Origin: Dehalococcoidia bacterium
GTDB taxonomy: Bacteria > Chloroflexota > Dehalococcoidia > Lucifugimonadales > Australimonadaceae
Direction: 5' to 3'
DNA length: 64,000 bases
Assembly: GCA_965219425.1 (NCBI GenBank)
Contig: OZ244741.1
Span: forward strand, 2,077,330 to 2,141,329
In this document: piece after piece, positions 1 through 64,000 of the stretch
How the letters are laid out: each line of letters opens with the position of its first letter
Numbering within the stretch: the stretch's first letter is position 1
The notes under the pieces: generated by a model
Told to the model about the DNA's origin: nothing
The model's database searches: none
The model's input: only the letters and a program-made list of their open reading frames with translations
Program-made: the position numbers and the translations under genes

Positions 1-37
1 AAGGGCCGTCTCCCATCGGGGGCGGCCCTTCTTCTTT
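1..37 (+). terminator. GC-rich hairpin plus T-rich tail (member of a recurring hairpin family)
   Basis: AAGGGCCG (1-8) pairs with CGGCCCTT (23-30), followed by cttcttt. The same architecture recurs after four downstream genes. Confidence 0.4.
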
Positions 38-95
38 GCCCGCAAGCGGGCGCAAACGGCAAGGCAACAAATCACAGGCACTAAGGAGGTGCACG

Positions 96-569
96 ATGAC
101 GACGGCAACACTGGCAACTGGAACTCGGTCGATGGACACGGTGGACAGGCCCCGGCGCAGCCTCGAAGAGCTGGTCGACCGGCTCTTCGCTGCGATGGGA
201 TTCAAGGAGGAGGAGCCGGAGGCGGCGGAGCCGAGCGCGGCGCGCTCGATCCACGAGGCGAGGCGTCTCCGGCAGGCGGGAGACGTGGACGGTGCGCTGG
301 CGGTCCTCGCCGGCGTGGACGCGGAGAAAGCGGAGACGAAGGAGGCCCGGTGGGCCTTCTCGGAGTGGACGCAGCTGGTGAAGCGCCGGTTCGGCGGCCG
401 CGGCGCCCTGGTCTACAGCCAGGGCACGGGACGGGCCGCCGCGCTGGTGCCCACCGGCGACGGCGGGACGCTGGAGGTCGCTGCGGTCCTGGGGATGCGC
501 TGGCGGCCCGGCAAGGTCGTCAGGGGGCGCAGCCTCCGAGGCCTGCGCCCCCTGAACGGGGGTGCGTGA
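96..569 (+). CDS. hypothetical protein
   Basis: In-frame ATG at 96 preceded by AAGGAGG (83-89). The stop overlaps the next start (ATGA at 567-571). No recognisable motif. Confidence 0.55.
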   Translation: MTTATLATGTRSMDTVDRPRRSLEELVDRLFAAMGFKEEEPEAAEPSAARSIHEARRLRQAGDVDGALAVLAGVDAEKAETKEARWAFSEWTQLVKRRFGGRGALVYSQGTGRAAALVPTGDGGTLEVAAVLGMRWRPGKVVRGRSLRGLRPLNGGA

Positions 570-1618
570 TGGTCACGGCCAACGTGGACATCCCCGCGCT
601 GAAGGCCCGTCACCCCCTGGGCGACACGGTGGAAGCCGCCGGAGTGCGGCTCAGGGGAAGGGGCAGGGTCCGCCAGGGCGTCTGCCCCTTCCACGATGAG
701 GCCGAGGGCAGCTTTACGGTGTACGGCGACTCGGAGCGGTTCTACTGCTTCGGGTGCGGCCTCGGCGGCGATGTGCTGGACTTCATCCAACGGGCCGAGG
801 GCCTGTCGCTGCCGGAGGCCATCACGCGGCTGGACGGCAGCCCTGGGCTTGCGCCCAGGCCCGCCAACCGTCCAGCCGGACCGCGGCACCCTCCGGAGGC
901 CGCGGCGCTGCCACCCCGCGACCCCAACCTGCTGACGGCGGCGGCGCGCTTCTACGCCGGACGACTCCGGCGTCACACGGAAGCGCGGGAGTACCTGGCC
1001 GCACGGGGCGTCGGCCCCGCCGCCGCCGCCCGCCTGGGCCTCGGCTATGCGCCGGGCAGCGGGCTGCGGCAGGCCCTGGAGTCCCTGGGCTTCTCCGAGC
1101 AGCGTCTCAGGGACTCCGGGCTGTTCATGGCGCGGGGAGTGGAGCGATTCGCCGGCATGGTCGTCGTCCCCGACGTCTCCGGCGGCCTCGTCAGCTGGCT
1201 CGCCGGCCGGACCATAGACCCCGACCGGACTCCCCGGTTCCAGGCGCTGCCCGGCCCCAAGCCGGTGCTCGGCGTGGGGCGTCTCGGCCCTGCGCCGCTT
1301 TGGGCGGTCGCAACCGAGGGCCTGTTCGACTGGGTCGCCCTTGCAGGCTGGGGCTTCCCCGCCGTCGCCGCCCTGGGCACCCAGGGCGTTGAGCGGGTCG
1401 CCGACGCCCTCCGGGGCTGCGCCCGCATCTTCCTCGCCTTCGACTCGGACGACGCGGGCCGAGAGGCGACGGAGCGGCTTCAGTCCCTGCTCGGGCGCAG
1501 GGCCGCCGCCGTCGTCCTCCCCCCGGGCGTTGGCGACGTGGGCGAACTTGCGGCCCTTCCCAACGGGCGCACCGCCTTCCTTCGCCTGCTCTGGCTGGCA
1601 GCCAGCTCCGCCCACTAG
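569..1618 (+). CDS. DNA primase, CHC2 zinc finger + Toprim (DnaG-like)
   Basis: Zinc-finger motif CPFHDEAEGSFTVY...FYCFGCGLGGDVLDFI. C-terminal acidic Toprim-like segment IFLAFDSDDAGREA. Internal start of the 89..1618 ORF. Confidence 0.85.
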   Translation: MVTANVDIPALKARHPLGDTVEAAGVRLRGRGRVRQGVCPFHDEAEGSFTVYGDSERFYCFGCGLGGDVLDFIQRAEGLSLPEAITRLDGSPGLAPRPANRPAGPRHPPEAAALPPRDPNLLTAAARFYAGRLRRHTEAREYLAARGVGPAAAARLGLGYAPGSGLRQALESLGFSEQRLRDSGLFMARGVERFAGMVVVPDVSGGLVSWLAGRTIDPDRTPRFQALPGPKPVLGVGRLGPAPLWAVATEGLFDWVALAGWGFPAVAALGTQGVERVADALRGCARIFLAFDSDDAGREATERLQSLLGRRAAAVVLPPGVGDVGELAALPNGRTAFLRLLWLAASSAH

Positions 1619-1797
1619 CGGCTCCCCGCCACCTCCCAGCGGACTTCCCCCGCCCGCCTCCCCCCACTCCCCACTCTCACCCTACAGGAGGTCCTATGCC
1701 CGATTCACGACGGGCTTCGCCCGCCCACGGACTCCCATAGGGGATTCCGCATCGGTCATTCGCTACAGGAACACACCACTCGGAAGGAGACACGAAC

Positions 1798-2691
1798 ATG
1801 TTCAACAAGAACGGAAACAACAACGGAAACGGGAGCGCGAACGGCGTCCACAAGGACACCGCCGTCGTCGCCAGGAACGGCAGCGGGCACAGGTCCGACG
1901 CCGCCAATCTCAGCGAGCACGACCCCGCATCGAGTGCGGGGCTGGCCCTGCTCTGGGACGGGCTCTCGCCCGCCGTCAGTCAGGCGCTCGGACAGCCCCT
2001 CGACCCGGCGCTGGCCTCCCAGCGCAAGGGACGCGCCGGGCGCAGCTACGACTACCTCGAAGGCCACGTCGTCATAGAGCAGGCCAACCGCATCTTCGGC
2101 TACGGCGGGTGGGGCTACGAACTGGCCGGCGACGTCACCCTGCGCCGGACCGAGACGGTCAACCCCCAGACCGGCGAGGTGAAGGTGGAACAGGGCTACA
2201 GCGCCCCGGTGCGGGTCACCGTCGCGGGCGCGCTGCCCCGCACCGACATCGGCGTCCACCCCGTGGCCGAGGACACCCTTGACGGACACGACACGGCCCT
2301 GAAGGGCGCCGTGACGGACGGCATGAAGCGGGCGTTCAGGAGCTTCGGCGTCCAGTTCGGCAACGGGTTCTACGGCGACCAGCCGCAGGTCGGCAACTCG
2401 CCGCAACCGCAGCGCGTCCCCGCTCAGACCAACGGCAACTCCGGTCAGGCACAGGCCAGCCGCCCCACCCGGCAGGCGCAGGGCGGGCGCAGCGAGTCCC
2501 AGATCGAAAAGCTGCGGAAGCGGCTCATCGAGATCGCCGCCGAGCAGGGCCTCGACGAGGACCAAGTGCGGACGGCCGTCACGGACCGGACGGGCAAGAG
2601 CCTCGACGACCTGGACGGCACCGAGCTTGGCCCGCTGGTGGAGGCCGCCGCCAACAAGCTGCGGCAGATGCAACAGGCCCAGGCCGCCTAA
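1798..2691 (+). CDS. Rad52/22-family single-strand annealing protein
   Basis: YLEGHVVIEQANRIFGYGGWGYE ... ALKGAVTDGMKRAFRSFGVQFGNGFY resembles the Rad52/Sak annealase core. N-terminal Asn/Gly-rich tail. Confidence 0.75.
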   Translation: MFNKNGNNNGNGSANGVHKDTAVVARNGSGHRSDAANLSEHDPASSAGLALLWDGLSPAVSQALGQPLDPALASQRKGRAGRSYDYLEGHVVIEQANRIFGYGGWGYELAGDVTLRRTETVNPQTGEVKVEQGYSAPVRVTVAGALPRTDIGVHPVAEDTLDGHDTALKGAVTDGMKRAFRSFGVQFGNGFYGDQPQVGNSPQPQRVPAQTNGNSGQAQASRPTRQAQGGRSESQIEKLRKRLIEIAAEQGLDEDQVRTAVTDRTGKSLDDLDGTELGPLVEAAANKLRQMQQAQAA

Positions 2692-2720
2692 GCCTGCCGG
2701 TCCATCGGGTTCGCAATCCA

Positions 2721-2753
2721 GCGGGGTCGTCTCTCACTTGGGGGCGGCCCCGC
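2721..2753 (+). terminator. intergenic GC hairpin of the recurring family
   Basis: GCGGGGTCG / CGGCCCCGC arms with a C-rich...GGGGG loop, followed by tccttcatt. Confidence 0.4.
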
Positions 2754-2785
2754 TCCTTCATTACAGGACAAGGAGGCTACGAGCC

Positions 2786-3292
2786 ATGACAACGACTGAG
2801 ACCTTGGTAAGCACACCCTGGGGCTGGACACACGACATTGAGGAGCTGGCCGAGGGCGTCTGGCGAGTCTGGACGCCCAGCCACGGCGGGCTGAAGCTCA
2901 GCCGGGAACGGTGGAACGAGCTTCCCGCCGAACTGCGGGACGCCATGTTCACGCCCACCTTCGCCGAGGAGGACTGCGAGGAGCCCATCGTCAGGACGCT
3001 GCTCGGCCTGGGCGACGACAACGAGAGGGAGATGGCGCTGAAGGTCGCGGGCTACTTCGACCGCTACTCTCCGGCCCTCCCCTACCTCCGCGACTGCCCG
3101 CCCGGCGTCCACTACCACGCCATCGCCTACCGGGGCGGTTTCGGGGTGAACCCCTTCGGGCGGTTCGACACCCGCATTGAGGCCGAGTCCTTCGTGGGCG
3201 ACGCCGAGATGGTGCGGGCCTACGGGAAGCTGAAGGCCGTCGAGTGCAGCCGGACGCTCCCGCTCTGCCGGGCGGAGGGAGGCAGGCCATGA
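2786..3292 (+). CDS. hypothetical protein
   Basis: ATG at 2786 after AAGGAGG. Coding-like composition. Stop overlaps the next ATG. Confidence 0.6.
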   Translation: MTTTETLVSTPWGWTHDIEELAEGVWRVWTPSHGGLKLSRERWNELPAELRDAMFTPTFAEEDCEEPIVRTLLGLGDDNEREMALKVAGYFDRYSPALPYLRDCPPGVHYHAIAYRGGFGVNPFGRFDTRIEAESFVGDAEMVRAYGKLKAVECSRTLPLCRAEGGRP

Positions 3293-3693
3293 CCGCGACG
3301 ACACGGTCCAGGCCCCGCACCCTTCCCAGCACAACGACCAAGCTGCAAACGGAGATGGGCAGTCTTTTCGTCACCGTCTCCGTGGACGATGACGGCGAAC
3401 CCTTCGAGGTCTTCGGCTGGCTGGGCAAGGGAGGCAGCTTCCAGCACGGCGTCACCGAGCTGGCCTGCCGGTTGATCTCTCTGCACCTGCGGAGAGGCAC
3501 GCCGGTCGAGGAAATCATCGACCAGTGCCGGGGGATTCAGGAGATGCAGCCCTTCTGGAACACGATGCCCGACGGCAAGAGCGTGGCGATCCTCGGACTC
3601 GGCGACGGCATCGCCCACATCCTCAAGGCCCACCTGAAGGCCAGGGAGGAGCGACAGACGACGCAGGCGGAGGAAGTGCAGGCGGCCGCATGA
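3289..3693 (+). CDS. TSCPD-like domain protein (ribonucleotide-reductase-associated fold)
   Basis: LFVTVSVDDDGEPFEVFGWLGKGGSFQHGVTELACRLISLHLRRGTPVEEIIDQCRGI matches my recollection of the TSCPD domain core. ATGA overlap with the upstream gene. Confidence 0.65.
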   Translation: MTATTRSRPRTLPSTTTKLQTEMGSLFVTVSVDDDGEPFEVFGWLGKGGSFQHGVTELACRLISLHLRRGTPVEEIIDQCRGIQEMQPFWNTMPDGKSVAILGLGDGIAHILKAHLKAREERQTTQAEEVQAAA

Positions 3694-3716
3694 GCCGCAC
3701 GGACACCAGCATCGAG

Positions 3717-3747
3717 GCGGGGCTGCCTCCTTCGGGGGCGGCCCCGC
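3717..3747 (+). terminator. intergenic GC hairpin of the recurring family
   Basis: GCGGGGC / GCCCCGC arms, loop ends in GGGGG, followed by ttctcactt. Confidence 0.4.
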
Positions 3748-3776
3748 TTCTCACTTACAGGAAGGAGGCGACGACG

Positions 3777-4874
3777 ATGGTAACGACGACTACTGACAGG
3801 GCGGAGGTCTTCTCTCGCCCTGCGGCGCGGTTCGACGACGACGGCAACATGGAGGTGCGGGCCTCGTCAGCCCTGGGCTGCCGCCGCGCCCTCTGGTACG
3901 CCGCGACGGGCTACGAGGCCACGAATCCCCCCAGCGAGTCCTCGCTGACGGCGATGGAGGCGGGCAACGCCCTGGAGCCGGTGGTGGTGCGGGCGATGGA
4001 GCGGGCGGGCTGGAAGGTGGATGCCCCCGACCCCCAGGACCCGAAGCAGGTAGCGGTGCGGGTAGGCCCCAACATGATTGTGACCGGCCACCCCGACGGC
4101 ACGGTGCGGATGCCGGTGGAACCGGGCGAAGCGCCCCCTCAACTCTTCCTCTTCGAGGGAGAGCCCGATGCCCCAGTCTTCGGCGACCCGATGGTCGTCG
4201 AGATCAAGACGCGGGGACCGGAGGCGTTCAAGCGCTGGCAGACGCTGGGAGCGGAGCGCAGCCACCCGGCGGCGGTGGCCCAGGCCGCCCTCTACTCGCT
4301 CGGCGAGTTCGGCGACCTGCGGGACGCGGTGATCGCAACGATGGACACGGGGGCTCGCACCTGGGACTGGGAGCGGATTCCCGCCCACCGGCTGGAGAGG
4401 GCCTTGCAGGACGCCAGCGCGTGGCTCGGTGAGCTTGCCGCTCACCACGTCCGTAGCGGGCCTGACCCCGACGCGCTGCCGGAGCGGGACTTCTCCGCAA
4501 CCAGCTGGCAGTGCCGAAGCTGCCCCTTCCTGGCGGTCTGCCTGCCGGGAGCGGCTGAGGTCAGCGAGGACGCAGAGACCGAGACAGAGGAGGTGAGCGA
4601 CGAAGAGGCACGGGACGCGGTGGCGGCCTACGCAGAGGCTCAGGAGTCCATCAAGGAGCCGGAGAAGGCTAAGCGCGCTGCGCTGGACACCCTGAAGGCG
4701 TGGATGCGCCGCCAGGGTGACTCGAAGGCGACGGTGGGGGGCCGGACGGTCACCCTCGTCAGCTCCACCAGGTACTCCGTGAACCACCGGAGGCTCAACG
4801 AGGTCCTCGACCCGGAGGTCCGGGCCGAGATCGTCTCCGAGAGCGAGTCGGAGTACGTGCGGGTGAACACCTAG
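3777..4874 (+). CDS. PD-(D/E)XK exonuclease, Cas4/RecB-like with C-terminal Cys cluster
   Basis: VTGHPDG ... VVEIKTRG ... QAALYS nuclease-like core plus WQCRSCPFLAVC. ATG at 3777 after GGAAGGAGG. Sits between the annealase and SSB. Confidence 0.7.
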   Translation: MVTTTTDRAEVFSRPAARFDDDGNMEVRASSALGCRRALWYAATGYEATNPPSESSLTAMEAGNALEPVVVRAMERAGWKVDAPDPQDPKQVAVRVGPNMIVTGHPDGTVRMPVEPGEAPPQLFLFEGEPDAPVFGDPMVVEIKTRGPEAFKRWQTLGAERSHPAAVAQAALYSLGEFGDLRDAVIATMDTGARTWDWERIPAHRLERALQDASAWLGELAAHHVRSGPDPDALPERDFSATSWQCRSCPFLAVCLPGAAEVSEDAETETEEVSDEEARDAVAAYAEAQESIKEPEKAKRAALDTLKAWMRRQGDSKATVGGRTVTLVSSTRYSVNHRRLNEVLDPEVRAEIVSESESEYVRVNT

Positions 4875-4900
4875 ACGCTCCCCCTGGCGGGAGCGCAGGA

Positions 4901-4936
4901 CGGGGCCGTCTTCCCTCTAATGGGGAGTCGGCCCCG
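4901..4936 (+). terminator. intergenic GC hairpin of the recurring family
   Basis: CGGGGCCG / CGGCCCCG arms. A second small hairpin (cgctccc/gggagcg) lies just upstream at about 4875-4895. Confidence 0.4.
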
Positions 4937-4993
4937 CTCTCATTCAAGACGGGCGCGGCAGTACCGCGCTACTACACACACAAGGAGAATCAC

Positions 4994-5377
4994 ATGTCAC
5001 GCACCATCAACAAAGTCGAGCTTCTGGGCAGGGTTGGGACCGACCCCGAGATGCAGTACACCCCCGGCGGCACCGCCGTCACCAAGCTGCGGCTGGCGAC
5101 GGACCGCTACCGCAAGGACGCTGAGAACGAGACGGATTGGCACAACATCGTGGTCTGGGGCGCCACTGCGGAGGCCGTGAACCAGTACGTCGGGACGGGC
5201 CAGCGCGTCTACGTCGCGGGCCGCCTCGTCCAGAACTCCTGGGAAGGCGACGACGGCCAGCGCCGCCACCGCACCGAGATTCACGCCTCCGAGGTCGTGT
5301 TCCTCGACTCCAAGGGCGGGAACGGCAACGGCGACGCCTCGGACATCGAGCAGCCGGTCGGCGCCTCCCCCTTCTAG
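4994..5377 (+). CDS. ssb: single-stranded DNA-binding protein
   Basis: NKVELLGRVGTDPEMQYTPGG..TKLRLAT...WHNIVVWG..AE is the OB-fold SSB signature. Gly/Asn linker and acidic ...SPF tail. Confidence 0.9.
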   Translation: MSRTINKVELLGRVGTDPEMQYTPGGTAVTKLRLATDRYRKDAENETDWHNIVVWGATAEAVNQYVGTGQRVYVAGRLVQNSWEGDDGQRRHRTEIHASEVVFLDSKGGNGNGDASDIEQPVGASPF

Positions 5378-5418
5378 TCCCACAACCGCATAGCGACGCC
5401 TTCTCGAAGGCGCGCCAC

Positions 5419-5449
5419 GGGGCCGCTTCCATCTACAGGGGGCGGCCCC
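5419..5449 (+). terminator. intergenic GC hairpin of the recurring family
   Basis: GGGGCCGC / GCGGCCCC arms, followed by gctcttgttct. Confidence 0.4.
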
Positions 5450-5483
5450 GCTCTTGTTCTAACCGATACGCAAGGAGGCCGAC

Positions 5484-5990
5484 ATGACCAGGAAGAAGAC
5501 CTACACCAAGGACGCCGTTCTGCTGAACGCGCTCCGCATCAACCTGAGCCTGCTGGGGGAGCTGGCGGTCCGCTACGACGTGGAGACCAGGCCGGAAGGC
5601 CCGGAGGACCCGCCCTCCATCAACTGCCCCGAAGACGTGCGCAGGCTGCTGGGGCCGGAGATGTCCGGCCTGGCCCAGGAGCAGCTTCGGGTGCTGCTCC
5701 TGAACACCAAGAACCAGGTGGTGGGCCAGCGGATCATCTACCAGGGCAACGTGTCCTCGGCCATCGTGAGGAACGCCGAGGTCTTCCGCCCGGCGGTCAT
5801 CGAGGCCGTCCCCAGCATCATCGTCAGCCACAACCACCCCAGCCAGGACCCGACGCCCAGCCCCGAGGACGCGGCCCTCACCCGCGAGTTGGTCCAGGCG
5901 GGCAAGCTGCTGGACATCGAGCTGCTGGACCACATCGTCATCGGCGGTGACAGGTTCGTCAGCCTCAAGGAACGGGGCCTTATGTCCTGA
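5484..5990 (+). CDS. radC: RadC-like JAB/MPN domain protein
   Basis: IIVSHNHPSQDPTPSPEDAALTRELVQAGKLLDIELLDHIVIG is the canonical RadC JAMM motif. Confidence 0.9.
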   Translation: MTRKKTYTKDAVLLNALRINLSLLGELAVRYDVETRPEGPEDPPSINCPEDVRRLLGPEMSGLAQEQLRVLLLNTKNQVVGQRIIYQGNVSSAIVRNAEVFRPAVIEAVPSIIVSHNHPSQDPTPSPEDAALTRELVQAGKLLDIELLDHIVIGGDRFVSLKERGLMS

Positions 5991-6070
5991 CGGCCCACGC
6001 CGTCAGGCTCTCACGCGGGGGACATGCTCCCCAGCGCTTCGCTCTCAACCCACACGCAAGGAGGTCGCAA

Positions 6071-6697
6071 ATGCTGGCGACTCACACCATAGACCCCGAA
6101 GACCTGTTCACGATAAGCGCGGGCGGCTTCAACGCCACCGCCGACGCCTTCGCCCGCGACGACCGGACGGACGGCCTCTGGTTCGTCTCGATGGTCGGCT
6201 CCCAGACGGCGCTCAAGGCGATCTGGGCGTCGCTCCTCAAGCAGCCCCCCGACGTTGCCCACATCATCCGGGGCGCCGACGGGATGGCGCTCCACGGCGG
6301 CTACGAGCGGTGCATCATCCCGTACGAGACCATAGGAACGTGGACGACCAAGATCGCCCGCCTGCCGGCGACCGGGGGCTGGCACGCGCTCGTCTACACG
6401 AAGACGGCGGAATACGGCTACGAGAAGGACTCCTTCCTGCTGCTGGCGCAGTCGGAGGAGGAGGCACCGGCGCTGCACCACCGCTTCCTCGACAAGCGCA
6501 GCCCGCTGCCCCTCCACGGCTCCTGGGCCGGATGGCTCTGGGAGCGGGGCATCGAAGAGGAGGAGATAGTCCCGCTCCAGTCGGTGGGCGTCTCGGCCTA
6601 CCGGTGCTCCCCCAAGGCCAAGAAGCTGCGGGACGACCTGTCCGACGCCGTGGCGTCGGGCAGGCTCACGCTGCCCAGGGAGGCGTCCGATGGATAG
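6071..6697 (+). CDS. hypothetical protein
   Basis: 208-aa ORF on the module strand after AAGGAGG. No motif recognised. Confidence 0.5.
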   Translation: MLATHTIDPEDLFTISAGGFNATADAFARDDRTDGLWFVSMVGSQTALKAIWASLLKQPPDVAHIIRGADGMALHGGYERCIIPYETIGTWTTKIARLPATGGWHALVYTKTAEYGYEKDSFLLLAQSEEEAPALHHRFLDKRSPLPLHGSWAGWLWERGIEEEEIVPLQSVGVSAYRCSPKAKKLRDDLSDAVASGRLTLPREASDG

Positions 6698-7121
6698 GAC
6701 GCTGAAGCGGGCCAAGCGCAACAACAAGCGGCGCGGACAGCGCAATCACGGGGCATGGCAGCGGTTCTCCCCGGACGGGAAGACCCCGTATCCAGTACGG
6801 GGCAGGCTCTGCCGCTACTGCGAGCACGACGGCTCGCAGCACCTGTGCCGGTCGGGACAGCCCCATTTCTTCCGGCCCGCCACGGAAGCGGAGCGGCGCG
6901 ACCCCTCGGTCCAGCTCTACCGCCACACCCTGCCCAAGGGCGGCTCGATGCTGGTGCGGCGGATGACCGTCGCTGCCCACGCCGAGCTCATCACCGCCTT
7001 CTGCGTCGCCTGCGCCGAGAGCATCGGCACCCACCAGGTCCTGTGCTACCAGCGCAACGTGGGCGTCGGAGAGGTGGTCGGCATCGACACTCGCCACAAG
7101 GACCTGGCAATCGCCGCCTGA
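6690..7121 (+). CDS. hypothetical Cys/His-rich basic protein
   Basis: 143-aa ORF overlapping the previous stop. CRYCEHDGSQHLC and FCVACAE motifs. Function unknown. Confidence 0.45.
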   Translation: MDRTLKRAKRNNKRRGQRNHGAWQRFSPDGKTPYPVRGRLCRYCEHDGSQHLCRSGQPHFFRPATEAERRDPSVQLYRHTLPKGGSMLVRRMTVAAHAELITAFCVACAESIGTHQVLCYQRNVGVGEVVGIDTRHKDLAIAA

Positions 7122-7144
7122 CGCGGCGGGAGAGGAGACGGACC

Positions 7145-7408
7145 ATGACGGAGCAGACGTTGTTCTTCACCTGCCCACACTGCAAGGAGCGGTTCGCGCA
7201 GGTCGAGGAGCCGGACAGGGACATTCACACCGGGGAGGTCTACCACTGCGGCAGCTGCGGCATCCAGGTCATCTTCCAGGCAGTGACTGTTGAGGACTAC
7301 GTGCCGCCGCCGGGGGCGAGGAGGGACTGCTACTTCTGTCAGCCCGAACCCTGCCGGTACGGACCTTCCACGACGACATACGACACCAAGAAAGGAGAGA
7401 CGACATGA
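7145..7408 (+). CDS. small zinc-ribbon protein
   Basis: CPHC...(25 aa)...CGSC pairs. Internal ATG of the 6755..7408 ORF. Stop overlaps the next ATG. Confidence 0.55.
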   Translation: MTEQTLFFTCPHCKERFAQVEEPDRDIHTGEVYHCGSCGIQVIFQAVTVEDYVPPPGARRDCYFCQPEPCRYGPSTTTYDTKKGETT

Positions 7409-8454
7409 GACTCGCTGCACAAGCCAAAGGGGGCTACTACCCGACTCCCGACCGGGTGGTGGACCTGATCGCCGAGCTGATCCACACCCCCTCCGGCTCC
7501 TACCACCGGGGCCGGGAAACCCTCCGCATCCTCGACCCCTGCTGCGGGGCCGGGGATGCGCTCCAGAGGCTGGCCGAGAACCTCGACCGGCCCAACTCGA
7601 TTTCCATCGAGACCTACGGCGTCGAGCTGCACCGGGACCGGGCGGAGGAGGCCGAGAAGGTGCTCCACCGCACCCTGGCCGCCGACCTCTTCGCAACGTC
7701 GATTGCGAACGGCGCCTTCGGCCTGCTGCTGCTCAACCCGCCCTATGACTATGACTCGGAGGACAAGCGGACGGAGCACGCCTTCCTGACCCAGACCACG
7801 CGCTACCTGGCCGAGAGCGGCCTGCTGGTCTTCATCGTTCCCAGGCAGCGCCTCGCGGTCTCGGCCCGGTATCTGTCCACCCACTACGGGCGGATGCGGT
7901 GCTGGGCGTTCCCCGACCCTGAGCGCGAGGTCTTCGACCAGGTGGCGCTCATGGGCTACCGGAAGGCCGACCCCGTTCCCGACGCCACAGCCGAGAGCAT
8001 GGTGCTGGAGTGGGCGGTGGGGGAGCCGGAGCCGCTGCGCTCCCAGCGCAACTCCTACTCCTACACGGAGTACAGCCCGGCCACCACGCCGAGCGGCGAC
8101 ATCCTGTTCACCACCCGCACCGTCGATCCGGTGGCGGCTGCAACGGAGGCCAGGCGGTCGGGGCTGTGGACCAGCACGGAGATCACCGACACCCTCTGGC
8201 CCGCGAACGACAACCGGACCCGCCCGCTGATGCCCCTCAGACGGGGGCACATGGCGATGCTGGTGGCAGCGGGCTTCCTGAACAACCTGGTGCTCGAAGC
8301 CGACGACAGGCGCATCCTGGTCAAGGGCCGCACCTCGAAGGACATGGTGCTGGTGGAGGACGCCCCGGAGAAGGAGGTCCACCGCGAGAAGCTGACGACC
8401 ACCGTGGTGGCCCTCGACCTCGACGACGGACGGATCGAGGACATCGCAGCTTAG
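7405..8454 (+). CDS. SAM-dependent DNA methyltransferase (NPPY, N6-adenine type), no cognate nuclease seen
   Basis: YYPTP ... ILDPCCGAGDAL (motif I) ... LLLLNPPYDY (motif IV). Confidence 0.8.
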   Translation: MRLAAQAKGGYYPTPDRVVDLIAELIHTPSGSYHRGRETLRILDPCCGAGDALQRLAENLDRPNSISIETYGVELHRDRAEEAEKVLHRTLAADLFATSIANGAFGLLLLNPPYDYDSEDKRTEHAFLTQTTRYLAESGLLVFIVPRQRLAVSARYLSTHYGRMRCWAFPDPEREVFDQVALMGYRKADPVPDATAESMVLEWAVGEPEPLRSQRNSYSYTEYSPATTPSGDILFTTRTVDPVAAATEARRSGLWTSTEITDTLWPANDNRTRPLMPLRRGHMAMLVAAGFLNNLVLEADDRRILVKGRTSKDMVLVEDAPEKEVHREKLTTTVVALDLDDGRIEDIAA

Positions 8455-8486
8455 ACGGCTCACGCCGAGCCGCGCAACGAGGCCCC
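8452..8486. repeat. about 35-bp direct repeat, copy 1 (starts at the methyltransferase stop codon)
   Basis: TAGACGGCTCACGCCGAGCCGCGCAACGAGGCCCC versus copy 2 at 8775. Confidence 0.7.
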
Positions 8487-8570
8487 GTTGGTTCATTCGA
8501 CCTGCGGGGCCTTCGCTCTATCGGAACGACGCGGAAGACCCCTCTTGCTGAGGAAAGGAGAGACAAGGAG

Positions 8571-8777
8571 ATGCAGACGACCATGACCCTCGACGCCTGC
8601 GCCCGGTGCGGGCAGCCCATCGCCCCCGGCGAACCGGACATGCAGACCGCCTTGGTGGACATCATCGGCGGGCGGGCCGTCTCCTCGCCGGTGAAGGCGT
8701 ACCACCTGAAGGGACGCTGCTACGACGAGTACAGGGCCGCTGAGACCGCCCGCAGGGAGGCCCTGAAAGGGGCCTAG
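8571..8777 (+). CDS. small hypothetical protein (CxxC, possible zinc-binding)
   Basis: 68-aa ORF after AAGGAG. Bracketed by the 35-bp direct repeats. Confidence 0.5.
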   Translation: MQTTMTLDACARCGQPIAPGEPDMQTALVDIIGGRAVSSPVKAYHLKGRCYDEYRAAETARREALKGA

Positions 8778-8809
8778 ACGGCTCACACCGAGCCGCATCA
8801 CGAAGCCCC
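8775..8809. repeat. about 35-bp direct repeat, copy 2 (starts at the small-ORF stop codon)
   Basis: TAGACGGCTCACACCGAGCCGCATCACGAAGCCCC. Confidence 0.7.
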
Positions 8810-8960
8810 CGCCAACTGCGCGGGTCTCGCACGTTCAAGCAACCGCCTGGGGACGTTTCCAGGGACCCGTCGCACGTAAACGTCCCCCACCTGGGGGCGT
8901 GGTGCGTCCAGGGTCCCGGCGTCGTCCTCCGGCCCACCACGGAAAAGGAGGACGACTCAC

Positions 8961-11303
8961 ATGAACCTCGGAGGTTTCATAGACACGTTCAAGGACGCCA
9001 TCGCCAGGAGGGTGGTGGAGTCCTACCCGCCGCTCTACCGGCCCTCGGAGAACGGCGGCACGCTCCCCAGGCTGCTCCGCAAGCCCCTGGGAGCGCAGGC
9101 CGACGCCATCAGGGGCGCGGCCCTATCGCTGAAGGCCCACCGGGGCACGACGGTAGTGGGCGAGATGGGCACCGGCAAGACCTTCATAGGAGCGGCCGCC
9201 GCATACATGGCGGGCTTCGAGCGGGTGCTCATCATCTGCCCGCCCCACCTGGTCCCCAAGTGGAAGCGGGAGGTGGAGATGACGGTGCCCGGCGTCCGCG
9301 CCGCCATCGTCGAGTCCATCACCGACCTGGAGCGGCTCCGCCTCTCCGTCGGCTCCGGCCCCCTCTTCGCGGTGATGAGCCGTGAGAAGGCCAAGCTGTC
9401 CTACCGCTGGATGCCCGCCGTGATACAGCGGTGGGCCGTCTCGAAGGGAAGGCTCCTGCGGGAGGAGGAGACGGGGGAGCCCTTCCGCATCCCCTGCTGT
9501 CCCGGCTGCACGGCGCAGATCGTGGACAAGGACGGCGTGCCCCTGACCGACGCCGACCTGAACCGCCGTAAGCACACCTGCGCCGGCTGCGGCGGCCCCC
9601 TCTGGCAGGCGGACAGGTCCGGCCCCGCCCGCTACCCGCTGGCCGACTACATCAAGCACCGGATGAAGGGCTTCTTCGACCTGCTTATCGGTGACGAGGT
9701 CCATGAGTTCAAGGGGCGAGGGAGCGCCCAGGGCATCGCCGCGGGCATCCTCGCCGACGTGTGCGGCAAGTCCCTCAGCCTCACCGGGACGCTCCTGGGA
9801 GGGTACTCCTCGACCATCTTCCACCTGCTCTACCGGTTCTCGCCGGAGATTCGCACGGAGTTCGGGCGGTCGGACGAGCACCGCTGGATACAGCGGTACG
9901 GCTTCGAGGAGGTCACCGTCGGCAAGCCCGACGACGACGCGGTGGAGGACGGGCGCAACAGCAGGAGGCGCAGCTACCGCAAGGTCACCAGGGAGAGGCC
10001 GGGACTCGTTCCCAGCGCCCTGTTCCACATCATCGGGAACACGGTGTTCCTGCGCCTCGCGGACGTTGCCTCCGGCCTGCCGGACTACGAGGAGAAGATC
10101 CTCGTGTCCTCGATGGACTCGGAGGAGGACGCCACGGGCTACTCCCAGCGCAGCGCCTACAACCACGTGTTCGAGGAGTTGAAGAAAGAGCTGACGAAGG
10201 CCCTCAAGAGCGGCTCCAAACGGCTGCTGGCGACCTACCTCCAGACCCTGTTGGCGTACCCCGACGGCTGCACCAGGGGAGAGACGGTGTTCGACCCTCG
10301 AACGGGCGATGTCATCGTCCAGGTCCCGCCCCTGTCCGAGGAGAAGCTCTACCCGAAGGAGAAGGCGCTCATCGACCTGGTGGCCGCCGAGCGGATGGAG
10401 GGACGGCGAGTGCTGGTCTACGTGACCCACACGGGGACGCGTGACATCACCGGGCGGATGGACGACTTCCTCACCCGGCACGGGTTCAGGGTGGCGGTGA
10501 TGAAGGCCGACGCGGTGGCCCCGAACCGCAGGGAGAAGTGGGTCGCCGACAAGGTGAACGAGGGCATAGATGTCCTCATCTGCCACCCCAGGTTGGTGCA
10601 GACCGGCCTCGACCTGATCGACTTCCCGACAATCGTCTGGGACGAAACGGATTACAGCGTTTATGTGGTCCGGCAGGCGTCGCGGCGGTCGTGGCGCATC
10701 GGGCAGACCCGCCCGGTGAAGGTGGTGTTCATGTCCTACCGGAACACGCTCCAGGCCGACGCGCTGAAGCTGGTGGCGAAGAAGATGCAGAGCTCCCTGG
10801 CCGTCGAGGGGGAGCTGCCGGAGGACGGGCTGGCCGCCTACGGCGACGACGGCGACGACATGATGATGGCGCTGGCCCGCAGGATCGTCAGCGGCGACGA
10901 GGAGGACACCGAGACGATGGAGGAGGTGTTCGCCCAGGCCAGGAATGCCGAGAGCGAGGCCGAGGAGCTGCTGGTGGACGACGGCTGGAAGGTCGTCGAG
11001 ATCGAGCCGGAAACGGTCTCGGTCAACGGGAATGGTAAGCACGCCAACGGCAACGGCCACCACGCCGACGGTATCGGGCCGACGGTCGAGCTTGTCCCGG
11101 CCAGCGGTCACGCCAACGGCAACGGAAACGGCCACCACGACGAGGCCCCGGAGCCGCAGCAGTCGCTGTTCTCCTGGGCGGAGTTCATGGCCGAGGAGCC
11201 GGTCAAGCCCAGGGGCCGCAAGACCCAGGCCCCGTCACTGTCCCTGTTCGCGTGGGCGGTGGAACAGGAGCGGGAGGAAGAGCCGGTCGGCGCAGGACGC
11301 TAG
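8961..11303 (+). CDS. SNF2/DEAD-like superfamily-2 helicase with zinc-ribbon insert
   Basis: GEMGTGKT (Walker A), GDEVHEFKG (DExH), QASRRSWRIGQTRPVKV (motif VI), CCPGC...CAGCG insert. NGNG(H/K)HA low-complexity tail. Confidence 0.85.
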   Translation: MNLGGFIDTFKDAIARRVVESYPPLYRPSENGGTLPRLLRKPLGAQADAIRGAALSLKAHRGTTVVGEMGTGKTFIGAAAAYMAGFERVLIICPPHLVPKWKREVEMTVPGVRAAIVESITDLERLRLSVGSGPLFAVMSREKAKLSYRWMPAVIQRWAVSKGRLLREEETGEPFRIPCCPGCTAQIVDKDGVPLTDADLNRRKHTCAGCGGPLWQADRSGPARYPLADYIKHRMKGFFDLLIGDEVHEFKGRGSAQGIAAGILADVCGKSLSLTGTLLGGYSSTIFHLLYRFSPEIRTEFGRSDEHRWIQRYGFEEVTVGKPDDDAVEDGRNSRRRSYRKVTRERPGLVPSALFHIIGNTVFLRLADVASGLPDYEEKILVSSMDSEEDATGYSQRSAYNHVFEELKKELTKALKSGSKRLLATYLQTLLAYPDGCTRGETVFDPRTGDVIVQVPPLSEEKLYPKEKALIDLVAAERMEGRRVLVYVTHTGTRDITGRMDDFLTRHGFRVAVMKADAVAPNRREKWVADKVNEGIDVLICHPRLVQTGLDLIDFPTIVWDETDYSVYVVRQASRRSWRIGQTRPVKVVFMSYRNTLQADALKLVAKKMQSSLAVEGELPEDGLAAYGDDGDDMMMALARRIVSGDEEDTETMEEVFAQARNAESEAEELLVDDGWKVVEIEPETVSVNGNGKHANGNGHHADGIGPTVELVPASGHANGNGNGHHDEAPEPQQSLFSWAEFMAEEPVKPRGRKTQAPSLSLFAWAVEQEREEEPVGAGR

Positions 11304-11400
11304 ACCGCAAGGACACGGGAGAGGTCGTCGCCAGTGGAGCGGCGGCCTCCCCGCAGGTGGAAACGCAGCGAAACACAACACGCATAAAGGAGATGAACCA

Positions 11401-11607
11401 ATGGCACGCATCTTTGTCTACGACGACCGCGAGTTCCCAGACCCCGACCCCCAGATGAGCGTCGACCAGGTCAAGGCCACGCTCTCCGATTTCTACGGGG
11501 AGATCGCCAACGCCTCGGTGAAGGAGACCAAGCGGGGCGACGACACCATCTACGAGTTCCAGCGGCGGGTGGGCACCAAGGGGGCCTGCACCCACGCAAG
11601 GAGCTAG
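11401..11607 (+). CDS. PRTRC system protein C-like ubiquitin-like (beta-grasp) protein
   Basis: About 68 aa. FPDPDPQMSVDQVKATLSDFYGEI...IYEFQRRVGTKG matches my recollection of the PRTRC_C consensus ending GTKG. Here it is followed by 7 extra residues. Confidence 0.75.
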   Translation: MARIFVYDDREFPDPDPQMSVDQVKATLSDFYGEIANASVKETKRGDDTIYEFQRRVGTKGACTHARS

Positions 11608-11620
11608 GGGAGGGAGTCCG

Positions 11621-11851
11621 ATGGACAACCGGATATTCACCGGCCTGCTGGCGGCGACCCCGCCTGCGGGCCTCAGCATCCTGGAGCTCACGGCGGAGCT
11701 CACACGGCCCGACGGCTCCTTCGACCTGGACGCCGCGGCCGCACGGCAGAAGGACGTGGAGATGGCCTGCACCCAGGCCCAGGACTACGCCTCGGCAACG
11801 GGGCGGCTACTGGAGGCGCTGCGATGGCAACTGCGGCCCCGGCGCAACTGA
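11621..11851 (+). CDS. hypothetical protein
   Basis: 76-aa ORF after GGGGAGGGAG, within the cassette. Confidence 0.4.
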   Translation: MDNRIFTGLLAATPPAGLSILELTAELTRPDGSFDLDAAAARQKDVEMACTQAQDYASATGRLLEALRWQLRPRRN

Positions 11852-12672
11852 GCGGCCTGGCGAACCTGCTCCTGCGGCGTCCGCCGTCGCTGCGGGAGCT
11901 GGTCACGCTGGTCGGATACGCCGACGACTACGCATGGTTCGTGGGGCTGGTGCGCCGCCTCTTCCCCCAGGAGGCGGAGGCGGCGCTGGCGGCCCCCGAC
12001 GTACGCGGGAGGGTGGAGCGCTTCGCCGGGCTCTTCGGGGAGCGGCACTTCCCCCTCTACGCGCCGTTCATCGAGTTCTGGACGGAGGAGGAGGAGGGGG
12101 AACAACCTCCGTGGTCATGGCTGAGGCAGGGCATCCCCTTCGACCTGATGGGCTTCGGCTACGACGGCCTCCACGAGATGTGGGACGGCTACCGCGAGGG
12201 ACTCTCGGCCATGGCCCTGCTGGTCAAGCCCGCCGACGCCTACTACGACGGACCCGACGGGATACGGGTGGCCTGGCTGGAGTCAGCCGCCGAACGCATC
12301 CCGCAAGAGACCCTGCTCCGAATCCCCGAAGGCGGAATACCCCTGGACGACCTCACCGACGCGCTGAAGGAGACCCGTTTCGAGGGGGCGGCGCAAGCCT
12401 GCTCCTGGGTCATGGCCGAGACCGGCAACTTCTTCCTCGACCACACCTATGAGGACGGATCGTACGACGGCTTCTCCGACCCTTGGGACGACGACATCAT
12501 CCAGGAAGGGACGGAGGAGTGGCGCAAGGCCAGCGCCCTCATGGACGCGGTGTGCAAGCTGGGCGACTGGCTGGAGGAGGACCTACCCGGCCGCTTCGCC
12601 GAGATGCTGGACTTCGTCCTGGGGCGGCTCCCCAATCACAAACAAGAACAGGAGGTAAGTGATGACGAGTGA
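11824..12672 (+). CDS. hypothetical acidic protein (possibly PRTRC protein F-like)
   Basis: 282-aa ORF between the Ubl and E2-like genes. Assignment by position only. Confidence 0.45.
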   Translation: MATAAPAQLSGLANLLLRRPPSLRELVTLVGYADDYAWFVGLVRRLFPQEAEAALAAPDVRGRVERFAGLFGERHFPLYAPFIEFWTEEEEGEQPPWSWLRQGIPFDLMGFGYDGLHEMWDGYREGLSAMALLVKPADAYYDGPDGIRVAWLESAAERIPQETLLRIPEGGIPLDDLTDALKETRFEGAAQACSWVMAETGNFFLDHTYEDGSYDGFSDPWDDDIIQEGTEEWRKASALMDAVCKLGDWLEEDLPGRFAEMLDFVLGRLPNHKQEQEVSDDE

Positions 12673-13366
12673 TGCCGAAAATACCGAGTGGTCCCTGCCG
12701 GGTCCGGCGGACGCGGCAAGGGACGAGCTCCAGATGCAACTGGAGGTCTACAAGGAGACCATCCTGCTGCGGGGCTTCGAGAGCGACTCAAACTGGGTGA
12801 GGACCGTCTCGGCGGACGCCATCGCCAACGTATTCACCCAGCACTTGGGGTTCTCCTCGGGGCTGCTGCCCCAGGAGGCCCTCTGGTGGAACCAGGGCGA
12901 GACCGGGCAGGTGGTGGCCCTCTGGCGGCCGCCGCAGGTCTGGTCCGTGGCCCTGCAACGGGAGGCGTTCAAGCCCCCCGCACGGCTCCGGCTTCCCATG
13001 CCGGGGCTGGTCTTCGTCTGCTCGCCGGGCCGTGCGCCCTGGGCCTACGCGGCGCTTGGCCGGCCCACTGACCCCGAGCATCTCCTCTTTCGGGCCCCCG
13101 CCTTCAACGTCTTCAGGGACGGTCGGGTCTGCCCCGGAAGCCACAGGTTCCCCGAGGAGGTGGACCTGATACCGGAAGGCTTCTTCCAGTCCTTCTTCTC
13201 CCTTACCGGAGACACCCGGGACCGCTCGAAGAAGCACCCCGACAACCTGCAAGCACTATGGGAGGAGCTCGATGGAACAACTGTATACCCGACTGAGGAC
13301 CTGGTTCCCCAGTGCACGGTGGGCCAGGCGATGGCGGTCTCCGAGGGGAGACGGGGCTACCGCTAG
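12659..13366 (+). CDS. PRTRC system protein B-like, E2-like
   Basis: Size and position fit PRTRC_B. PAFNVFRDGRVCPGSH resembles the E2 HPN..G.(I/V)C catalytic loop. Confidence 0.65.
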   Translation: MMTSDAENTEWSLPGPADAARDELQMQLEVYKETILLRGFESDSNWVRTVSADAIANVFTQHLGFSSGLLPQEALWWNQGETGQVVALWRPPQVWSVALQREAFKPPARLRLPMPGLVFVCSPGRAPWAYAALGRPTDPEHLLFRAPAFNVFRDGRVCPGSHRFPEEVDLIPEGFFQSFFSLTGDTRDRSKKHPDNLQALWEELDGTTVYPTEDLVPQCTVGQAMAVSEGRRGYR

Positions 13367-13382
13367 CCCCCCGCCGGGGCCG

Positions 13383-14045
13383 GTGGGCTACCTGGTCAAC
13401 CACCCCGCCGGACTCTCCGGCTCACAGGGCATCGGGTTCGACTACGTGCTCGGATCGGGCGGTCTCTACGTCCAGTCCGAGAGCGCCCACCTGACGGCGC
13501 GAGCGCAGGTCGCATCCTGCGAGGTACGGGGCCTGGCTCCCGTGACCGAGAAGGTGGAGCTTGCCCACGGCCCCATCCCGTCCCGGCTCTTCGAGTTTGG
13601 CCTGCGCTGGTTCCAGGACGACTTCGGCACCGAGCGGTTCTTCGCCGTGCGGTGGGACGGGCGAGCCTACCGGCTGGTGGTTCCCGAACAGGAAGGGACG
13701 GCTTCGTCCCTCACCTACACGCCGCCCGCCGGGGTGGTCGCCGAGTTCCACTCCCACGGAAGCTCCCGCGCCTTCTTCTCGAAGACCGACGACGGCGACG
13801 AGCAGGGCTTCCGCATCTACGGCGTCGTGGGACGCCTCGACAGCGACCGGCCCAAGCTGAGCCTGCGGGTCGGCGTCTACGGCCACTTCGCCCCGGTGGA
13901 GTGGCCCCAGGTGTTCGACGGCCCAGTTCCGGGCGTCCGGCTGACGGGCGAAGAGCCGGATTCAAACGAGGCAAGAGAAAAGGAGGTGACTGAGAAATGC
14001 CCTACTACCTGGACAACGCATTCCTGCTCGACAACCCCTGGATAA
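13383..14045 (+). CDS. PRTRC system protein A-like JAB/MPN peptidase
   Basis: AEFHSHGSSRAFFSKTDDGDE is a JAMM H-x-H...S..D motif. GTG start chosen after the upstream stop (uncertain). Confidence 0.7.
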   Translation: MGYLVNHPAGLSGSQGIGFDYVLGSGGLYVQSESAHLTARAQVASCEVRGLAPVTEKVELAHGPIPSRLFEFGLRWFQDDFGTERFFAVRWDGRAYRLVVPEQEGTASSLTYTPPAGVVAEFHSHGSSRAFFSKTDDGDEQGFRIYGVVGRLDSDRPKLSLRVGVYGHFAPVEWPQVFDGPVPGVRLTGEEPDSNEAREKEVTEKCPTTWTTHSCSTTPG

Positions 14046-14812
14046 CGGTGGTCGGCTGCGGCGGGACCGGCGGCTTCGTCGCCGAGGGTCTCTGCCGACT
14101 CTTCCAGGGACGGGAGGCCACCATCGTCCTGGTCGACCACGACCGGGTGGAGCCCCACAACCTGCTGCGCCAGAACTTCTACGCCGAGGACGTGGGGAAG
14201 TTCAAAAGCCAGGCTCTCGCCGACCGGCTGGCAAAAGCGTACCGGCGTCCCGTCGGCTACTCGGTGTACGCCTTCCGGGAAGAGGACTCCCGCTCGGATG
14301 GGGGCCGCTATCCCGGCCTTCCCCACTACGGGAACAGCCTCATCATCGGCTGCGCCGACAACGCCGCAGCTCGCAGGGCGATGGCGGAGTCCCTGCCGGG
14401 CGACCCGCGCCGGTGGCTCATCGACGCGGGCAACGACACCAACTGGGGGCAGGTACTTATAGGCAACGTCGCCGACCGGGACTTTGGGGACGAACAAGCC
14501 TTCGTCGACCAGACCTGCTACCTGCTCCCCGCGCCTACGGTGCAGCGGCCCGACCTGCTGACCGCCGTGTCGACCACGCCTCCCGACGTGGACTGCGCGG
14601 CGGCCCTCGACCTCACCGACCAGGACCCGACCATCAACCAGATGATGGCGTCGCTGGCGCTACAGGTGGTCCGCCGCATGGTGGCGGGCTCCTGCCCCTT
14701 CATGGGCCTCTACCTGGACATGGAGCAGGGCACGGTCACCCCCACGTATGCCACCCCGGAGACGGTGGCGCGGGTGGTGCGGTCTGGCTCCGAGCCGGGG
14801 ATAGCGTCCTAG
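13997..14812 (+). CDS. PRTRC ThiF-family E1-like adenylyltransferase
   Basis: VVGCGGTGGFVAEGL...LVDHDRVEPHNLLRQNFYAEDVGKFKSQALADRL is the ThiF/MoeB/E1 Rossmann signature. Confidence 0.85.
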   Translation: MPYYLDNAFLLDNPWITVVGCGGTGGFVAEGLCRLFQGREATIVLVDHDRVEPHNLLRQNFYAEDVGKFKSQALADRLAKAYRRPVGYSVYAFREEDSRSDGGRYPGLPHYGNSLIIGCADNAAARRAMAESLPGDPRRWLIDAGNDTNWGQVLIGNVADRDFGDEQAFVDQTCYLLPAPTVQRPDLLTAVSTTPPDVDCAAALDLTDQDPTINQMMASLALQVVRRMVAGSCPFMGLYLDMEQGTVTPTYATPETVARVVRSGSEPGIAS

Positions 14813-14861
14813 TGACCAACGCTCAACAGACGCATTCAAAGACGGAAATAAGGAGAAAACC

Positions 14862-15245
14862 ATGCCTAACGAAAAGGGAACCACCACGATCTGGCAGGAC
14901 AACCACAGCGGGCCTCGCAGGCACAAGCTGATGACCAAAGAGCTTGCTGACACCATCCCGCCCCTGTACGCCAATGACGGCGCGGACGACCCCGACGCCG
15001 TGGTCGCCAGGGTGAAGCTCTTCTCGCCTTACAACGGCTGGCGCTGGTACGTCACCGAGTGGGACGCCGAGACCGGAACGTGCTTCGGCCTGGTGGAGGG
15101 GTTCGAAGTGGAACTTGGATACTTCGACCTCACCGAGCTGGCGGAAGTCACCGTGTTCGGCGGCGTCCCCGCCGTGGAGCGCGACCTGTACTGGGAGCCG
15201 CAGACCCTCGGCGAGATCAGGAGACAGTCGAGGCTCGCAGCCTGA
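14862..15245 (+). CDS. DUF2958-like protein (common on conjugative elements)
   Basis: KLFSPYNGWRWYVTEWDAETGTCFGLVEGFEVELGYFDLTELAEV...ERDLYWEPQTLGEI fits the DUF2958 pattern as I recall it. Confidence 0.7.
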   Translation: MPNEKGTTTIWQDNHSGPRRHKLMTKELADTIPPLYANDGADDPDAVVARVKLFSPYNGWRWYVTEWDAETGTCFGLVEGFEVELGYFDLTELAEVTVFGGVPAVERDLYWEPQTLGEIRRQSRLAA

Positions 15246-15281
15246 GCAAGGGCCAGAGAAGAAACAACGAAAGGAGCAACC

Positions 15282-15779
15282 ATGCCAGACGAAGTTGGAA
15301 CGGAAGCAACCCGCTCGGACGCCCCGAGCGCAGACGACAGTCTCTTCGGTGAAGCGGCGGACGACACGGAAGCCGCGGTTGCCGACGAGCAGGACGCCAA
15401 CGAGGAGACCGCACAGGACGCACAGGGTTCCGACGACGCCGGAGAGCAGGACGCTGGGGACGACACCGGCGCGTCCGAGGACCTGAAGGTCGTCGTGTCC
15501 ATCAAGGGAGGCAGGGCCACCATCGGGGTGCAACAGCCCTCGTCGGACCCGCACATCGAGATCTTCGACGACCACGACCTGGCCGGACTGGCGCAGGAGG
15601 TCCTAGCGGTGAGCGAGAGAGCCAAAGCCAGGTGGGAAGACACACCCAAATTCCCGGCGCACGAGAAACCCGCTCCCCCGGCTAGGCGTCGGAACCGCAG
15701 CGGGCAGGGAACGGCGCAGGCTGAGGCTGCCGAGGGTGAGACGGAGCAGCAGCAACCCGAGACGCTGAGGTTGTTCTAG
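15282..15779 (+). CDS. acidic hypothetical protein (possibly PRTRC protein E-like)
   Basis: 165 aa with a highly acidic N-terminal half. Positional assignment only. Confidence 0.45.
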   Translation: MPDEVGTEATRSDAPSADDSLFGEAADDTEAAVADEQDANEETAQDAQGSDDAGEQDAGDDTGASEDLKVVVSIKGGRATIGVQQPSSDPHIEIFDDHDLAGLAQEVLAVSERAKARWEDTPKFPAHEKPAPPARRRNRSGQGTAQAEAAEGETEQQQPETLRLF

Positions 15780-15793
15780 GGCTCGGCGCATAC

Positions 15794-15828
15794 GGGGGGA
15801 GGACACCGCGATGTGATGTCCTCCCCCC
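15794..15828 (+). terminator. strong GC hairpin after the acidic-protein gene
   Basis: GGGGGGAGGACA (15794-15805) pairs with TGTCCTCCCCCC (15817-15828). Confidence 0.55.
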
Positions 15829-15836
15829 GCCATTCA

Positions 15837-15904
15837 ATGTATGCGGCCCTTTTTGCGTTTCGGGCCGCTTTCGCGCCCATGTATGCGGGCCTTTTGCATT
15901 TCGG
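15837..15904 (+). repeat. two copies of a 26-27 nt iteron-like motif
   Basis: ATGTATGCGGCCCTTTTTGCGTTTCGG (15837-15863) and ATGTATGCGGGCCTTTTGCATTTCGG (15879-15904). Confidence 0.7.
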
Positions 15905-15919
15905 AAGGAGGAGGAACAC

Positions 15920-16267
15920 ATGAAATCACGAGACGATAGGCCATTCGAGTTGAAGCGAGAAGACACCAGGACCGGGGAGGTGACTGAGATGCACCTGTTC
16001 GACACTGATGCCAGAGAGGAGAAGGCCCTCTGCGGAGCCGACACTTCAGCCGACGACCGGATTGGTGTGGACTACTACTTGGAGCGGCGAAAGGATGACC
16101 TTGAGGTTGGGACCGTTTGCGAGGGGTGCAAGGCCCAGACCGTCCCCTTCGCGGTGAACCGCAGCCGTGACAAGGAAGCCGAAGGTCGGCTGGACGAGGC
16201 GGATGAGTATCGGCAGCTTGCCGACACCCTCGTGAGGGAGACCGGTCTGGGACGGTTCTCGGGCTAG
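15920..16267 (+). CDS. hypothetical protein
   Basis: 115-aa ORF after GGAAGGAGGAGG. Flanked by the iteron-like motifs. Confidence 0.5.
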   Translation: MKSRDDRPFELKREDTRTGEVTEMHLFDTDAREEKALCGADTSADDRIGVDYYLERRKDDLEVGTVCEGCKAQTVPFAVNRSRDKEAEGRLDEADEYRQLADTLVRETGLGRFSG

Positions 16268-16286
16268 GAGAGCAGCCCGTTCGCCC

Positions 16287-16312
16287 ATATGTGCGCCCTT
16301 TTTGCATTTCAG
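16287..16312 (+). repeat. third copy of the iteron-like motif
   Basis: ATATGTGCGCCCTTTTTGCATTTCAG. Confidence 0.6.
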
Positions 16313-16349
16313 CTGCTGTGGTCGCGGGCCGCTTCCCCGCCAAGCCGCC

Positions 16350-16595
16350 TCAGCCGGTGAACAGGTGACCGAGGTCCAGGTCGTCTGCCAGGTCCTGAAG
16401 CGCCTTCAGATGCCGATAGTTGGGACGCACTCCTCGCTGCCACCAACGCCTTACGGTGACGGGATCGACGCCGAGACGACGGGCGATCTCCACCCATGAC
16501 AGACCGGACGCGTGCTTGAACCACACCAGCCGCTGCGGGAAGTCGTCTGGGAAGCCGTGGGACTTTGTCCTGTACTGTGTGCGCTGTCTCGGCAT
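16350..16595 (-). CDS. helix-turn-helix DNA-binding protein
   Basis: GLSWVEIARRLGVDPVTVRRWWQRG is a typical HTH. Internal ATG (MPRQRT...) of the 16350..16727 ORF. Confidence 0.6.
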   Translation of the reverse strand: MPRQRTQYRTKSHGFPDDFPQRLVWFKHASGLSWVEIARRLGVDPVTVRRWWQRGVRPNYRHLKALQDLADDLDLGHLFTG

Positions 16596-16742
16596 GGACG
16601 CCGGTCCTTGCCACGGAAAGCCGCAATCCACTCTGCGATGGGGTGTCCGGGCCGTCAGCCGCGCAGTGCGTAAGCAAGCCCGCCGTCCCGCCCCCGCAGC
16701 TTGGGCGCATCCATGTCGGGAGGCCATCTCCCTCTCCCGGCG

Positions 16743-16769
16743 ATGTATGCGGCCTTTCTTGTTGTCAGG
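16743..16769 (+). repeat. fourth, more diverged copy of the iteron-like motif
   Basis: ATGTATGCGGCCTTTCTTGTTGTCAGG. Confidence 0.5.
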
Positions 16770-16793
16770 AAGACCGAGCGATTGGCCTCCCCC

Positions 16794-17804
16794 TCAACCG
16801 CCCTCCTCGTCGTGGCCGCTGCGCCAGCCCGACCCGAAGGTCATCTCGTCCTGGCCGAGCAGCCAGACCCGCACGTCTTCCGTGGTCACCCAGCCGCCCT
16901 CCGCGGTGACCACGAAGGCATCCGTACCGAGCAGGTCCTCAAGGCTCTTTCCCACGTTTGCCTTGTCGTAGTGGTCTACGACCGTGCCGCTTTCGTCGGC
17001 AATGAATGCGAACCACTCCCCTTGGACGTTGTCGGCGCTGTTGTAGTAGGCGATGGTCTCGTGCAGCCCCGCAAAATCGGTCTCGGGGCTGGCGAAGTAC
17101 GCAATGGTCCCCTCCAGCCCCACCTCGCGGAACACGCTGGCGGCCGTGTCCACCATGGCCCTGGTGAATGCGTCGGCGTTGACGTACCAGCCCGAGCCGA
17201 ACAGCAGGCCGTCGTGCCGCACCACCCAGGCGTTCTTCAGCTCGAACTCGCCGGTGTAGCCGGGCCCGAAGTCCCCGTGCTCGGGGTTGGCGGACACGTA
17301 GGTCACCCACTTGCCCTCGTCCGTCGCAGAGAGCATCTCCGGGGCGTAGTGGTAGCCGTTGATGTCGGTGCCCACCCAGCCGTTCACGTCCAGCCCCACG
17401 CGTTCGGGGTCGGGATGGGCGACGACGCGGGCGTCCTCGCCGATGATGAAGACGTACCACTGGCCGTCGATGCTCTCCTTGCGGCTGTAGTGGGCGAGGG
17501 TGTCCTCCCGGCCCCGGGTCTCGTAGCGGGCGATGGCCGCGTCCACGACGAACGCGGTGTAGTCGGCGGGGGCCGACCTGGAGGGGATGGAGGCCACCAC
17601 CCCACGGGCGATGCGCTCCGCCTCGGCGGCGGTGACGCCCCCTCCGGGCTGTGACGGGGTAGGGGCGGCGGCGAGCTCGGCGCGGACGATCTCCCTGACC
17701 TCGTCGGCGGTGATGCCCGGCTCGGCGTCACCGTCCCCGCAGGCCGCCAGCAGAAGCAGCGCCGCGAGGGCCAGGGCCGCCCAGAATATCTTGCGGTTGA
17801 TCAT
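16794..17804 (-). CDS. lipoprotein with two Cache/PDC-like repeats
   Basis: MINRKIFWAALALAALLLLAACG lipobox. Two similar halves (HY...DGQWYVFIIGEDARVVAHPDP / YYNSADNVQGEWFAFIADESGTVVDHYD). Start at the internal ATG 17804. Confidence 0.65.
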   Translation of the reverse strand: MINRKIFWAALALAALLLLAACGDGDAEPGITADEVREIVRAELAAAPTPSQPGGGVTAAEAERIARGVVASIPSRSAPADYTAFVVDAAIARYETRGREDTLAHYSRKESIDGQWYVFIIGEDARVVAHPDPERVGLDVNGWVGTDINGYHYAPEMLSATDEGKWVTYVSANPEHGDFGPGYTGEFELKNAWVVRHDGLLFGSGWYVNADAFTRAMVDTAASVFREVGLEGTIAYFASPETDFAGLHETIAYYNSADNVQGEWFAFIADESGTVVDHYDKANVGKSLEDLLGTDAFVVTAEGGWVTTEDVRVWLLGQDEMTFGSGWRSGHDEEGG

Positions 17805-17890
17805 TTCATCCTTCCCATGCAATCGGTGTTTTTTGCTTCGGGCCCCGGATGGAGGGGGCGGTTCCGCCGGGGGATTTCGGGGCGCCGAGG

Positions 17891-18712
17891 CTACATGCCC
17901 GACACGCAGGTAGTGCCGGGTCCCTCGATGTCCACCTCGGCTACCGGGTCCCGGCCAAGGACATACCCCTCCCCGGCCAGCACCTCCCACGTGAGGGTGC
18001 AGACGGGGTTGTTGCTCTCGTCCACTTCGGAGGCCCAGTGGAAGTTCGAGAAGAATTCCTTCCCGGCGGGGAACGTGCGCGTCTTGGTTTCTCCGCCTTG
18101 CACATAGCTCAGGGTGAAGCTCAGCGACTCGTCCGCATTCCCGATGCGGCTGAACTCGAACTCCACGGTGTCCTTGTACTCCGCCTCAATGCCGTTCGCG
18201 TAGACGTTGACCATCGGCAGGGCGGTGATCTTCACGTCAACCTCGTCGTTGTCCGCCCACCCGAACGACGGAAAGAGAAACCACTCGTACGTGTGGCCAT
18301 AGGTGGGATCATTCGCATAGGTGGCATCCTCGAAGCTGAACGTCTGCCCGCCGATGTGAAGGGTCATGGCCCTCACCTCGCCGTCATTGGCCTGCCTGTT
18401 ACCAAATCCCACATAGAGTTGACTGCTAATAATCCGGTCATAGATCAGGGATACCTCGAAAGTGTGTCTCCCCAGAATGAAGCTATCGTCTGAGAGGGAC
18501 CCGATGCCCACTCCCTCAGACGTGTACCCCTTGCTGATGATGAAACTCCCCACCGTCATGGTCGAGGACCAGATCTCCTCTCCGTCATCCGAGCTCTGCG
18601 CCGACGCAGGCGAGCCCACGGCCAGCAGGGCCGCGACGACCGCCAGCGCCGCTAGGGCCAGCGCTACGGCGGAGCGGATGCCGAACTCCGGTATGAGGTT
18701 TTGCATTGTCAT
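17891..18712 (-). CDS. secreted protein, tandem paralog 1 (unknown family)
   Basis: MTMQN...LLAVGSPASAQ signal peptide. Conserved C-terminus EGPGTTC(V/M)xxM shared with the next two genes. Confidence 0.7.
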   Translation of the reverse strand: MTMQNLIPEFGIRSAVALALAALAVVAALLAVGSPASAQSSDDGEEIWSSTMTVGSFIISKGYTSEGVGIGSLSDDSFILGRHTFEVSLIYDRIISSQLYVGFGNRQANDGEVRAMTLHIGGQTFSFEDATYANDPTYGHTYEWFLFPSFGWADNDEVDVKITALPMVNVYANGIEAEYKDTVEFEFSRIGNADESLSFTLSYVQGGETKTRTFPAGKEFFSNFHWASEVDESNNPVCTLTWEVLAGEGYVLGRDPVAEVDIEGPGTTCVSGM

Positions 18713-18758
18713 TGCGGTTGGATTCGTCCTCCGGCCAGGGGCCTGAGCGGCGCCGGGG

Positions 18759-19625
18759 CTACATGGTTCCCATGCAGGTCGTGCCGGGGCCTTCGACAAG
18801 CGCGAAAGCCGGGTTTAAGTTAAGGATGTACCCGGGGACGGGGGAGAGTATCTCCCACGTGATGAGGCAGACCGGGTTGTTGCTCTCGTCCACGTCAACG
18901 GCCCAGTGGGCATTGAAGAATTCCGATTGCCCGGCCTTGAACGTGCGGGTGGCGGTCTCTCCGCTCTGGACATGCTTGAAGGAGAAGGTCAGCGCCTCGT
19001 CCGTGTTCCCGGTGCGGGTGAACCAGAATATCGCGGTCGACTCGGCGGCATTGTTGTTTCCGCCGTATTCCACGATTTGACCGCTCGCGGCAAACCCCCC
19101 CTCGACGCTGATGGACTTCTTCTCGGTGATCTTCAGGGCTACCGTGTCGCTTGTCGCCCAGCCGAAGCGCGGGGTGAGCGGCCAACTGTAGACGTCGCTA
19201 AAGGTGCTATCAAACGAATAGGTTGCATCATTGAAATCGAACGTCCGCCCGTCGACGTGAAGCGTCCAGGTCAGCTCTTCGTCGGAGTTAAGCTGCTCGT
19301 TGATTGCAAAAATCAGCGTGCCGGCGGAGGTGCCGATGGTAGCAGAGGAGTCGAGGACTAAGGTTACCAACTCATTTCCAGTATCCAGGGGGACCCTACC
19401 GTCGGAGAGCGAACCTATTCCACCATTGTTTGGATGTCTGAACCCCTGGCCGATGGGAAAGGACCCCGTCGTCATCGTCGCGGACCAGATCTCTTTGTCG
19501 TCCGAGCTCTGCGCCGAGGCCGGCGAGCCCACGGCCAGCAGGGCCGCGATGACCACCGCGGCCACCGCCGCCAGCACGACCGCCCAGCGGATTCCGAACC
19601 TTGGGACTGCATTTCTGACTGTCAT
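18759..19625 (-). CDS. secreted protein, tandem paralog 2
   Basis: MTVRN...LLAVGSPASAQ. GIGSLSD, DATY, RFGW, GETATRTF, NNPVC and EGPGTTCMGTM are shared with the paralogs. Confidence 0.7.
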   Translation of the reverse strand: MTVRNAVPRFGIRWAVVLAAVAAVVIAALLAVGSPASAQSSDDKEIWSATMTTGSFPIGQGFRHPNNGGIGSLSDGRVPLDTGNELVTLVLDSSATIGTSAGTLIFAINEQLNSDEELTWTLHVDGRTFDFNDATYSFDSTFSDVYSWPLTPRFGWATSDTVALKITEKKSISVEGGFAASGQIVEYGGNNNAAESTAIFWFTRTGNTDEALTFSFKHVQSGETATRTFKAGQSEFFNAHWAVDVDESNNPVCLITWEILSPVPGYILNLNPAFALVEGPGTTCMGTM

Positions 19626-19677
19626 TGGGATTTGCTCCTTCGTTTATCGGGGTGGGGGACAGGAAGCGGCGCCGGGG

Positions 19678-20529
19678 CTACATGCTCGACATGCAGGTCG
19701 TGCCCGGGCCTTCGACGGCCACCGTCGCAGAAGCTGGAGTGCCCAGGACGTAATCGCTCCCAGTACGCAATTGCCAAAAGATGAGGCAGAGCGGAGCATC
19801 GTTGTTGTCCAGGTCAACGGCCCAGTGGAAGTTGCTGAAACTCGATACCCCGGCTTTGAACGTGCGCGTAGCGGTCTCTCCGCCGAATATGTTGCCGTTA
19901 GTCACCCGGAAGCTCAGCGCGTTGTCCGTGCTGCCGTAGCGGGTGAACTTGAACTCCGCGGTCGACTCGGCGGCGTTGTTGTTTCCGCCGTATTCCACCG
20001 TGGCCGTGACCGCCTCGATGATGACGACCGGCTTAGCGGTGATCTTCACGGAAACCCTGTCGTTGTCCGACCAGCCGAAGCGCGGGGAAAGAGTCCATGT
20101 GTAAACGTGGCCATAGGTGGAATCAGTCGCATAGGTGGCGTCAGCGAGGTCAAAAATGCGTGTCCGCGCGAGGAGAAGCTGCAAGGACTCCAGCTCGTTG
20201 TCATCGAGCTTTCTGTCCAATGCAAGAAGCAGTTGGCCACCGTGAGCAGAGGAGTCAAGGATTAGGGTTATGGTGAAGTTGTTTGGACCCGAACTGAATT
20301 CGTCCTCGGAGAGGGACCCAACTCCACCTAACTCAGGTGTGTACCCTTTGCCGATAGGGAAGTTCCCTACCGTCATCGTCGCGTCGTAGACCTCTGTTGC
20401 CGTCAGCAGTGATTGCGCCGAGGCCGGCGAGCCCACTGAGAGCAGGGCCGCGATCACCACCGCGGCCGCCACCGCCAGCGCCGCCACAGTTCTCATCCCG
20501 AATCCCGGTAGGAAGTTTCGTATTGTCAT
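19678..20529 (-). CDS. secreted protein, tandem paralog 3
   Basis: MTIRN...LLSVGSPASAQ with the same conserved blocks. Ends EGPGTTCMSSM. Confidence 0.7.
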   Translation of the reverse strand: MTIRNFLPGFGMRTVAALAVAAAVVIAALLSVGSPASAQSLLTATEVYDATMTVGNFPIGKGYTPELGGVGSLSEDEFSSGPNNFTITLILDSSAHGGQLLLALDRKLDDNELESLQLLLARTRIFDLADATYATDSTYGHVYTWTLSPRFGWSDNDRVSVKITAKPVVIIEAVTATVEYGGNNNAAESTAEFKFTRYGSTDNALSFRVTNGNIFGGETATRTFKAGVSSFSNFHWAVDLDNNDAPLCLIFWQLRTGSDYVLGTPASATVAVEGPGTTCMSSM

Positions 20530-20902
20530 TGCGAGCACCTCATTCTCTTTCGCTGGTTGGGGGCGGCTAAAGACGCTGGAGTGGCCCGATACGTCCCGCT
20601 GGGGGACGCGGTCCGGTCGGGGAGGCGGCCGTTTGAGGAGCCTGGACTTGCCGGCAGGCCCGAGAGCGGGCCGTCCGGCGCAGGCAGCTCTCTAACCAGC
20701 GTAAGCGACGCAGCGACGGCGGGTTCCATTGCCCCGTCCGCCGCCTCAATTGAATGGACCGTTCTGTCGAACCCGAATCCCATACAAATACCCCCCTGCT
20801 CCTGTCGGCAGGCCGTTCCATGTCATTCTACAGGGACCGTGTAAGATGACTGTTAGAAAAATGGCGAATTGGCATGATATTGGTGTAAGATACGGCCCAA
20901 AG

Positions 20903-20911
20903 TGCTATAAT
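20903..20911 (+). promoter_or_regulatory. extended -10 promoter element TGCTATAAT upstream of the hybrid kinase
   Basis: Perfect TGnTATAAT about 90 nt upstream of ATG 21002. GTGTAAGAT occurs twice just upstream. Confidence 0.45.
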
Positions 20912-21001
20912 CGACCCCAAAGCGTTGGCCCCGCTTCATCCAGGCGGCGGCGCTTCCGCGGGTGTTCAACGTGTCCCGCAACCCAGACTTGAGGCGGTGC
21001 A

Positions 21002-23437
21002 ATGAACCGAGACGATGAACGAGACCTGGTGATACAGGCACTGAGAGACCGGCTGTCCAGGCTGAGCGAGGCCAGCCTGCGCATCAACGAAAGCCTGGAC
21101 TTCGACACGGTCCTCCAGGGGGTCCTGGACTCCGCCCGCTCCCTGACCGGGGCCCGCTACGGAGCGATGACGCTCCTCAACGGTGCGGTCGAGCTTCCAC
21201 CCGATTGGACCCCCATGGCCAAAGCGCCGGACAGCAACGCGCCGCTGGTCGACTACTTCACCTCAGGGCTAACAGAGGAGCAAGTCCGCAGGATGCAGGA
21301 CATGCCGGAGCGGATACTCCTCTTCAACTATCTGAGCCGGATTCCAGAGACGTTGCGGATTCCCGACCTCGCCAGCCACACCATCTCTCTGGGTATGGCC
21401 GAGTTCACCGCCCTGCCGGTGGGGCCGTTCCTGTCAGCGCCCCTCCTCCACCAGGGCGACTTCGTGGGCGTCATCTTCCTGGCCAGGGATACCGGGATGG
21501 AAGAGTTTGGCCAGGAGGACGAGGAGACGTTGGTGATGTTCGCGTCCCAGGCGGCAATGGTCATCGCCAACGCCCGCCGGTACCGGGAGGAGCAGCGGGC
21601 CAGGAACGACCTGGAGACGCTGATCAACATCTCTCCGGTGGGTGTGGCGGTCTTCGACGCGAAGACCGGGGCGCCGGTGTCCTTCAACCGGGAAGCCGTG
21701 CGAATCGTCGACAGCCTGCGCGACCCGGACCAATCCCCGGAGCAGTTGCTGGAAGTTCTGTCCTATCGAAGGGCCGACGGACGGGAGATTGCTCCGTTCG
21801 ACATAGCCAAGGAGCTGATCGCAGGGGACACCGTGCGGGCCGAGGAGATCTTCATCGAGGTCCCCGACGGGCGCAGCGTCACCACCCTGGTGAACGGCAC
21901 TCCCATCCGTGGGGAGGATGGCCGAATCGTGTCGGTGGTTGTGACCCTACAGGACATGACGGAGTTGGAGGAGCTGGAGCGGCTCCGGGCCGAGTTCCTG
22001 GCAATGGTGAGCCACGAGCTGCGCACGCCCCTGACCTCGGTCAAGGGCTCCATCGCTACCCTGTTGGACCCCCCATCCGCCCTCGGCCCGACCGAGATGA
22101 GGCAGTTCTTCCGGATCATCGACTCGCAGATAGACCGGATGCACGTGCTGATAAGCGACCTGCTGGACGTGGCCCGCATCGAGACGGGCACGCTTGCGGT
22201 CTCACCCGAACCGACGGACGTGGCCATACTGGTGGGGGAGGCCGGCAACGGCTTTCGCAGCGCCGGGGGCAGGCACAACATCGAGGTCGAGCTTGCTCCG
22301 GACCTGCCCTGGGTCATGGCCGACCGGCTGCGCATGGTGCAGGTGCTGGGCAATCTGTTGACCAACGCGGCCCGGCACTCGCCCGAGTCGTCCATCATCC
22401 GGGTGACCGCCGTGGGGGAAGGGGTCCACGTTGCGGTGTCGGTCTCCGACCATGGTAGAGGCATTCCCGCCGAGAGCCTGCCGCACCTGTTCCGCAAGTT
22501 CTCCCGGATAGAGTCCCAGGAGCAGGGGGGCGACACGGGCCTAGGCCTTGCCATATGCAAGGGGATAGTTGAAGCGCTCGGGGGCCGCATTTGGGCCGAG
22601 AGCGACGGGCCGGGGCTGGGCGCGCGGTTCACCTTCACCCTTCCGACGGTCGAGCAGGCCGGGTACGTCTCTCCGGTGGCCCCCTCCCGGCCCTCGTCCC
22701 GCTCTGCGCGGCGGGCCGAAGCGCTGCGCATCCTGGCCGTGGACGACGACCTCCAGGCCCTCAGGTACGTCCGCGACACTCTCATGAAGGCGGGGTTCGA
22801 ACCGATGGTGACAGCGGACCCGGAGGAGGTGCTGCGTCTCGTGGAGGAGTACAAGCCCCACCTGGTGCTGCTGGACCTGGTGCTCCCGGGTGTCGACGGG
22901 ATGGATCTGATGAAGGACATTGCAGAGATGACGGACGTGCCGGTCATCTTCCTGTCAGCCTACGGCCAGGACAGGCTCGTTGCCAGGGCCTTCGACATGG
23001 GCGCCGCCGACTATATGGTCAAGCCGTTCTCACCGACGGAGCTGTCGGCCAGGATCAGGGCCGCTCTTCGCCGACGAGAGGTACCCAAGCCGTCGGAGCC
23101 CTATGTGTTGGGCGATCTGACCATCGACTATGACGAGCGCCGGGTGACCCTCACCGGCCGCCCGGTGGAGCTGACCGCCAAGGAGTACAGGACGCTGGCC
23201 GAACTGTCGATCAACGCCGGGCGTGTGCTGACCTACGAGACTCTGCTGCGCCGGGTGTGGGGGCTCGACGCCGACGCCGACATTCGCCCGATGCGGACCA
23301 CCATAAGCAGCATCCGCCGCAAGCTGGACGACGATGCTGAGAACCCCGCCTACATCTTCACGGAGCTCCGCGTCGGCTACCGGATGCCCAAGGGGGAGAA
23401 GCCGGCGCAGGAGACAGAACCGCCCGCGGCCCTATGA
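21002..23437 (+). CDS. hybrid sensor kinase / OmpR-type response regulator (GAF-PAS-HisKA-HATPase-REC-wHTH), no TM segment seen
   Basis: SHELRTPLTSV H-box, NLLTNAARHS N-box, GLGLAICKGIVEALGG G-box, ILAVDDD...LLDLVLPGVDG REC, YIFTELRVGYRMP winged helix. Confidence 0.9.
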   Translation: MNRDDERDLVIQALRDRLSRLSEASLRINESLDFDTVLQGVLDSARSLTGARYGAMTLLNGAVELPPDWTPMAKAPDSNAPLVDYFTSGLTEEQVRRMQDMPERILLFNYLSRIPETLRIPDLASHTISLGMAEFTALPVGPFLSAPLLHQGDFVGVIFLARDTGMEEFGQEDEETLVMFASQAAMVIANARRYREEQRARNDLETLINISPVGVAVFDAKTGAPVSFNREAVRIVDSLRDPDQSPEQLLEVLSYRRADGREIAPFDIAKELIAGDTVRAEEIFIEVPDGRSVTTLVNGTPIRGEDGRIVSVVVTLQDMTELEELERLRAEFLAMVSHELRTPLTSVKGSIATLLDPPSALGPTEMRQFFRIIDSQIDRMHVLISDLLDVARIETGTLAVSPEPTDVAILVGEAGNGFRSAGGRHNIEVELAPDLPWVMADRLRMVQVLGNLLTNAARHSPESSIIRVTAVGEGVHVAVSVSDHGRGIPAESLPHLFRKFSRIESQEQGGDTGLGLAICKGIVEALGGRIWAESDGPGLGARFTFTLPTVEQAGYVSPVAPSRPSSRSARRAEALRILAVDDDLQALRYVRDTLMKAGFEPMVTADPEEVLRLVEEYKPHLVLLDLVLPGVDGMDLMKDIAEMTDVPVIFLSAYGQDRLVARAFDMGAADYMVKPFSPTELSARIRAALRRREVPKPSEPYVLGDLTIDYDERRVTLTGRPVELTAKEYRTLAELSINAGRVLTYETLLRRVWGLDADADIRPMRTTISSIRRKLDDDAENPAYIFTELRVGYRMPKGEKPAQETEPPAAL

Positions 23438-24390
23438 GCCGCCGTTTCCTACCTTATATAGGGAGTGAGATGCCCCATCCCGACCTCGCCACAGTCACCG
23501 GCGCCTTCAGCTATACAGGAAGGTACGTCGCCCGGCGTTTGCTAGACCAGGGCGTCCATGTAAGGACCCTCACCCGCAGCCCGAACGCGGAGGACCCCTT
23601 GGCCGACCATGTGGAGGCGGCCCCCCTGGACTTCTCAGACCCCGACGGGCTGAGCCGCTCGATGCAGGGGGCGGGAGTCCTCTACAACACCTACTGGATT
23701 CGGTACGCCCATGGCCGGATCACCTTCGACCTCGCGGTCGAGAACACCAGGACGCTGTTCGAGGTTGCCAAGAGGGCGGGCGTCGGCAGGATCGTCCACT
23801 TCTCGGTGACCAACCCCTCACCAGAGTCCGCGCTGCCGTATTTCAGGGCCAAGGCGCAGGTAGAGGACATGCTGACGAACCTCGGAATCCCCTACGCCAT
23901 CGTCAGGCCGACTCTCGTCTTCGGGGTGGGAGACCTGCTTCTCAACAACATGGCCTGGGCGTTACGGCGCTTCCCATTCTTCCCCGTCTACGGGAGGGGC
24001 GACTATCCGGTCCAGCCCGTCTACGTGGAAGACCTTGCGGCCCAGGCGGTGGAGGCCGGCTCTCAGAGCGAGAACTCCGTGGCTGACGCTGCCGGGCCGG
24101 ACACCTTCTCCTTCGAGGGCCTGCTTCGCCTGCTGGCCTCTGCAATGGGCGTGCGTGCCAGGCTGGTGCGCACTCCCCCGACAGTGGGTCTCGCCTTGAC
24201 CGGGCTGGTGGGCCTCCTGATGCGCGACATGGCACTCACCCGCGACGAGGTTGACGGCCTCACGGCCGGGCTGTTGACATCCGACGCCGCTCCGACCGGC
24301 ACGACCAGGCTGAGCGACTGGCTCAAGGATAACGCGGACGGCCTGGGCCGCCGGTATGTGTCTGAGCTTCGGCGTAACTACCGGAGGTAG
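23434..24390 (+). CDS. NAD(P)-binding SDR/NmrA-like oxidoreductase or epimerase
   Basis: ATVTGAFSYTGRYVARRLLDQG glycine-rich Rossmann motif. The start may be the internal ATG at 23470. Confidence 0.75.
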   Translation: MSRRFLPYIGSEMPHPDLATVTGAFSYTGRYVARRLLDQGVHVRTLTRSPNAEDPLADHVEAAPLDFSDPDGLSRSMQGAGVLYNTYWIRYAHGRITFDLAVENTRTLFEVAKRAGVGRIVHFSVTNPSPESALPYFRAKAQVEDMLTNLGIPYAIVRPTLVFGVGDLLLNNMAWALRRFPFFPVYGRGDYPVQPVYVEDLAAQAVEAGSQSENSVADAAGPDTFSFEGLLRLLASAMGVRARLVRTPPTVGLALTGLVGLLMRDMALTRDEVDGLTAGLLTSDAAPTGTTRLSDWLKDNADGLGRRYVSELRRNYRR

Positions 24391-24492
24391 GCGCCATTCG
24401 TCGCGAGGTATGTCGGCGTCGCGTTGCGCATATCCACCTCAAGGAGTGCTGTAGTAATTTACAGCGAATCTTTTGGAGGTTCTGGCCAGCAA

Positions 24493-25029
24493 CTAAGAAA
24501 CTGGAGAGTCCGAATTCACACCGGCATTCGCCTCTTCGGCAGAGTCATTTTCCCGGACTCTCAACGATGACAATTCGGTATTTCGCCTTGTGGCCTGAAT
24601 CGAATCTGGCGGGTGGGCTAGTCTCTCGAATACACCAAGACTACTGATTTGCTTGGCGGCGAACTCAAACAGACTCTTGCGTGATCTTATTCGATTTTTG
24701 ATGTCGATGCTCAGAAGTAACTCGATAATCTCTTCCGTATCAGGGTCTACATCGCTAAAATACTGTAGTATTTCCGAGTCTGACAGCTGCTTCAAGTCAT
24801 CCAGGGATTTTCCTATCCGACGATCTACGTGCTTGACAATGGCAATTGCCACTTCCGATTTTGGAGTCCGTTTCGGTAGACGGATTCCCAGATGCTCGGC
24901 AGTCTTCAACAGTTCTTCCATACGGATTTTGTCGCTACGCGAGAGAGCGACCTGCGCCCCCTGTCGTCCGACAATCTCCACCAATGTCTTGATGTCATCA
25001 GATGCAATAGTCATGTTGAGATGCCTCAT
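24493..25029 (-). CDS. hypothetical protein, downstream partner of ParA (AT-richer)
   Basis: 178-aa ORF directly abutting the ParA stop. No motif recognised. Confidence 0.55.
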   Translation of the reverse strand: MRHLNMTIASDDIKTLVEIVGRQGAQVALSRSDKIRMEELLKTAEHLGIRLPKRTPKSEVAIAIVKHVDRRIGKSLDDLKQLSDSEILQYFSDVDPDTEEIIELLLSIDIKNRIRSRKSLFEFAAKQISSLGVFERLAHPPDSIQATRRNTELSSLRVRENDSAEEANAGVNSDSPVS

Positions 25030-25947
25030 TCATACGAGCTGTACGATCTCATCAACCAACTGTTTGTATTGCTCAGCCTGCTTCCTGGCGTTAAGCCCAT
25101 CAGTGTCGTAGACCGTGGTTCCGATCGCTGCGGCTTGTCGAATCCCATCACCTTCGGTTACATACGTGTCTAGAATTCCAGTGGTTCGTCTGAGTCTGTT
25201 GAAGATGAGCTGCTCGGAGTATTTCAAACCCCCGCCGTACTCTCGACACATCATCCCAGCAGCGCCCAAGAACTCCGTATCTTTGTAATCCGGCGCGACA
25301 TTGACCATCACAGCTACTGCCTGCATATCCTCGTTGACGTTGCGAATCGCCTCGACGGTTGAGGGTACGCCGGTGGCTGATTGGTTGTCTAGTTTCACTG
25401 GCGAGATGCACTTATCGGATGCGAATATCACAGCCTTTTCTAGATCATCAAGATCAGGATGGCTGTCGATTAGTACGAAGTCATAAGGCTCTTCAGGATC
25501 GTCTATTGATCTGAGGGACTCTCGGATGAGACCGAGATGACGAACGAGCATGTCATTATTCGCCCTCAAACTATTCGTAGGAGGCATCTTATCAACGGAG
25601 ACCGAGTTCAACCGTGGATCGGCCGGCACCAAGTCGATATCGTCTGTAGTTGGTAACACAGTGAGGGGCGGAAGATCCTGGATACCACTATAGAATGCTT
25701 GGTACAGATGGAACAGGGTCGTATGGTCTGTTTCACCGAGGCGGAAGTCCTCCAACATTTCGGGCCGCAGGCGGCAGGTCAAACCACCACGCTGGTAGTC
25801 AGTGTCCAATACTAAGACCTTCTTTTTGTGGAACCTCACAAGGCCAACAGCCACGTGGTAGACGGTGGTGGTCTTCCCGACACCGCCTTTTTCACTTACA
25901 AAGCCAATCGTGGTGGCCACTGGCTCCTCCGTAGCGTACCCTTCCAA
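25030..25947 (-). CDS. ParA/Soj-family P-loop ATPase
   Basis: GFVSEKGGVGKTTTVYHVAVGL deviant Walker A and VLVLDTDYQ. TTG start in the track. Confidence 0.85.
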   Translation of the reverse strand: MEGYATEEPVATTIGFVSEKGGVGKTTTVYHVAVGLVRFHKKKVLVLDTDYQRGGLTCRLRPEMLEDFRLGETDHTTLFHLYQAFYSGIQDLPPLTVLPTTDDIDLVPADPRLNSVSVDKMPPTNSLRANNDMLVRHLGLIRESLRSIDDPEEPYDFVLIDSHPDLDDLEKAVIFASDKCISPVKLDNQSATGVPSTVEAIRNVNEDMQAVAVMVNVAPDYKDTEFLGAAGMMCREYGGGLKYSEQLIFNRLRRTTGILDTYVTEGDGIRQAAAIGTTVYDTDGLNARKQAEQYKQLVDEIVQLV

Positions 25948-25950
25948 CTG

Positions 25951-26000
25951 TATAGCCGACTATAGCCCTGATTCTACGTTGAAGCGCCTCGTGTATGCAA
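25951..26000 (-). promoter_or_regulatory. putative promoter (TTGCAT-18-TAGAAT on minus strand) with two TATAGCC direct repeats in the leader
   Basis: Plus-strand ATGCAA 25995-26000 and ATTCTA 25971-25976. TATAGCC at 25951-25957 and 25961-25967. Confidence 0.35.
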
Positions 26001-26278
26001 GGTGGAACTCGACGCCAACTCTTAGGCAAAAAGCATGTCAACCCTTCGACATGGTAGAAAATCCAAGACACCTGTCGTCCTCACACCCAACAGTGTCCCT
26101 CCCACTCGTCCGAACCCGTCCACCTGCCAGTCGTCTCCCGGGTCCCCTCGTCAAGCGCCACCGCTTAGTCCAGCGGAATCTGCAGGGAGTGAAGGTGGGG
26201 GCTTTGGCAAACGCCAGCCCGTCCCGCACCCTGGCGTCGATCTCCACCGCCTCGGCGAACATCTCCGGCCACCGGTGC

Positions 26279-27034
26279 TTGGTTTCGACCCAACCATGGC
26301 ATGACTGGAAGGGACAGGCAATTCGGCATCGCGTCCTCATGGTGGACGACGACCCGCAGACGCTGAGGTACTTCCGAGACGCGCTCGTCGGGGCGGGCTA
26401 CGCGCCGATTGTTACCGGCGACCTGCAGGAGGCGACGAGCCTTGTGGAGGCGAACGACCCCCACCTGGTCCTGCTGGACCTAGTGCTGCCGGAGACCGAC
26501 GGGATCGACCTGATGAAGGACACCGCCGAGACGAGAGACGTACCGGTCATCTTCCTGTCCGCCTACGGCTAGGACAAGCTCGTCGCCAGGGCCTTCGACA
26601 TGGGGGCCGCCGACTACGTGGTCAAGCCCTTCTCACCGACGGAGCTGTTAGCCAGGATCAGGGCCGCTCTGCGCAGGCGCGAGGTCCCCAAGCCGTCGGA
26701 GCCCTATATGTTGGGCGATTTGACCATCGACTATGACGAGCGCCGGGTGACCCTCGCCGGTCGCCCGGTGGAGCTGACCGCCAAGGAGTACGGGACGCTG
26801 GTCGAGCTCTCGACCAACGCCGGACGCGTGCTGACCTACGAGCCTCTGCTGCGCCGGGTCTGGGGGCTTGACGCCGACATTCGCCCCATGCAGACCACCA
26901 TAAGCAGCATCCGCCGCAAGCTGGGCGACGACGCCGAAGACCCCAAGTACATCTTCACTGAGATCCGCGTCGGCTACCGGATGCCGAAGGGGGAGGAGGC
27001 TAATATGTGGAGCCGTGAGCGGAGGAGCCGCTGA
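26279..27034 (+). pseudogene. OmpR-family response regulator interrupted by an in-frame TAG (or split REC/wHTH)
   Basis: VLMVDDD...LLDLVLPETDGIDLM...VIFLSAYG* stops at TAG 26570-26572, where the paralog in 21002..23437 has CAG (22967-22969). The reading frame continues as DKLVARAFDMGAADYVVKPF...RVGYRMP. The 5' limit is uncertain. Confidence 0.8.
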
Positions 27035-27136
27035 ACCGACCTCTATTCCGAGACCATCTGTGGATAATCAGGGTCATTAGGCCAGTGCTATTCACGGACA
27101 TCCGGCCACCCTGAACGCCGGTGGTTAGGGCTTGTA

Positions 27137-27922
27137 TCAGTGAGTCGTTGACGAGTCAACCACCTCCTTTGCCCCCAGCAAGGCCCGATGCGGAGAGAGC
27201 CTTTGCCGGTAGCTGGGGCCTTCGATGACGATCTGGTAGCTGGCGTTGGCGAGTCGGTCGAGGGCGCTGTTGCCGAGGATGGGATCGTCGAAGAGGCTGA
27301 GCCATTCCTCCACGGCCCGGTTGGAGGTGATGACGAAGCTGGAGACGCGGTGTCTGCTGATGATTAGCTCGTAGAGGTCGGCGGACTGTTGGGCGGTGAG
27401 CCGGTGGAGGCCGAGGTCGTCGAGGATGAGCAGGTCTGGGGAGAGGAACGAGCGGAATGTGCGTCCCACGGAGTTGTCGACCCTGGCTTGAGTCATGGTC
27501 TTGAAGAAGTCGTCAGCATGGATGAAGCGGACGGTGTGTCCGGCGCGGACGGCGGCGTAGCCCAGGGCCTGTGCGAGGAAGCTCTTGCCAACTCCGGCGG
27601 GGCCGACGAGCAGGACGTGCTCGTTGCGGGCTAGGAACTGCAGGGAGAAGGCGGCATCAAGGAGCCGGCGGTCCAGGGTGATCGACGCAGTCCAGTCGAA
27701 GTCCTCGAGGCGGGAGACCCGCTCGAAGCCAGCGCTGTGCAGTCGGAGCTCGATGCGCCGGTGGTCCCGTCGGCTGATCTCGTCGGCGAGGATGATCTCC
27801 AAGAATGAGGCGTAGTCCAACTGGTCCCTTCTGGCCAAGGCGATGCGCTCGGGCAGCGTGGCCGCCATGGGCCCCAGCTGGAGCCGTTTGAGCAGAGGCG
27901 TGAGTTCAGTGACACGGGTCAT
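27137..27922 (-). CDS. istB: IS21-family helper ATPase IstB
   Basis: LLVGPAGVGKSFLAQALG Walker A and LLILDDLG Walker B. Start at the internal ATG 27922 overlapping the istA stop. Confidence 0.9.
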   Translation of the reverse strand: MTRVTELTPLLKRLQLGPMAATLPERIALARRDQLDYASFLEIILADEISRRDHRRIELRLHSAGFERVSRLEDFDWTASITLDRRLLDAAFSLQFLARNEHVLLVGPAGVGKSFLAQALGYAAVRAGHTVRFIHADDFFKTMTQARVDNSVGRTFRSFLSPDLLILDDLGLHRLTAQQSADLYELIISRHRVSSFVITSNRAVEEWLSLFDDPILGNSALDRLANASYQIVIEGPSYRQRLSPHRALLGAKEVVDSSTTH

Positions 27923-29502
27923 GGCTGATCTCCTGGTGATGACTGGTGGCTGAGGGCAAAGACTGAGCCGGGCCGGGTGAAGCGACCCGCAGGCAATGGC
28001 GGGGGATGCTCCTGCACCTCGCTCTGCTCCAAGGCTTCCACCAGGATGCGCTCCACGCGACGCACGTCGATGAGGTCTACGGTCAGGGCCTTGCGGCATG
28101 CGGCGTCGAGGCGTTCCGGGGTGTAACGCTGGCCGAGGCGTATGAGCTTGTGGCCTTGCCGCACCTTGGCCCAAGGCAGAGGGCCGTCGAAGAGACGCTC
28201 GACGAAGTCAGCCACCGCGGGACCCTGCTCTGCTGCGCTGCGCTTGATGCTCTCAGGCGCCCGCAGGGTGTAGGCGGTCAGCTCCGCCGGATAGTCCTCT
28301 GAGTCGGTGGAGCGGCCACCGCGAGGCTGACGGGGGTGGAGCTTGATCAGCCTGCCCCGGTGGTAGATGCGCACCAGTTTGCTGCCCAGCCCGATCTCCA
28401 CCTGCTGGCCCGGCGGACAAAGGGCAGCCGGGACTGAGTAAAGGGCATATTGGCAAGCCACGTGGTGATCGGAATGCACCTTGGCCGTGCGCCAGTGAGT
28501 GACCTCGTAGGGCTCGCCATCCCAGGGAGCGAGGGCGTGCCGCTCCTCATCCTGGAAGACGACCAGGGGCTGCTGCCGGGTGGCGCCATGCACGCGATGT
28601 CCAGCAACATCACGACACCAACGTGCCGCTTCCTCCCTCAGGTGGGAGAAGCTGCTGAAGCTGCCGCCCTTGAAGAAGCGCTCCCGCACGTATTGGACGC
28701 TTCGCTCCACCTTGGGCTTGTCCTTGGGGTGACGCACGCGGGCCGGATCGGCGATGAAGCCGCGGTGCTGTGAATACTCCAAGAAACCCCGGGTGAGCCG
28801 GGGATGCAGAGCGTCAGCGCCCGCGACCGCGGCGGGGAAGTTGTCGATGACGAGATAGTTGGGAATACCGCCGAAGAAAGCCCAGGCCGCCTCCAGTCCG
28901 TCGACGACGTCTTCCAGCTTCTGGTTGAAGGTGGGCCACACGAAACAGTGCCGGGAATAGGCCAGCACCACGATCAGCGCCCACACCGTGCGGTGGCGGC
29001 CGGTCTCTGGGTCCGGCGCCAATCCCAAGCGTCCAAAGTCCAGTTCCGCCACCTCACCCGGTGCACTCTCTGCCATCCGAACGGTCCTGGGATTGCGCCG
29101 ACGCCAGTTGCGATGCGCCACGAAGCGATGGAGCGAAGCATAGGACACCCGACAATCCCGCTCCGCCAGCAACTCCAGGATGCGCGTCACCTGCAGCCGG
29201 TCGACGGTGAGCCACTGATAGATCTGGTCTGCCCAGGGAACCAGCTTGTCCTCGGCTGGCGTGGCCACCGCCCGCGGACCGGAACGACCGATCGCCGCCA
29301 GCCGATTCAGTTGCAGGTCGGTGGGCGCCGGTCCCTCGTGAGACACACCCAGCCCCTCCGCCGCGGCGATGTATCGTCCAACGGTCTCCCGAGACAGCCC
29401 GGTCCCCAATGCTATGTGCCGCTGGCTGCTCCCCGCCTGCCAGCGGCGGATGACTTCAGATATCTCCACTCTCAGCACCTCTTTATAGGCCATCTGCTGC
29501 AC
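27919..29502 (-). CDS. istA: IS21-family transposase IstA
   Basis: N-terminal HTH (ISEVIRRWQAGSSQRHIALGTGLSRETV). DDE-type core with AELDFG...VLAYSRH...IDNF. 527 aa. Confidence 0.9.
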   Translation of the reverse strand: MQQMAYKEVLRVEISEVIRRWQAGSSQRHIALGTGLSRETVGRYIAAAEGLGVSHEGPAPTDLQLNRLAAIGRSGPRAVATPAEDKLVPWADQIYQWLTVDRLQVTRILELLAERDCRVSYASLHRFVAHRNWRRRNPRTVRMAESAPGEVAELDFGRLGLAPDPETGRHRTVWALIVVLAYSRHCFVWPTFNQKLEDVVDGLEAAWAFFGGIPNYLVIDNFPAAVAGADALHPRLTRGFLEYSQHRGFIADPARVRHPKDKPKVERSVQYVRERFFKGGSFSSFSHLREEAARWCRDVAGHRVHGATRQQPLVVFQDEERHALAPWDGEPYEVTHWRTAKVHSDHHVACQYALYSVPAALCPPGQQVEIGLGSKLVRIYHRGRLIKLHPRQPRGGRSTDSEDYPAELTAYTLRAPESIKRSAAEQGPAVADFVERLFDGPLPWAKVRQGHKLIRLGQRYTPERLDAACRKALTVDLIDVRRVERILVEALEQSEVQEHPPPLPAGRFTRPGSVFALSHQSSPGDQP

Positions 29503-29754
29503 CTCGTCATGAAGTGCGGCTATGGTCTCCGATTCGGCGCGCAGGGTGACCGGATGATCCTGAATAGCTGGCCTAATGACCTTGAATTTCTCTCAACTTC
29601 CTGGCCTCAAGATCATGACTATTCACAACCATCCAGGTTTCTCCGACGAACGAGGTGACCCACAGGTGTCCATAACACCAGGCGAGGCTCTATCACCCCG
29701 GAATCGGGTAGGCCAGGGCTTGTGAGAAGAATCCAGCAGGAGGCTGACGGCAGC

Positions 29755-29813
29755 TTGCACCTGTCCGTTTCCCAAAGTAGAATACCGGTATTCTGGGTTT
29801 TTGCGGTATTCTA
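29755..29813 (+). promoter_or_regulatory. promoter TTGCAC-17-TAGAAT overlapped by a 16-bp perfect palindrome plus an extra half-site
   Basis: TTGCAC 29755-29760. TAGAAT 29778-29783. AGAATACCGGTATTCT 29779-29794. CGGTATTCTA 29804-29813. Confidence 0.5.
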
Positions 29814-29832
29814 GGCGTTTGAGGCGGATAAG

Positions 29833-30120
29833 GTGAGGAGCACTCCTAACAACAATGTACGACGGTCCGAATTGCTGACACGCCTATTCACGCCCGACGG
29901 TAGACCACGGGAAGGGCTGGAGAATCAGACATCCCTCAGTTCCGCCGATGTTGCCGCATTGTTTCAAATGACAGAACGGTCTATACGAAAGCTAGCAGCC
30001 GATGGTCGGCTGCCTCATATGCGTACTTTGGGAGGCGGACGCCTTTTATATCCTGTTCATCAGATCGCTGTGTTATACAGGAAGTTCTGCTCGCATTCCG
30101 GTCTCAACGAATTGCCATGA
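29833..30120 (+). CDS. excisionase/MerR-like HTH DNA-binding protein
   Basis: LSSADVAALFQMTERSIRKLAADGRLPHMRTLGGGRLLYPVHQIAVL fits the Xis-type HTH_17 pattern. GTG start. Stop overlaps the next ATG. Confidence 0.65.
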   Translation: MRSTPNNNVRRSELLTRLFTPDGRPREGLENQTSLSSADVAALFQMTERSIRKLAADGRLPHMRTLGGGRLLYPVHQIAVLYRKFCSHSGLNELP

Positions 30121-31370
30121 ATACCACTCCACAGCTTTGTTCTCAAGACTTGCCAGAGAACTTTACGCATCGGCCCGAACTCGGGAGCATGGCAACATCC
30201 AGAGACCTGCGAGATGCTCCGATACATCGATGGTTCTATTTCCTCCATAGCTATTCATTTCGGCTTGTCGAACAGATTGTAGACTATTGGGCGATTCCAC
30301 GGGGTTCGGTGCTGTTGGATAACTTCGCCGGCTCCGGTACGACTCTGGTCGCCGCCAAGGGACTAGGAATGTCGGCGATAGGTTACGACATTTTACCATT
30401 GGCAGTTACGGTCTCTAGGGCCAAGACCGCAAATTACGAGGTAGATTCGCTACGCGTGTGTAGCCAACAGATAAGGGACTACAGTGGAGAGGGGTTTCTA
30501 CCGTCTGGCCTTCCTCAAAGGCTGCGGGACGCTTTCAGCGACAACGAATTAGTGGAACTATGCACGATTCTTGAAGCTATAGGAGAGCTACCTGAGACCG
30601 AACGGGGCTTTTTCTTAATGGCTGCCCTTTCTACTGCATACGATTTCACCAGAGCGGTTTCCGATGGAGGATGGCTCAGGTGGACCGAGAGTCCAGACAG
30701 AGGACACGAGGTAAGGGATGTTTTTGAGCAGCGAGTAGGGCATATGTTGACGGACATCGGGGCTTCTGCGCTCGACTGCGATTCTACTCCGCCTGCAACC
30801 TCCCTAGGGGATGCACGTACGCTGCCGTTGCCAACAGGTTCTGTTGACGCAGTCCTCACTTCTCCCCCGTATCCCAATCGACACGATTATTCACGCGTAT
30901 TTCACATAGGATTGCTTCTACTTGGCGAAACCGAGTCAGCTGTCAAGGATCTCCGAAGAAGGTCTCTACGCTCGCACGTAGAAGCCAAGGAGTCAGATGA
31001 GTGGTCTACCCGACTGGTCGAATTTCAGGTCCCAGCCATTCTTCGCCCCGTACTAGAGTTCCTGCAATGTAATGCGGACATTCGAGTTGAGCGAATGGTT
31101 CGTGGCTATTTCGAAGATATGTTTTTGTCACTTCAGGAGGTATCCCGTGTTCTTCGCCCCGGCGGACGCGCAGCGCTGGTTGTAGGGAACGTACGTCATG
31201 CCGGCATAATGGTCCCGGTCGATGAGGTGCTCGCGAACTTGGCGATACAAGTTGGGCTTGACTTTGACACGGCTTGGGTGATGCGTCTACGTGGCAACAG
31301 CGCACAACAGATGGGGCGGTATGGGAAGGAACCGTCCCGCGAATCGGTAGTTCTGTTCTCGAAGCCGTAG
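30117..31370 (+). CDS. DNA methyltransferase (FxGxG then SPPY; N6-adenine or N4-cytosine type)
   Basis: LLDNFAGSGTTLVAAKGLG (motif I) upstream of AVLTSPPYPNRHDY (motif IV). Confidence 0.8.
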   Translation: MNTTPQLCSQDLPENFTHRPELGSMATSRDLRDAPIHRWFYFLHSYSFRLVEQIVDYWAIPRGSVLLDNFAGSGTTLVAAKGLGMSAIGYDILPLAVTVSRAKTANYEVDSLRVCSQQIRDYSGEGFLPSGLPQRLRDAFSDNELVELCTILEAIGELPETERGFFLMAALSTAYDFTRAVSDGGWLRWTESPDRGHEVRDVFEQRVGHMLTDIGASALDCDSTPPATSLGDARTLPLPTGSVDAVLTSPPYPNRHDYSRVFHIGLLLLGETESAVKDLRRRSLRSHVEAKESDEWSTRLVEFQVPAILRPVLEFLQCNADIRVERMVRGYFEDMFLSLQEVSRVLRPGGRAALVVGNVRHAGIMVPVDEVLANLAIQVGLDFDTAWVMRLRGNSAQQMGRYGKEPSRESVVLFSKP

Positions 31371-31374
31371 TGTA

Positions 31375-32397
31375 ATGAGCGCGTACTGGATGCGATGGCT
31401 CGATTTCAGCCGTTTGGCCGGTCTATTCGCGATAGTTGCATCGGCACCTGGCGTTCTCACTTCTAGTGAATTGGATAAAGTGGCTATAGAACAAGGTGTC
31501 TTTGTTGCCTCCGGTAAGCCCTTGGGGAAGTCAAGCCGATACCATCACCGACGAGCTCTTGAGCAGTTGGGCTTTGTAAGAAAAGATAGAGGGCGTTTCT
31601 TCCCTAGTTTAGCAAGGGGTGAGTGCGAAGTCATGGCTTCGACCGACAGACGGAACAGTTTGAGCCAGGAGCAACGTCTTCTGTTTAGCGAAAGAGTGTT
31701 ATCTAATGCCGACTGCTACGAGGTCTTTTGGAGTGCTTTCATGCCAGGGGATCGGCCGCACTCAATTGCTGACTTCATCCAGGCTGCCAAGCCAATAAGG
31801 CTGCAACTAGAGGAGAACGTTGAAAAGCCTCCTCTTTCGAAAAGGAAGTACCCTACATCAGTCCTCTTGTACGGAGCAGGCAATCCCAATCTACCCATGA
31901 GACACGCCGGGTACAATGCTGTCCAAGCGATTCACTTCGGCATGCGGCGCTGGGGAATCGAGCAACTTCGATTCTTAGATGAGCTTTACCAAGTAGGACA
32001 AGGACATCACATTTTCCCAATTGGGCTGAACTGGCGCTATGACCCAATTATGATGGATCGAGCTTTGTATGAAGAGTTACGCTTCGAAGGCGACTGGGCC
32101 ATGCCACGAGTCAGCGACCTCCTGTTGAGTGCAGCTATTCGACTGAAGGTTCCCATAAGCCCTTTTCGGGACAGACTGCAGACCTGGCTCAAGGAGTACT
32201 CAGGGGACGTGGCTCCGGTCTTTGTGAGTGAACGTATGATTCTTTTTGGCCGTTCAGAAAGGATCCACCAACTCGTTTTGTCTGGATTTCTAAGTCCACC
32301 CGATGGTGGACTAGTATCTCATCTAAAGGTTCACCGAGGGATCGTGGACAAACTGGAATTGCGTTTCGCCCGGGAGGATACTCATGGATCAGTCTGA
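31375..32397 (+). CDS. hypothetical protein (possible N-terminal winged-helix)
   Basis: 340-aa ORF 4 nt after the methyltransferase stop. RYHHRRALEQLGFVRKD is wHTH-like. No catalytic motif recognised. Confidence 0.6.
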   Translation: MSAYWMRWLDFSRLAGLFAIVASAPGVLTSSELDKVAIEQGVFVASGKPLGKSSRYHHRRALEQLGFVRKDRGRFFPSLARGECEVMASTDRRNSLSQEQRLLFSERVLSNADCYEVFWSAFMPGDRPHSIADFIQAAKPIRLQLEENVEKPPLSKRKYPTSVLLYGAGNPNLPMRHAGYNAVQAIHFGMRRWGIEQLRFLDELYQVGQGHHIFPIGLNWRYDPIMMDRALYEELRFEGDWAMPRVSDLLLSAAIRLKVPISPFRDRLQTWLKEYSGDVAPVFVSERMILFGRSERIHQLVLSGFLSPPDGGLVSHLKVHRGIVDKLELRFAREDTHGSV

Positions 32398-33550
32398 ACT
32401 CTTCGCCCGCTATGGACTTAAATTCAATCCATTTCCACCTGCCGCAACCGGTACGGCCTTTGCTAAAGAGCTGTGGGTCCCGTCATCTTGGTCTACGGAG
32501 CTGGGATCCGTGTTCACCGCACTATCAGGTGGGGAAGGACCAAAGGCTACGACCGTAGTCGGCGGCTACGGCAGTGGCAAGACATACGTGCTGCACTGGA
32601 TGATGGAGCAGCAGTTTAGACCGAATCGCGTGCAGCCGTATTACATAGGCAACCCTGGCTTGGCGTTTTACACGCTGGCGGACGATCTACTCAGGCAGAT
32701 CGGCCGTTACGAGTTTTCGAAAGCAGTGTGGCAGGCACTTTCCAACGAACACGGAATGTTTGCCAACCAGTCTTCGTTTGTTGAATCGCCGTTTCACCTT
32801 TGGTTGGAATCCCTACACACGCAAGCTAGCAAGACCGAGGCGCAAAGGCGATTGGCCACAGCTCTGCAAATTCTCAAGCTCACCGACGAAGAAGAAGTGT
32901 CCTTCCGATTCGCACAGATAATAGTCGGCACTAGGGACCGACCCTTCTTCACTTTTCGAGATTTTGTACCTAGGTCACCTACCTCTGTCGTCGCAGAGAA
33001 CCAGGAAACTCGCTATTTCAGTGCTCTCATCCGAGTCTTGCTCTTTGCTTACGGCTGGGATGGAATCGCATTCCTGCTGGACGAGTTCGAAGACGTTGCT
33101 CTCGGTAAGCGCTTGGCCAGACGACAGTCTCACGAATACACGTCTACACTCCGACGACTATTGGACGCCGCTGATGAGGAGAGATTCTGGCTTGCCCTCT
33201 CTATCACCCGAGAAGGCTTGGAGCAAACTAGGGTGTTGGAACCGGCGCTTCTCGATCGTTTTGGCGGTGAATTCGAGCTCAAGCCTCTTTCGGACGACGA
33301 CGCATTTGCCTTAGTTCTCCACCGGTTGCGCAGTGCTAGAGAAGATGACCAAGGCGAGACATTGTGGCCGTTCGAGGATGATGCACTGCAAGAACTAAAG
33401 GCTGTAAACCGCTCTAGCCCGAGAGCTCTCATAAAGATCTTGTGGCGTTCACTAGCCGTTGCGGCCCAGAACAACATTGCCCCTCCCATTACAAGGGACT
33501 CTCTCGTTGATGCTGAGGCGAGTCTATCGGAAGGTCTTTCGGCGGAATGA
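32384..33550 (+). CDS. P-loop ATPase, ORC/Cdc6- or BrxC-like
   Basis: VVGGYGSGKTYVL Walker A, IAFLLDEFEDV Walker B, SSPRALIKILWRSL sensor-2-like helix. Overlaps the upstream gene by 14 nt. Confidence 0.75.
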   Translation: MDQSELFARYGLKFNPFPPAATGTAFAKELWVPSSWSTELGSVFTALSGGEGPKATTVVGGYGSGKTYVLHWMMEQQFRPNRVQPYYIGNPGLAFYTLADDLLRQIGRYEFSKAVWQALSNEHGMFANQSSFVESPFHLWLESLHTQASKTEAQRRLATALQILKLTDEEEVSFRFAQIIVGTRDRPFFTFRDFVPRSPTSVVAENQETRYFSALIRVLLFAYGWDGIAFLLDEFEDVALGKRLARRQSHEYTSTLRRLLDAADEERFWLALSITREGLEQTRVLEPALLDRFGGEFELKPLSDDDAFALVLHRLRSAREDDQGETLWPFEDDALQELKAVNRSSPRALIKILWRSLAVAAQNNIAPPITRDSLVDAEASLSEGLSAE

Positions 33551-34320
33551 CCAACATGAATCTGCTAAAGTTGGCCTTCCTGGATACTAACGCTTTGGTT
33601 AAATTGTTCACCTTTTGGGAAGCCTGCCAAATCGCGAAGGTTTCATTGTCGTCAGTTTCCGGTTGGCAGTCTCTGCGACAGGATCTAGCTAATGCGACGA
33701 CACCACTTGTCTCGGCCCTGAAGAGGGATGATTTCGATTCCGTGCAAATGGGGTACCAATGTTTCCAGCGGCTGGACGCCGCCAAAACAGATTTTGGCTT
33801 TCTGTGCTGTCAGGTGAGCCGCTCAGAACTGCATCATGTCCTGCTTTCGGCAACGGCATCAGAAGAGCTGCACCGTCACAGGGTGCCACGCTCGTTGGCA
33901 AACAAGCGCCCTCTGATAGTGCATCAACTTGCCCTGCCTTCTAATGCATACTCTGAGCTCGAAACCGAAATAGAAAGTTTCTTTGATACTATGAGAAATG
34001 TGCACTCGATAAACATCAAGACCCTTGAAGACCCAGCGAATGGCTATAACGTTGGTTCCGAGGACATATTCGAGACCGCGAGAAAGATATGGTCACATGT
34101 GTTGATGGAAACTATGGACTCATACATTTTCGCTGCTGCGATCCAAGCTGAAGCAGACTACTTGATGACTTCTGACGGCGCGTTCCGGAATACCGTAAAC
34201 GGTCTCCAACAGGGTCAAGGAGAATGGCAGGTTGTGGCGTCCGCGCTAAAGGTTGCATTGGGAAACAATCAGTCCTCCTCTTTCCCAAAGGGCATTGGAC
34301 TTACCAGCCCCTTGACTTGA
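33547..34320 (+). CDS. PIN-domain nuclease
   Basis: LAFLDTNALVKL (first Asp), SRSELHH (Glu), METMDSYIFAAA and YLMTSDGAF (distal Asp residues) in the canonical PIN order. ATGA overlap with the ATPase. Confidence 0.7.
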   Translation: MTNMNLLKLAFLDTNALVKLFTFWEACQIAKVSLSSVSGWQSLRQDLANATTPLVSALKRDDFDSVQMGYQCFQRLDAAKTDFGFLCCQVSRSELHHVLLSATASEELHRHRVPRSLANKRPLIVHQLALPSNAYSELETEIESFFDTMRNVHSINIKTLEDPANGYNVGSEDIFETARKIWSHVLMETMDSYIFAAAIQAEADYLMTSDGAFRNTVNGLQQGQGEWQVVASALKVALGNNQSSSFPKGIGLTSPLT

Positions 34321-35250
34321 CTTCCAATGGACCTCGATACAAGAGGCGGTAAGTGGATTGGAATTGAGTAGGGCCGTGGCGTAGAGAGGCCTGGTCGCTG
34401 CGGATTTGGGGCATGTCCGCAGGAATTGCCGTTGGGTTGCCGCCGTATCTTGGGGCTTAGGACAATGTTGGGGCTCACTACCCCTGCCTTAGTCGGGCAG
34501 AGTTGGGCGGTGTCTGAGTTTAACAAGCCCAATTGAACTGTCTCCAAAAGAATGAACCGCTCCCCCATCTATTGGACCAAGTGGCCTGTAAGCCGCGGTA
34601 GTCATCCGGTTGGCAATGCTAACAAGACAAGATCCTGCGGAGGTAGGTCTCCGAGGAGCCAATCGGGCCGCCCCGCAACGTAACAGTGCGTGCCGCGCTG
34701 AAGCTTCTTCCGGGCATCATCCAGGGACTCTGGCCCAGTTGACAGAGATCGAACCAGTCATGGGAGAGCCAACTCGTCCGTCCCGGCTCGCTAGCTCAAG
34801 CTCCAGAAGGTTTAGCTGGCCTCGGTGTGCTCACTTGGTCGCGCGTCACGCCCGTTCCCAATAGACCCACCGCCTCCGGCATGCTGCTGTGAGGCACGCT
34901 AGTGTCTAACAATCTGACCTGGCTTGAATGGACCCAAACCGACCGCCCACGAGTACTTAAATTTTCCGTGTCGATTGAGTCCGTCAAATGAAGATTCTTG
35001 ATTTTTCCAGTCCGGTGGTCCCGAAGAGACTTGAGCTTTCCGTGAGGACTCCGGTGCTGCGGATCACAGGCCTCCGAGCCAAAGTTCGAAGATGGTTCTG
35101 TCTACCGTGAAGAAAGGCCCACCAACGAAGACTCGAACCGCATTCGTCGTCTTAGGCGCGCCGCTGCCTGCCGGGATCTCAAGCTACTGCCCGCAAGTAC
35201 CGACTTTCCCCTGCTACTACCTCTCACCCACGGGGGAAGCCGGAGGGGGC
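34321..35250. other. about 0.93-kb region without a credible ORF (candidate structured RNA or decayed DNA)
   Basis: Only three short ORFs (63-99 aa) with no motif. Stops in all frames. Several short perfect hairpins, e.g. CTGCGGA/TCCGCAG at 34398-34422. Confidence 0.3.
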
Positions 35251-35280
35251 TTGACATAACCGACAATTCTATGTCATAAT
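35251..35280 (+). promoter_or_regulatory. sigma70-like promoter TTGACA-18-CATAAT containing inverted repeat GACATA/TATGTC
   Basis: TTGACA 35251-35256. CATAAT 35275-35280. GACATA (35253-35258) and TATGTC (35270-35275) are inverted repeats. Confidence 0.45.
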
Positions 35281-35317
35281 AACGTCACACACCTAGCATA
35301 GACCCGACACCTCCTAG

Positions 35318-36994
35318 CAGTGCGGACGAGCCGCCGGAGCAACCCTTGCCCGGCGGCTCTTTTCGTTCCTCCGGGCGCGAAAGGAGGACCCCATCAAACG
35401 CCCACCCGCCAAGGACGCCCCCATCGACCTCTCGCCCTATCGCGACGACCCCCTCGGGTTCGTCAAAGACATCCTCTCCGGATCAGGAGCCCCCTACGCC
35501 AAGCAGGAAGAGCTCCTCAACGCCCTCATCACCGACAAGCGACGCGTCTCCGTCGTCGGCTGCAACTCCTCCGGCAAGGACTGGGCCGCCGCTCGCGCCA
35601 TCCTCTGGTGGATCGAGACACGACCCAAAGCCAAGGTCATCGTCACCGGCCCCACCCTCCGACAGGTCAAGGAGATCGTCTGGGAGGAGTTGCGCGCCGC
35701 CCACGCCCCCGCCAAACACCGGCTCTCCAGCAAGGTCCGCGTCGGCGAGTACCGCGCGGGCCCCGACCGCGTCGGCCTCTGCCTCACCTCCAACAACCAG
35801 CACAACCTCCAGGGCTTCCACTCCCCGGAGCTCCTCGTCATCGTCACCGAGGCCCAAGGCGTCAAGCAGCCCTACTTCGAGGCCCTCAAGCGCCTCAATC
35901 CCAAGAAGATGCTCCTCCTCGGCAATCCCCTCTCCCTCACGGGCGAGTTCTACGACTCCCACCACGGCAAGAGCCCCCTGTACGAGCGCGTATCCATCTC
36001 CGCCTACGACTCCCCCAACGTCCGCGAGGGTTGTCTCGACGCCCTGCCCGGCCTCGTGACGCCCGAGGACGTGGAGGAGCGGCGGCGGGAGTGGGGCGAG
36101 GACTCGCCGCTCTACATCGCGTCGGTCCTCGGCCGGTTCCCCGAGGCCCTCGAAGACTCCCTCACCTCCCGTCCCCACGTAGACGCCGCCATCGAACGCT
36201 GGCGCCGCGAGTCCCCAGACCTCTCCGCGCAGGCGGGAATCCAGAGTGGCCGACAGGCCACGCACCCCCTCCCGCCCGCGGGGATGGGCAACACAACCTC
36301 TCCCCCGTCTGCGGGGGAGGCGGGGGAGACTGAGAGGGGGCCGTCTGCGGGGGAGGGGTTGGGGGAGGGGGGCTCGTCTGCGGGAGACCATGAAACCCCT
36401 CTCCCGTCTGCGGGGGAGGCCGGGAGGGGGGACCTCATACCGCCCAGCGACGGCCCCCACCTCAACCAGCCCTGGCGCATGGGCGTGGACGTGGCGCGAT
36501 TCGGCAACGACAAGTCCGTCATCTGCCTCCGCCGCGGCGACCGCGTCGAGCGCCTCATCACCTTCGAGCGCAAGGACACCATGCGCCTCGCCGACGAGGT
36601 CCGCGAGCTTGCCGAGACCCTGCGCGTCCCCGCCGTCTTCGTCGACGAGACGGGCGTCGGCGGTGGCGTGGTCGACCGGCTCAAGCAGCTGCGCGTCCCG
36701 GTGATCGGCGTCGAGGGCGGCGGCAAGGCCTATCGCCCCGCCCAGTTCGCCGACATGCGCGCCGAGGTCTTCTGGGAGGTGGCGCGGCGCCTGCGCGAGG
36801 GCCAGATGTCCCTCCCGCCCGACGACGAGCTGGCGGGCCAGCTCTTGGCGCAGCGGTACGACCTCTCCACCGCGGGACGCATCCGCCTGGAGAGCAAGGC
36901 CAAGCTGCGCCGCCACGGCGTCCCCTCCCCCGACAAGGCCGACGCCCTCGCCCTCGCCTTCATGGAGCCCCCCAACATGAACATCTGGTTCTGA
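35318..36994 (+). pseudogene. phage terminase large subunit (TerL) lacking a canonical start codon; orphan
   Basis: The frame is open from 35318 and encodes VVGCNSSGKDW (Walker A) before the first ATG/GTG/TTG at 35690. AAGGAGG (35381-35387) is followed by ATC at 35393. The C-terminus has the RNaseH-like nuclease motif GVDVARFGNDKSV...FVDETGVGGGV. No portal or terS genes nearby. Confidence 0.75.
36215..36445. repeat. cluster of REP-like elements inside the terminase ORF
   Basis: CCGCGCAGGCGGGAATCCAG (type B) followed by four copies related to CCGTCTGCGGGGGAGG (type A). Translated as SAQAGIQ and PSAGEAG repeats. Confidence 0.7.
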
Positions 36995-37028
36995 TGCCTT
37001 CAACAGTAGACGCCCGCGCCCTGCTAGA

Positions 37029-38714
37029 ATGGCTGCGAGTAATTTCGTGTCTGACCGCATTCTCATCGCGGTCGCTTGGCCCTACGCCAACGGCCCTCTT
37101 CACCTTGGCCACCTGGCAGGCAACTTCCTGCCGGCGGACATCTTCGCGCGCTACCAGCGACTCCGTGGGAACCAGGTCCTCATGGTCTCGGGCAGCGACT
37201 CACACGGCGCGCCCATCACTATGCGAGCCGACGCCGAGGGCGTCTCCCCCCGCGAGGTCGTCGAACGGCACCACGCCACCTTCCTCGACGCATGGGAACG
37301 GCTCGGCATCTCCTTCGACCTCTTCACCTCGACCATGACCGACACCCACCTCGAGGTCGTGCACGAACTTTGGCGCACTCTCCAAGAGCGCGGCTACATC
37401 TATCAGGACTCGATGAAGGTCGCCTACTCCCCGGACTTCGACCGCTTCCTCCCCGACCGGTACGTGCGCGGAACCTGTCCGGTCTGTGCGTTCGACGACG
37501 CTCGCGGCGATCAGTGCGACAACTGCGGCTCGATACTCGATCCGGTCGACCTGGGCAGCCCGACTCACGTCCACGACGGCAAGCGCTACCCCATCGAGGT
37601 CCGCGACGCCGAGCATATGTTCCTCAAGCTCAGCGCATTCCGCGATCAGCTCGAGGCGTGGGTCGAGCCGCAAGCGCACTGGCGGGCCAATGTCCGCAAC
37701 TTCACCCTCGGCATCCTCAGGGAAGGCCTCAAGGACCGAGCGGTCACCCGCAATCTCGACTGGGGCCTCCCCGTCCCCGTCGACGGCTACGACGACCGCC
37801 GCATCTACGTGTGGTTCGAGGCCGTCATCGGCTATCTCTCCGCAAGCGTTGAGTGGGCCAGGCGCTCCGGCGACCCGGAGGCGTGGCGGCCCTTCTGGCA
37901 AGACCCCTCGACCAGGTCGTACTACTTCATGGGCAAGGACAACATACCCTTCCACACGCTGATCTGGCCCGCGATCCTGATGGGGCAGGGCGTCTATAAC
38001 CTGCCCTACGACGTGCCTGCGAACGAGTTCTTGAATCTCGAGGGGCGCCAGCTCTCGACCAGCCGGAACTGGGCCGTCTGGGTCCCCGACTATCTCGACA
38101 GGTTCCCGCCCGACCCCCTCCGGTACTACCTCGCCGCCACCCTGCCGGAGACCGGCGATTCCGACTTCTCTTGGGCCGACTACGTCCGCCGCAACAACGA
38201 CGAGCTCGTGGCGACGTTCGGCAACCTCGTCCACCGCACGCTCACCCAGGTCTATCGGAACTTCGACGGCGCCACGCCCGACCCCGGCGAGCTGACCGCG
38301 GAGGACGACGCGCTCGTCCGGAAGGCCGACGAGACCCTCGACTCCGTCGCCAAGAGCCTGGAGGCGGTGCGCTTGCGCGAGGGACTCAGCGGCGCGATGG
38401 CCCTCGCCCGCGAAGCGAACCGCTACCTGGACGCTCAGGCCCCGTGGCAACGGATCAAGACGGACAAGCCCGCCGCCGGCCGCGCGCTCTACACCACGAT
38501 GCACGTGCTCATGGCCCTGCGCGTCGTCCTCTGTCCCTACCTGCCGTTCAGCGCCCAGCGACTGCAAGAGCTCCTCGGCCAAAGCGGCGACGTCCGGGAA
38601 GCCGGTTGGCGTATCGACGCTCCGACTCCCGGCCAACCAATACCCCAGCCGCAGCCCCTGTTCACGAAGCTCGACGACGCGGTGGCGGAAGAGATGCGAG
38701 CCAAGCTCGGCTAG
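37029..38714 (+). CDS. metG: methionine--tRNA ligase
   Basis: WPYANGPLHLGHLAG (HIGH region), zinc knuckle CPVC...CDNCG, KDNIPFH, and a KMSKS-equivalent region. Confidence 0.95.
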   Translation: MAASNFVSDRILIAVAWPYANGPLHLGHLAGNFLPADIFARYQRLRGNQVLMVSGSDSHGAPITMRADAEGVSPREVVERHHATFLDAWERLGISFDLFTSTMTDTHLEVVHELWRTLQERGYIYQDSMKVAYSPDFDRFLPDRYVRGTCPVCAFDDARGDQCDNCGSILDPVDLGSPTHVHDGKRYPIEVRDAEHMFLKLSAFRDQLEAWVEPQAHWRANVRNFTLGILREGLKDRAVTRNLDWGLPVPVDGYDDRRIYVWFEAVIGYLSASVEWARRSGDPEAWRPFWQDPSTRSYYFMGKDNIPFHTLIWPAILMGQGVYNLPYDVPANEFLNLEGRQLSTSRNWAVWVPDYLDRFPPDPLRYYLAATLPETGDSDFSWADYVRRNNDELVATFGNLVHRTLTQVYRNFDGATPDPGELTAEDDALVRKADETLDSVAKSLEAVRLREGLSGAMALAREANRYLDAQAPWQRIKTDKPAAGRALYTTMHVLMALRVVLCPYLPFSAQRLQELLGQSGDVREAGWRIDAPTPGQPIPQPQPLFTKLDDAVAEEMRAKLG

Positions 38715-38727
38715 GACGCGCAGCAGC

Positions 38728-39741
38728 ATGATCGATACGCAGACAACGCAAGACCTGAGCGATACGGCGCGCTTCATCGCCGAACCCGTGGCGGGCGACC
38801 TCGACCGGGTCGTCGCGAACATGAAGACCCTCGCCGAGGAGTCGGGCCTAGCCGGCGACGACATGGTCGCCCAAGCCGTCGTCAGCGGCGGGAAGAAGGT
38901 CCGCCCAACCGTCACGCTGCTCGCAGGCGCGTTGCGCTCCACCTCCCTCGGCTCCCCAGAGCAAGACCGGCTCGTCAAGATGGCTACGGCCGTCGAGCTC
39001 CTGCACATCGCGTCGCTCATCCACGACGACACCGTCGATAAGGCGGACACCCGGCGTGGACAAGCGACCGTCAGCAGCATGTTCGGTCCCGACGTCGCGG
39101 TGCTGCTGGGCGACTACGTATTCGCGGCGTCGGCAACCTTCGTATGCGACACGGGAAACATCCGAGTCATCCGCCGCTTCTCCGAGACAATCATGGAGCT
39201 GGCGCGCGGCGAGCTCGCGGAACGCTTCAGCACGCACGACTGGTCCCAGTCCATCGACGACTACAAAAGGCGCATCTACGACAAGACGGCGTCGCTCATC
39301 TGCACGGCCGCCGAGTCGGGCGGAGTGCTGAGCGGGGCGCCGGAGGAGCAGAACCAGGCGCTGCGCTCCTTCGGCTACAACGTCGGCATGGCGTTTCAGA
39401 TCGTCGACGACGTGCTCGATTTCACGAGCAGCGAGGAGGAGCTGGGCAAGCCCGCAGGCAACGACTTGCTCCAGGGCACGCTCACGCTGCCGGCCCTGCT
39501 GTTCGCGGAGCGCCACCCGCGCGAGGCCGTCGTCAAGCGGCTGCTCGACGGGAGCCGCGACGAGGCGGACCTCCACGCGATGGTGGCCCACATCCGCGAA
39601 TCGAGCGCCATCGACGAGTCCCTCGCGGCCCTCGACGGCTACCGGAACGCGGCGCGCGCAGCCCTCTCGCTCCTCCCCAACGCACGCCCTCGCGAGTCCC
39701 TGGAAGCCCTGATCGACTTCGTGACCGACCGCCGGAACTAG
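38728..39741 (+). CDS. polyprenyl diphosphate synthase (IspB/HepT-like)
   Basis: LLHIASLIHDDTVDKADTRRG (FARM) and FQIVDDVLDF (SARM). Confidence 0.9.
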   Translation: MIDTQTTQDLSDTARFIAEPVAGDLDRVVANMKTLAEESGLAGDDMVAQAVVSGGKKVRPTVTLLAGALRSTSLGSPEQDRLVKMATAVELLHIASLIHDDTVDKADTRRGQATVSSMFGPDVAVLLGDYVFAASATFVCDTGNIRVIRRFSETIMELARGELAERFSTHDWSQSIDDYKRRIYDKTASLICTAAESGGVLSGAPEEQNQALRSFGYNVGMAFQIVDDVLDFTSSEEELGKPAGNDLLQGTLTLPALLFAERHPREAVVKRLLDGSRDEADLHAMVAHIRESSAIDESLAALDGYRNAARAALSLLPNARPRESLEALIDFVTDRRN

Positions 39742-39743
39742 CC

Positions 39744-40961
39744 CTAACCGGCTGTGAACTTCGCCGCCTCTTCGGAGCCGCCTGTAGCGTCCCCTTCGCT
39801 GTAGGAGTGAGCTCCCGTCCCGGCGAGGGCGCCTCCCTGCACGATGAGATACTCCTCTCTGATAGGCCGTCCATCCAGCCAGCACTCCAGAATCTCGCGG
39901 ACCCCGGCCGCGTAGCGGGCCTGGGCCGAAAGGGACGTGCCCGAGGTGTGCGGGGTCATAGCGTGGTTGGGCATCGACCTCCAAGGGTGGTCATTGGGAG
40001 GCGGCTGAGGGAACCAAACGTCGCCCGCATACCCCGCCAACTGGCCGCTTTCGAGCGCTCGAACGATTGCGTCCCGGTCGCAGATCTTCCCGCGGGCGGT
40101 GTTGACGATGTAGGACCCGCGCTTCATCTTGCCGATGAGCGCGTCGTTGAACATGTTCTCCGTCTCGGGATGCAGAGGACAGTGGATGCTGACCACGTCG
40201 CACACGCTGACCAGCGACTCGACGTTTTCATGGAACGTCAGGCCCAGCTCCTGCTCGAGCTCGGGGGCAAGCCGATGCCTGTCGGTGTAGTGGAGCTTGA
40301 CGTCGAAAGGCTTCATCCGTTTCAGGACTCCTAGGCCGATCCTTCCCGCCGCCACCACGCCTACGTCCATTCCCTCGATATCGTATGACCTGGAAACGGC
40401 GTCGGCGATGTTCCAGCCGCCCCTGACCACCCAGCCGTACTGGGGGATGTAGTCCCTCACCAGCGCCAGCATCTGCATGACCGCATGCTCCGCGACGCTC
40501 ACGCTATTGCACCAGGTCACTTCGCATACGGTGATGTTCCTGTCGATGGCCGATTGCAGGTCGACGTGATCCGAGCCGATGCCGGCGGTGATGGCCAGCT
40601 TGAGCCTGGGGGCCTTCTCGATCCGCTCGGCAGTCAGGTACCCCGGCCAGAACGGCTGGGAGATGACCACGTCCGCGTCGGCCAGCTCCCGTTCGAAAAC
40701 GGAATCAGGCCCATCTTTGTCCGACGTAACGACGAACCGACACCCCCATTCAGTCAGGAACCGCTCCAGCCCAAGTCCGCCGGACACGGACCCCAACAGG
40801 TGGCCGGCCGTGAAGTCGATGGCGGTAGGCGTAGGCAAAGGCTGCCCGTCCGGATAGTGAGTGAGGTGGGGTATTCCCCCGCGGGCGTAGTTCGGAGGAA
40901 ACCCGGACGCCGGATCGGCATAAAGAACGCAAAGCACTTTCTGTGCAGCGAGTTGACTCAT
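39744..40961 (-). CDS. fdh: NAD+-dependent formate dehydrogenase
   Basis: KVLCVLY...TSDKDGPDSVFERELADADVVISQPFWP...GIGSDHVDLQSAIDRNITV...GDVWFPQPPPNDHPWR...IVQGGALAGTGAHSYS is near-colinear with the classical Pseudomonas sp. 101 FDH as I recall it. Start at the internal ATG 40961. Confidence 0.92.
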   Translation of the reverse strand: MSQLAAQKVLCVLYADPASGFPPNYARGGIPHLTHYPDGQPLPTPTAIDFTAGHLLGSVSGGLGLERFLTEWGCRFVVTSDKDGPDSVFERELADADVVISQPFWPGYLTAERIEKAPRLKLAITAGIGSDHVDLQSAIDRNITVCEVTWCNSVSVAEHAVMQMLALVRDYIPQYGWVVRGGWNIADAVSRSYDIEGMDVGVVAAGRIGLGVLKRMKPFDVKLHYTDRHRLAPELEQELGLTFHENVESLVSVCDVVSIHCPLHPETENMFNDALIGKMKRGSYIVNTARGKICDRDAIVRALESGQLAGYAGDVWFPQPPPNDHPWRSMPNHAMTPHTSGTSLSAQARYAAGVREILECWLDGRPIREEYLIVQGGALAGTGAHSYSEGDATGGSEEAAKFTAG

Positions 40962-41000
40962 ATTGGACCCTCCATCCATCCGGCTCCCCACGGCCATTTC

Positions 41001-41888
41001 CTATCGAATCGGCTCCAACCTGGCCGCTGCGCGCTGCTCGCCGGCGTGGTAGGAGGAGCGCACCAGCGGCCCCGAAGCAACGTGGCGAAAGCCCATCTCG
41101 TACCCGGCTTGCTCCAACACTGCGAACTCGCGGGGATGGTAGAAGCGGTCCATCTCGACGTGCTGCGGCGACGGGCGCAGGTACTGGCCGATGGTCAGCA
41201 GCTGTACGCCGACGCCGCGCAGATCGCGCATCGTCTCCAGCGCCTCATCCGTCGTCTCCCCCAAGCCGACCATCATGCCGCTCTTGGTCGGGACGTGGGG
41301 CGCGATTTCGCGCGCCCTCGCCAGCACGTCGAGCGAGAGGTCGTAGTCGCCCTTGGCTCGCACGCTCTTGAACACACGGCGCACGGTCTCGATGTTGTGG
41401 TTGAAGACGGCGGGACCGGCGTCCAACACGGAGCGGAGCGCCGCCTCGTCGCCCGCGAAATCAGGCGTCAGCACCTCGACCTCGCACCCCGGAATAAGGC
41501 GGCCCACCTGCCGGATGCACTCGGCGAAGATGAACGCCCCGCCGTCCGCTAGGTCGTCCCGGTCGACGGAGGTGATGACGCAGTACTCGAGGCCGAGGCC
41601 TGCGACCGTCCTGGCGAGCCGCGCCGGCTCTTCGAGGTCGAGGGCCGCCGGCTTCCCGCTGGTGACGGCGCAGTAGCGGCAGGCGCGGGTGCAGATGTCG
41701 CCGAGCACCATGAACGTCGCGGACTTCCGCTCCCAGCAGTCGCCGATGTTCGGGCATCGTGCCTCTTCGCAGACGGTGTGCAGCTCCGCCGTCCGCAGCA
41801 GACGCCGCATCTGTAGGTAGCTCTCTCCCCCCGGCCAGGGGACCTTCAACCATTCGGGAAGCCGTCGTGGGGGTTGCGCGGTGGTCAT
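41001..41888 (-). CDS. lipA: lipoyl synthase
   Basis: CEEARCPNIGDCW and CTRACRYCAV radical-SAM/auxiliary clusters. Confidence 0.95.
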   Translation of the reverse strand: MTTAQPPRRLPEWLKVPWPGGESYLQMRRLLRTAELHTVCEEARCPNIGDCWERKSATFMVLGDICTRACRYCAVTSGKPAALDLEEPARLARTVAGLGLEYCVITSVDRDDLADGGAFIFAECIRQVGRLIPGCEVEVLTPDFAGDEAALRSVLDAGPAVFNHNIETVRRVFKSVRAKGDYDLSLDVLARAREIAPHVPTKSGMMVGLGETTDEALETMRDLRGVGVQLLTIGQYLRPSPQHVEMDRFYHPREFAVLEQAGYEMGFRHVASGPLVRSSYHAGEQRAAARLEPIR

Positions 41889-42004
41889 GGAGATATGCTA
41901 GCAGAGCAGGCTCCCGCGGGAGGGGCAGGGAACGAGCCGCAGTAGGGCGAGGTCTTCGTTGTGCTACTTTGAGCACACGCATCGCGCCCAAGGAGAGTAG
42001 GGAC

Positions 42005-42250
42005 ATGGCGACCTCAGTCCGGCTATCGCCCGAGGTGGAGCAGCGACTCGCTTTCTTAGCGTCCCAGACCGGGCGCACCAAGGCCTTCTATCTGCGGGAA
42101 ATCATCGAGCAAGGAATCGAAGACTTGGAGGACCACTACCTGGCCGCGGACGTGCTCGAGCGCGTCCGCAAGGGCCAAGAGCAAACGCACGCCGCCACGG
42201 ACGTGAGAAGAGCGCTTGGCCTGGTATCCCTCGACAGTCTCTTTGCCTAA
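42005..42250 (+). CDS. ribbon-helix-helix antitoxin (RelB/ParD/CopG-like), no adjacent toxin
   Basis: MATSVRLSPEVEQRLAFLASQTGRTKAFYLREIIEQGIEDLED is a typical RHH N-terminus. Internal ATG after GGAGAG. Confidence 0.7.
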   Translation: MATSVRLSPEVEQRLAFLASQTGRTKAFYLREIIEQGIEDLEDHYLAADVLERVRKGQEQTHAATDVRRALGLVSLDSLFA

Positions 42251-42257
42251 CGCGCTG

Positions 42258-43892
42258 CTAAGGCGATAGCGGCTCCTCGTGGAACCTGAACGTGTAGAGA
42301 ATGGTGTCCGTCTCCTTCTCCCAGTTCTCGTATTCCTGCCCGTAACGCTCGCGGTGCTCCGGCCACGTCGTAACCCATAGCAGGTGCCACACCGAGCCGC
42401 CGTCAATGACCATGAAACGGCTCCTCTCGGTAAAGTCCTCACTGGAACTGGTGATGGTGAAGTCCTGCTCCCATGACAAGTCGCTGCCACGGCAGACTTC
42501 CCGCACACCTCTCTGTAGACCGACCTCGTAACCGACTTCCTCCGAGACCCAGTAGGTGAGCACAGCGCCTATTAGTTCCTCAGCGCTGGCGAAGGCACCC
42601 TTACGAAATGGGTTGTAGACCAGGACGTTCGACGGCCACCGCGACCGGACATCCAATGACCACTGCCCAGCGCCGCTTCGGTAGAAAGTCGTCCCCCCCT
42701 CATGCTCGATGGCTTCGTACCTATTCGGCACTTGCACGAACCAGCCCCAATCATCGTTGCGGTAGGTAGTCTCCGGGTTGGTGGCGGCGGCGGTGAGCGT
42801 GGGCTGCGGCTGGCAGACGACCTCGCGGCCAATCATCCTGTCCATGAGGACTGCGCCGTCTTCGATGAGGCTGCCGAAACTCACCCCCTCGACCCGCACA
42901 TCAACAAGTTTGGCGGTGGCTATGGCCCCTATCCGCCCGTCCTCGGTGATGAGGGGCGCGCCGGAGTCGCCGGGGTTGACCGCGCTGTCGGTCTGCACCA
43001 GCGCCGGATCCGTGCGCGTCGGCTCCAGGAACGCGGAGATGATGCCCCGCGTAACGCCGACGCCGCCTTGAAGGCTGACCCCATACCCTAGCTTGACGAG
43101 CGTTTGCCCTATCTGCAGCGAGTCCGGGTCGGCGAATGGGACAGGCGCAAGTCCTGTTCGCGGAATGTTGACGATAGCCAAGTCCCGGCCGATATCCCTT
43201 CCCAGCACTTCAGCGGATTCCTTGGACCCGTCGCTGAACTCGACGGTGATCTCGGCGGCACCTTGGACGACGTGGTAGGCCGTCAGCACCATCCCATCTT
43301 CCCTTACCACAACGCCGGAACCCTGGCCTTCGTCAGCTTCGATTCGGACGACGCTCTGGCTCACGGCAGCAACGATGTCTTCGATACTGGGTGTGGGCGT
43401 GGGCGTCGGTGTTGGTGTAAAGGTGGCGGTGGGCTCCGGCGTGGGCGTGGGCGTGGGTGTCGGTGTTGGTGTAAAGGTGGCGGTCGGCTCCGGCGTGGGC
43501 GTGAGGGTCGCGGTGGGCACCGGCGTGGGAGTCGCGGTGGGCTCAGGTGTGGGAGTCGGAGTGGGCTCGGGTGTTGGAGTTGGTGTAGCAGTGGGCACGG
43601 GTGTCGGCGTAGGGGTGGGCTCAGGCGTCAGCGTGGGGGTGGGCTCAGGGGTTGGCGTGAGCGTGGGAGTAGGCTCAGGCGTGGGAGTCGCGGTGGGCGT
43701 TGACGTTGGAGTGGGCGTGGGTATCGGTGACGGCGTGGGCGTCGCCGTTGGGAGTTGGGCCGTGGCCGTTGCGGCAATCGCCGCGTCCACCGTCGCCTGC
43801 ACATTGGGAGTCGGAGGGGTTGCCTGCGCGCACCCGGCGCTTAACAGCGTGAGTGCGACGAGCGCAAGGAACAGGGCCACGGACTGGCGCAT
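42258..43892 (-). CDS. secreted trypsin-like serine protease (S1C-like) with Pro/Thr-rich linker and unknown C-terminal domain
   Basis: Signal peptide/lipobox [28 protein letters not shown] and NPGDSGAPL form the catalytic triad context. Confidence 0.8.
43390..43740. repeat. degenerate tandem repeats encoding the (T/E)PTP linker
   Basis: Repeated ggtgtgggcgtggg / ggctccggcgtgggcgt units on the plus strand. In-frame within the protease gene. Confidence 0.7.
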
Positions 43893-44094
43893 ACGAGGAA
43901 CCCCCTTGCGACATGAACTCGGTGCTTTGCCAAAAGTCCGCGTTCAGCGAGGCCGACAAGGGGGCAGGACGCCCCAAGTCGTGTCGATCGCTTGTTCCTC
44001 CATCGAGGGGGGGACTTTTGGCAGGGGGGAGTATAGCAAGGGGCGGCGTTGACAGCGCGGAATCCCTATGCTAACCCGTCCCGTGACGGGTTGA

Positions 44095-44156
44095 GGTCCC
44101 GCCTACGCGGGATGACGGGGACCCCCACCCTGGGCCTCCCCCGCAGACGGGAGAGG
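44095..44156. repeat. REP-like elements, type B then type A
   Basis: GGTCCCGCCTACGCGGGATGACGG (44095-44118) and CCTCCCCCGCAGACGGGAGAGG (44135-44156). Confidence 0.6.
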
Positions 44157-44177
44157 GAATTCCAAGGAGGCGGCGCC

Positions 44178-45209
44178 ATGGCGGTTATCGATGCGGATGC
44201 GCACGTGGTCGAGAACGAGCGCACTTGGGACTATATGCGGGAAGAGGAGCGCGAGTTCCGCCCTCTAAGCGTCGCCACCACGGACCCGGACGTCCCGCTC
44301 CGGCGCTATTGGCTCATCGGCGACCGCTCGACGGGAAGAGCGTTCATCCGCAACACCAACGAGGGCACGGGCGCCTCCGACGAGTCGCGTGAGATGGCGG
44401 ACGTCCAGGCGCGCCTGGCCCACATGGACGAGCTGGGCGTCGATGTCCAGGTCCTCTACCCCACGCTGTTCCTGCGGCCGCTGAGCCCTCGTCCGGAGGT
44501 GGACTACGCGCTCTCCCGGAGCTACAACCGCTGGATGGGCGACATCTGGAAGATGGGCCAGGGACGGCTCCGCTGGCCTGTCATCGCTCCCGTACACCGC
44601 CTCGACAACGCCATCGAGGAGGCGCACTACGGGAAAGAGAACGGGGCTTGCGGCGTCTACCTGCGGGCGGGCGAGGCCGGCCTCAGCCTCACGGACCCAT
44701 ACTTCTTCCCGCTGTACGAGGAGGCGAGCAAGCTGGACCTGCCCATCTGCATCCACGCCTCGGTCGGCAACTTCAACATGTGGGACCAGCAGGAGAACGG
44801 CTTGCGCTTCAAGCTGCCGCCCATCAGCGTGTTCCACAACCTCATCATGCGCCGCGTTCCCGAGCGGTTCCCCGATCTCAGATGGTGCTTCGTCGAGACC
44901 AGCTCTCAGTGGGTCCCTTACGCCTTGAACGACCTCTCCATCCGGTTCGGCAACAGCGGACGCGAATTCCCCGGCGGTGCTCTGATGCGCGAGAACCGGA
45001 TGTACGTCGCCTGCCAGACCACGGACGATCTGGAGTACGTGATAGAGAACGCGGGCGACGACAACATCATCATCGGGACGGACTACGGTCACGACGATAC
45101 GTCGTCCGAGATACTGGCTATGCAGCGGTTGCGGGAGGAAGGGAAGCTTCCTCCCGACACGGTGCGGAAGATTCTCGACGATAATCCCCGACGGCTCTAC
45201 TCGCTCTAG
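44178..45209 (+). CDS. amidohydrolase-2 (ACMSD-like) family metal hydrolase
   Basis: MAVIDADAHVVE start motif, ICIHAS, and GTDYGHDD near the C-terminus. ATG after AAGGAGG. Confidence 0.8.
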   Translation: MAVIDADAHVVENERTWDYMREEEREFRPLSVATTDPDVPLRRYWLIGDRSTGRAFIRNTNEGTGASDESREMADVQARLAHMDELGVDVQVLYPTLFLRPLSPRPEVDYALSRSYNRWMGDIWKMGQGRLRWPVIAPVHRLDNAIEEAHYGKENGACGVYLRAGEAGLSLTDPYFFPLYEEASKLDLPICIHASVGNFNMWDQQENGLRFKLPPISVFHNLIMRRVPERFPDLRWCFVETSSQWVPYALNDLSIRFGNSGREFPGGALMRENRMYVACQTTDDLEYVIENAGDDNIIIGTDYGHDDTSSEILAMQRLREEGKLPPDTVRKILDDNPRRLYSL

Positions 45210-45395
45210 CGCCCTCGCTGCGGGCGCGGGCTAGATGCCCGTCGGGAGTGCTGACCTAGAGCGTCGCTGAGCAACCGCCAGCACTGTTCCAGGGCATGTC
45301 GCCCAGTTCCCGCACAGCCCCGCCACCCAATGAAACGAGAAGCGGGCTCCGGTTGCCGGAGCCCGCTTCCCATTGGCCCTATGCCGCCCTGCCGC

Positions 45396-46694
45396 CTAGT
45401 TCGCGGGGCCGGACATCTTCGTGTAGAGCTCCAGTAGGGACGCGTCTTGCAACGCCAGCCGGCCCGCCTCCAGGCTCGCATCCATGGATTCGGGGCTGCC
45501 GTAGAGGACGTCCCTGCCAAGGAGTCCCGCGGCCTGGATGAACTCCGGGTCCTTTATCGTCGCCTTGAACGCCGCTCGCCAGACCGCCACGATGTCCTCC
45601 GGCACGCCCGCGGGAATGGCGTAGGTCCGGGAGAGCTGGTCGTTGACCGTCTCGATGAGGTCGTAGACCTGCCGCTCGCCCTCGTTCGTCTCAATGATGT
45701 CGAAGAGGTGGGGCGGTATCTCCTCGCCCTGCACGTTGGTCACCCAATCGACGTATTCCGGATCCTCATTCGGGTCCTGCGGCCCGACGCGCCAGAGAGG
45801 CACGCAACGGTCGTCAGCGACCCACTCGGGGAAGAGCGCGGTGGTGTTGGCCCTGCCGCAAGGGCCTAGGTCGGTCTCGCCCCGGTCGAACGCCGCCATA
45901 ACCTCGGAGCTGCCGCCGTACCCGTAGACCATCTTGACCGGCCCGCCTAGGGCCTCGATGAAGGTGGAGGCGACAGTGCCGCCGTCCCCCACGGCGTTCC
46001 CCCCTCTGGTGAGGGGCGAGCCGCGGTTGGTGGCGAAGGACACGGCGCCTTCCCACGTCATGGGGTAGTCGCCGAAACGCTCGCGCATCATCCACGTGGA
46101 GCTCGCCTGCCCCTGCACCGCCGTGGGCGTACCGATGAGGTTCGTTGTCTCCAGGTCGAACTCGGGGACGTCGTCGCCGAGCAACTCCCGCTTGAAGAAG
46201 CGCGGGTGGATGACGATCGTGGAGAAGCCTTCGCGGCTGCCGTCCCGCAAGACCTTGACCACCCCGCGCTCGCCGCCGGCCCCTACGAGGTTGCGGACGA
46301 CGAACCGGGGTTCGCCGGGGAAATGGGGGCCCGCGTAGCGGGCGAACAGGCGCGCGAAGGTGTCGTATCCCCCGCCGGGCGCGTACGGGACGGTGACCTC
46401 GATTGTCCTGTTGCGGAAGTGCTCCTCGAAGTCGCGTTCGGACGGCGTGGGGGTAGGAGGCACGGGAGTCGCGGTCGGCGCCGGGGCGGGAGGAGGCGTG
46501 ACGCCCGGGGGAAGAGGCGTTGGCGTCGATGTCGGGGGAGGCGGCGTAACGCCGGGCGGAATGGGCGTGGGCGTCGCCGTTGGCGGGACTGCGGTCGGTG
46601 TCGCCGTCGGGTCATCGCCCCCGCAGGCGGCCAAGCCAAGCACGAGCGCCATCGACGCGGTCGACAGCAACAGGAATCGCTTCAAAGACCTCAC
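45396..46694 (-). CDS. TctC/Bug-like periplasmic substrate-binding lipoprotein with PT-rich linker
   Basis: Lipobox LGLAACGG. PYAPGGGYDTFARLFA...VRNLVGAGGERG fits the Bug/TctC pattern. GTG start at 46694 chosen (uncertain). Confidence 0.65.
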   Translation of the reverse strand: MRSLKRFLLLSTASMALVLGLAACGGDDPTATPTAVPPTATPTPIPPGVTPPPPTSTPTPLPPGVTPPPAPAPTATPVPPTPTPSERDFEEHFRNRTIEVTVPYAPGGGYDTFARLFARYAGPHFPGEPRFVVRNLVGAGGERGVVKVLRDGSREGFSTIVIHPRFFKRELLGDDVPEFDLETTNLIGTPTAVQGQASSTWMMRERFGDYPMTWEGAVSFATNRGSPLTRGGNAVGDGGTVASTFIEALGGPVKMVYGYGGSSEVMAAFDRGETDLGPCGRANTTALFPEWVADDRCVPLWRVGPQDPNEDPEYVDWVTNVQGEEIPPHLFDIIETNEGERQVYDLIETVNDQLSRTYAIPAGVPEDIVAVWRAAFKATIKDPEFIQAAGLLGRDVLYGSPESMDASLEAGRLALQDASLLELYTKMSGPAN

Positions 46695-46819
46695 CGGACA
46701 CCTCCCAGTTAATCGCGGGACACATCTTCGAGCCGATGATTCCCGCCGCGAACGGGCGAAAGTTATCTGCAAGATGTGCTGAGGTCAACGCGCCAGCGCC
46801 TTGTCTCTCTGGCGGAAGG

Positions 46820-48226
46820 TCAGGAATGGGAGCGTCCGGCGGCGGTCGCCGCGCGCACTGCGTCCTTGACGCCATCGACGCCCACCGCCTCGATTCCCAA
46901 GGCGCCGGGCAACTTACGGAGCGCGGCCCTGGGCAAGAGCGCCCGCTCGAACCCGTGGCGGGACGCCTCATTCAGCCGGCGCTCCACATGCGAGACGCTT
47001 CTGACCTCGCCGTTCAACCCCACTTCGCCGATGAGGACGGTCGCTGGGTCGATCGGCTTGTCGAGGCTGCTCGATGAGATTGCCGCCGCGATGGCCAGGT
47101 CCAGCGCGGGCTCGGCGATGCGCAGCCCGCCCGGGACGTTCACCATCACGTCCTGGTTTCCAAGCGCCAAGCCTGCCCGCCTCGACAGCACGGCGGTGAG
47201 CATGGCCATCCGGTTGAAATCGACGCCCGTGGCCGAACGCCGAGGCGGCGTGAACGGGGAAACGTTCGTCAGCGCCTGGACTTCGCACAGCAGGGGTCTG
47301 CTGCCTTCCATCGTCACCGCGATGGCCGACCCCGGAGCGGTTGCGTCGCGCTCGCGCACGAGCATCGACGACGGGTCGGCGACCTCGGCGAGGCCGTCGT
47401 TCCGCATCTCGAACAGCGCCACGTCGTTGGTCGAGCCGAACCGGTTCTTCGAGCATCGGAGCAGCCGCAGACTGCCGATGGCCTCCCCTTCCATCGCCAG
47501 CACCACGTCCACCATGTGCTCCAGCATCCGAGGTCCCGCGATGGCGCCGTCCTTAGTCACGTGCCCCGTCATGAACGTGGGCGTGCCGGACGATTTCGCC
47601 CAACCCAGCAGCAGCTGGGCGCACTCGCGCACCTGCGTGACGCTCCCCGCCGTCGAAGCGACGTCAGACGACGCGAGCGTCTGCACCGAGTCCACGATCA
47701 GCAGGTCAGGTCGGGCTTCCCGCAGCAGCGCTCCTATGGCCTCGGCATCCGTCTCCGCGGCGAACAGCACACCGGGGTCGCTGACGCCGAGCCGCTCGCC
47801 CCGAAGCCGGACCTGCGCCCCCGACTCCTCGCCCGATACGTAAAGGACGCGCCGCCCGCCGCCCGCGACGAGGCCCGCGACTTGCAGGAGCAGCGTCGAC
47901 TTTCCGACGCCGGGGTCGCCGGCCAAGAGAAGGACCGAGCCGCCCACGACCCCTCCGCCAATCAGGCGGTCGAGCTCGTCAAGGCCCGTCGAGACGCGCG
48001 CGCCGTCGGACAGGGACTGCTCTACAAGAGGCCTGGCCGCCGGGTCCGTCGGCCCGAGCCGCGCCCGAGGCGCTGCTTGCCTGCCGTTCCGCTTCGGCTC
48101 GGTGAACTCGACTGTCGTTCCCCACGCCCCGCAGGACGGGCAGCGTCCGTTCCACTTGGGGGACGTATGCCCGCAGTCCTTGCAGAGGAAGGTCGTCTTA
48201 TTCGTATCGCGAGCCACGAGCCGCAT
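46820..48226 (-). CDS. radA: DNA repair protein RadA/Sms
   Basis: CKDCGHTSPKWNGRCPSCGAWGT zinc finger, GDPGVGKSTLLLQ Walker A, KNRFG motif, Lon-like C-terminus. Confidence 0.92.
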   Translation of the reverse strand: MRLVARDTNKTTFLCKDCGHTSPKWNGRCPSCGAWGTTVEFTEPKRNGRQAAPRARLGPTDPAARPLVEQSLSDGARVSTGLDELDRLIGGGVVGGSVLLLAGDPGVGKSTLLLQVAGLVAGGGRRVLYVSGEESGAQVRLRGERLGVSDPGVLFAAETDAEAIGALLREARPDLLIVDSVQTLASSDVASTAGSVTQVRECAQLLLGWAKSSGTPTFMTGHVTKDGAIAGPRMLEHMVDVVLAMEGEAIGSLRLLRCSKNRFGSTNDVALFEMRNDGLAEVADPSSMLVRERDATAPGSAIAVTMEGSRPLLCEVQALTNVSPFTPPRRSATGVDFNRMAMLTAVLSRRAGLALGNQDVMVNVPGGLRIAEPALDLAIAAAISSSSLDKPIDPATVLIGEVGLNGEVRSVSHVERRLNEASRHGFERALLPRAALRKLPGALGIEAVGVDGVKDAVRAATAAGRSHS

Positions 48227-48297
48227 CGTGCAGGAACGATCTCCAACCTCGCAAGGGGCGAATGTCACGTTCGCGAGAGCGGTCCGGAACGCTTCCC

Positions 48298-48825
48298 TCA
48301 GTCGATCCCCTCAAACGGCTCCGGCAAACGAATCTCACCCGGCTCGGGCGTGAGGAAGCCAATCTTCAGGAGCATCACCGCCTCGGGACGATGCGCGAAC
48401 GACGCCGTTACGCCGAACGTGTCCGCCTGCACGAAGCCGAAGCGCGGGTAGTAGGCGGGGTGGCCGACGAGCACGATAAAGTCGGCGCGTCCGGACTGCT
48501 TGCACGTGGCGATGGCCCGCTCAATGAGGAACGTCCCGATGCCCTTGCCTTGGTGGTCGGGCCGCACGGCCACCGGCGCGAGGATGAGCGCCGGCGACCG
48601 CCCCCGCCGCCCTTCGATGCTCCCAACGGTGAACAGGACGTGCGCGACGACATCGCCGTCGAGCTCGGCCACGATCGACAGCTCGGCGACGTAGCTTGAG
48701 TCCTCGCGGAGCCTATCGACGAGGTCCGCCTCGTCAGGACGGCCGAAGGCCTGCTCATGCACCATCCGTATCGCCGGTGCGTCGGCCCGCCGTTCGGGAC
48801 GGATGGTGAGGCTTCCGGTGGTCAT
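48298..48825 (-). CDS. GNAT-family N-acetyltransferase
   Basis: VRPDHQGKGIGTFLIERA acetyl-CoA binding motif. Confidence 0.8.
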   Translation of the reverse strand: MTTGSLTIRPERRADAPAIRMVHEQAFGRPDEADLVDRLREDSSYVAELSIVAELDGDVVAHVLFTVGSIEGRRGRSPALILAPVAVRPDHQGKGIGTFLIERAIATCKQSGRADFIVLVGHPAYYPRFGFVQADTFGVTASFAHRPEAVMLLKIGFLTPEPGEIRLPEPFEGID

Positions 48826-48888
48826 CGCTAAAAAGGAACGGGGGAGTTGTGACGACTCCCCCGTTTCGAGTCCGATTCCAGTTCCCGC

Positions 48889-51354
48889 CTAGCTGCTCGC
48901 TGCCGCCTCGACCCGCGGGCTGATGACCAGCTCGTCGTCGTCTGTATTGAGATCCACCACCACCGTCTGGCCGGGCTGGTAGGCGCCGCTGAGCACGTCG
49001 TCGGAGAGTGGGTCCTCAATCTTCTGTTCGATGATCCTGCGCAGCGGGCGGGCGCCGAACGTCGTGTCGAAGCCCTTCTCGCCGAGCCACTCCTTCGCGG
49101 CCTGGGTGACCTCCAAGCTGAGGCCCTTCTCGAGCATCGGCTTGCGGACCTCGTTCAGCATCAGGTCCACGATGCTGACGATGTGCTCCTGCGTCAGCGC
49201 GTGGAAGACGATCTGCCCGTCGATCCGGTTCAGGAACTCGGGGCGGAAGAAGCGCTTGACCTCGTCCACCACCTTGCCCTTCATCTTCTCGTAGGCGTTG
49301 TCCGCCATCGTCGCCTGATCGAGCATCGCGAACCCGAGGGACGTGTCGCGCTTGATCAGGTCCGACCCGATGTTCGAGGTCATGACGACGATCGTGTTCC
49401 GGAAATCGACCTTGCGGCCCTTGGCGTCGGTCAGATGGCCGTCGTCGAATATCTGCAGCAGGATGTTGAAGACGTCGGGGTGCGCCTTCTCGATCTCGTC
49501 CAGCAGGATGCAGGTGTAGCTGCGCCGACGCACCGCGTCGGTCAGCTGACCGCCTTCCTCGTAACCGACGTAGCCCGGAGGCGCGCCGACCAACCTCGCG
49601 ACGGTGTGCCGCTCCATGAACTCCGACATGTCGAGTCGCACCATCGCCTCGTCGGAGCCGAACATGAACTCCGCGAGCGCCCTCACCAGCTCGGTCTTAC
49701 CGACGCCGGTGGGGCCGAGGAAGAGGAAGCTGCCGATGGGTCGGCGCGGATCCTTCAGACCGGCGCGCGCCCGCCTGACTGCCTTGGCGATGGCCACGAT
49801 CGCCTCTTCCTGACCGACGATGCGGCGGTGGATGTGCTCCTCCATGTGCAGAAGGCGCTCCGTCTCCTCGACCGCCATGCGCGTGACCGGGATGCCGGTC
49901 CACATGCTGACGACCTCCGCGATCTCCTCGCCGGTGACGATCGGCTGGTCCTCCGTGGAGGTGGCTTGCCATTCGGCTTGCAGCTGCTGCAGCTTGTCCG
50001 CGAGCTTCAGCTCACGGTCGCGCAGCTCGGCCGCGTACTCGTACTGCTGACCGGAGATCGCCTCGTCCTTCTCGCGGCGGACGGTCTCCAACACCTTCTG
50101 CGATTCCTTTACAGACAGCGGCGTGCCGCTGGTGCGGATGCGCACCCGCGAGCCAGCCTCGTCCATCAGGTCGATGGCCTTGTCGGGCAGGTAGCGGTCG
50201 GCGATGAACCTCGATGCGAGGGTCGCAGCCGCCTGCAGCGCCTCGTCCTCTATCGTGACGCCGTGGTGCTCCTCGAACTTAATCTTGATGCCCCGAAGAA
50301 TCTCGACCGTCTCCTCCGTCGTGGGCTCCTCGACGTTCACCGGCTGGAAGCGCCGTTCGAGCGCCGGGTCGCGCTCGACGTACTTGCGGTAGTCGTCGAG
50401 TGTCGTCGCGCCGATGCACTGCAGCTCTCCGCGGGCGAGCGACGGCTTCAGGATGTTGGCCGCGTCGACCGCACCCTCAGCAGCCCCGGCGCCGACCATC
50501 GTGTGCATCTCGTCGATGAACAGGATGCAGTTCCCCGCCGACTTAATCTCCTCGACGACCTTCTTCAGCCGTTCCTCGAACTCGCCCCGGTACTTGGTGC
50601 CCGCGACCAGCGCGCCCATGTCCAGTGTCACTACGCGGCGGTTCGACAGGTTCTCCGGCACGTCGCCGGTCGTGACCTGCTGCGCGAGCGCCTCGACGAT
50701 GGCGGTCTTGCCGACGCCGGGCGGTCCGATGAGCACCGGGTTGTTCTTGGTGCGCCGGCTCAGGATCTGAACGACGCGGGCGATCTCCTTACTGCGGCCG
50801 ATGACCGGGTCCAGCTTGCTGGCCCGCGCAGCCGCAGTGAGGTCGATGCCTAGCTGATCCAGCGTCGGCGTGCGGGTGCTCGAACGGCTCTGCCCTTGGC
50901 TCTGCGAGACGCTCTGGTTCAGGATGCGCGTCGTCTCCGCGCGGACCTTGTCCAGCGAAACGCCCAAGCTTTCGAGCACGCCGGCGGCGACGCCCTCGCC
51001 CTCGCGCATAATGCCGATGAGCAGGTGTTCCGTCCCGATGTAGTGGTGGCTCAGCCGGCGCGCCTCGTCGACCGCCAGCTCGATGACCTTCTTGGCGCGC
51101 GGCGTCAGGCCGATGTCCCCCGGCGAGGGGCGTTCCCCTCGGCCAATGATGAACTCGACCGCCGAGCGGACCTTCGAAAGCTCAACCCCCAAGCTGCTGA
51201 GGACGCGCGCGGCGACGCCGTCCGTCTCTCGCACGAGGCCGAGAAGAATGTGCTCTGTGCCTATGTAGTTGTGGTTGAAGCGCTGCGCTTCCTCTTGGGC
51301 AAGCGACAGCACCCTGCGGGCGCGTTCAGAGAATTTTTCGAATCTACTGGCCAT
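48889..51354 (-). CDS. clpC: ATP-dependent Clp protease ATP-binding subunit ClpC
   Basis: Double Clp-N repeat ([16 protein letters not shown]...), two AAA modules ([18 protein letters not shown]), UVR-like linker. Confidence 0.95.
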
Positions 51355-51402
51355 GACAAGTTCCGCTCCCTATCTAACCACAACCCGCTTTACGGCGCGA
51401 GC

Positions 51403-52578
51403 TTACCGGTCCCTTTCGGAATCGAAGCCGTAGGGGTCATAGTACTCTACCGGATCGTGGTACTCGGTGACGGAGTCGTCGTCCTCCACGCGGCGTAGGC
51501 TTAGACCAAGACGGCGGCGCTCCAAGTCCAGGCTCACGACCCTCAGAGTCATTGTATCTCCCACATCCACCACTTCCTTTGGATGCCGGATGTGCCTTTC
51601 CGTCAATTCGGAAATATGAATGAGCCCCTCGATGGCGCCATCCACGCGCGCAAAGGCCCCGAAATCGGAAAGTTTAGTGATGGCGCCGTTGACCAGCTGG
51701 CCGACGGCGAACCGGTCCGCGGCAGTTTCCCAGGGCGTCGGCTCCAGACGGCGGAGGCTGAGTGCGATGCGACGGTTCTCACGGTCAACCCGCATCACCT
51801 CGACGTCGACCTCCTGGCCTACGTGAACACACTCCTCGACTTTCGTGACGGGGGTCCACGAGAGCTCAGAGATGTGTATCAGGCCGTCCGCCCCGCCGAT
51901 GTCCACGAACGCGCCAAAACTGGAGATGCCCGTCACCCGGCCATGCCGACGGTCGCCCTCCTGCAGCTGGTCGAGCAATTGGTCCTTCAGGCCTTCTCGC
52001 TGCTCCCGGAGGGCGCCGCGCTCTGAGAGAACGACACGGTTCCGTTTGCGGTTCACCTCCAGGACCTTCAGCGTAACCTCCTCGCCGACCCGCGCCGCCA
52101 GGGCGGAATCGTGATCGGACCCAGGGGGCAACGACACCTGTGACAGCGGCACGAACCCTTGCAGCCCGTCGATGTCCACCACGGCGCCGCCCCGGTTATG
52201 GCCGACGATACGCCCGAATATGGTCCCGCCGCTCTGCTCGACCGCTTCGAGCTCCACCCATGCGCCGGCCGCGCGGGCGCGGTCGACCGACAGCACGACC
52301 TGGCCCTCTCGTCCCATGGTATCGAGGACGTAAACGCGTATGGAATCGCCGACTTGGTAGCGGGCCGCAGGGTCTGGGCCTATCGAGCGGAACTCGCGTG
52401 CAGGGACCATACCTTCCGACTTGTAGCCGACCGAGACGAGGATGCCATCCTGGTCGACCCCCATCACCTGCCCCTCGACGATGTCGCCACGACGGAGTTC
52501 CCGCGGAGGAGTCTCCTCTTCCAGCAGTTCCGCCATCGTGGGCTCGCCGGGGCGGTCCGTCATCGGCTGCTCAGTCAC
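51403..52578 (-). CDS. rpsA: 30S ribosomal protein S1 (four S1 domains)
   Basis: Repeated G.V..I..FGAFV S1 motifs (e.g. GRVTGISSFGAFVDIGG, GAITKLSDFGAFARV). Confidence 0.9.
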   Translation of the reverse strand: MTEQPMTDRPGEPTMAELLEEETPPRELRRGDIVEGQVMGVDQDGILVSVGYKSEGMVPAREFRSIGPDPAARYQVGDSIRVYVLDTMGREGQVVLSVDRARAAGAWVELEAVEQSGGTIFGRIVGHNRGGAVVDIDGLQGFVPLSQVSLPPGSDHDSALAARVGEEVTLKVLEVNRKRNRVVLSERGALREQREGLKDQLLDQLQEGDRRHGRVTGISSFGAFVDIGGADGLIHISELSWTPVTKVEECVHVGQEVDVEVMRVDRENRRIALSLRRLEPTPWETAADRFAVGQLVNGAITKLSDFGAFARVDGAIEGLIHISELTERHIRHPKEVVDVGDTMTLRVVSLDLERRRLGLSLRRVEDDDSVTEYHDPVEYYDPYGFDSERDR

Positions 52579-52925
52579 AACTACCCCGTTCGAGGCGTTC
52601 TCGCCCCCCCAACCTCAATGTTCCGTACACAAAATATTCTATGCGCGCGCACGCCTGGCTGTAAACCCGACGAGAGCATTGCTGACGCCTAGAATGCGTG
52701 CTCGAGCATCGAACATCAGCACGGCGAGTAGTCGTTTCTATCTGGTCCTACGACGAAGCGCCCGACATGGATTGCCGTCCGCAAAAGGAGCCCAACCACG
52801 GAGCCGAGGACCGAACTCTGAAGTCCGCAGTGCGAGGCTTGTCAGGTCGCGACTTGTGGGAGCTCCAGCCGCACGTTCAGCGGCGCCGCGCAGGAACAAG
52901 TCCCTTGGCGTCGCGGCGCCGGTTG

Positions 52926-53411
52926 CTAGTGCGCCTTCCACACCGTATGACGCGGGTTGGGGTCGCCGTGACCATCGGTCTCGGTCAGCAGGGCCCGTTC
53001 GACAAGCAGTTCGAAGAGTTCCTGCTCGTCGAAATCGAATGGCGGAACCTCCCAACGCCGCTCGGCGAGGTACTGGGCTTTCGCCCTCGCGATAATTGCT
53101 GCGTCCGTTACGAGCATCGCCCTGCCCGTAACGTAGAAGGCGTCCTCATTGGCCTGCGGAGGGTAGCAGTGCAGCGCGTAGCGACCGTCTCGGTGCAGGT
53201 CGTCACGTTTGGGGGAAGGAATCAGGAAGGCGAATAGATGGCCTTCCATGATCATCGGACAACAGGGGTGGACCCGTGGGCCGCCGTCGAGGCGTGTTGT
53301 GGCGAGGATGCCGAGGCCCAACCTGGGCTCATCGAGGAAGTAGAATAACGCTCTGCCCGCATCAGCCATCGCAGGCTCGGCGTCCTCGAACTCGCCCCAC
53401 GTCGCCGCCAT
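52926..53411 (-). CDS. pyridoxamine 5'-phosphate oxidase-like split-barrel flavoprotein
   Basis: LATTRLDGGPRVHP...AFLIPSPKRDDLHRDGRYALH resembles the PPOX/F420-binding family. Assignment is moderate. Confidence 0.6.
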   Translation of the reverse strand: MAATWGEFEDAEPAMADAGRALFYFLDEPRLGLGILATTRLDGGPRVHPCCPMIMEGHLFAFLIPSPKRDDLHRDGRYALHCYPPQANEDAFYVTGRAMLVTDAAIIARAKAQYLAERRWEVPPFDFDEQELFELLVERALLTETDGHGDPNPRHTVWKAH

Positions 53412-53441
53412 GCCGTTGAGCTCTCCTCACAAGAACACAAG

Positions 53442-53486
53442 ACGCCCGCGCTTAGAACCCTTCAATGGGCCGGAATGCGCGGGCGT
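53442..53486 (-). terminator. 10-bp perfect stem hairpin downstream of the 5S rRNA
   Basis: ACGCCCGCGC (53442-53451) pairs with GCGCGGGCGT (53477-53486). A T-rich stretch follows on the minus strand (cttgtgttcttgtg). Confidence 0.5.
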
Positions 53487-53496
53487 TCTTTATGTA

Positions 53497-53614
53497 GCCT
53501 GGCAGTGGCCTATTTTCCCAGCAAGTTGCCCTACCAGTATCGTCAGCGCTGGAGCGTTTCACTTCCGTGTTCGGGATGGGTACGGGTGGGTCCACTCCGC
53601 TCTAACCACCAGAC
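53497..53614 (-). rRNA. rrf: 5S ribosomal RNA (stand-alone)
   Basis: The minus strand reads GUCUGGUGGUUAGAGCGGAGUGGACCCACCCGUACCCAUCCCGAACACGGAAGUGAAACGCUCCAGCGCUGACGAUACUGG...CCACUGCCAGGC. It contains the universal CCGAAC...GAAGUGAAAC...AGCGC core and has pairing termini. Ends are accurate to a few nt. Confidence 0.88.
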
Positions 53615-53620
53615 ATCCTC

Positions 53621-53650
53621 ATCATATCGAGAACGAGGCGGCTCCGTCAA
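53621..53650 (-). promoter_or_regulatory. sigma70-like promoter TTGACG-18-TATGAT placed to start transcription at the 5S 5' end
   Basis: Plus-strand CGTCAA 53645-53650 and ATCATA 53621-53626. The -10 ends 6-7 nt before the mature 5S start. Confidence 0.5.
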
Positions 53651-53713
53651 CCGGCGAGTCCTGCCCTCCGCCGCACGACGGCCTGCCGGAAGGCTCATCT
53701 CACGATCGGGATT

Positions 53714-53722
53714 TGGTACAAT
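53714..53722 (+). promoter_or_regulatory. extended -10 element TGGTACAAT 7 nt upstream of the pfkA GTG (leaderless arrangement)
   Basis: TGnTAnAAT at 53714-53722. GTG at 53730. Confidence 0.4.
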
Positions 53723-53729
53723 CCTGGGC

Positions 53730-54695
53730 GTGAAAAAGATAGGCATCCTCGCAAGCGGCGGCGACTCTCCCGGCATGAACTCCGCCATCCGCGCGGCCAC
53801 CCGGACCGCGCTCTACCGCTCGGTCGACGTCTGGGGCTTCTGGGACGGCTACAACGGTCTGCTCGACCACCGCGCCGAGCGAATGACGACCCGCTCGGTG
53901 TCCGGCTCCCTCCAACGCGGCGGAAGCATCATCGGCGCGGGGCGCTGCGAGGCCTTCTTCCAAGACGGCCCCCGCCGGGACGCCGTCCAGTATTTGAGGT
54001 CCGAGGGATTCGATGGACTGATCGTCATCGGGGGCGACGGCTCCCTGGCCGGGGCTTGGGAGCTGCACAAGCTCGGCATGCCCACCATCACCATCCCCGG
54101 CACCATCGACAACGACATGCCCGGCACCGAAGTGACCATCGGCGCCGACACCGCCATCAACACCGCGATGGAGGCGATAGACCGCCTCCGCGACACCGCC
54201 AGCGCCCATCGCCGCGCCATGATCGTAGAGGTCATGGGCAGGCGCTGCGGCTATATCGCCGTACAGGCTGGCCTCGCCACCGGCGCCGAGATGGTGCTGA
54301 CCCCCGAGCGTCCCATCGAGCTGGAGGACATATTCAACGAGATACGAGGCGTCTGGGGCCGGGGGAAGCGCCATTTCATCATCGTCTCCGCGGAAGGGGC
54401 GCGGTGGAGCGCCGCCGAGCTCGCGGGTCTGATCAACGAGTCCGCCGAACCTTACGACGCCCGCTACACCGTCCTCGGCTACATCCAACGCGGCGGTCAG
54501 CCGTCGCGGTTCGACCGCATCCTTGGCACCCGCATGGGCGTCGCCGCCGCCGATGCGTTGATCGACGGCAGGTCGGGAGCCCTCGTGTGCTGGCGCAACA
54601 ATGGCTGCCAGGTGCTTCAGGCCGATTCCCTCCCTCCCCGGCGCGACCCATGGGACGCGATGCTGGACAGGGTCCACACCATCTCCGCCACGTAG
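53730..54695 (+). CDS. pfkA: ATP-dependent 6-phosphofructokinase
   Basis: [46 protein letters not shown]. The GTG start avoids overlap with the 5S gene. Confidence 0.9.
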
Positions 54696-54795
54696 CCGCC
54701 TTGCTCCGAGGCGCCACGCCCTCGTATACTTTTGGGGTTGCCCGCCGCCGCGCGGGCCCGTACGAGGAGCCGCGAGACGGCCCGGGGGAACGTTC

Positions 54796-55149
54796 ATGGA
54801 AGCGCGCGAAGCAGTTGCACTCCAACCCAACGAGAAGATCGCCGAGTTCAAGCCGGGCGACACCGTGAAGGTGAACGTCTGGATCCGCGAGGGCGAGCGC
54901 CAGCGCCAGCAGAGCTTCCAGGGCGTCGTCATCCGGAAGCGTCGGGGCGGCCCTTCCAGCTCCTTCACCGTCCGCCGGGTCGCGTCCGGCATCGGCGTCG
55001 AGCGTTCCTTCTTCTTCCACTCTCCCAACGTGGACAGCGTCGAGCTGGTCCGTCGAGGCATCGTCCGCCGCGCCAAGCTCTACTACCTCCGCGGCCTCTC
55101 AGGGAAAGCCGCCCGCATCAAAGAGCGCACCCAGAGCGGCAAGCGCTAG
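54796..55149 (+). CDS. rplS: 50S ribosomal protein L19
   Basis: [35 protein letters not shown]...FTVRR...[11 protein letters not shown] is the L19 signature. Confidence 0.95.
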
Positions 55150-55322
55150 CCTTACCTTCCTCCTTCATCGACGGGGCTCCTTGCCTCCTCCTGTTGTGAG
55201 AGTTTCGCGTCCGGCGACACGCGCCCCTTCCGCCAGCGCCCCGCCTCGCCTACGATGGCCTTCCGTGGACGGGGCCGCCCCACCCTGGGCGACTTCCCTC
55301 TCCACGAGCGGCGTGGCCCTAA

Positions 55323-57851
55323 ATGTCTCAGAATGTCTCGCTTTCACATGAAACGGACGCCCCAACGGCTTCCCGCGACAGCGCGGCCCCCGCCGTCCGC
55401 TACGCAGAGGTGGCGGTCGACGCGCACACGGGGAAGCCCGGCGGCGCCTTCACCTACTCGATACCCCAGCACCTCGACGTCCGGCCCGGCTGCCTCGTCC
55501 GCGTCCCCTTTGGTCCGCGCACGCTCCACGGCGTGGTCGTCGCCCTCCGCGATACGACGGATGTCGGATACGCCAAGCCCGTCGAGTCGTTGGTCGAGCA
55601 GACGCCCCTCTTAACGCCCGAGCGAATCGCCCTCGCCGAGTGGATCGCGGAGTACTACATGGCGCCTCTCTACGACGCGCTCGCGCTCATGCTCCCGCCG
55701 GACCTGCGGTCCCGCTCACATGCCTACGTGAAGTTCGCCAAGGAGCCCGCCGACCCCGGCCGCCTCTCGCGCGGCGCTCAGCGGTTGCTCGCCTACCTAC
55801 GCTCGGAGCCGCGGCAGCGCCGGGTCAGCTCTCTCGTGCGGACGCTGGGCCCTTGGGCGCGGAACGCGGTCCGCGCGCTGGTCGAGTCCGGCGCGGCGGT
55901 TGAATGGCAAAGCTCCGCCGAACCGCGTCCGGCGAGCGCTCGCTCAAAGGGCGCTCGGCAGAAGCAGGCGCTCGTGGCCGCCCACCATGCCGCCCTCCGC
56001 GCCTACGCCGCCGGCCACCCGCGCGCTCGGACGCGGACCGCGCTCGTCGACGAGCTGCTGAAGGGCAGACCGCTCGACGCAACGGAGACTCGCAAGCGGT
56101 TCGGGCCTGCTGCGGTCGCAGCGCTCATCGCGGCGGGACTCGCCAGGCTCGAAGCCGCTTCGGCGGCGCCCGGTCCGCCCAGGCCGTCGCTCCTGCCGAC
56201 GGCCCAGCAGCAGCGCGCCCTGGCCGCCATCAACGCCGGCCTCGACAACCCCGACTCCAGTCCCCGCGTCTGGCTGCTGCACGGCGTCACCGGCAGCGGG
56301 AAGACCGAGGTCTACCTCCAGTCAATCGCCCACGGCCTCGCGAGCGGCCGCCGCGCCATAGTCCTCGTCCCCGAGCTTGCCCTCACTCCCCAGGCGCTGG
56401 AGCGTTTCGAGGCGCGTTTCCCCGGACGCGTCGGCGTGCTGCACAGCGCGCTCTCCCCTGCCAGGCGCGCCCAGGAGTGGCGGCGCGTGTTCGACGGGGA
56501 GCGCGATGTCGTCATCGGTCCCCGGAGCGCCCTGTTCGCCCCCATCGACAATCTCGGCCTCATCGTCCTCGACGAGGAGCACGAGTGGACGTACAAACAG
56601 GACGAGGCCTCGCCCCGCTACCACGCGCGCGACGCAGCCGAGCGGCTCGCCGCCCTCACCGGCGCGGTCGTCGTGCTCGGGAGCGCGACTCCCGACTTGG
56701 CGACGGCCTACCGGGCCGAGCGCGGCGAGATTGGCAAGCTCGAGCTCCCCGACCGCCTCGAACGCTCCGGCGCGACCGTCGGCCTCGCCCGCGTCGAGGT
56801 CGTCGACATGCGCGAGGAGCTGCGGGGCGGGAATCGCGGCATCTTCAGCCGGCTGCTCCGCGACAGCCTTCAAGAGACCTTGGCGGCCCGCCGGCAGGCC
56901 GTGCTCTTCCTGAACCGGCGGGGAGCTGCGAGCGTCGTCGAGTGCAGGAGCTGCGGGTCCGTGATGCGGTGCGCTCGGTGCTCGACGCCCCTGACCTACC
57001 ACCGCCTCGCCTCCGGACCCGTCGGCGAACGCGGCGAAGCGCAGGGGAGGGGGGACCGGCTCCTCTGCCACCACTGCGGACGGCGTCGCAGCGTGCCCTC
57101 GCGCTGCCCGCGATGCAAGAGCGACCGCATCCGCTACCTCGGCATCGGCGCGCAACGCGTCGCGGAGGAGGTGGCTGTCCTGGCTCCCGAGGCGCGCGTG
57201 CTCCGTTGGGACAGCGACGCCGTAACGAATGCGGGCGCCCACGAGCGTCTCCTGAAAGCCTTCGCCAACGGCGATGCGGATGTCCTCGTCGGAACGCAGA
57301 TGGTCGCCAAGGGACTCGATATCCCGTCCGTCGACCTCGTGGGCGTCGTCTTGGCGGACGTCGGACTGCACATGCCGGACTTCCGCGCCCCTGAGCGCGC
57401 CTTCCAATTGCTCACCCAGGTCGCCGGTCGGGCCGGCCGGGGCCGCGAGCCCGGTCGCGCCGTTGTCCAGACCTACCTCCCGGACCACTACGCCATACAG
57501 ACCGCCGCCGCCCAGGACTACGCCGCCTTCTACGAGGAGGAGATCGAGCGGCGCCGCATCCACGGCAATCCGCCCGTCAACAAGCTCGTCAGGCTCCTCT
57601 ACGCCCACTCCGACCAGAAGACCGCCGCCATAGAAGCGTCACGCTTCGGGAGCTTGCTCCGCCGTATCCGGCGTGAGTGGGACATGAACGAGGTCGAGAT
57701 TATCGGGCCCGCTCCCGCCTACCCCCCGCGAGTCAGAAACGCCTGGCAGTGGCATATCATCGTGCGGGCCCCCGAGCCCCGCGCCCTTCTCGACAAGGTC
57801 GGCATCCCCCCCGCCTGGCGCGTGGACGTGGATCCCGTGAACGTGGTGTGA
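55323..57851 (+). CDS. priA: primosomal protein N' (replication restart helicase PriA)
   Basis: YAEVAVD...FTYSIP...G..VRVPFG...GVV 3'-binding domain, GVTGSGKTEVY, LDEEHE, Cys-rich insert CRSCG...CARCS...CHHCG...CPRC. Confidence 0.92.
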   Translation: MSQNVSLSHETDAPTASRDSAAPAVRYAEVAVDAHTGKPGGAFTYSIPQHLDVRPGCLVRVPFGPRTLHGVVVALRDTTDVGYAKPVESLVEQTPLLTPERIALAEWIAEYYMAPLYDALALMLPPDLRSRSHAYVKFAKEPADPGRLSRGAQRLLAYLRSEPRQRRVSSLVRTLGPWARNAVRALVESGAAVEWQSSAEPRPASARSKGARQKQALVAAHHAALRAYAAGHPRARTRTALVDELLKGRPLDATETRKRFGPAAVAALIAAGLARLEAASAAPGPPRPSLLPTAQQQRALAAINAGLDNPDSSPRVWLLHGVTGSGKTEVYLQSIAHGLASGRRAIVLVPELALTPQALERFEARFPGRVGVLHSALSPARRAQEWRRVFDGERDVVIGPRSALFAPIDNLGLIVLDEEHEWTYKQDEASPRYHARDAAERLAALTGAVVVLGSATPDLATAYRAERGEIGKLELPDRLERSGATVGLARVEVVDMREELRGGNRGIFSRLLRDSLQETLAARRQAVLFLNRRGAASVVECRSCGSVMRCARCSTPLTYHRLASGPVGERGEAQGRGDRLLCHHCGRRRSVPSRCPRCKSDRIRYLGIGAQRVAEEVAVLAPEARVLRWDSDAVTNAGAHERLLKAFANGDADVLVGTQMVAKGLDIPSVDLVGVVLADVGLHMPDFRAPERAFQLLTQVAGRAGRGREPGRAVVQTYLPDHYAIQTAAAQDYAAFYEEEIERRRIHGNPPVNKLVRLLYAHSDQKTAAIEASRFGSLLRRIRREWDMNEVEIIGPAPAYPPRVRNAWQWHIIVRAPEPRALLDKVGIPPAWRVDVDPVNVV

Positions 57852-57856
57852 CCGTC

Positions 57857-58057
57857 ATGGCCGGCTACAAGCTCCAGTTCACCGCCGTTATCGAGAAGCA
57901 GGGCCCGAACCCCTACGTGGACGTTCCCGACCTCCCCGCCGACATCGTGGACGTCCACGTGCACCTGCTCCGCGTCACGCGCCCCGAAGACCTCGACGAC
58001 GAGGTCATGGAATGGGTGCGGGAGTCCTACCGTGTGGGCGCTCAAGAGCGCGGCTAG
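57857..58057 (+). CDS. small hypothetical protein (possible remnant)
   Basis: 66-aa internal-start ORF. The N-terminus YKLQFTAVIEKQGPNPYVDVP is DUF1905-like. Weak. Confidence 0.35.
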   Translation: MAGYKLQFTAVIEKQGPNPYVDVPDLPADIVDVHVHLLRVTRPEDLDDEVMEWVRESYRVGAQERG

Positions 58058-58085
58058 CCCCAGTCCGGCGCCGTATAATCTCCCT

Positions 58086-58631
58086 ATGGCCGTCCTGCCC
58101 ATGCACTACATACCGAACCCCATCCTGCGGGAGCGCGCCCGGAAGGTGCGCAAGCTCGATGACCTCGCGCTGCGAAAGCTCGCCGACGACATGATTGACT
58201 CCATGCGCCACTACAACGGCGTCGGCATCGCGGCGAACCAGGTCGGCTCCCTCAAACGAATATGCGTCATCCAGATGCCCGAGGACGAAGACCCGACCGT
58301 TCTCGTCAACTTGGAGGTCACCCGCAAAGAGGGCGAGCGCGAGGTCACCGAGGGCTGCCTCAGTCTCCCCGGATGGCAAGGCCGCATCCTGCGCGCCGAG
58401 AAAGTCTGGGCGAGGGCAGTCGCTTTGGACGGCAGTCCCGTCCGCTACAAGGCCGTCTCAGACCTGCTCGCCCAAGCCCTCGAACACGAGGCCGACCACT
58501 TGGACGGCAAGCTCTATATCGACTACATCCGCTCTCAAGAAGACCTCTACGAGGTGCAAGAGGGCCAGGAGGAAGAGGACGAAGGCGAGGCCGCCGCCCC
58601 CGATGCCGCTGCCGCCCCCGCCAAACCCTGA
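58086..58631 (+). CDS. def: peptide deformylase
   Basis: GVGIAANQVG, EGCLSLPG, HEADHLDG are the three canonical motifs. Acidic C-terminal tail. Confidence 0.93.
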   Translation: MAVLPMHYIPNPILRERARKVRKLDDLALRKLADDMIDSMRHYNGVGIAANQVGSLKRICVIQMPEDEDPTVLVNLEVTRKEGEREVTEGCLSLPGWQGRILRAEKVWARAVALDGSPVRYKAVSDLLAQALEHEADHLDGKLYIDYIRSQEDLYEVQEGQEEEDEGEAAAPDAAAAPAKP

Positions 58632-58661
58632 GCGTCCTTCGGTCCGCCCTATCCGGCTTCC

Positions 58662-58689
58662 CGTCATTCCCGCGCAGGCGGGAATCCAG
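58662..58689. repeat. REP-like element type B
   Basis: CGTCATTCCCGCGCAGGCGGGAATCCAG, an imperfect palindrome. Related copies at 36223-36244 and 44095-44118. Confidence 0.6.
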
Positions 58690-58817
58690 GTATCGGAGCC
58701 CTCCCGATAAGTCCCGCCCAATCGGCTCGGGGTGAGCCCGTCGGACCACAGGGCTTGCTGATCAACGCCGCACGGGCTGCCGCCGCAGGCGGTGGCGAGT
58801 TAGACCGGAACGGATAT

Positions 58818-59177
58818 CTAGCGGAAGAGGCGGTTCTCACCGGGGGCTTTGACCCAGACCCTGCCCTCGCGGACTTCGGTCTCGTAGGCCTGGGCGTCCC
58901 ACGTGTACTTGTCCAAGCACTCGCCGGTCTTGATGTCGAAGACAGCGGCGTGGATGGGACAGACGACTTCGCCGGGCTCGATGAAGCCGTGGCTCAGCAT
59001 GGCGCCCTCGTGGGGGCAGTAGTTGTCGAGCGCGCCGGTCTGCCCGCCGTCCCAGAAGACGGCGATCTCATGACGGCCGTGCTTGGGGTGCACGAATTCG
59101 AACGACATGGCCGTTCTGCCCTTCAGGTCGTCGAGCGAGCAGAGGTCGAACTCGTCGGGCGAGGGAAGATTGGTCAC
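58818..59177 (-). CDS. Rieske [2Fe-2S] ferredoxin-like protein
   Basis: CPHEGAML...CPIHAAVFD are the two Rieske ligand boxes. Confidence 0.85.
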   Translation of the reverse strand: MTNLPSPDEFDLCSLDDLKGRTAMSFEFVHPKHGRHEIAVFWDGGQTGALDNYCPHEGAMLSHGFIEPGEVVCPIHAAVFDIKTGECLDKYTWDAQAYETEVREGRVWVKAPGENRLFR

Positions 59178-59180
59178 GGG

Positions 59181-59597
59181 CTACTGAATCTCGATGAGAG
59201 GTTGGCCGGTGTTGACCGCCTGGTCATTCTTGACCTTGACGTTCTTGACAACCCCGGCTTTGGCCATGCGGACGCTCTGTTCCATCTTCATGGACTCCAG
59301 AAGGCATATCTCGTCGCCGGCCTCCAGCTGCTGGCCCTTCTTGAGCGTCATGGAGACGATCTTGCCAGGCAGGGGGCAGCGGATGACGCGCTCGTCGCCT
59401 TGGGTGAGGCCGCGCAGGCCGGGTAGCGCGGCCTTGGGCGCCGGCTTACGGGGGAGAGGCATGTCGCCGTCCGCGGGGTTGCCGATCTCCACCATGAACG
59501 ATTCGCCGTCGACCACTACCTCAACGGGGCTCTGGTAAGTGTCGCCGACTTCGACGGCGTACCAATCATCGTTGACTCTGACGCGGAGACGTTTCAC
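59181..59597 (-). CDS. biotin carboxyl carrier / biotinyl-domain protein
   Basis: ICLLESMKMEQSV biotinylation motif. GTG start sharing one base with the accC stop (TAGTG). Confidence 0.75.
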   Translation of the reverse strand: MKRLRVRVNDDWYAVEVGDTYQSPVEVVVDGESFMVEIGNPADGDMPLPRKPAPKAALPGLRGLTQGDERVIRCPLPGKIVSMTLKKGQQLEAGDEICLLESMKMEQSVRMAKAGVVKNVKVKNDQAVNTGQPLIEIQ

Positions 59598-61084
59598 TAG
59601 AGGGCTCCGTTGCTGAAGCGGTTCACCATGGCCATGCGCCGACCGTACATCCGCCACTTGCTGGGCATCTGGGCGTCGGCGCGCTCCTGGCTTAGCGCCA
59701 TCGCCAAGGCTATAGCGGCGATGATGCGCTTGTCCTGCGATGCGGGCTCGTCGAGCAGCCGTTCCAGGAAGCCGTTGTCGAACGCGGCCCGCTTGAAGTC
59801 CTTGTTGTCGAGGACGCGCTTGATGAGGGGAATGTTCACGACGAGACCGTCGATCTTGTACTCGTCGAGGGCGGTCTGCATGTTGGCGATGGCGGTGGCG
59901 CGGTCCTTTCCGCGGACTACGAGCTTGGCCATCATCGACTCATAGTAGGGAGAGACTTCGTACCCCTCGTAGAGAGCGCTGTCCACCCGTACGTTGTAGC
60001 CGCTGGGCTCCGTCAGCCCAACGACCGTGCCGGCGGTCGGTAGGAGCATGACGGGGTCTTCTGGATAGATGCGGGCCTCGATGGCGGCGCCGTTCTGGAC
60101 GATCTCTTCCTGCTCGATGTTCAACGGCTCGCCCGCCGCCACCCGCAGCTGGAGCTCGACGAGGTCAATGCCGGTGACCATTTCGGTGACGGGATGCTCG
60201 ACCTGGAGGCGGGTGTTCATCTCCAAGAAATAGAAGCTCTCGCCATCGCCGTCGAGGAGGTATTCGATGGTCCCGGCGTTCGTGTAGCCGATCGCCTTGA
60301 CGAGGCGCACGGCGGAGTCCAGCAGGGCGTCCTTCACATGGGGAGCGAGCTTGGCGCAAGGGGTCTCCTCGATTACCTTCTGGTTGCGCCGTTGCACCGA
60401 GCAGTCGCGCTCGAACAGGTGGATGGCGCCGCCGTGCTTGTCGCCCATGACCTGCACCTCGACGTGAGAGGCTCCCTCGACGCGGCGCTCCATGTAGACG
60501 CGACTGCTGCCGAAGGCGCCCTGCGCTTGGGAGCGGGCGCGGTCGAGGGCTTGCGCGAGCTCGGACCGCTCCCGCACGAGGCGGATGCCCATGCCGCCGC
60601 CGCCGTCCGCCGCCTTGATCATGAGGGGATAGCCGATCTCCCGAGCGGCCGCTTCCGCCTCCGAGTCCTCAATCTCGCCGTCGGTGCCGGGTATGACGGG
60701 CACGCCGGCCTCCTTGGCCAGCTTGCGCGCCATCACCTTGTCGCCCATCTTCTGAATGATGTCCGACGATGGTCCAATGAAGACGAGGTCCGCATTCTCG
60801 ACTGCTTCGACGAAAGCGGGGTTCTCAGAAAGGAAGCCGTAGCCCGGATGGATGGCCTGCGCCTTCACCTTCCTGGCGGCCTTGAGTATGGACTGCACGT
60901 TGAGGTACGAGTCCGCGGCGGGGGCGTCGCCGATATGGACGGCGCGGTCCGCCATCCGCACGTGCAGCGCCTTCTCGTCGGCGTCCGAGTAGACGGCGAT
61001 AGCCTCGACCCCGAGCCTCTGGCATGAGCGGATGACGCGGCAAGCAATCTCGCCTCGGTTGGCGATGAGAACGGAAGAGAACAT
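59597..61084 (-). CDS. accC: biotin carboxylase
   Basis: MFSSVLIANRGEIACRVIR, GYPLMIKAADGGGGMGIR, EMNTRLQVEHPVTE. Start at the internal ATG 61084. Confidence 0.93.
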   Translation of the reverse strand: MFSSVLIANRGEIACRVIRSCQRLGVEAIAVYSDADEKALHVRMADRAVHIGDAPAADSYLNVQSILKAARKVKAQAIHPGYGFLSENPAFVEAVENADLVFIGPSSDIIQKMGDKVMARKLAKEAGVPVIPGTDGEIEDSEAEAAAREIGYPLMIKAADGGGGMGIRLVRERSELAQALDRARSQAQGAFGSSRVYMERRVEGASHVEVQVMGDKHGGAIHLFERDCSVQRRNQKVIEETPCAKLAPHVKDALLDSAVRLVKAIGYTNAGTIEYLLDGDGESFYFLEMNTRLQVEHPVTEMVTGIDLVELQLRVAAGEPLNIEQEEIVQNGAAIEARIYPEDPVMLLPTAGTVVGLTEPSGYNVRVDSALYEGYEVSPYYESMMAKLVVRGKDRATAIANMQTALDEYKIDGLVVNIPLIKRVLDNKDFKRAAFDNGFLERLLDEPASQDKRIIAAIALAMALSQERADAQMPSKWRMYGRRMAMVNRFSNGAL

Positions 61085-61260
61085 ACCGAGCCTAGTGTAG
61101 CTGGCGCAGCCGATTGGGGCCAAGCAGCCTGCTCCTCTCCATCGTCTGCGAGGGAGAGTTAGGGAGGGGCCGGGGCCCCTAGACGAGAGAGATTCGGCGG
61201 TACGAAAGGGCCCCCTCCGACACGGGGGGCCTTTCGCCCGGGTGGGCTGCGCGCTAGAGG

Positions 61261-61521
61261 CTAGCGGTAGCCGCGGTCCTCGCGGGGGCGCGCCTCGTTG
61301 ACGTTGAGAGTGCGGCCCGCAAGGTCGGAGCCGTTCAGACCGGCGATTGCGCTCTGCGCCTGGCCGCCGTCCGGCATCTCAACGAAGCCGAACCCACGGG
61401 ACCGCTCGGTGTAGCGGTCGATGGCGACACGCGCCTCGACGACCTCGCCAAACTGCTCGAAAGCAACTCTGAGCTCGTCGTCATTTGTGCTGTAGCTAAG
61501 GTTTCCGACGTAAATCCGCAT
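61261..61521 (-). CDS. RRM-type RNA-binding protein
   Basis: MRIYVGNLSY (RNP2) and RGFGFVEM (RNP1). Confidence 0.9.
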   Translation of the reverse strand: MRIYVGNLSYSTNDDELRVAFEQFGEVVEARVAIDRYTERSRGFGFVEMPDGGQAQSAIAGLNGSDLAGRTLNVNEARPREDRGYR

Positions 61522-61749
61522 ACGGTGCTCCTTCTCCTAGATACCCAACCAACTCGGAGGCGCCGCTACCGCGTCGGCGTGTCGGACCGTGAGGGAGCAT
61601 CCGGCAACCACTCAAGCTCTGGGAACGCCGTCAGTATACGGATGCGGGGAGTCACGAACAACCCACCCCTCCCGGCCACAATGAACTTTGCAGGCAAGCG
61701 GACAACTTCCTTCCTATCCCGGAGCAATGGGTAGGGGACACGCGGGGGG

Positions 61750-61758
61750 TGCTAGAAT
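61750..61758 (+). promoter_or_regulatory. extended -10 element TGCTAGAAT upstream of xdhC-like gene
   Basis: TGnTAnAAT about 40 nt upstream of ATG 61797, which is preceded by GGAGG. Confidence 0.4.
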
Positions 61759-61796
61759 CTAGGGGACGGACCGCTTGCGCGGCTAACGGAGGAGCG

Positions 61797-62921
61797 ATGA
61801 AAGGCGTTTACGACGAAGCAGCCGAACTCGCGAAGGAGAACAAAGACTTCGTGGTCGCGACCGTCGTCCACACGCAAGGCTCGACGCCCCAGAAGCCCGG
61901 CGCCGCGCTCCTCGTCCGGCAGGACGGCTCCACCGTCGGCACGCTAGGCGGCGGATGCGTCGAAGGCGACATTTGGTTCGCCGCCAAGGAGGCGCTCCGC
62001 GAGCGCACGGGGCCCCTCTACAAGCGCTACTACCTGAACGAGGACATCGCCGCACGTGACGGGTTGGTCTGCGGAGGCACGATGTACTTCTACATCGAAC
62101 CCGTTATCGACGCCCCCGGCTTCCGCGACCTCTCCAAGGAGATAGCCGATGCCTACGCCGGAGGGGCCAGCCTCTCCACCGCAACCCTCGTCGCCAGCGA
62201 CCGGCTGGAGATCGGCGCACGCGTCATCGCCCACGAGGACGGCGCGTCCGAGGGGTCCCTGGGCGATGCCGCGCTCGACGCGGAGGCTATCGAGACGGCC
62301 AAGGCCGTGATGGCCATGGGCAAGACCTCTCGCATCCACACTGCGCAGGGCGACGAGGTGTTTGTCGAGGGCTACACTGCTCCCGCACTGCTCGTGCTGA
62401 TCGGGGGAGGCCACGTCAATCTGCAAGTTGCGCGGCTCGCCCAGATGATGGGCTTCCGCGTGATGGTCACCGACGACCGGCGCGAGTTCGCCAACCAAGA
62501 ACGCTTCCCGATGGCCGAGGCCGTGAGCGTCGACTCCTACGGCAAGGGCGTCGGCGCCTTTCCCGTCACGCCCAACACCGCCATCGTCATCGGCACGCGA
62601 GGCCACCACTTCGACGACGACGCTACCGAGGCGGCAGTACGGACCAGCGCAGGGTACGTCGGCCTGCTCGGCAGCAAGCGCAAGACGATCATGATCTACG
62701 AGTCGCTCCTGAGGAAGGGCGTCCCGGAGGAGCGCCTACGGCAAGTCCACGCTCCCATCGGCCTCGACCTTGGCGGCCGCACCCCCGAGGAAATCGCCCT
62801 CAGCATCGTCTCCGAGATCGTCGCCTGGCGCCACGACCATCAAGGCGGCCCCATGATCATCGAGTCCTCTCATATTGACCGAATCGTTGGCAAAGTGAAG
62901 GGCGCGGCGACCACTCCTTAG
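61797..62921 (+). CDS. XdhC/CoxI-family molybdoenzyme maturation factor
   Basis: VVATVVHTQGSTPQKPGAALLV..DGS..GTLGGGCVEG N-domain and LVLIGGGHV Rossmann C-domain. Confidence 0.85.
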   Translation: MKGVYDEAAELAKENKDFVVATVVHTQGSTPQKPGAALLVRQDGSTVGTLGGGCVEGDIWFAAKEALRERTGPLYKRYYLNEDIAARDGLVCGGTMYFYIEPVIDAPGFRDLSKEIADAYAGGASLSTATLVASDRLEIGARVIAHEDGASEGSLGDAALDAEAIETAKAVMAMGKTSRIHTAQGDEVFVEGYTAPALLVLIGGGHVNLQVARLAQMMGFRVMVTDDRREFANQERFPMAEAVSVDSYGKGVGAFPVTPNTAIVIGTRGHHFDDDATEAAVRTSAGYVGLLGSKRKTIMIYESLLRKGVPEERLRQVHAPIGLDLGGRTPEEIALSIVSEIVAWRHDHQGGPMIIESSHIDRIVGKVKGAATTP

Positions 62922-63117
62922 CCCGCCTGCACAAGGGCCCCGCCCGGTCGGCCTCGTAAGGGTTTCGGCCATTGCGCGTGACCGTATGTGGTTGAAGGCC
63001 GAAACGGTGGGCTGTAGAATGAAGATGCAGCGCAATGGTCGCGGCCTTTCTCCTCCGTTCTCGCGCAGAACTATCCAGACTCCCAGCCGTCGGCGTTTCG
63101 ATAGGTAAAGTCCCACT

Positions 63118-63230
63118 CCCCCGCCGTTCGCGGGCGCTTCTCTCACATACACCCCACACCAGGCCACCAACGCAAGCCAAAGTACGCCCCGCCGTTCGCG
63201 GGCGCTTCTCTCCTATATACACCCCAACAC
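63118..63230. repeat. two about 43-nt direct repeats spaced 68 nt apart, each with a small hairpin, in the rho upstream region
   Basis: CCCGCCGTTCGCGGGCGCTTCTCTC(A/C)(C/T)ATA(-/T)ACACCCCA at 63118-63159 and 63186-63230. Confidence 0.65.
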
Positions 63231-63276
63231 TAGACCACAATCGGATAACGCAGGCGCCGGGGCATCCCCGCCCTAG

Positions 63277-63299
63277 CTCTCCCCCGCATACGGGAGAGG
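63277..63299. repeat. REP-like element type A
   Basis: CTCTCCCCCGCATACGGGAGAGG palindrome. Related to 44135-44156 and the cluster at 36290-36432. Confidence 0.55.
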
Positions 63300-63336
63300 G
63301 GAAAAGGCGCCGAAGCGCGTCCTCAATGGAGTCCCC

Positions 63337-64000
63337 ATGAACATCGCGGAACTGCAGGTGAAGACCACCGAAGAGCTTTGCTCCATCGCCCATGAGCTCG
63401 GTATGAACGGCGACGACCCGCCCCCGAAAACGCACGACGCCGCGCTGTACCAGACGCTCCAGGCCTACGCCAACAAAGAGGGAGTGCTGCTGGCGAGCGG
63501 AGTCCTAGAAATCCTGCCGGACGGCTATGGGTTCCTGCGCCACAACGGACGGAAAGTGGGCCAGGCCGACGCCTACGTTTCGCAGTCGCAGGTGCGGCGG
63601 TTCGGGCTCCGGACGGGGGACCTGGTGCTCGGACAGGTGCGGGACTCGCGGGAGAACGAGCGGTACGTCGGGGTCACGAAGGTGGAGGCGGTCAACGGGC
63701 TCGATCCGGAGGTGGCGCGGCGGCGCAAGAGCTTCGAGCGGCTCACTCCTATCTTCCCGGACGTGCAGATGAAGCTGGAGACAGGCGCACACGACATCGC
63801 CACGCGCATGATCGATATCCTCTCGCCCGTCGGGCGGGGCCAGCGCGGTCTCATCGTCGCGGCGCCCAAGGCTGGCAAGACGACCCTGCTCAAGCAGATT
63901 GCGTCGGGCATCAGCGCCAACTACTCGGACATCCACATCATGGTTGCGCTCATCGGGGAGCGGCCTGAAGAGGTCACGGACGTCAAGCGCTCGATAAACG
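63337..64000 (+). CDS. rho: transcription termination factor Rho (5' part, runs off the window)
   Basis: Not in the ORF track because no stop is reached. My translation gives MNIAELQVKTTEEL..., GVLEILPDGYGFLR, YVSQSQVRRFGLRTGD, PKAGKTTLL, LIGERPEEVTD. Confidence 0.93.
   Translation, partial: MNIAELQVKTTEELCSIAHELGMNGDDPPPKTHDAALYQTLQAYANKEGVLLASGVLEILPDGYGFLRHNGRKVGQADAYVSQSQVRRFGLRTGDLVLGQVRDSRENERYVGVTKVEAVNGLDPEVARRRKSFERLTPIFPDVQMKLETGAHDIATRMIDILSPVGRGQRGLIVAAPKAGKTTLLKQIASGISANYSDIHIMVALIGERPEEVTDVKRSIN

Follow-up and report, generated by a model that had tools for sequence, protein, structure and literature searches.

A divergent PRTRC-like cassette for putative ubiquitin-like protein conjugation in an integrative conjugative element of uncultured Dehalococcoidia

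An integrative conjugative element (ICE) of uncultured Dehalococcoidia (Chloroflexota) carries a tightly packed single operon of eight genes that would encode a working ubiquitin-like protein (Ubl) conjugation cascade, one that we think, with slightly better than even confidence, serves replication, establishment or maintenance of the element's DNA rather than phage defence. In the 64,000-nucleotide stretch of DNA analysed here (the window), this cassette occupies positions 11401-15779 of the + strand in the order Ubl, X1 (76 aa), X2 (282 aa), E2-like protein, JAB, ThiF-type E1, DUF2958 protein and acidic protein, with all genes on one strand, gaps of at most 50 nt or overlaps between them, and good Shine-Dalgarno sites before Ubl and X1. 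The eight open reading frames named in the original prediction are all present where it had placed them, and Pfam and TIGRFAM matches together with motifs support the Ubl, E2, JAB and E1 roles. The evidence far exceeds what chance would produce, since the block recurs in the same order in 84 related loci with nearly invariant catalytic residues and dN/dS of 0.16-0.37 across the eight genes.

The Ubl (11401..11607, +; 68 aa), preceded by the ribosome-binding site AAGGAG, is a beta-grasp protein of the Prok_Ub family (PF14454, E 2e-15) that also passes the curated cutoff of TIGR03738 PRTRC_C (47.7 bits against 45.95). It ends in RRVGTKG(61) followed by the seven-residue tail ACTHARS, and both profiles stop near Gly61. 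K60 and G61 are invariant (81/81 copies), and the Ubl, with a dN/dS of 0.16, is probably a precursor that needs its tail removed, because every copy has 2-11 residues past the Lys-Gly pair that vary in both length and sequence. The Ubl of pMOL28 is likewise tailed past KG, while those of EbN1, pQBR103 and D. gobiensis stop at the glycine; in Bub and Bil, JAB is documented to mature the Ubl (PMC11601596).

Three enzymes are predicted to act on this precursor. The E2-like protein (Prok-E2_D, PF14460 E 3e-17; 12659..13366, +) probably starts at ATG 12662, since its relatives are 234 aa long. Its predicted catalytic Cys158 is retained in 83/84 copies and His162 in 84/84; P-A-F-N150 stands in place of the classical HPN motif, with the Asn in 84/84 copies and the His absent. 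The JAB/JAMM metallopeptidase (13383..14045, +), which bears an N-terminal JAB-N domain, matches PF14464 weakly and has the HxHx7SxxD motif exactly. Its JAMM motif is complete, with E84 in 83/83 copies and H123-S-H125-x7-S133-x2-D136 in 82/83, and the JAB-N domain keeps Arg49 in 81/83 copies and Trp91 in 83/83. The E1-like adenylating enzyme (13997..14812, +; 271 aa) consists of a single ThiF domain (PF00899, E 7e-14) with rhodanese and UFD domains absent. G-C-G-G-T-G-G, Arg58, Asp121 and Cys200 (PDVDC200AAALD) are invariant in 80-82 copies, and the E1s of pMOL28, Deinococcus and Chlorohelix have a cysteine at the position matching Cys200.

The original prediction listed X1 and X2 as two unknown genes and placed an acidic protein last; all three are conserved parts of the cassette, kept even in relatives at 25-47% identity. 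X1 (11621..11851, +), with the N-terminus MDN..L..LL..VP and a strong ribosome-binding site, is intact in 78/84 loci (dN/dS 0.32) and has no match in Pfam, NCBIfam or PADLOC; the distant cassettes L176, L178 and L179 encode, between Ubl and X2, a protein of 76-79 aa that shares this N-terminal motif. The all-helical X2 (11824..12672, +) sits where 6d operons have their 'novel alpha-helical protein' and PRTRC loci have PRTRC_F, and its family comprises 512 representative clusters in a 50%-identity library. An AF2 model from a 45-sequence alignment (pLDDT 90.4, pTM 0.85) is helical throughout and has no fold match in the PDB (best E 2.2, TM <=0.15) or in BFVD. The X2 profile matches the protein just upstream of E2 in Chlorohelix (probability 92.8) and Anabaena (70.6) and does not match PRTRC_F of pMOL28; conversely, TIGR03742 matches 0/45 members of the X2 family.

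Downstream of E1 comes the DUF2958 protein (14862..15245, +; 127 aa; PF11171, E 2e-9), which has no relative of solved structure. Almost every Dehalococcoidia copy has it (dN/dS 0.21), but it is missing from the distant cassettes L175-L179, a distribution that marks its insertion between E1 and the acidic protein as lineage-specific. The acidic protein (15282..15779, +; 165 aa), to which no family is assigned, has a conserved DxSLFG at its N-terminus, continues through an acidic linker, a small beta-beta-beta-alpha domain and a basic/Pro-rich linker, and ends in an invariant LRLF-COOH, with L162, L164 and F165 invariant across 74-76 copies. Its homologues lie right after E1 in L177, L178 and L179 and one gene further downstream in L175, and those of the distant cassettes terminate in PQLF, LNLF, PRLF or PRLL. 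PRTRC_E and Anabaena h1 share this kind of layout and end in SSLL, ASLL, ALNF, TLLF or QLTLF, with homology unproven by profile comparison. Fourteen nucleotides past the acidic-gene stop lies a perfect 13-bp inverted repeat (CGGGGGGAGGACA / TGTCCTCCCCCCG; 11-nt loop; 15793..15829) that is possibly an operon-end stem-loop and may act as a terminator; no T-run follows it. Many alignments between copies stop at 15777-15789, and the 3' end of the operon is flanked by a conserved gene for an HTH regulator and by a ~25-nt repeat that occurs four times.

The four enzymes are intact in 60/84 loci. A crude length criterion flags one or more disrupted genes in roughly half of the loci, which, with frequent insertions of IS elements, indicates that many copies are decaying. 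A single chromosome can carry as many as four copies of the element, diverged to 83-87% identity. A seven-gene core, Ubl-X1-X2-E2-JAB-E1-acidic protein, is common to distant relatives, and hundreds of natural copies now indicate which parts of the cassette are essential.

The nearest relatives of the locus all come from Dehalococcoidia or Chloroflexota metagenome-assembled genomes, in agreement with the high-GC, non-proteobacterial genome that had been proposed. Of the earlier 'phage/ICE-like' description the conjugative half stands: TrbL/VirB6 and T4SS-pilin genes adjoin the primase in near-identical copies of the element. A phage identity was dropped in view of these conjugation genes and of the lack of close relatives in IMG/VR. 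Family scans of the upstream open reading frames bear out the predicted setting among ssb, radC, methylase and helicase genes, with a DnaG-type primase, a Rad52/22 annealing protein, SSB, RadC, a DUF6094 methyltransferase and a SNF2-like helicase (8961..11303, +; Pfam ResIII and Helicase_C). The C-terminal tail of the helicase, QQSLFSWAEF ... SLSLF(A/E)WAVEQ, has motifs conserved across copies and travels with the cassette; mini-elements without the helicase keep the tail as a 200-aa open reading frame directly upstream of Ubl. About 70 loci share the fixed order methylase, helicase, cassette, DUF2958 and acidic protein, which, along with the T4SS genes beside the primase, argues that the cassette is conserved element backbone and not variable cargo. 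These context genes are at most a candidate 'leading region', as neither oriT nor a relaxase was found.

Guilt by association ties the cassette to DNA transactions across phyla. Its neighbours are an exonuclease and dnaN in pQBR103; PrimPol, dnaN, Pol III gamma/tau and a DNA polymerase in the Anabaena plasmid; UvrD, NucS and HU in D. gobiensis; and an N6-methylase and ParB in pMOL28. In the large contigs L175 and L176 ThyX lies nearby, as does an NAD-dependent DNA ligase in L175. Some minimal elements consist of little beyond an integrase and the cassette: those in L001, L016, L052 and L078 are of the serine-recombinase type, and the one in L179 has a tyrosine integrase and lies within an ABC-transporter operon. 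Their existence indicates that the cassette is independent of T4SS and leading-region genes.

Gene content, catalytic residues, the precursor tail, purifying selection and synteny are observed directly, and from them we infer the following biochemical steps, target and biological role. JAB would trim the short tail of the Ubl precursor to expose Gly61, which the ThiF-type E1 would adenylate before the Ubl is loaded on Cys200. From there the Ubl would pass to Cys158 of E2 and be joined to a lysine of one or more targets, with X2 serving as an adaptor or substrate receptor, a part that X1 and the acidic protein may share; JAB may also undo the mark. The targets are probably replication, recombination or DNA-processing proteins of the element or its host, modified during establishment or maintenance. 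An entry or establishment role, rather than host defence, would fit the synteny, as the original prediction had suggested; because the small elements persist without establishment neighbours, maintenance or addiction would fit at least as well as entry.

Addiction is indeed the core of the strongest alternative, which overlaps the favoured explanation in that both benefit the element: E1/E2 and JAB would oppose each other on an element or host protein, either making loss of the element harmful or controlling its excision and copy number. Such a role was proposed for mobile E1/E2/JAB clusters (PMC1779556), and it accords with the persistence of minimal elements and with the HTH regulator gene and repeats at the operon's 3' end. 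However, no toxin-like component was recognised, and many copies have disrupted cassette genes with the element not evidently lost, which speaks against strong addiction; we regard either variant as unlikely. Somewhat less probable still is a Bil-like defence against phages or other invaders, in which the Ubl tag would disable a structural or replication protein of the invader. Mobile elements frequently bear defence systems, Bil is an E3-less defence system with the same four roles (PMC11601596), and competition between elements is plausible where several diverged copies share a chromosome. Yet the cassette is fixed in a conserved backbone, co-oriented with replication and recombination genes and outside any variable cargo island; its neighbours across phyla are replication rather than defence genes; its E1 is unlike the tandem BilD; and PADLOC models match no cassette protein beyond the Rossmann part of E1, in a version (2.0, 2023) that may lack models for this class. 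Very improbable is a scheme with no protein conjugation at all, in which E1 would adenylate the Ubl so that sulfur could be transferred or a peptide modified, as with ThiS/MoaD or MccB. In its favour, E1 is a minimal ThiF/MoeB-type domain whose best solved relative by sequence is MccB (Rossmann part only). Against it, a JAB peptidase and an E2-fold protein whose Cys is conserved are co-encoded every time, the rhodanese domain and nearby sulfur or cofactor genes are absent, and the Ubl falls in Prok_Ub, not in the ThiS or MoaD families.

Compared with characterized systems, the cassette favoured here as a conjugation pathway for the element shares with BilABCD the Ubl, E2, JAB and E1, the lack of an E3 and, by prediction here, maturation of a Ubl precursor by JAB (PMC11601596), and its conserved cysteines lead us to expect the same thioester chemistry. 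In contrast, BilD is a tandem IAD-AAD-CYS protein (PMC11601596), whereas the E1 here has a single domain of 271 aa; there is no sequence-family match, and the setting is an element backbone rather than a defence island. Bub (6E / DUF6527) is likewise a bacterial Ubl/E1/E2 pathway of mobile elements with peptidase processing, but it forms Ser/Tyr oxyesters without catalytic cysteines, uses the DUF6527 serine protease BubE and has fused Ubl-E2 or E2-E1 proteins (PMC11601596); here the proteins are separate, E1 and E2 have conserved cysteines and DUF6527 is absent.

By its Pfam families (Prok_Ub PF14454, Prok-E2_D PF14460) the cassette belongs, as a divergent clade, to the '6d' class of Ubl operons predicted by Iyer, Burroughs and Aravind in 2006 (Genome Biol 7:R60; PMC1779556). 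Shared with that description (PMC1779556) are a small Ubl whose C-terminal Gly is conserved and a helical protein lying between Ubl and E2. In both, the E2 conserves its Cys, lacks the HPN His and has a His on the downstream side of that Cys; the JAB carries a JAB-N domain in which Arg and Trp are conserved; the E1 lacks rhodanese; and the distribution across mobile elements is patchy. The present clade differs in adding X1, the post-E1 acidic protein and, in Dehalococcoidia, DUF2958, and in residing in Chloroflexota ICEs, which are missing from the 2006 taxon list (PMC1779556).

The top-scoring named families for all four enzymes are those of PRTRC (TIGR03734-TIGR03742; pMOL28, Aromatoleum EbN1 plasmid 1, pQBR103), for which, as anticipated, we found no experimental study in the searchable literature. 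'Complete PRTRC-type', the label given earlier, holds for the nearest families (C, B, A and ThiF) and not for completeness. The Ubl alone scores above its curated cutoff; E2 (TIGR03737, 66.8 bits against 131), JAB (TIGR03735, 59.6 bits, E 3e-16, against 101.8) and E1 (TIGR03736, 106.5 bits, E 1e-30, against 144.75) reach 46-74% of theirs. PRTRC D, E and F were not detected, nor was ParB, whose predicted absence from the window held in tblastn and phmmer searches with three PRTRC ParB proteins and in Pfam and NCBIfam scans of the window's other large open reading frames. These scores make the cassette a divergent sister clade of the TIGRFAM PRTRC set rather than a member in the strict sense. 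The two share the core order C, helical protein, B, A and ThiF, methylase and replication genes as neighbours, and, in pMOL28, the Ubl tail; they differ in the 25-35% identity of A, B and ThiF (29-35% for E2 against plasmid PRTRC_B and E2_D proteins), in the acidic protein, which precedes Ubl in PRTRC and follows E1 here, and in X2, which lacks detectable similarity to PRTRC_F. Among annotated plasmid cassettes directly compared, the closest is that of Ca. Chlorohelix allophototropha (E1 32%, JAB 35% and E2 29% identical), which, like Anabaena cylindrica pANACY.02, has an X2-family protein directly upstream of E2. Anabaena also shares an acidic protein (ending QLTLF) and nearby replication genes, but its acidic protein precedes a Ubl that carries an 81-residue extension in place of a separate X1 (similarity to X1 merely suggestive, E 0.037), and cyanobacterial and Chloroflexia plasmid cassettes, unlike those of Dehalococcoidia, are without DUF2958.

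Eight ORFs lie tightly packed on the + strand at 11401-15779, spaced by no more than 50 nt and with three gene pairs overlapping, and clear Shine-Dalgarno sequences precede the first two, those of Ubl and X1. The ubiquitin-like protein (Ubl, 68 aa) matches Pfam Prok_Ub (PF14454, E 2e-15) and passes the PRTRC_C model TIGR03738 with 47.7 bits against a cutoff of 45.95. It is followed by X1 (76 aa) and X2 (282 aa), by an E2-like protein of 235 aa (Prok-E2_D PF14460, E 3e-17; TIGR03737, 66.8 bits against a cutoff of 131.45), by a 220-aa JAB protein (TIGR03735, 59.6 bits against 101.8) and by a 271-aa E1 consisting of a ThiF domain only (TIGR03736, 106.5 bits against 144.75), whose gene overlaps the end of the JAB gene. 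A DUF2958 protein (127 aa, assigned by profile match) and an acidic protein (165 aa) complete the series. Pfam and NCBIfam profile searches place X1, X2 and the acidic protein in no family, the NCBIfam searches for these three extending to E <= 10, and the uncharacterized ORFs upstream have no NCBIfam match either. A promoter and terminator scan yielded no signal above shuffles.

Upstream on the same strand lie genes for a DnaG-type primase, a Rad52/22 annealing protein, DUF7007, a TSCPD protein, SSB, RadC, a DUF6094 methyltransferase and an SNF2-like helicase. The original prediction of a Ubl/E2/JAB/E1 cassette in this interval is thus borne out by the ORFs, the profile matches and the upstream context. 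The single-strand annealing protein (1798-2691) belongs to the Rad52/22 family, more usual in phages, and the stand-alone TSCPD protein (3181-3693) is a relative of the C-terminal region of B12-dependent ribonucleotide reductase.

We place the cassette at the right end of a putative integrative conjugative element, the left part of which extends beyond the window, because type IV secretion system (T4SS) genes lie upstream of the primase and shared homology stops at ~16.6-16.8 kb, with host genes beyond. In copies 92.7-95.6% identical to the window, TrbL/VirB6-like genes are found 3-4.5 kb upstream of the primase; one of these near-identical copies also carries a T4SS-pilin gene, and a more distant copy (L124) carries TrbL- and PrgI-like genes. 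The left part of the element is reconstructed from these 92.7-95.6%-identical copies, the relaxase, coupling protein, integrase and left end lying outside the window and the loci examined. Past the right end are sensor and regulator genes and IS elements, and ordinary chromosome begins at about 35 kb (MetRS, RadA, ClpC-like, S1, PriA). The phage context also entertained in the original prediction does not hold, as the E2 has no close relatives in IMG/VR and T4SS genes adjoin in the near-identical copies.

Several further features surround this boundary. A ~25-29-nt motif, ATGTATGCGGSCCTTTTTGCRTTTC, occurs in four intergenic copies at the right end of the element (15832-15860, 15874-15902, 16282-16310 and 16738-16766), flanking orf115 and a minus-strand HTH gene (16350-16727); these copies may be operator or end-repeat sites. 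Just beyond the element, three tandem paralogues of ~290-300 aa are encoded on the - strand (17891-18799, 18759-19625 and 19678-20538), with signal-peptide-like N-termini and a common C-terminal GPGTTCM; the one that was scanned has no Pfam family. The stretch at 24000-35000 has a lower GC content, 52-54% in parts compared with ~67% elsewhere, and carries a Mu/rve-type transposase gene (27919-29592, - strand); this stretch probably represents a second insertion with no relation to the element.

The cassette is widespread and its position is fixed in the element's backbone rather than being that of variable cargo. The E2 has >1000 database relatives, 259 of them in a scan of species-representative genomes, and the best 80 of these 259 all come from MAGs of Dehalococcoidia or Chloroflexota, whose replicons span roughly 2-4.3 Mb. 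Single chromosomes harbour at least four copies of the element (loci L008, L013, L016 and L053 on OZ244718.1; L017, L065, L067 and L072 on OZ244792.1). The cassette regions of such co-resident copies are only 83-87% identical to one another, and the copies are diverged lineages residing together, not recent duplications.

Mini-elements were also observed (~5100-13600 in L001 and L008; L016; L052; L078; ~5800-14300 in L179). In four loci a large serine recombinase and a YhcG-like gene are immediately followed by a 200-aa helicase-tail ORF and then by the cassette; the L001 mini-element is bordered by host fn3 genes, and in L179 an element of ~9 kb (tyrosine integrase, DUF3846, cassette) sits inside an ABC-transporter operon. 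Loci with cassettes at ~86% identity share a mini-element recombinase at 98% identity, and the elements are therefore mosaic. Since mini-elements comprise little beyond an integrase and the cassette, the latter can be regarded as a self-sufficient module.

Residues expected of a conjugation cascade are conserved across the 84 related loci. The Ubl retains K60-G61 in 81/81 copies; the E2 retains C158 in 83/84 and both H162 and N150 in 84/84, with P-A-F-N150 in place of HPN. In the JAB protein the HxHx7SxxD motif is intact (E84 in 83/83; H123, H125, S133 and D136 in 82/83), and the JAB-N residues R49 (81/83) and W91 (83/83) align by eye with the VRGLP and W of the Chlorohelix, Anabaena and pMOL28 JAB proteins. 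The E1 P-loop, R58, D121 and C200 are invariant (80-82 of 80-82 copies). All eight genes are under purifying selection (dN/dS 0.16-0.37), and, judged by a crude criterion of gene length, 60/84 loci keep the four enzymes intact and 43/84 keep all eight genes, the remaining loci being disrupted by frameshifts or IS insertions. On this sequence evidence it is highly probable that the cassette is a functional cascade, the rival here being a non-conjugating chemistry. Ubl Gly61, E1 Cys200, E2 Cys158 and His162, and JAB Glu84, His123, His125, Ser133 and Asp136 are the residues we propose for mutation.

Every Ubl copy continues past Gly61 with a tail of 2-11 residues of variable sequence. The pMOL28 Ubl has such a tail too, and three other PRTRC Ubls stop at the glycine. 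JAB-mediated maturation of a Ubl precursor has been shown experimentally for Bub and Bil (PMC11601596), and by this analogy the tail points to the Ubl being a precursor that would be matured by the JAB protein.

The partner proteins are conserved beyond the close relatives. In five contigs with X2 relatives at 25-47% identity, the order is Prok_Ub, an X1-like protein of 76-79 aa, X2, E2_D, JAB and ThiF, the exceptions being one contig in which a TnpB fusion replaces X1 and one without a called JAB gene. A homologue of the acidic protein follows E1 in 4/5 of these distant contigs, and the DUF2958 gene is absent from all five. Because Ubl, X1, X2, E2, JAB, E1 and the acidic protein are common to distant relatives and DUF2958 is not, the conserved core comprises seven genes. 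In the distant cassette L175 (349-kb contig, 8001-10025), the X2 homologue is called as a 674-aa fusion with a TnpB-like (Cas12f1-like TNB) part, which is probably an IS insertion.

X2 belongs to a large family (512 clusters at 50% identity), and its profile matches proteins encoded directly upstream of E2 in Chlorohelix and Anabaena plasmids. An AF2 model built from a diverse alignment of 45 sequences is all-helical with a pLDDT of 90.4; the diverse alignment was needed, a shallow one of 26 sequences (>=79% identity) giving a pLDDT of only 39.5. The model has no fold match in PDB or BFVD. The best-conserved residues are chiefly aromatic, proline and glycine, together with His117 and a TGN-FLD motif, and because of this prevalence an adaptor looks more likely than an enzyme. 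Identity with PRTRC_F was considered and set aside: hhalign against the pMOL28 F protein gave a probability of 0.1, with low power since the template was a single sequence, and TIGR03742 matched none of 45 family members or of the positional equivalents from four plasmids.

In the Anabaena cylindrica plasmid pANACY.02 (L111, 6623-7057) the Ubl is annotated as 144 aa, with a KKAGTKG end followed by an 81-residue extension, possibly an X1-related fusion partner that can be cleaved off. Evidence that X1 is the detached form of this extension is only suggestive: the comparison gave E 0.44, improving to 0.037 when the profile was made more diverse, against 0.7 for a reversed control. Sequence searches with E2, JAB and DUF2958 found no solved relatives, and the match of DUF2958 to AcrIF4 was insignificant (E 0.2).

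Common to the acidic proteins are a small beta-beta-beta-alpha domain, as judged by sequence inspection, a basic linker and an L-F motif at the extreme C-terminus, with endings LRLF, LNLF, PQLF, PRLF and PRLL. PRTRC_E proteins and the Anabaena protein have the same layout and end in SSLL, ASLL, ALNF, TLLF and QLTLF. Equating the acidic protein with PRTRC_E gains no significant support from profile comparison (probability 0.1-0.2), the likeness being limited to layout and C-terminal motif. Near its N-terminus the acidic protein also has a conserved DxSLFG (15333-15350). The C-terminal tail of the helicase (~11160-11300, residues ~734-780) contains conserved QQSLFSWAEF and SLSLFAWAVEQ, in which two SLF-x-WA motifs flank a Lys/Arg-rich stretch; mini-elements without the helicase keep this tail as a separate 200-aa ORF. 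These SLF motifs look like short linear interaction motifs.

Cassette neighbourhoods suggest where the system may act. Replication, repair or nucleotide-metabolism genes stand consistently beside the cassette across phyla: an exonuclease and dnaN on pQBR103; PrimPol, dnaN, Pol III gamma/tau and a DNA polymerase on the Anabaena plasmid; UvrD, NucS and HU in Deinococcus gobiensis; and a methylase and ParB on pMOL28. Among the distant cassettes, both L175 (349 kb; 1-4518) and L176 (638 kb; 633-1991) have ThyX close by, and L175 has an NAD-dependent DNA ligase as well. The primase, annealing protein, SSB, RadC, methylase and helicase of the window follow the same pattern. SSBs, orphan methylases and anti-defence genes abound in the leading regions of conjugative plasmids (PMC11541004); that work is silent on the cassette, and the oriT of the present element was not located. 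We lean modestly towards a working Ubl cascade that would benefit the element through DNA-replication or establishment proteins; the role considered separately, benefit through such proteins, is given slightly less than an even chance.

The cassette may also serve in maintenance, in keeping with the existence of small elements made of an integrase and the cassette. Rival roles are defence and addiction; PADLOC matches were confined to the Rossmann part of the E1 (residues ~10-80), through CBASS Cap2/E1-E2 models. A more specific version of the replication reading is a replisome-directed Ubl system. The beta sliding clamp-binding motif is QL[SD]LF, and the acidic protein and PRTRC_E-like proteins might dock on the clamp, or on another replication hub, through their invariant extreme C-terminal x-L-x-L-F motif, which is QL[SD]LF-like. 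SLF motifs of a similar kind are those in the helicase tail and at the N-terminus of the acidic protein. Such docking would place E2~Ubl at the fork, allowing proteins bound to the clamp, or replication proteins of the element, to be tagged. We consider this improbable; if true, it would be a mobile-element-encoded bacterial counterpart of PCNA ubiquitination or SUMOylation, used for takeover or protection of the incoming element's replication.

The broader reading, action through replication or establishment proteins, is of interest in that such modification would give mobile elements a new means to control cell entry or residence. The seven genes, including X2 with its confident model, provide a minimal conserved parts list, and the recurring link with replication genes and the conserved C-terminal peptide motif suggest where to seek the target. 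In the literature searched we found no functional study of PRTRC, Prok-E2, DUF2958 or plasmid ubiquitination, and PRTRC is misdescribed in recent genome papers, one recent preprint calling it a 'pilus retraction' system.

Bacterial operons of E1, E2, JAB and Ubl are prokaryotic relatives of eukaryotic ubiquitination, and experimental work on type II CBASS/Pycsar/MBL, Bil and Bub dates from about 2020 onwards. The cassette differs from type II CBASS, Bil and Bub, by the defining features in PMC11601596. Its E1, a single 271-aa ThiF domain, sets it apart from Bil (BilABCD), which shields its host from phage by marking a phage structural protein. Bub is marked by the DUF6527 serine protease BubE, by Cys-less E1 and E2 with oxyester chemistry and by fused Ubl-E2 or E2-E1; here all proteins are separate, and the cassette is not Bub because the catalytic cysteines of E1 and E2 are present and DUF6527 is absent. 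Type II CBASS has a fused E2-E1 (Cap2) and a JAB (Cap3) beside a CD-NTase and an effector, whereas the neighbourhood of the cassette contains neither CD-NTase nor effector.

The closest correspondence is with the 6d operon type defined by Iyer, Burroughs and Aravind in 2006 (PMC1779556), which combines a small Ubl with a C-terminal glycine and a helical protein that diverges fast. Its E2-like protein has the Cys and, further towards the C-terminus, a conserved His, but lacks the HPN His; conserved Arg and Trp mark the JAB-N domain of its JAB; and its E1 has no rhodanese domain. Each of these features has its counterpart here: a small beta-grasp Ubl with G61 in front of the variable tail; C158, P-A-F-N150 and H162 in the E2; R49 and W91 in JAB-N; and a rhodanese-free E1 adjoining JAB. 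The helical protein between Ubl and E2 corresponds to X2, which occupies this position in all relatives compared, a match of place and all-helical model with no homology to the original 6d/PRTRC_F proteins demonstrated (for PRTRC_F, by profile comparison and TIGR03742 search).

Within this class, the TIGRFAM PRTRC set forms the proteobacterial core, with the gene order ParB-E-C-F-B-A-ThiF in pMOL28 and Aromatoleum EbN1; proteins A and F are not listed in the pQBR103 record. The cassette had been described as a complete PRTRC-type system, of which the Ubl assignment stands (TIGR03738). Proteins A, B and ThiF fall under the curated cutoffs (TIGR03735-03737; identity 25-35%), D, E and F (TIGR03739, 03741 and 03742) are not detectable, and the predicted lack of ParB (TIGR03734) was confirmed by three PRTRC ParB queries of the window with tblastn and phmmer and by Pfam/NCBIfam scans of flanking ORFs. 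With three of the four enzymes short of the cutoffs and ParB, D, E and F undetected, we assign the cassette, from profile evidence, to a divergent clade of the 6d class rather than to PRTRC itself. The 6d/PRTRC kind was predicted in 2006, has been known bioinformatically for twenty years and is widespread on plasmids and ICEs; new relative to it are the ParB-less clade on putative ICEs of Chloroflexota, the core of seven genes, the X2 model without known fold relative, the universal Ubl tail in the lineage and the C-terminal motif of the acidic protein.

Follow-up and report, generated by a model that had tools for sequence, protein, structure and literature searches.

The described systems closest to the locus analysed here are Ssp, BREX, MADS and the restriction–modification (R-M) systems. 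In Ssp, the triple-wHTH protein SspB and the ORC/Cdc6-clade AAA+ ATPase SspC are modelled as scanning DNA jointly (PMC10853773), and in type 2 BREX (Pgl) the ATPase BrxD stands alone without extra domains (PMC12839542). Detection of MADS needs MAD6-8, MAD1 and MAD2 being generic accessories. M.DraR1, the methylase of the DraI R-M system of Deinococcus radiodurans, is a characterised alpha-class N4-methylcytosine (m4C) methyltransferase (PMC6712171) that modifies CCGCGG and guards against its cognate nuclease (PMC6712171, PMC10855626). Here we describe a four-gene cassette, found in a 64,000-nucleotide stretch of DNA (the window), that looks like an unnamed and undescribed R-M-like immune system.

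Layout of the locus

The locus comprises the following features.

27063–27085 and 29568–29590: inverted repeats of an IS21 element
27137–29502, minus strand: istA/istB of IS21 (Pfam IstB_IS21 5e-57, rve and Mu-transpos_C_2)
29619–35125, no strand: low-GC island (about 52% in the GC profile), holding the HTH ORF, the four-gene cassette and a non-coding tail of about 800 bp
29833–30120, plus strand: HTH_17 ORF, 95 aa, GTG start
30117–31370, plus strand: DNA methyltransferase (MTase), 417 aa
30148–34327: cassette proper, the segment common to the unrelated genome L004
31375–32397, plus strand: U340, 340 aa
32384–33550, plus strand: small stand-alone AAA+-type ATPase, 388 aa
33547–34320, plus strand: PIN-fold nuclease, 257 aa

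The first-pass annotation had described five same-strand genes, and a re-check of the ORFs reproduced their coordinates and junctions exactly: an ATGA overlap at 30117 between the HTH ORF and the MTase, a 4-nt gap at 31371–31374 between the MTase and U340, a 14-nt overlap at 32384–32397 between U340 and the ATPase, and a 4-nt overlap at 33547–33550 between the ATPase and the PIN gene. The block is, as had been noted, AT-richer than its flanks, with a GC content of 0.52–0.55 between 30 and 35 kb of the window and 0.63–0.72 on both sides (surroundings about 66%). The low-GC island is horizontally acquired; Rfam and tRNA searches of it returned no match. Nucleotide comparison aligns the whole island with positions 1450–6958 of a sister contig, L059, at 99.86% identity.

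An IS21 neighbour is present, as claimed, and had been taken as typical defence-island context. However, the 99.9%-identical sister contig lacks IS21, so the insertion is recent and strain-specific. Its adjacency is therefore incidental and uninformative about a defence island, and the contexts of the cassette elsewhere are mixed.

A conserved and mobile four-gene unit

The conserved unit consists of the MTase, U340, ATPase and PIN genes. Their arrangement lies far beyond what chance would give, since the four recur jointly in over 40 independent loci. All are present in each of the 23 loci from genomes and assemblies, in every remote-branch metagenome locus long enough to show the complete set except L052, and in the further contexts reached through ATPase homologues (4/4). 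From these three sources we collected 38 intact systems, and the homologues are thus strongly co-conserved. The carriers, all of them uncultured MAGs or metagenome contigs, belong to Chloroflexota, Acidimicrobiia and Bryobacterales or come from metagenomes, with U340 identity down to about 22%. The set stays complete across differing gene orders (M-U-A-P; U-A-P-M; MTase divergent or upstream), which favours selection on function over inherited adjacency.

Across the 38 systems, pairwise identities of U340 and the ATPase correlate with r = 0.957. The correlations are 0.874 for ATPase and PIN, 0.867 for U340 and PIN, and 0.69–0.76 for the MTase with the other three. A U340–ATPase fusion also exists (database protein P0203, 712 aa).

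Of the five genes claimed at the outset, four are thus co-conserved, whereas the HTH ORF does not belong with them. A five-gene operon in which this Xis-like HTH protein is an integral, C-protein-like controller would fit the ATGA overlap with the MTase start, the Shine-Dalgarno-like GAGG that precedes the GTG, a Pfam HTH_17 match of 29.3 bits (cut-off 27) and the position of the ORF inside the same low-GC island. We nevertheless consider it very improbable, as no homologue of the ORF occurs upstream or anywhere else in about 60 related loci, the ORF lies outside the 4,180-bp segment common to L004, and the 94%-identical L004 cassette has no HTH gene and a different MTase N-terminus. Nor is the ORF called as a gene in L059 or in public records. 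Its matches (NCBIfam BldC 1e-7; PADLOC mad1 1e-4) suggest an excisionase/MerR/BldC-type protein. On sequence grounds, it is a lineage-specific local neighbour within the island rather than a conserved cassette component, possibly a local regulator or a mobile-element leftover.

The cassette is mobile between genomes. Window positions 30148–34327 match L004 positions 4774–8953 at 94.45% identity over 4,180 bp between unrelated flanks, and the divergence of the shared segment is mosaic (about 99% identity in the ATPase, about 78% in the 3′ half of PIN). Some copies have type I and type ISP R-M, transposases, integrases and TA genes as neighbours; others sit among ordinary metabolic genes, and several contexts are not defence islands. 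Degraded copies were also found: L001 is frameshifted, L021 is truncated, L052 is without the ATPase and L062 has a short PIN.

Such mobility might also be expected if the cassette were not primarily anti-phage but an addiction or stabilisation module, with the methylase as antidote and the ATPase and PIN as poison, or else a module that serves integrative elements in an epigenetic or DNA-transaction role, loss being lethal to the host. Transfer as a compact unit, the recombinases, integrases and transposases adjoining it in several loci and the degraded copies are consistent with this reading, as is the ability of R-M systems to act as addiction modules, for which work is cited in PMC5499597. 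However, addiction and defence are compatible in R-M systems, many loci have no nearby mobile gene, no copy was found on phage or viral contigs, and the only match in the plasmid collection was a remote ATPase homologue (23% identity) in a different gene context. We therefore regard a module of this kind as decidedly unlikely.

The component proteins

The MTase carries FxGxG (F70, G72, G74; DNFAGSGTT) before SPPY (S249–Y252; TSPPY), the order previously pointed out, and the residues of both motifs show 95% conservation or more across the 38 systems. It matches Pfam N6_N4_Mtase (1e-12) and the PADLOC Type II MTase model PDLC03224 (3.5e-54), and aligns full-length and colinearly with M.DraR1 of D. 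radiodurans pCP1 (28% identity, E 7e-29). These similarities assign it to the alpha-class DNA amino-MTases of the M.DraR1-like family, and its product is probably N4-methylcytosine. An RNA or protein methylase was rejected, M.DraR1 being a DNA methylase, in keeping with the original assignment. Conservation in the 38 systems is lowest at residues 100–160 and 200–240, and the variable middle (about residues 100–240) is a putative target-recognition domain.

The ATPase has the Walker A (G60–K66; GGYGSGKT) and Walker B (D233–E234; LLDEFED) motifs read earlier from the translation, an N-terminal GLKxNPFPP motif and conserved T275, R292, R314 and R347 (SPR motif, sensor-2 candidate). Both Walker motifs and the candidate arginine finger and sensor-2 residues are kept across the family. 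It scores 25.9 bits against Pfam BrxC_BrxD (cut-off 22.2) and also matches AAA_22, and all 29 family members examined match both models at E ≤ 1e-3; matches to the PADLOC (8e-5) and NCBIfam BrxD models are weak and lie mostly around the P-loop. By these profiles it is a small stand-alone ATPase of BrxD/AAA_22/ORC-Cdc6-STAND-like type. The likeness to BrxC/PglY or ORC-type AAA+ proteins proposed by the first-pass annotation thus holds for the ORC-type kinship but not for the BrxC/PglY proteins of about 1200 aa.

U340 has no match in Pfam, PADLOC, NCBIfam or PDB sequences, and is the founding member of a new, undescribed protein family. This family numbers 215 clusters among 1.84 billion representatives, and its two branches form a single family (hhalign E 2e-56). 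Residues W5, M6, R7, Y56, R59, C114, W193, W241, S315, H316 and H320 are invariant in the 38 systems. The AF2 model (pLDDT 88.7) consists of repeated H-H-H-strand-strand units, with R59 in the first recognition helix, and its Foldseek matches are winged-helix proteins only (IclR, MarR, MotA, RPC62, ESCRT-II). The sole full-length structural lead is a weak one to SspB (6lb9; E 0.029, TM 0.29), not significant alone. The model thus leads us to predict that U340 is a multi-winged-helix DNA-binding or adaptor subunit.

The PIN protein matches Pfam PIN at E 4.9e-4, under the cut-off; of 19 relatives, 11 reach E ≤ 0.01, the best of them 1.4e-5. Its AF2 model (pLDDT 88.2) shows a PIN fold into which about 120 aa of helices are inserted, and the top Foldseek matches in the PDB are without exception PIN/VapC proteins (2fe1 with probability 1.00 and TMt 0.67; 3zvk; 1y82; 5ecd), with E-values of 0.06–0.3 that are not significant alone. 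The D-E-D-D order recognised earlier corresponds to the putative catalytic residues D13, E94, D191 and D210. In the 38 systems D191 and D210 are invariant, position 13 is D or E throughout and position 94 is E in 32, the second acidic position being Q or D in one Acidimicrobiales clade. No known restriction-enzyme fold (PD-(D/E)XK, HNH, GIY-YIG or PLD) was detected in the cassette. To our knowledge, a PIN fold has never been reported for a restriction endonuclease.

Proposed function

On balance, we lean towards reading the cassette as an unnamed, mobile, ATP-dependent R-M-like defence system with a PIN effector. The MTase would mark host DNA at a specific motif, and U340, the ATPase and PIN would constitute a restriction module evolving as a unit. 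U340 would read DNA or adapt the complex to it, and the ATPase, with U340, would assemble on or scan DNA, its use of ATP licensing the effector; by analogy, the pair may resemble triple-wHTH SspB with ORC-like SspC. The PIN nuclease, held via its helical insertions, would then cut unmodified invader DNA. The analysis supports the module of the first-pass annotation, in which a DNA methylase for self-marking is combined with a PIN-fold nuclease and a P-loop ATPase of AAA+ type, as tightly coupled and horizontally acquired; we infer its defence role, the formation of a complex, the recognition of unmethylated DNA and a DNA rather than an RNA substrate for PIN.

The identity of the substrate separates this reading from a methylation-guarded abortive infection system, in which U340 and the ATPase would sense unmodified DNA and PIN, as an RNase, would cleave tRNA, rRNA or mRNA and halt the infected cell. 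Structurally, the PIN model comes closest to VapC-type toxins and to HARP RNase P, and VapC-type PINs are mostly RNases, which speaks against DNA cutting. Validated defence PIN effectors are likewise described as ribonucleases (DS-3, DS-5; PMC13092281), and PIN endoRNases are listed in the literature as back-up suicidal effectors beside BREX and Dnd. However, the cassette has no antitoxin-like partner, and two gene contexts hint at a DNA target. In some loci, genes for a NurA-like nuclease and a HerA-like ATPase, DNA-end processing enzymes, are inserted between PIN and the MTase; and a haloarchaeal ATPase homologue (hhalign 99%) is flanked by a DpdA-like transglycosylase and, at the equivalent position, an HNH DNase. 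The PIN-like superfamily also has DNA-cutting members, among them FEN and Exo1, both found further down the Foldseek list. We consider abortive infection fairly unlikely.

Comparison with known systems

The claim that no named system has this composition agrees with our searches: Pfam, NCBIfam and PADLOC profiles did not place the cassette, none of the 5027 PADLOC models matched U340 or the PIN protein, and a literature search found no paper describing the four genes together, although a very recent name, or one given only in a database, might still apply. Placement in a named system, a lack of co-conservation and an RNA or protein methylase, which the first-pass annotation had listed as bioinformatic findings that would tell against it, were none of them observed. 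A divergent member of MADS, BREX or a BREX-related system, Ssp/Dnd, DISARM or classical type I–III R-M could still account for the weak PADLOC matches (mad1 1e-4, mad2 3e-10 and BrxD 8e-5), the Pfam BrxC_BrxD score over the cut-off and the weak structural echo of SspB. The components missing from the cassette make this exceedingly improbable, and it lacks the defining features of MADS, BREX, BREX-related systems, Ssp and classical R-M alike.

Both the MADS operon and the present one start with HTH and methylase genes and hold ATPase and nuclease genes, and methylation-based self-recognition is proposed for the cassette as in MADS. However, the cassette has four genes rather than eight, its HTH gene is not conserved, and mad3-8 profiles, including the defining MAD6-8, found no match in the window cassette.

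As in BREX, there is a stand-alone ATPase like BrxD that, with all its relatives, exceeds the BrxC_BrxD threshold. Yet profile searches found no PglZ, large BrxC, BrxA/B, PglW, BrxHI or other helicase, PglX-type methylase or DUF499; the methylase is alpha-class and M.DraR1-like instead of PglX, and the ATPase is partnered by U340 and PIN whereas BrxD is partnered by a helicase.

Type I, type III and McrBC/LlaJI-like systems likewise couple an NTPase to a nuclease beside a protective methylase, but the cassette has no SF2 helicase/translocase, HsdS or McrB-type GTPase, and its nuclease is PIN-fold. With DraI R-M it shares a homologous methylase of FxGxG-TRD-SPPY order; there, however, a single GIY-YIG endonuclease, R.DraR1, does the cutting, in place of three co-evolving proteins (a predicted wHTH protein, an AAA+ ATPase and PIN).

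Ssp differs in using phosphorothioation, where the cassette would use base methylation by a type II-like MTase and has no SspA or SspD sulfur machinery. SspC is far larger than the 388-aa ATPase (1104 positions in the PADLOC model), U340 resembles SspB only in the weak structural match and not detectably in sequence, and the effector is a PIN protein rather than SspE or HNH. What the cassette and SspABCD have in common is a fast-evolving multi-winged-helix protein, predicted in the case of U340, and an ORC/Cdc6-like ATPase beside a DNA-modifying enzyme.

Four genes form the conserved unit

The first-pass annotation described five tightly packed same-strand open reading frames (ORFs) here, and all five match the window sequence exactly, coordinates included.

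29833-30120, + strand: HTH ORF, encoding a 95-aa HTH_17 protein
30117-34320, + strand: four-gene cassette, encoding a methyltransferase (MTase, 417 aa), a protein that we name U340 (340 aa), an ATPase (388 aa) and a PIN protein (257 aa)

The junctions are also as described, with ATGA overlaps at 30117 and 33547, a 4-nt gap at 31371-31374 and a 14-nt overlap at 32384-32397, and the block has the reported low GC content (52-55%, versus 63-72% in its surroundings). The translations contain the motifs attributed to them: FAGSG before SPPY in the MTase, GGYGSGKT and LLDEFED in the ATPase, and acidic residues in the order D-E-D-D in the last protein. Public gene calls of the source genome start U340 at M6 (31390), giving 335 aa. 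W5, which lies in a WMR motif, is kept in at least 95% of 38 systems; this conservation supports the longer 340-aa form starting at 31375 and, with it, the 4-nt gap.

We assessed the conservation of the cassette in other genomes and in metagenome contigs (loci with L numbers). A word-indexed search recovered 46 relatives of U340, at least 144 of the ATPase and 35 of the PIN protein, and an exhaustive profile search gave 215 U340 clusters at 50% identity. By tblastn, the MTase, U340, ATPase and PIN genes lie side by side in 23/23 genome and assembly loci, from Dehalococcoidia, Caldilineaceae, Tepidiformaceae, Acidimicrobiales, Bryobacterales and Ca. Poriferisocius, with the order U340-ATPase-PIN-MTase in three Caldilineaceae-type loci. 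All four of the further contexts found through ATPase homologues contain the cassette as well. A remote U340 branch (20-26% identity), which hhalign joins to the rest as one family (E 2e-56), was followed through metagenome contigs, where every long-enough contig carries the same four genes except L052, which has no ATPase. The order in this branch is mostly U340-ATPase-PIN-MTase, and the MTase gene is sometimes upstream, divergent or split off by two inserted genes.

Besides L052, decayed copies include L001 (frameshifted ATPase), L021 (ATPase/PIN deletion) and L062 (PIN protein of only 166 aa); such turnover is typical of defence genes. Judged by name, nearly all carriers in L004-L023 belong to uncultured lineages that typify the microbiomes of marine sponges (Ca. 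Poribacteria, Ca. Poriferisocius, Caldilineaceae, Dehalococcoidia, Acidimicrobiia and Bryobacterales). Sulfatase genes flank one locus, L060; the contigs of the remote branch are from other metagenomes. We found no phage or viral carriage of the cassette, and a plasmid search returned one remote ATPase match and no U340 match.

The HTH ORF had been counted as part of the operon. Its HTH_17 match narrowly exceeds the Pfam threshold, and those to BldC, excisionase and PADLOC mad1 are weak; no homologue is present in any related locus, and an exact protein look-up returned no record. The cassette of L004, a Dehalococcoidia metagenome-assembled genome, aligns at 94.45% nucleotide identity with window 30148-34327 only (L004 4774-8953), a span running from 31 nt inside the MTase gene to 7 nt beyond the PIN stop codon; the flanks are unrelated and the MTase N terminus differs. 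Lacking homologues in related loci and lying outside the segment common to L004, the HTH ORF was rejected as a cassette component. Thus, the proposed operon holds as a tight gene set co-conserved elsewhere, but as a unit of four genes rather than five. On these comparisons the HTH ORF is a lineage-specific passenger of a low-GC island (29619-35125), in which it could serve as a local regulator or be what is left of an excisionase-type gene from the carrier element.

The window and L004 diverge in a mosaic manner: identity is about 99% for the ATPase (97-99.5% over its region), about 94% for the MTase and U340 (91.5-96.5%) and about 78% for the 3' half of the PIN gene (its final 380 bp). Differences in the PIN gene comprise more nonsynonymous (43) than synonymous (34) changes. 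This pattern suggests either recombination among cassette alleles or diversifying change at the PIN C terminus.

Genomic setting of the cassette

The features surrounding the cassette in the window are as follows.

24000-26000: second low-GC patch (GC 0.52-0.57)
24493-25029, - strand: unknown 178-aa ORF
25030-25947, - strand: ParA/AAA_31-like ATPase
26333-27034 (ORFs 25865-26572 and 26600-27034): split response regulator; L059 611-1441
27059-29618, - strand: IS21 element, with istB at 27137-28174 and istA at 27919-29502
27063-27085 and 29568-29590: 23-nt inverted repeats of the IS21 element
29619-35125: low-GC island
35125-36994: region with a terminase-large-subunit-like ORF

The IS21 element (IstB_IS21 match, 5e-57; IstA with rve and Mu-transposase C domains) does adjoin the cassette, as the first-pass annotation noted. 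The defence-island meaning attached to it does not stand, because the sister contig L059 lacks the element, making it incidental. L059 matches the window at 99.86% over 29619-35125 and at 100% over 25594-27058, and the absence of IS21 amid these near-identical flanks indicates a recent insertion, at a site (about 27059-29618) between the response-regulator gene and the island. The island itself is, as judged from sequence, horizontally acquired. It contains no tRNA gene, Rfam match or bounding direct repeats, and promoter and terminator scans of it were uninformative.

On the right of the island, from 35125 on, the window and L059 no longer match. In L059 this part (6958-8623) carries a large serine recombinase (Resolvase, Recombinase and Zn_ribbon_recom domains). 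The window has the terminase-like ORF, followed directly by metG; this ORF has a P-loop (GCNSSGKD), no in-frame start before 35690, an inserted low-complexity repeat (SAGEAG...) and no Pfam match, and the region resembles the decayed remains of a prophage or integrative element.

On the other side, in both the window and L059, separate ORFs encode the receiver domain and the Trans_reg_C domain of an OmpR-type response regulator, which would be a pseudogene or genuinely split. Its paralogue, a hybrid kinase/regulator, is encoded at 21002-23437. The low-GC patch at 24000-26000 may be a second acquired segment or the partition module of an integrated element.

The MTase resembles a proven DNA methylase

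The MTase matches Pfam N6_N4_Mtase and, strongly, a REBASE-derived PADLOC model of type II MTases (MTase_II, 3.5e-54). It is colinear with the Deinococcus radiodurans pCP1 methylase M.DraR1 (28% identity, E 7e-29), in an alignment that pairs up LDxFxGxGTT, TSPPYxNxxxY and VLRPGxxAxxVVGN. M.DraR1 is an experimentally proven alpha-class N4-cytosine DNA MTase of a type II restriction-modification (R-M) system with the target CCGCGG (PMC6712171, PMC10855626), and loss of the methylase is toxic in that system (PMC10855626). The cassette MTase likewise has FxGxG, then a variable middle region (the putative target-recognition domain, TRD) and then SPPY, the layout described for M.DraR1 (PMC6712171). 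This homology bears out the initial assignment as a DNA methylase and answers the concern, raised with it, that the protein might methylate RNA or protein. N4-methylcytosine is the most likely product given the kinship with M.DraR1; the invariant SPPY motif points the same way, although by itself it only suggests this product.

U340 is a new protein family

Neither U340 nor 68 scanned family members matched Pfam, NCBIfam or PADLOC, and U340 is thus a new protein family without annotation in these resources. No related sequence was found for U340 in the PDB, where profiles of U340, the PIN protein and the ATPase gave nothing significant. The AlphaFold model of U340 (pLDDT 88.7) consists of repeated helix-helix-helix-hairpin units. 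Structure searches returned only winged-helix proteins (IclR, MarR, MotA, TrmBL2, RPC62 and ESCRT-II), besides a weak full-length alignment with SspB (6lb9; E 0.029, TM 0.29), and a viral structure library gave single winged-helix matches only. Invariant polar residues across the family are R7, Y56 and R59 (predicted first recognition helix), C114, S315, H316 and H320. U340 has no conserved acidic constellation of the kind found in nuclease sites.

The ATPase is BrxD-like

The ATPase matches Pfam BrxC_BrxD (25.9 bits; cut-off 22.2) and AAA_22, as do 29/29 of its relatives, and GGYGSGKT and LLDEFED are invariant across the family. The BrxD models of PADLOC and NCBIfam match weakly and only in the P-loop region. 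The Walker motifs proposed for this protein are confirmed and its ORC-type AAA+ kinship is supported, but the likeness to BrxC/PglY is not: the Pfam match, the P-loop-confined BrxD matches and the length of 388 aa argue for a BrxD-like protein. By its sequence, then, the ATPase is a small stand-alone AAA+ protein of the ORC/Cdc6-STAND type, with conserved R292, R314 and R347 as candidates for clade-hallmark residues such as the arginine finger.

A haloarchaeal parallel occurs on a Salinigranum marinum plasmid (NZ_CP100464.1, locus L024, 4925-9108). Four genes there encode a DpdA-like protein of the tRNA-guanine transglycosylase (TGT) type, a hypothetical protein of 300 aa, an ATPase homologous to that of the cassette over its full length (hhalign 99%) and an HNH endonuclease; they adjoin Csa3 and a second TGT gene. 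Homology between the 300-aa protein and U340 is unsupported (hhalign probability 3.5% and 10.8%). The arrangement suggests that the ATPase could be the core of a modular modification-plus-nuclease family.

The last protein has a predicted PIN fold

The PIN protein scores just under the cut-off of Pfam PF01850 (21.1 versus 23.6 bits); 11/19 relatives match PIN at E <= 0.01, and several have precomputed PF01850 matches. In the AlphaFold2 model (pLDDT 88.2), strands 8-12, 83-87, 157-159 and 205-207 alternate with helices, and the top neighbours in a PDB search are all PIN/VapC proteins (probability up to 1.00, TMt 0.67, E 0.06 or worse). Across 38 sequences D191 and D210 are present in 38/38, position 13 is D in 36 and E in 2, and position 94 is E in 32, Q in 5 and D in 1. 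The model and these acidic residues uphold the earlier call of a D-E-D-D PIN nuclease, and the protein is predicted to adopt the PIN fold and to carry helical insertions totalling about 120 residues.

The exceptions at E94 fall in one Acidimicrobiales clade (Q in L003, L012, L014, L015 and L023; D in L018) that keeps the other three acidic residues, and PIN activity in this clade may be altered or attenuated. No small partner ORF resembling a VapB antitoxin is conserved beside the PIN gene in the window or in related loci. We rejected assignment as a VapBC toxin (about 130 aa) for a 257-aa protein that is embedded in a four-gene operon and lacks such a partner.

Co-evolution and a model of action

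Across 38 intact systems, pairwise identities correlate most closely between U340 and the ATPase (r = 0.957), followed by ATPase-PIN (0.874) and U340-PIN (0.867); the MTase correlates with the other three at 0.69-0.76. U340 and the PIN protein evolve fastest, with mean identities of 0.33 and 0.29 versus 0.46-0.47. Because U340, the ATPase and the PIN protein co-evolve more tightly with one another than with the MTase, they probably act as one restriction complex. Overall, comparison across loci gives strong evidence that the four genes are a functional system.

A 712-aa database protein from a representative library, P0203, has U340 as residues 1-314 and the ATPase, 47% identical to that of the window, as residues 339-710. 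It could be a true fusion, which would support physical interaction between the two, or a frameshift artefact, an option that arises because the U340 and ATPase genes overlap.

A sequence-specific DNA MTase beside a nuclease constitutes a self/non-self device, and we infer each step of the following model. U340 would be a DNA reader or adaptor with which the ATPase would assemble on DNA; on meeting unmodified sites, the ATPase would use ATP to license the PIN nuclease. A serious rival is a variant that acts by abortive infection, with the PIN protein cleaving RNA, and the predicted structure, closest to VapC-type RNases, fits this alternative. Two neighbourhoods argue instead for DNA as the substrate. 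Part of the remote branch carries, tightly packed between the PIN and MTase genes, a NurA-like nuclease (about 360-370 aa) and a HerA-like ATPase (about 560-575 aa; PADLOC HerA and mad8 matches), at L026 3437-6252, L025 6624-9449 and also in L028 and L029; NurA and HerA as a pair process DNA ends. The Salinigranum parallel, moreover, pairs the ATPase homologue with an HNH endonuclease.

A more specific form of the DNA-cutting model, which we offer tentatively and think rather doubtful, is that the cassette represents a new ATP-dependent R-M class in which the PIN protein would be the DNA-cutting subunit, U340 a multi-winged-helix reader and the ORC-like AAA+ protein the loader, around a modular core whose ATPase would pair elsewhere with a DpdA-like transglycosylase and HNH or NurA/HerA. 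We know of no restriction enzyme with a PIN fold.

If confirmed, the cassette would be an R-M-like immune system made of parts not seen together before: an M.DraR1-family methylase, the annotation-free family U340, a BrxD-like ATPase (the role of BrxD is unknown even in BREX) and a PIN effector. It would offer a small, tractable four-gene model for how ORC-like ATPases and multi-winged-helix readers discriminate modified from unmodified DNA, a question open also for Ssp, Dnd and BREX, and could yield a new sequence-specific nuclease/methylase pair. The cassette also shows that phyla with poor sampling (Chloroflexota, Acidimicrobiia and sponge-associated lineages) contain conserved defence candidates missing from discovery screens centred on E. 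coli and from databases of plasmids and phages. Many new candidates with the same general logic are now being reported.

Comparison with known defence systems

The mad1 and mad2 matches raised the possibility of a MADS system, for which MAD6, MAD7 and MAD8 are mandatory in its authors' MacSyFinder model (10.1101/2023.03.30.534895). In PADLOC the five window proteins match only mad1 (1e-4) and mad2 (2.8e-10) and none of mad3-8, and we dropped this assignment as MAD6-8 are absent. BREX types 1-6 share a core of PglZ, a large BrxC/PglY ATPase (about 1200 aa) and a PglX/BrxX methylase, or BrxP, and the BREX-related types 1-3 of a 2026 set have a DUF499 ATPase with a helicase and a DUF3780 or DUF1156 MTase (PMC12839542). 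The cassette and its relatives have no PglZ, BrxC-length protein (the ATPase is 388 aa) or PglX-type N6_Mtase, which excludes BREX, and no DUF499, helicase or DUF1156 matches were found, so the BREX-related types were rejected as well. Two DefensePredictor PIN systems, DS-3 and DS-5, have another architecture of one or two genes, and a PIN-superfamily catalogue covers only PIN toxin-antitoxin pairs inside type I R-M operons.

The closest mechanistic analogue of U340 and the ATPase in the literature is Ssp, whose triple-winged-helix SspB and ORC/Cdc6-clade ATPase SspC have been proposed to work as a pair in DNA scanning (PMC10853773). Matches to Ssp proteins are limited to the weak structural echo of SspB in U340 and a P-loop-only SspC match in one relative. 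The sulfur-insertion enzymes of Ssp and Dnd (the cysteine desulfurase SspA/DndA and the PAPS-reductase-like SspD/DndC) are absent from the cassette and 60 related loci, and membership of either system was rejected.

Among R-M systems, types I and III need SF2 motors, which the cassette lacks. As in type II systems, the cassette MTase has a putative target-recognition domain of its own; U340, the ATPase and the PIN protein have no restriction-endonuclease-family match in Pfam, PADLOC or NCBIfam, so a type II system with a single cognate endonuclease was also rejected. The first-pass annotation knew of no named system with this composition. Profile searches of PADLOC-DB v2, Pfam and NCBIfam and the literature likewise gave no placement: PADLOC-DB v2 (5027 models, including candidate systems) has no match for U340 or the PIN protein, and none of the papers in the library searched describes this four-gene set. 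The cassette is thus apparently an undescribed, robust and widely conserved R-M-like candidate defence system, which differs from type II R-M in having three co-evolving genes in place of a single endonuclease of known fold.
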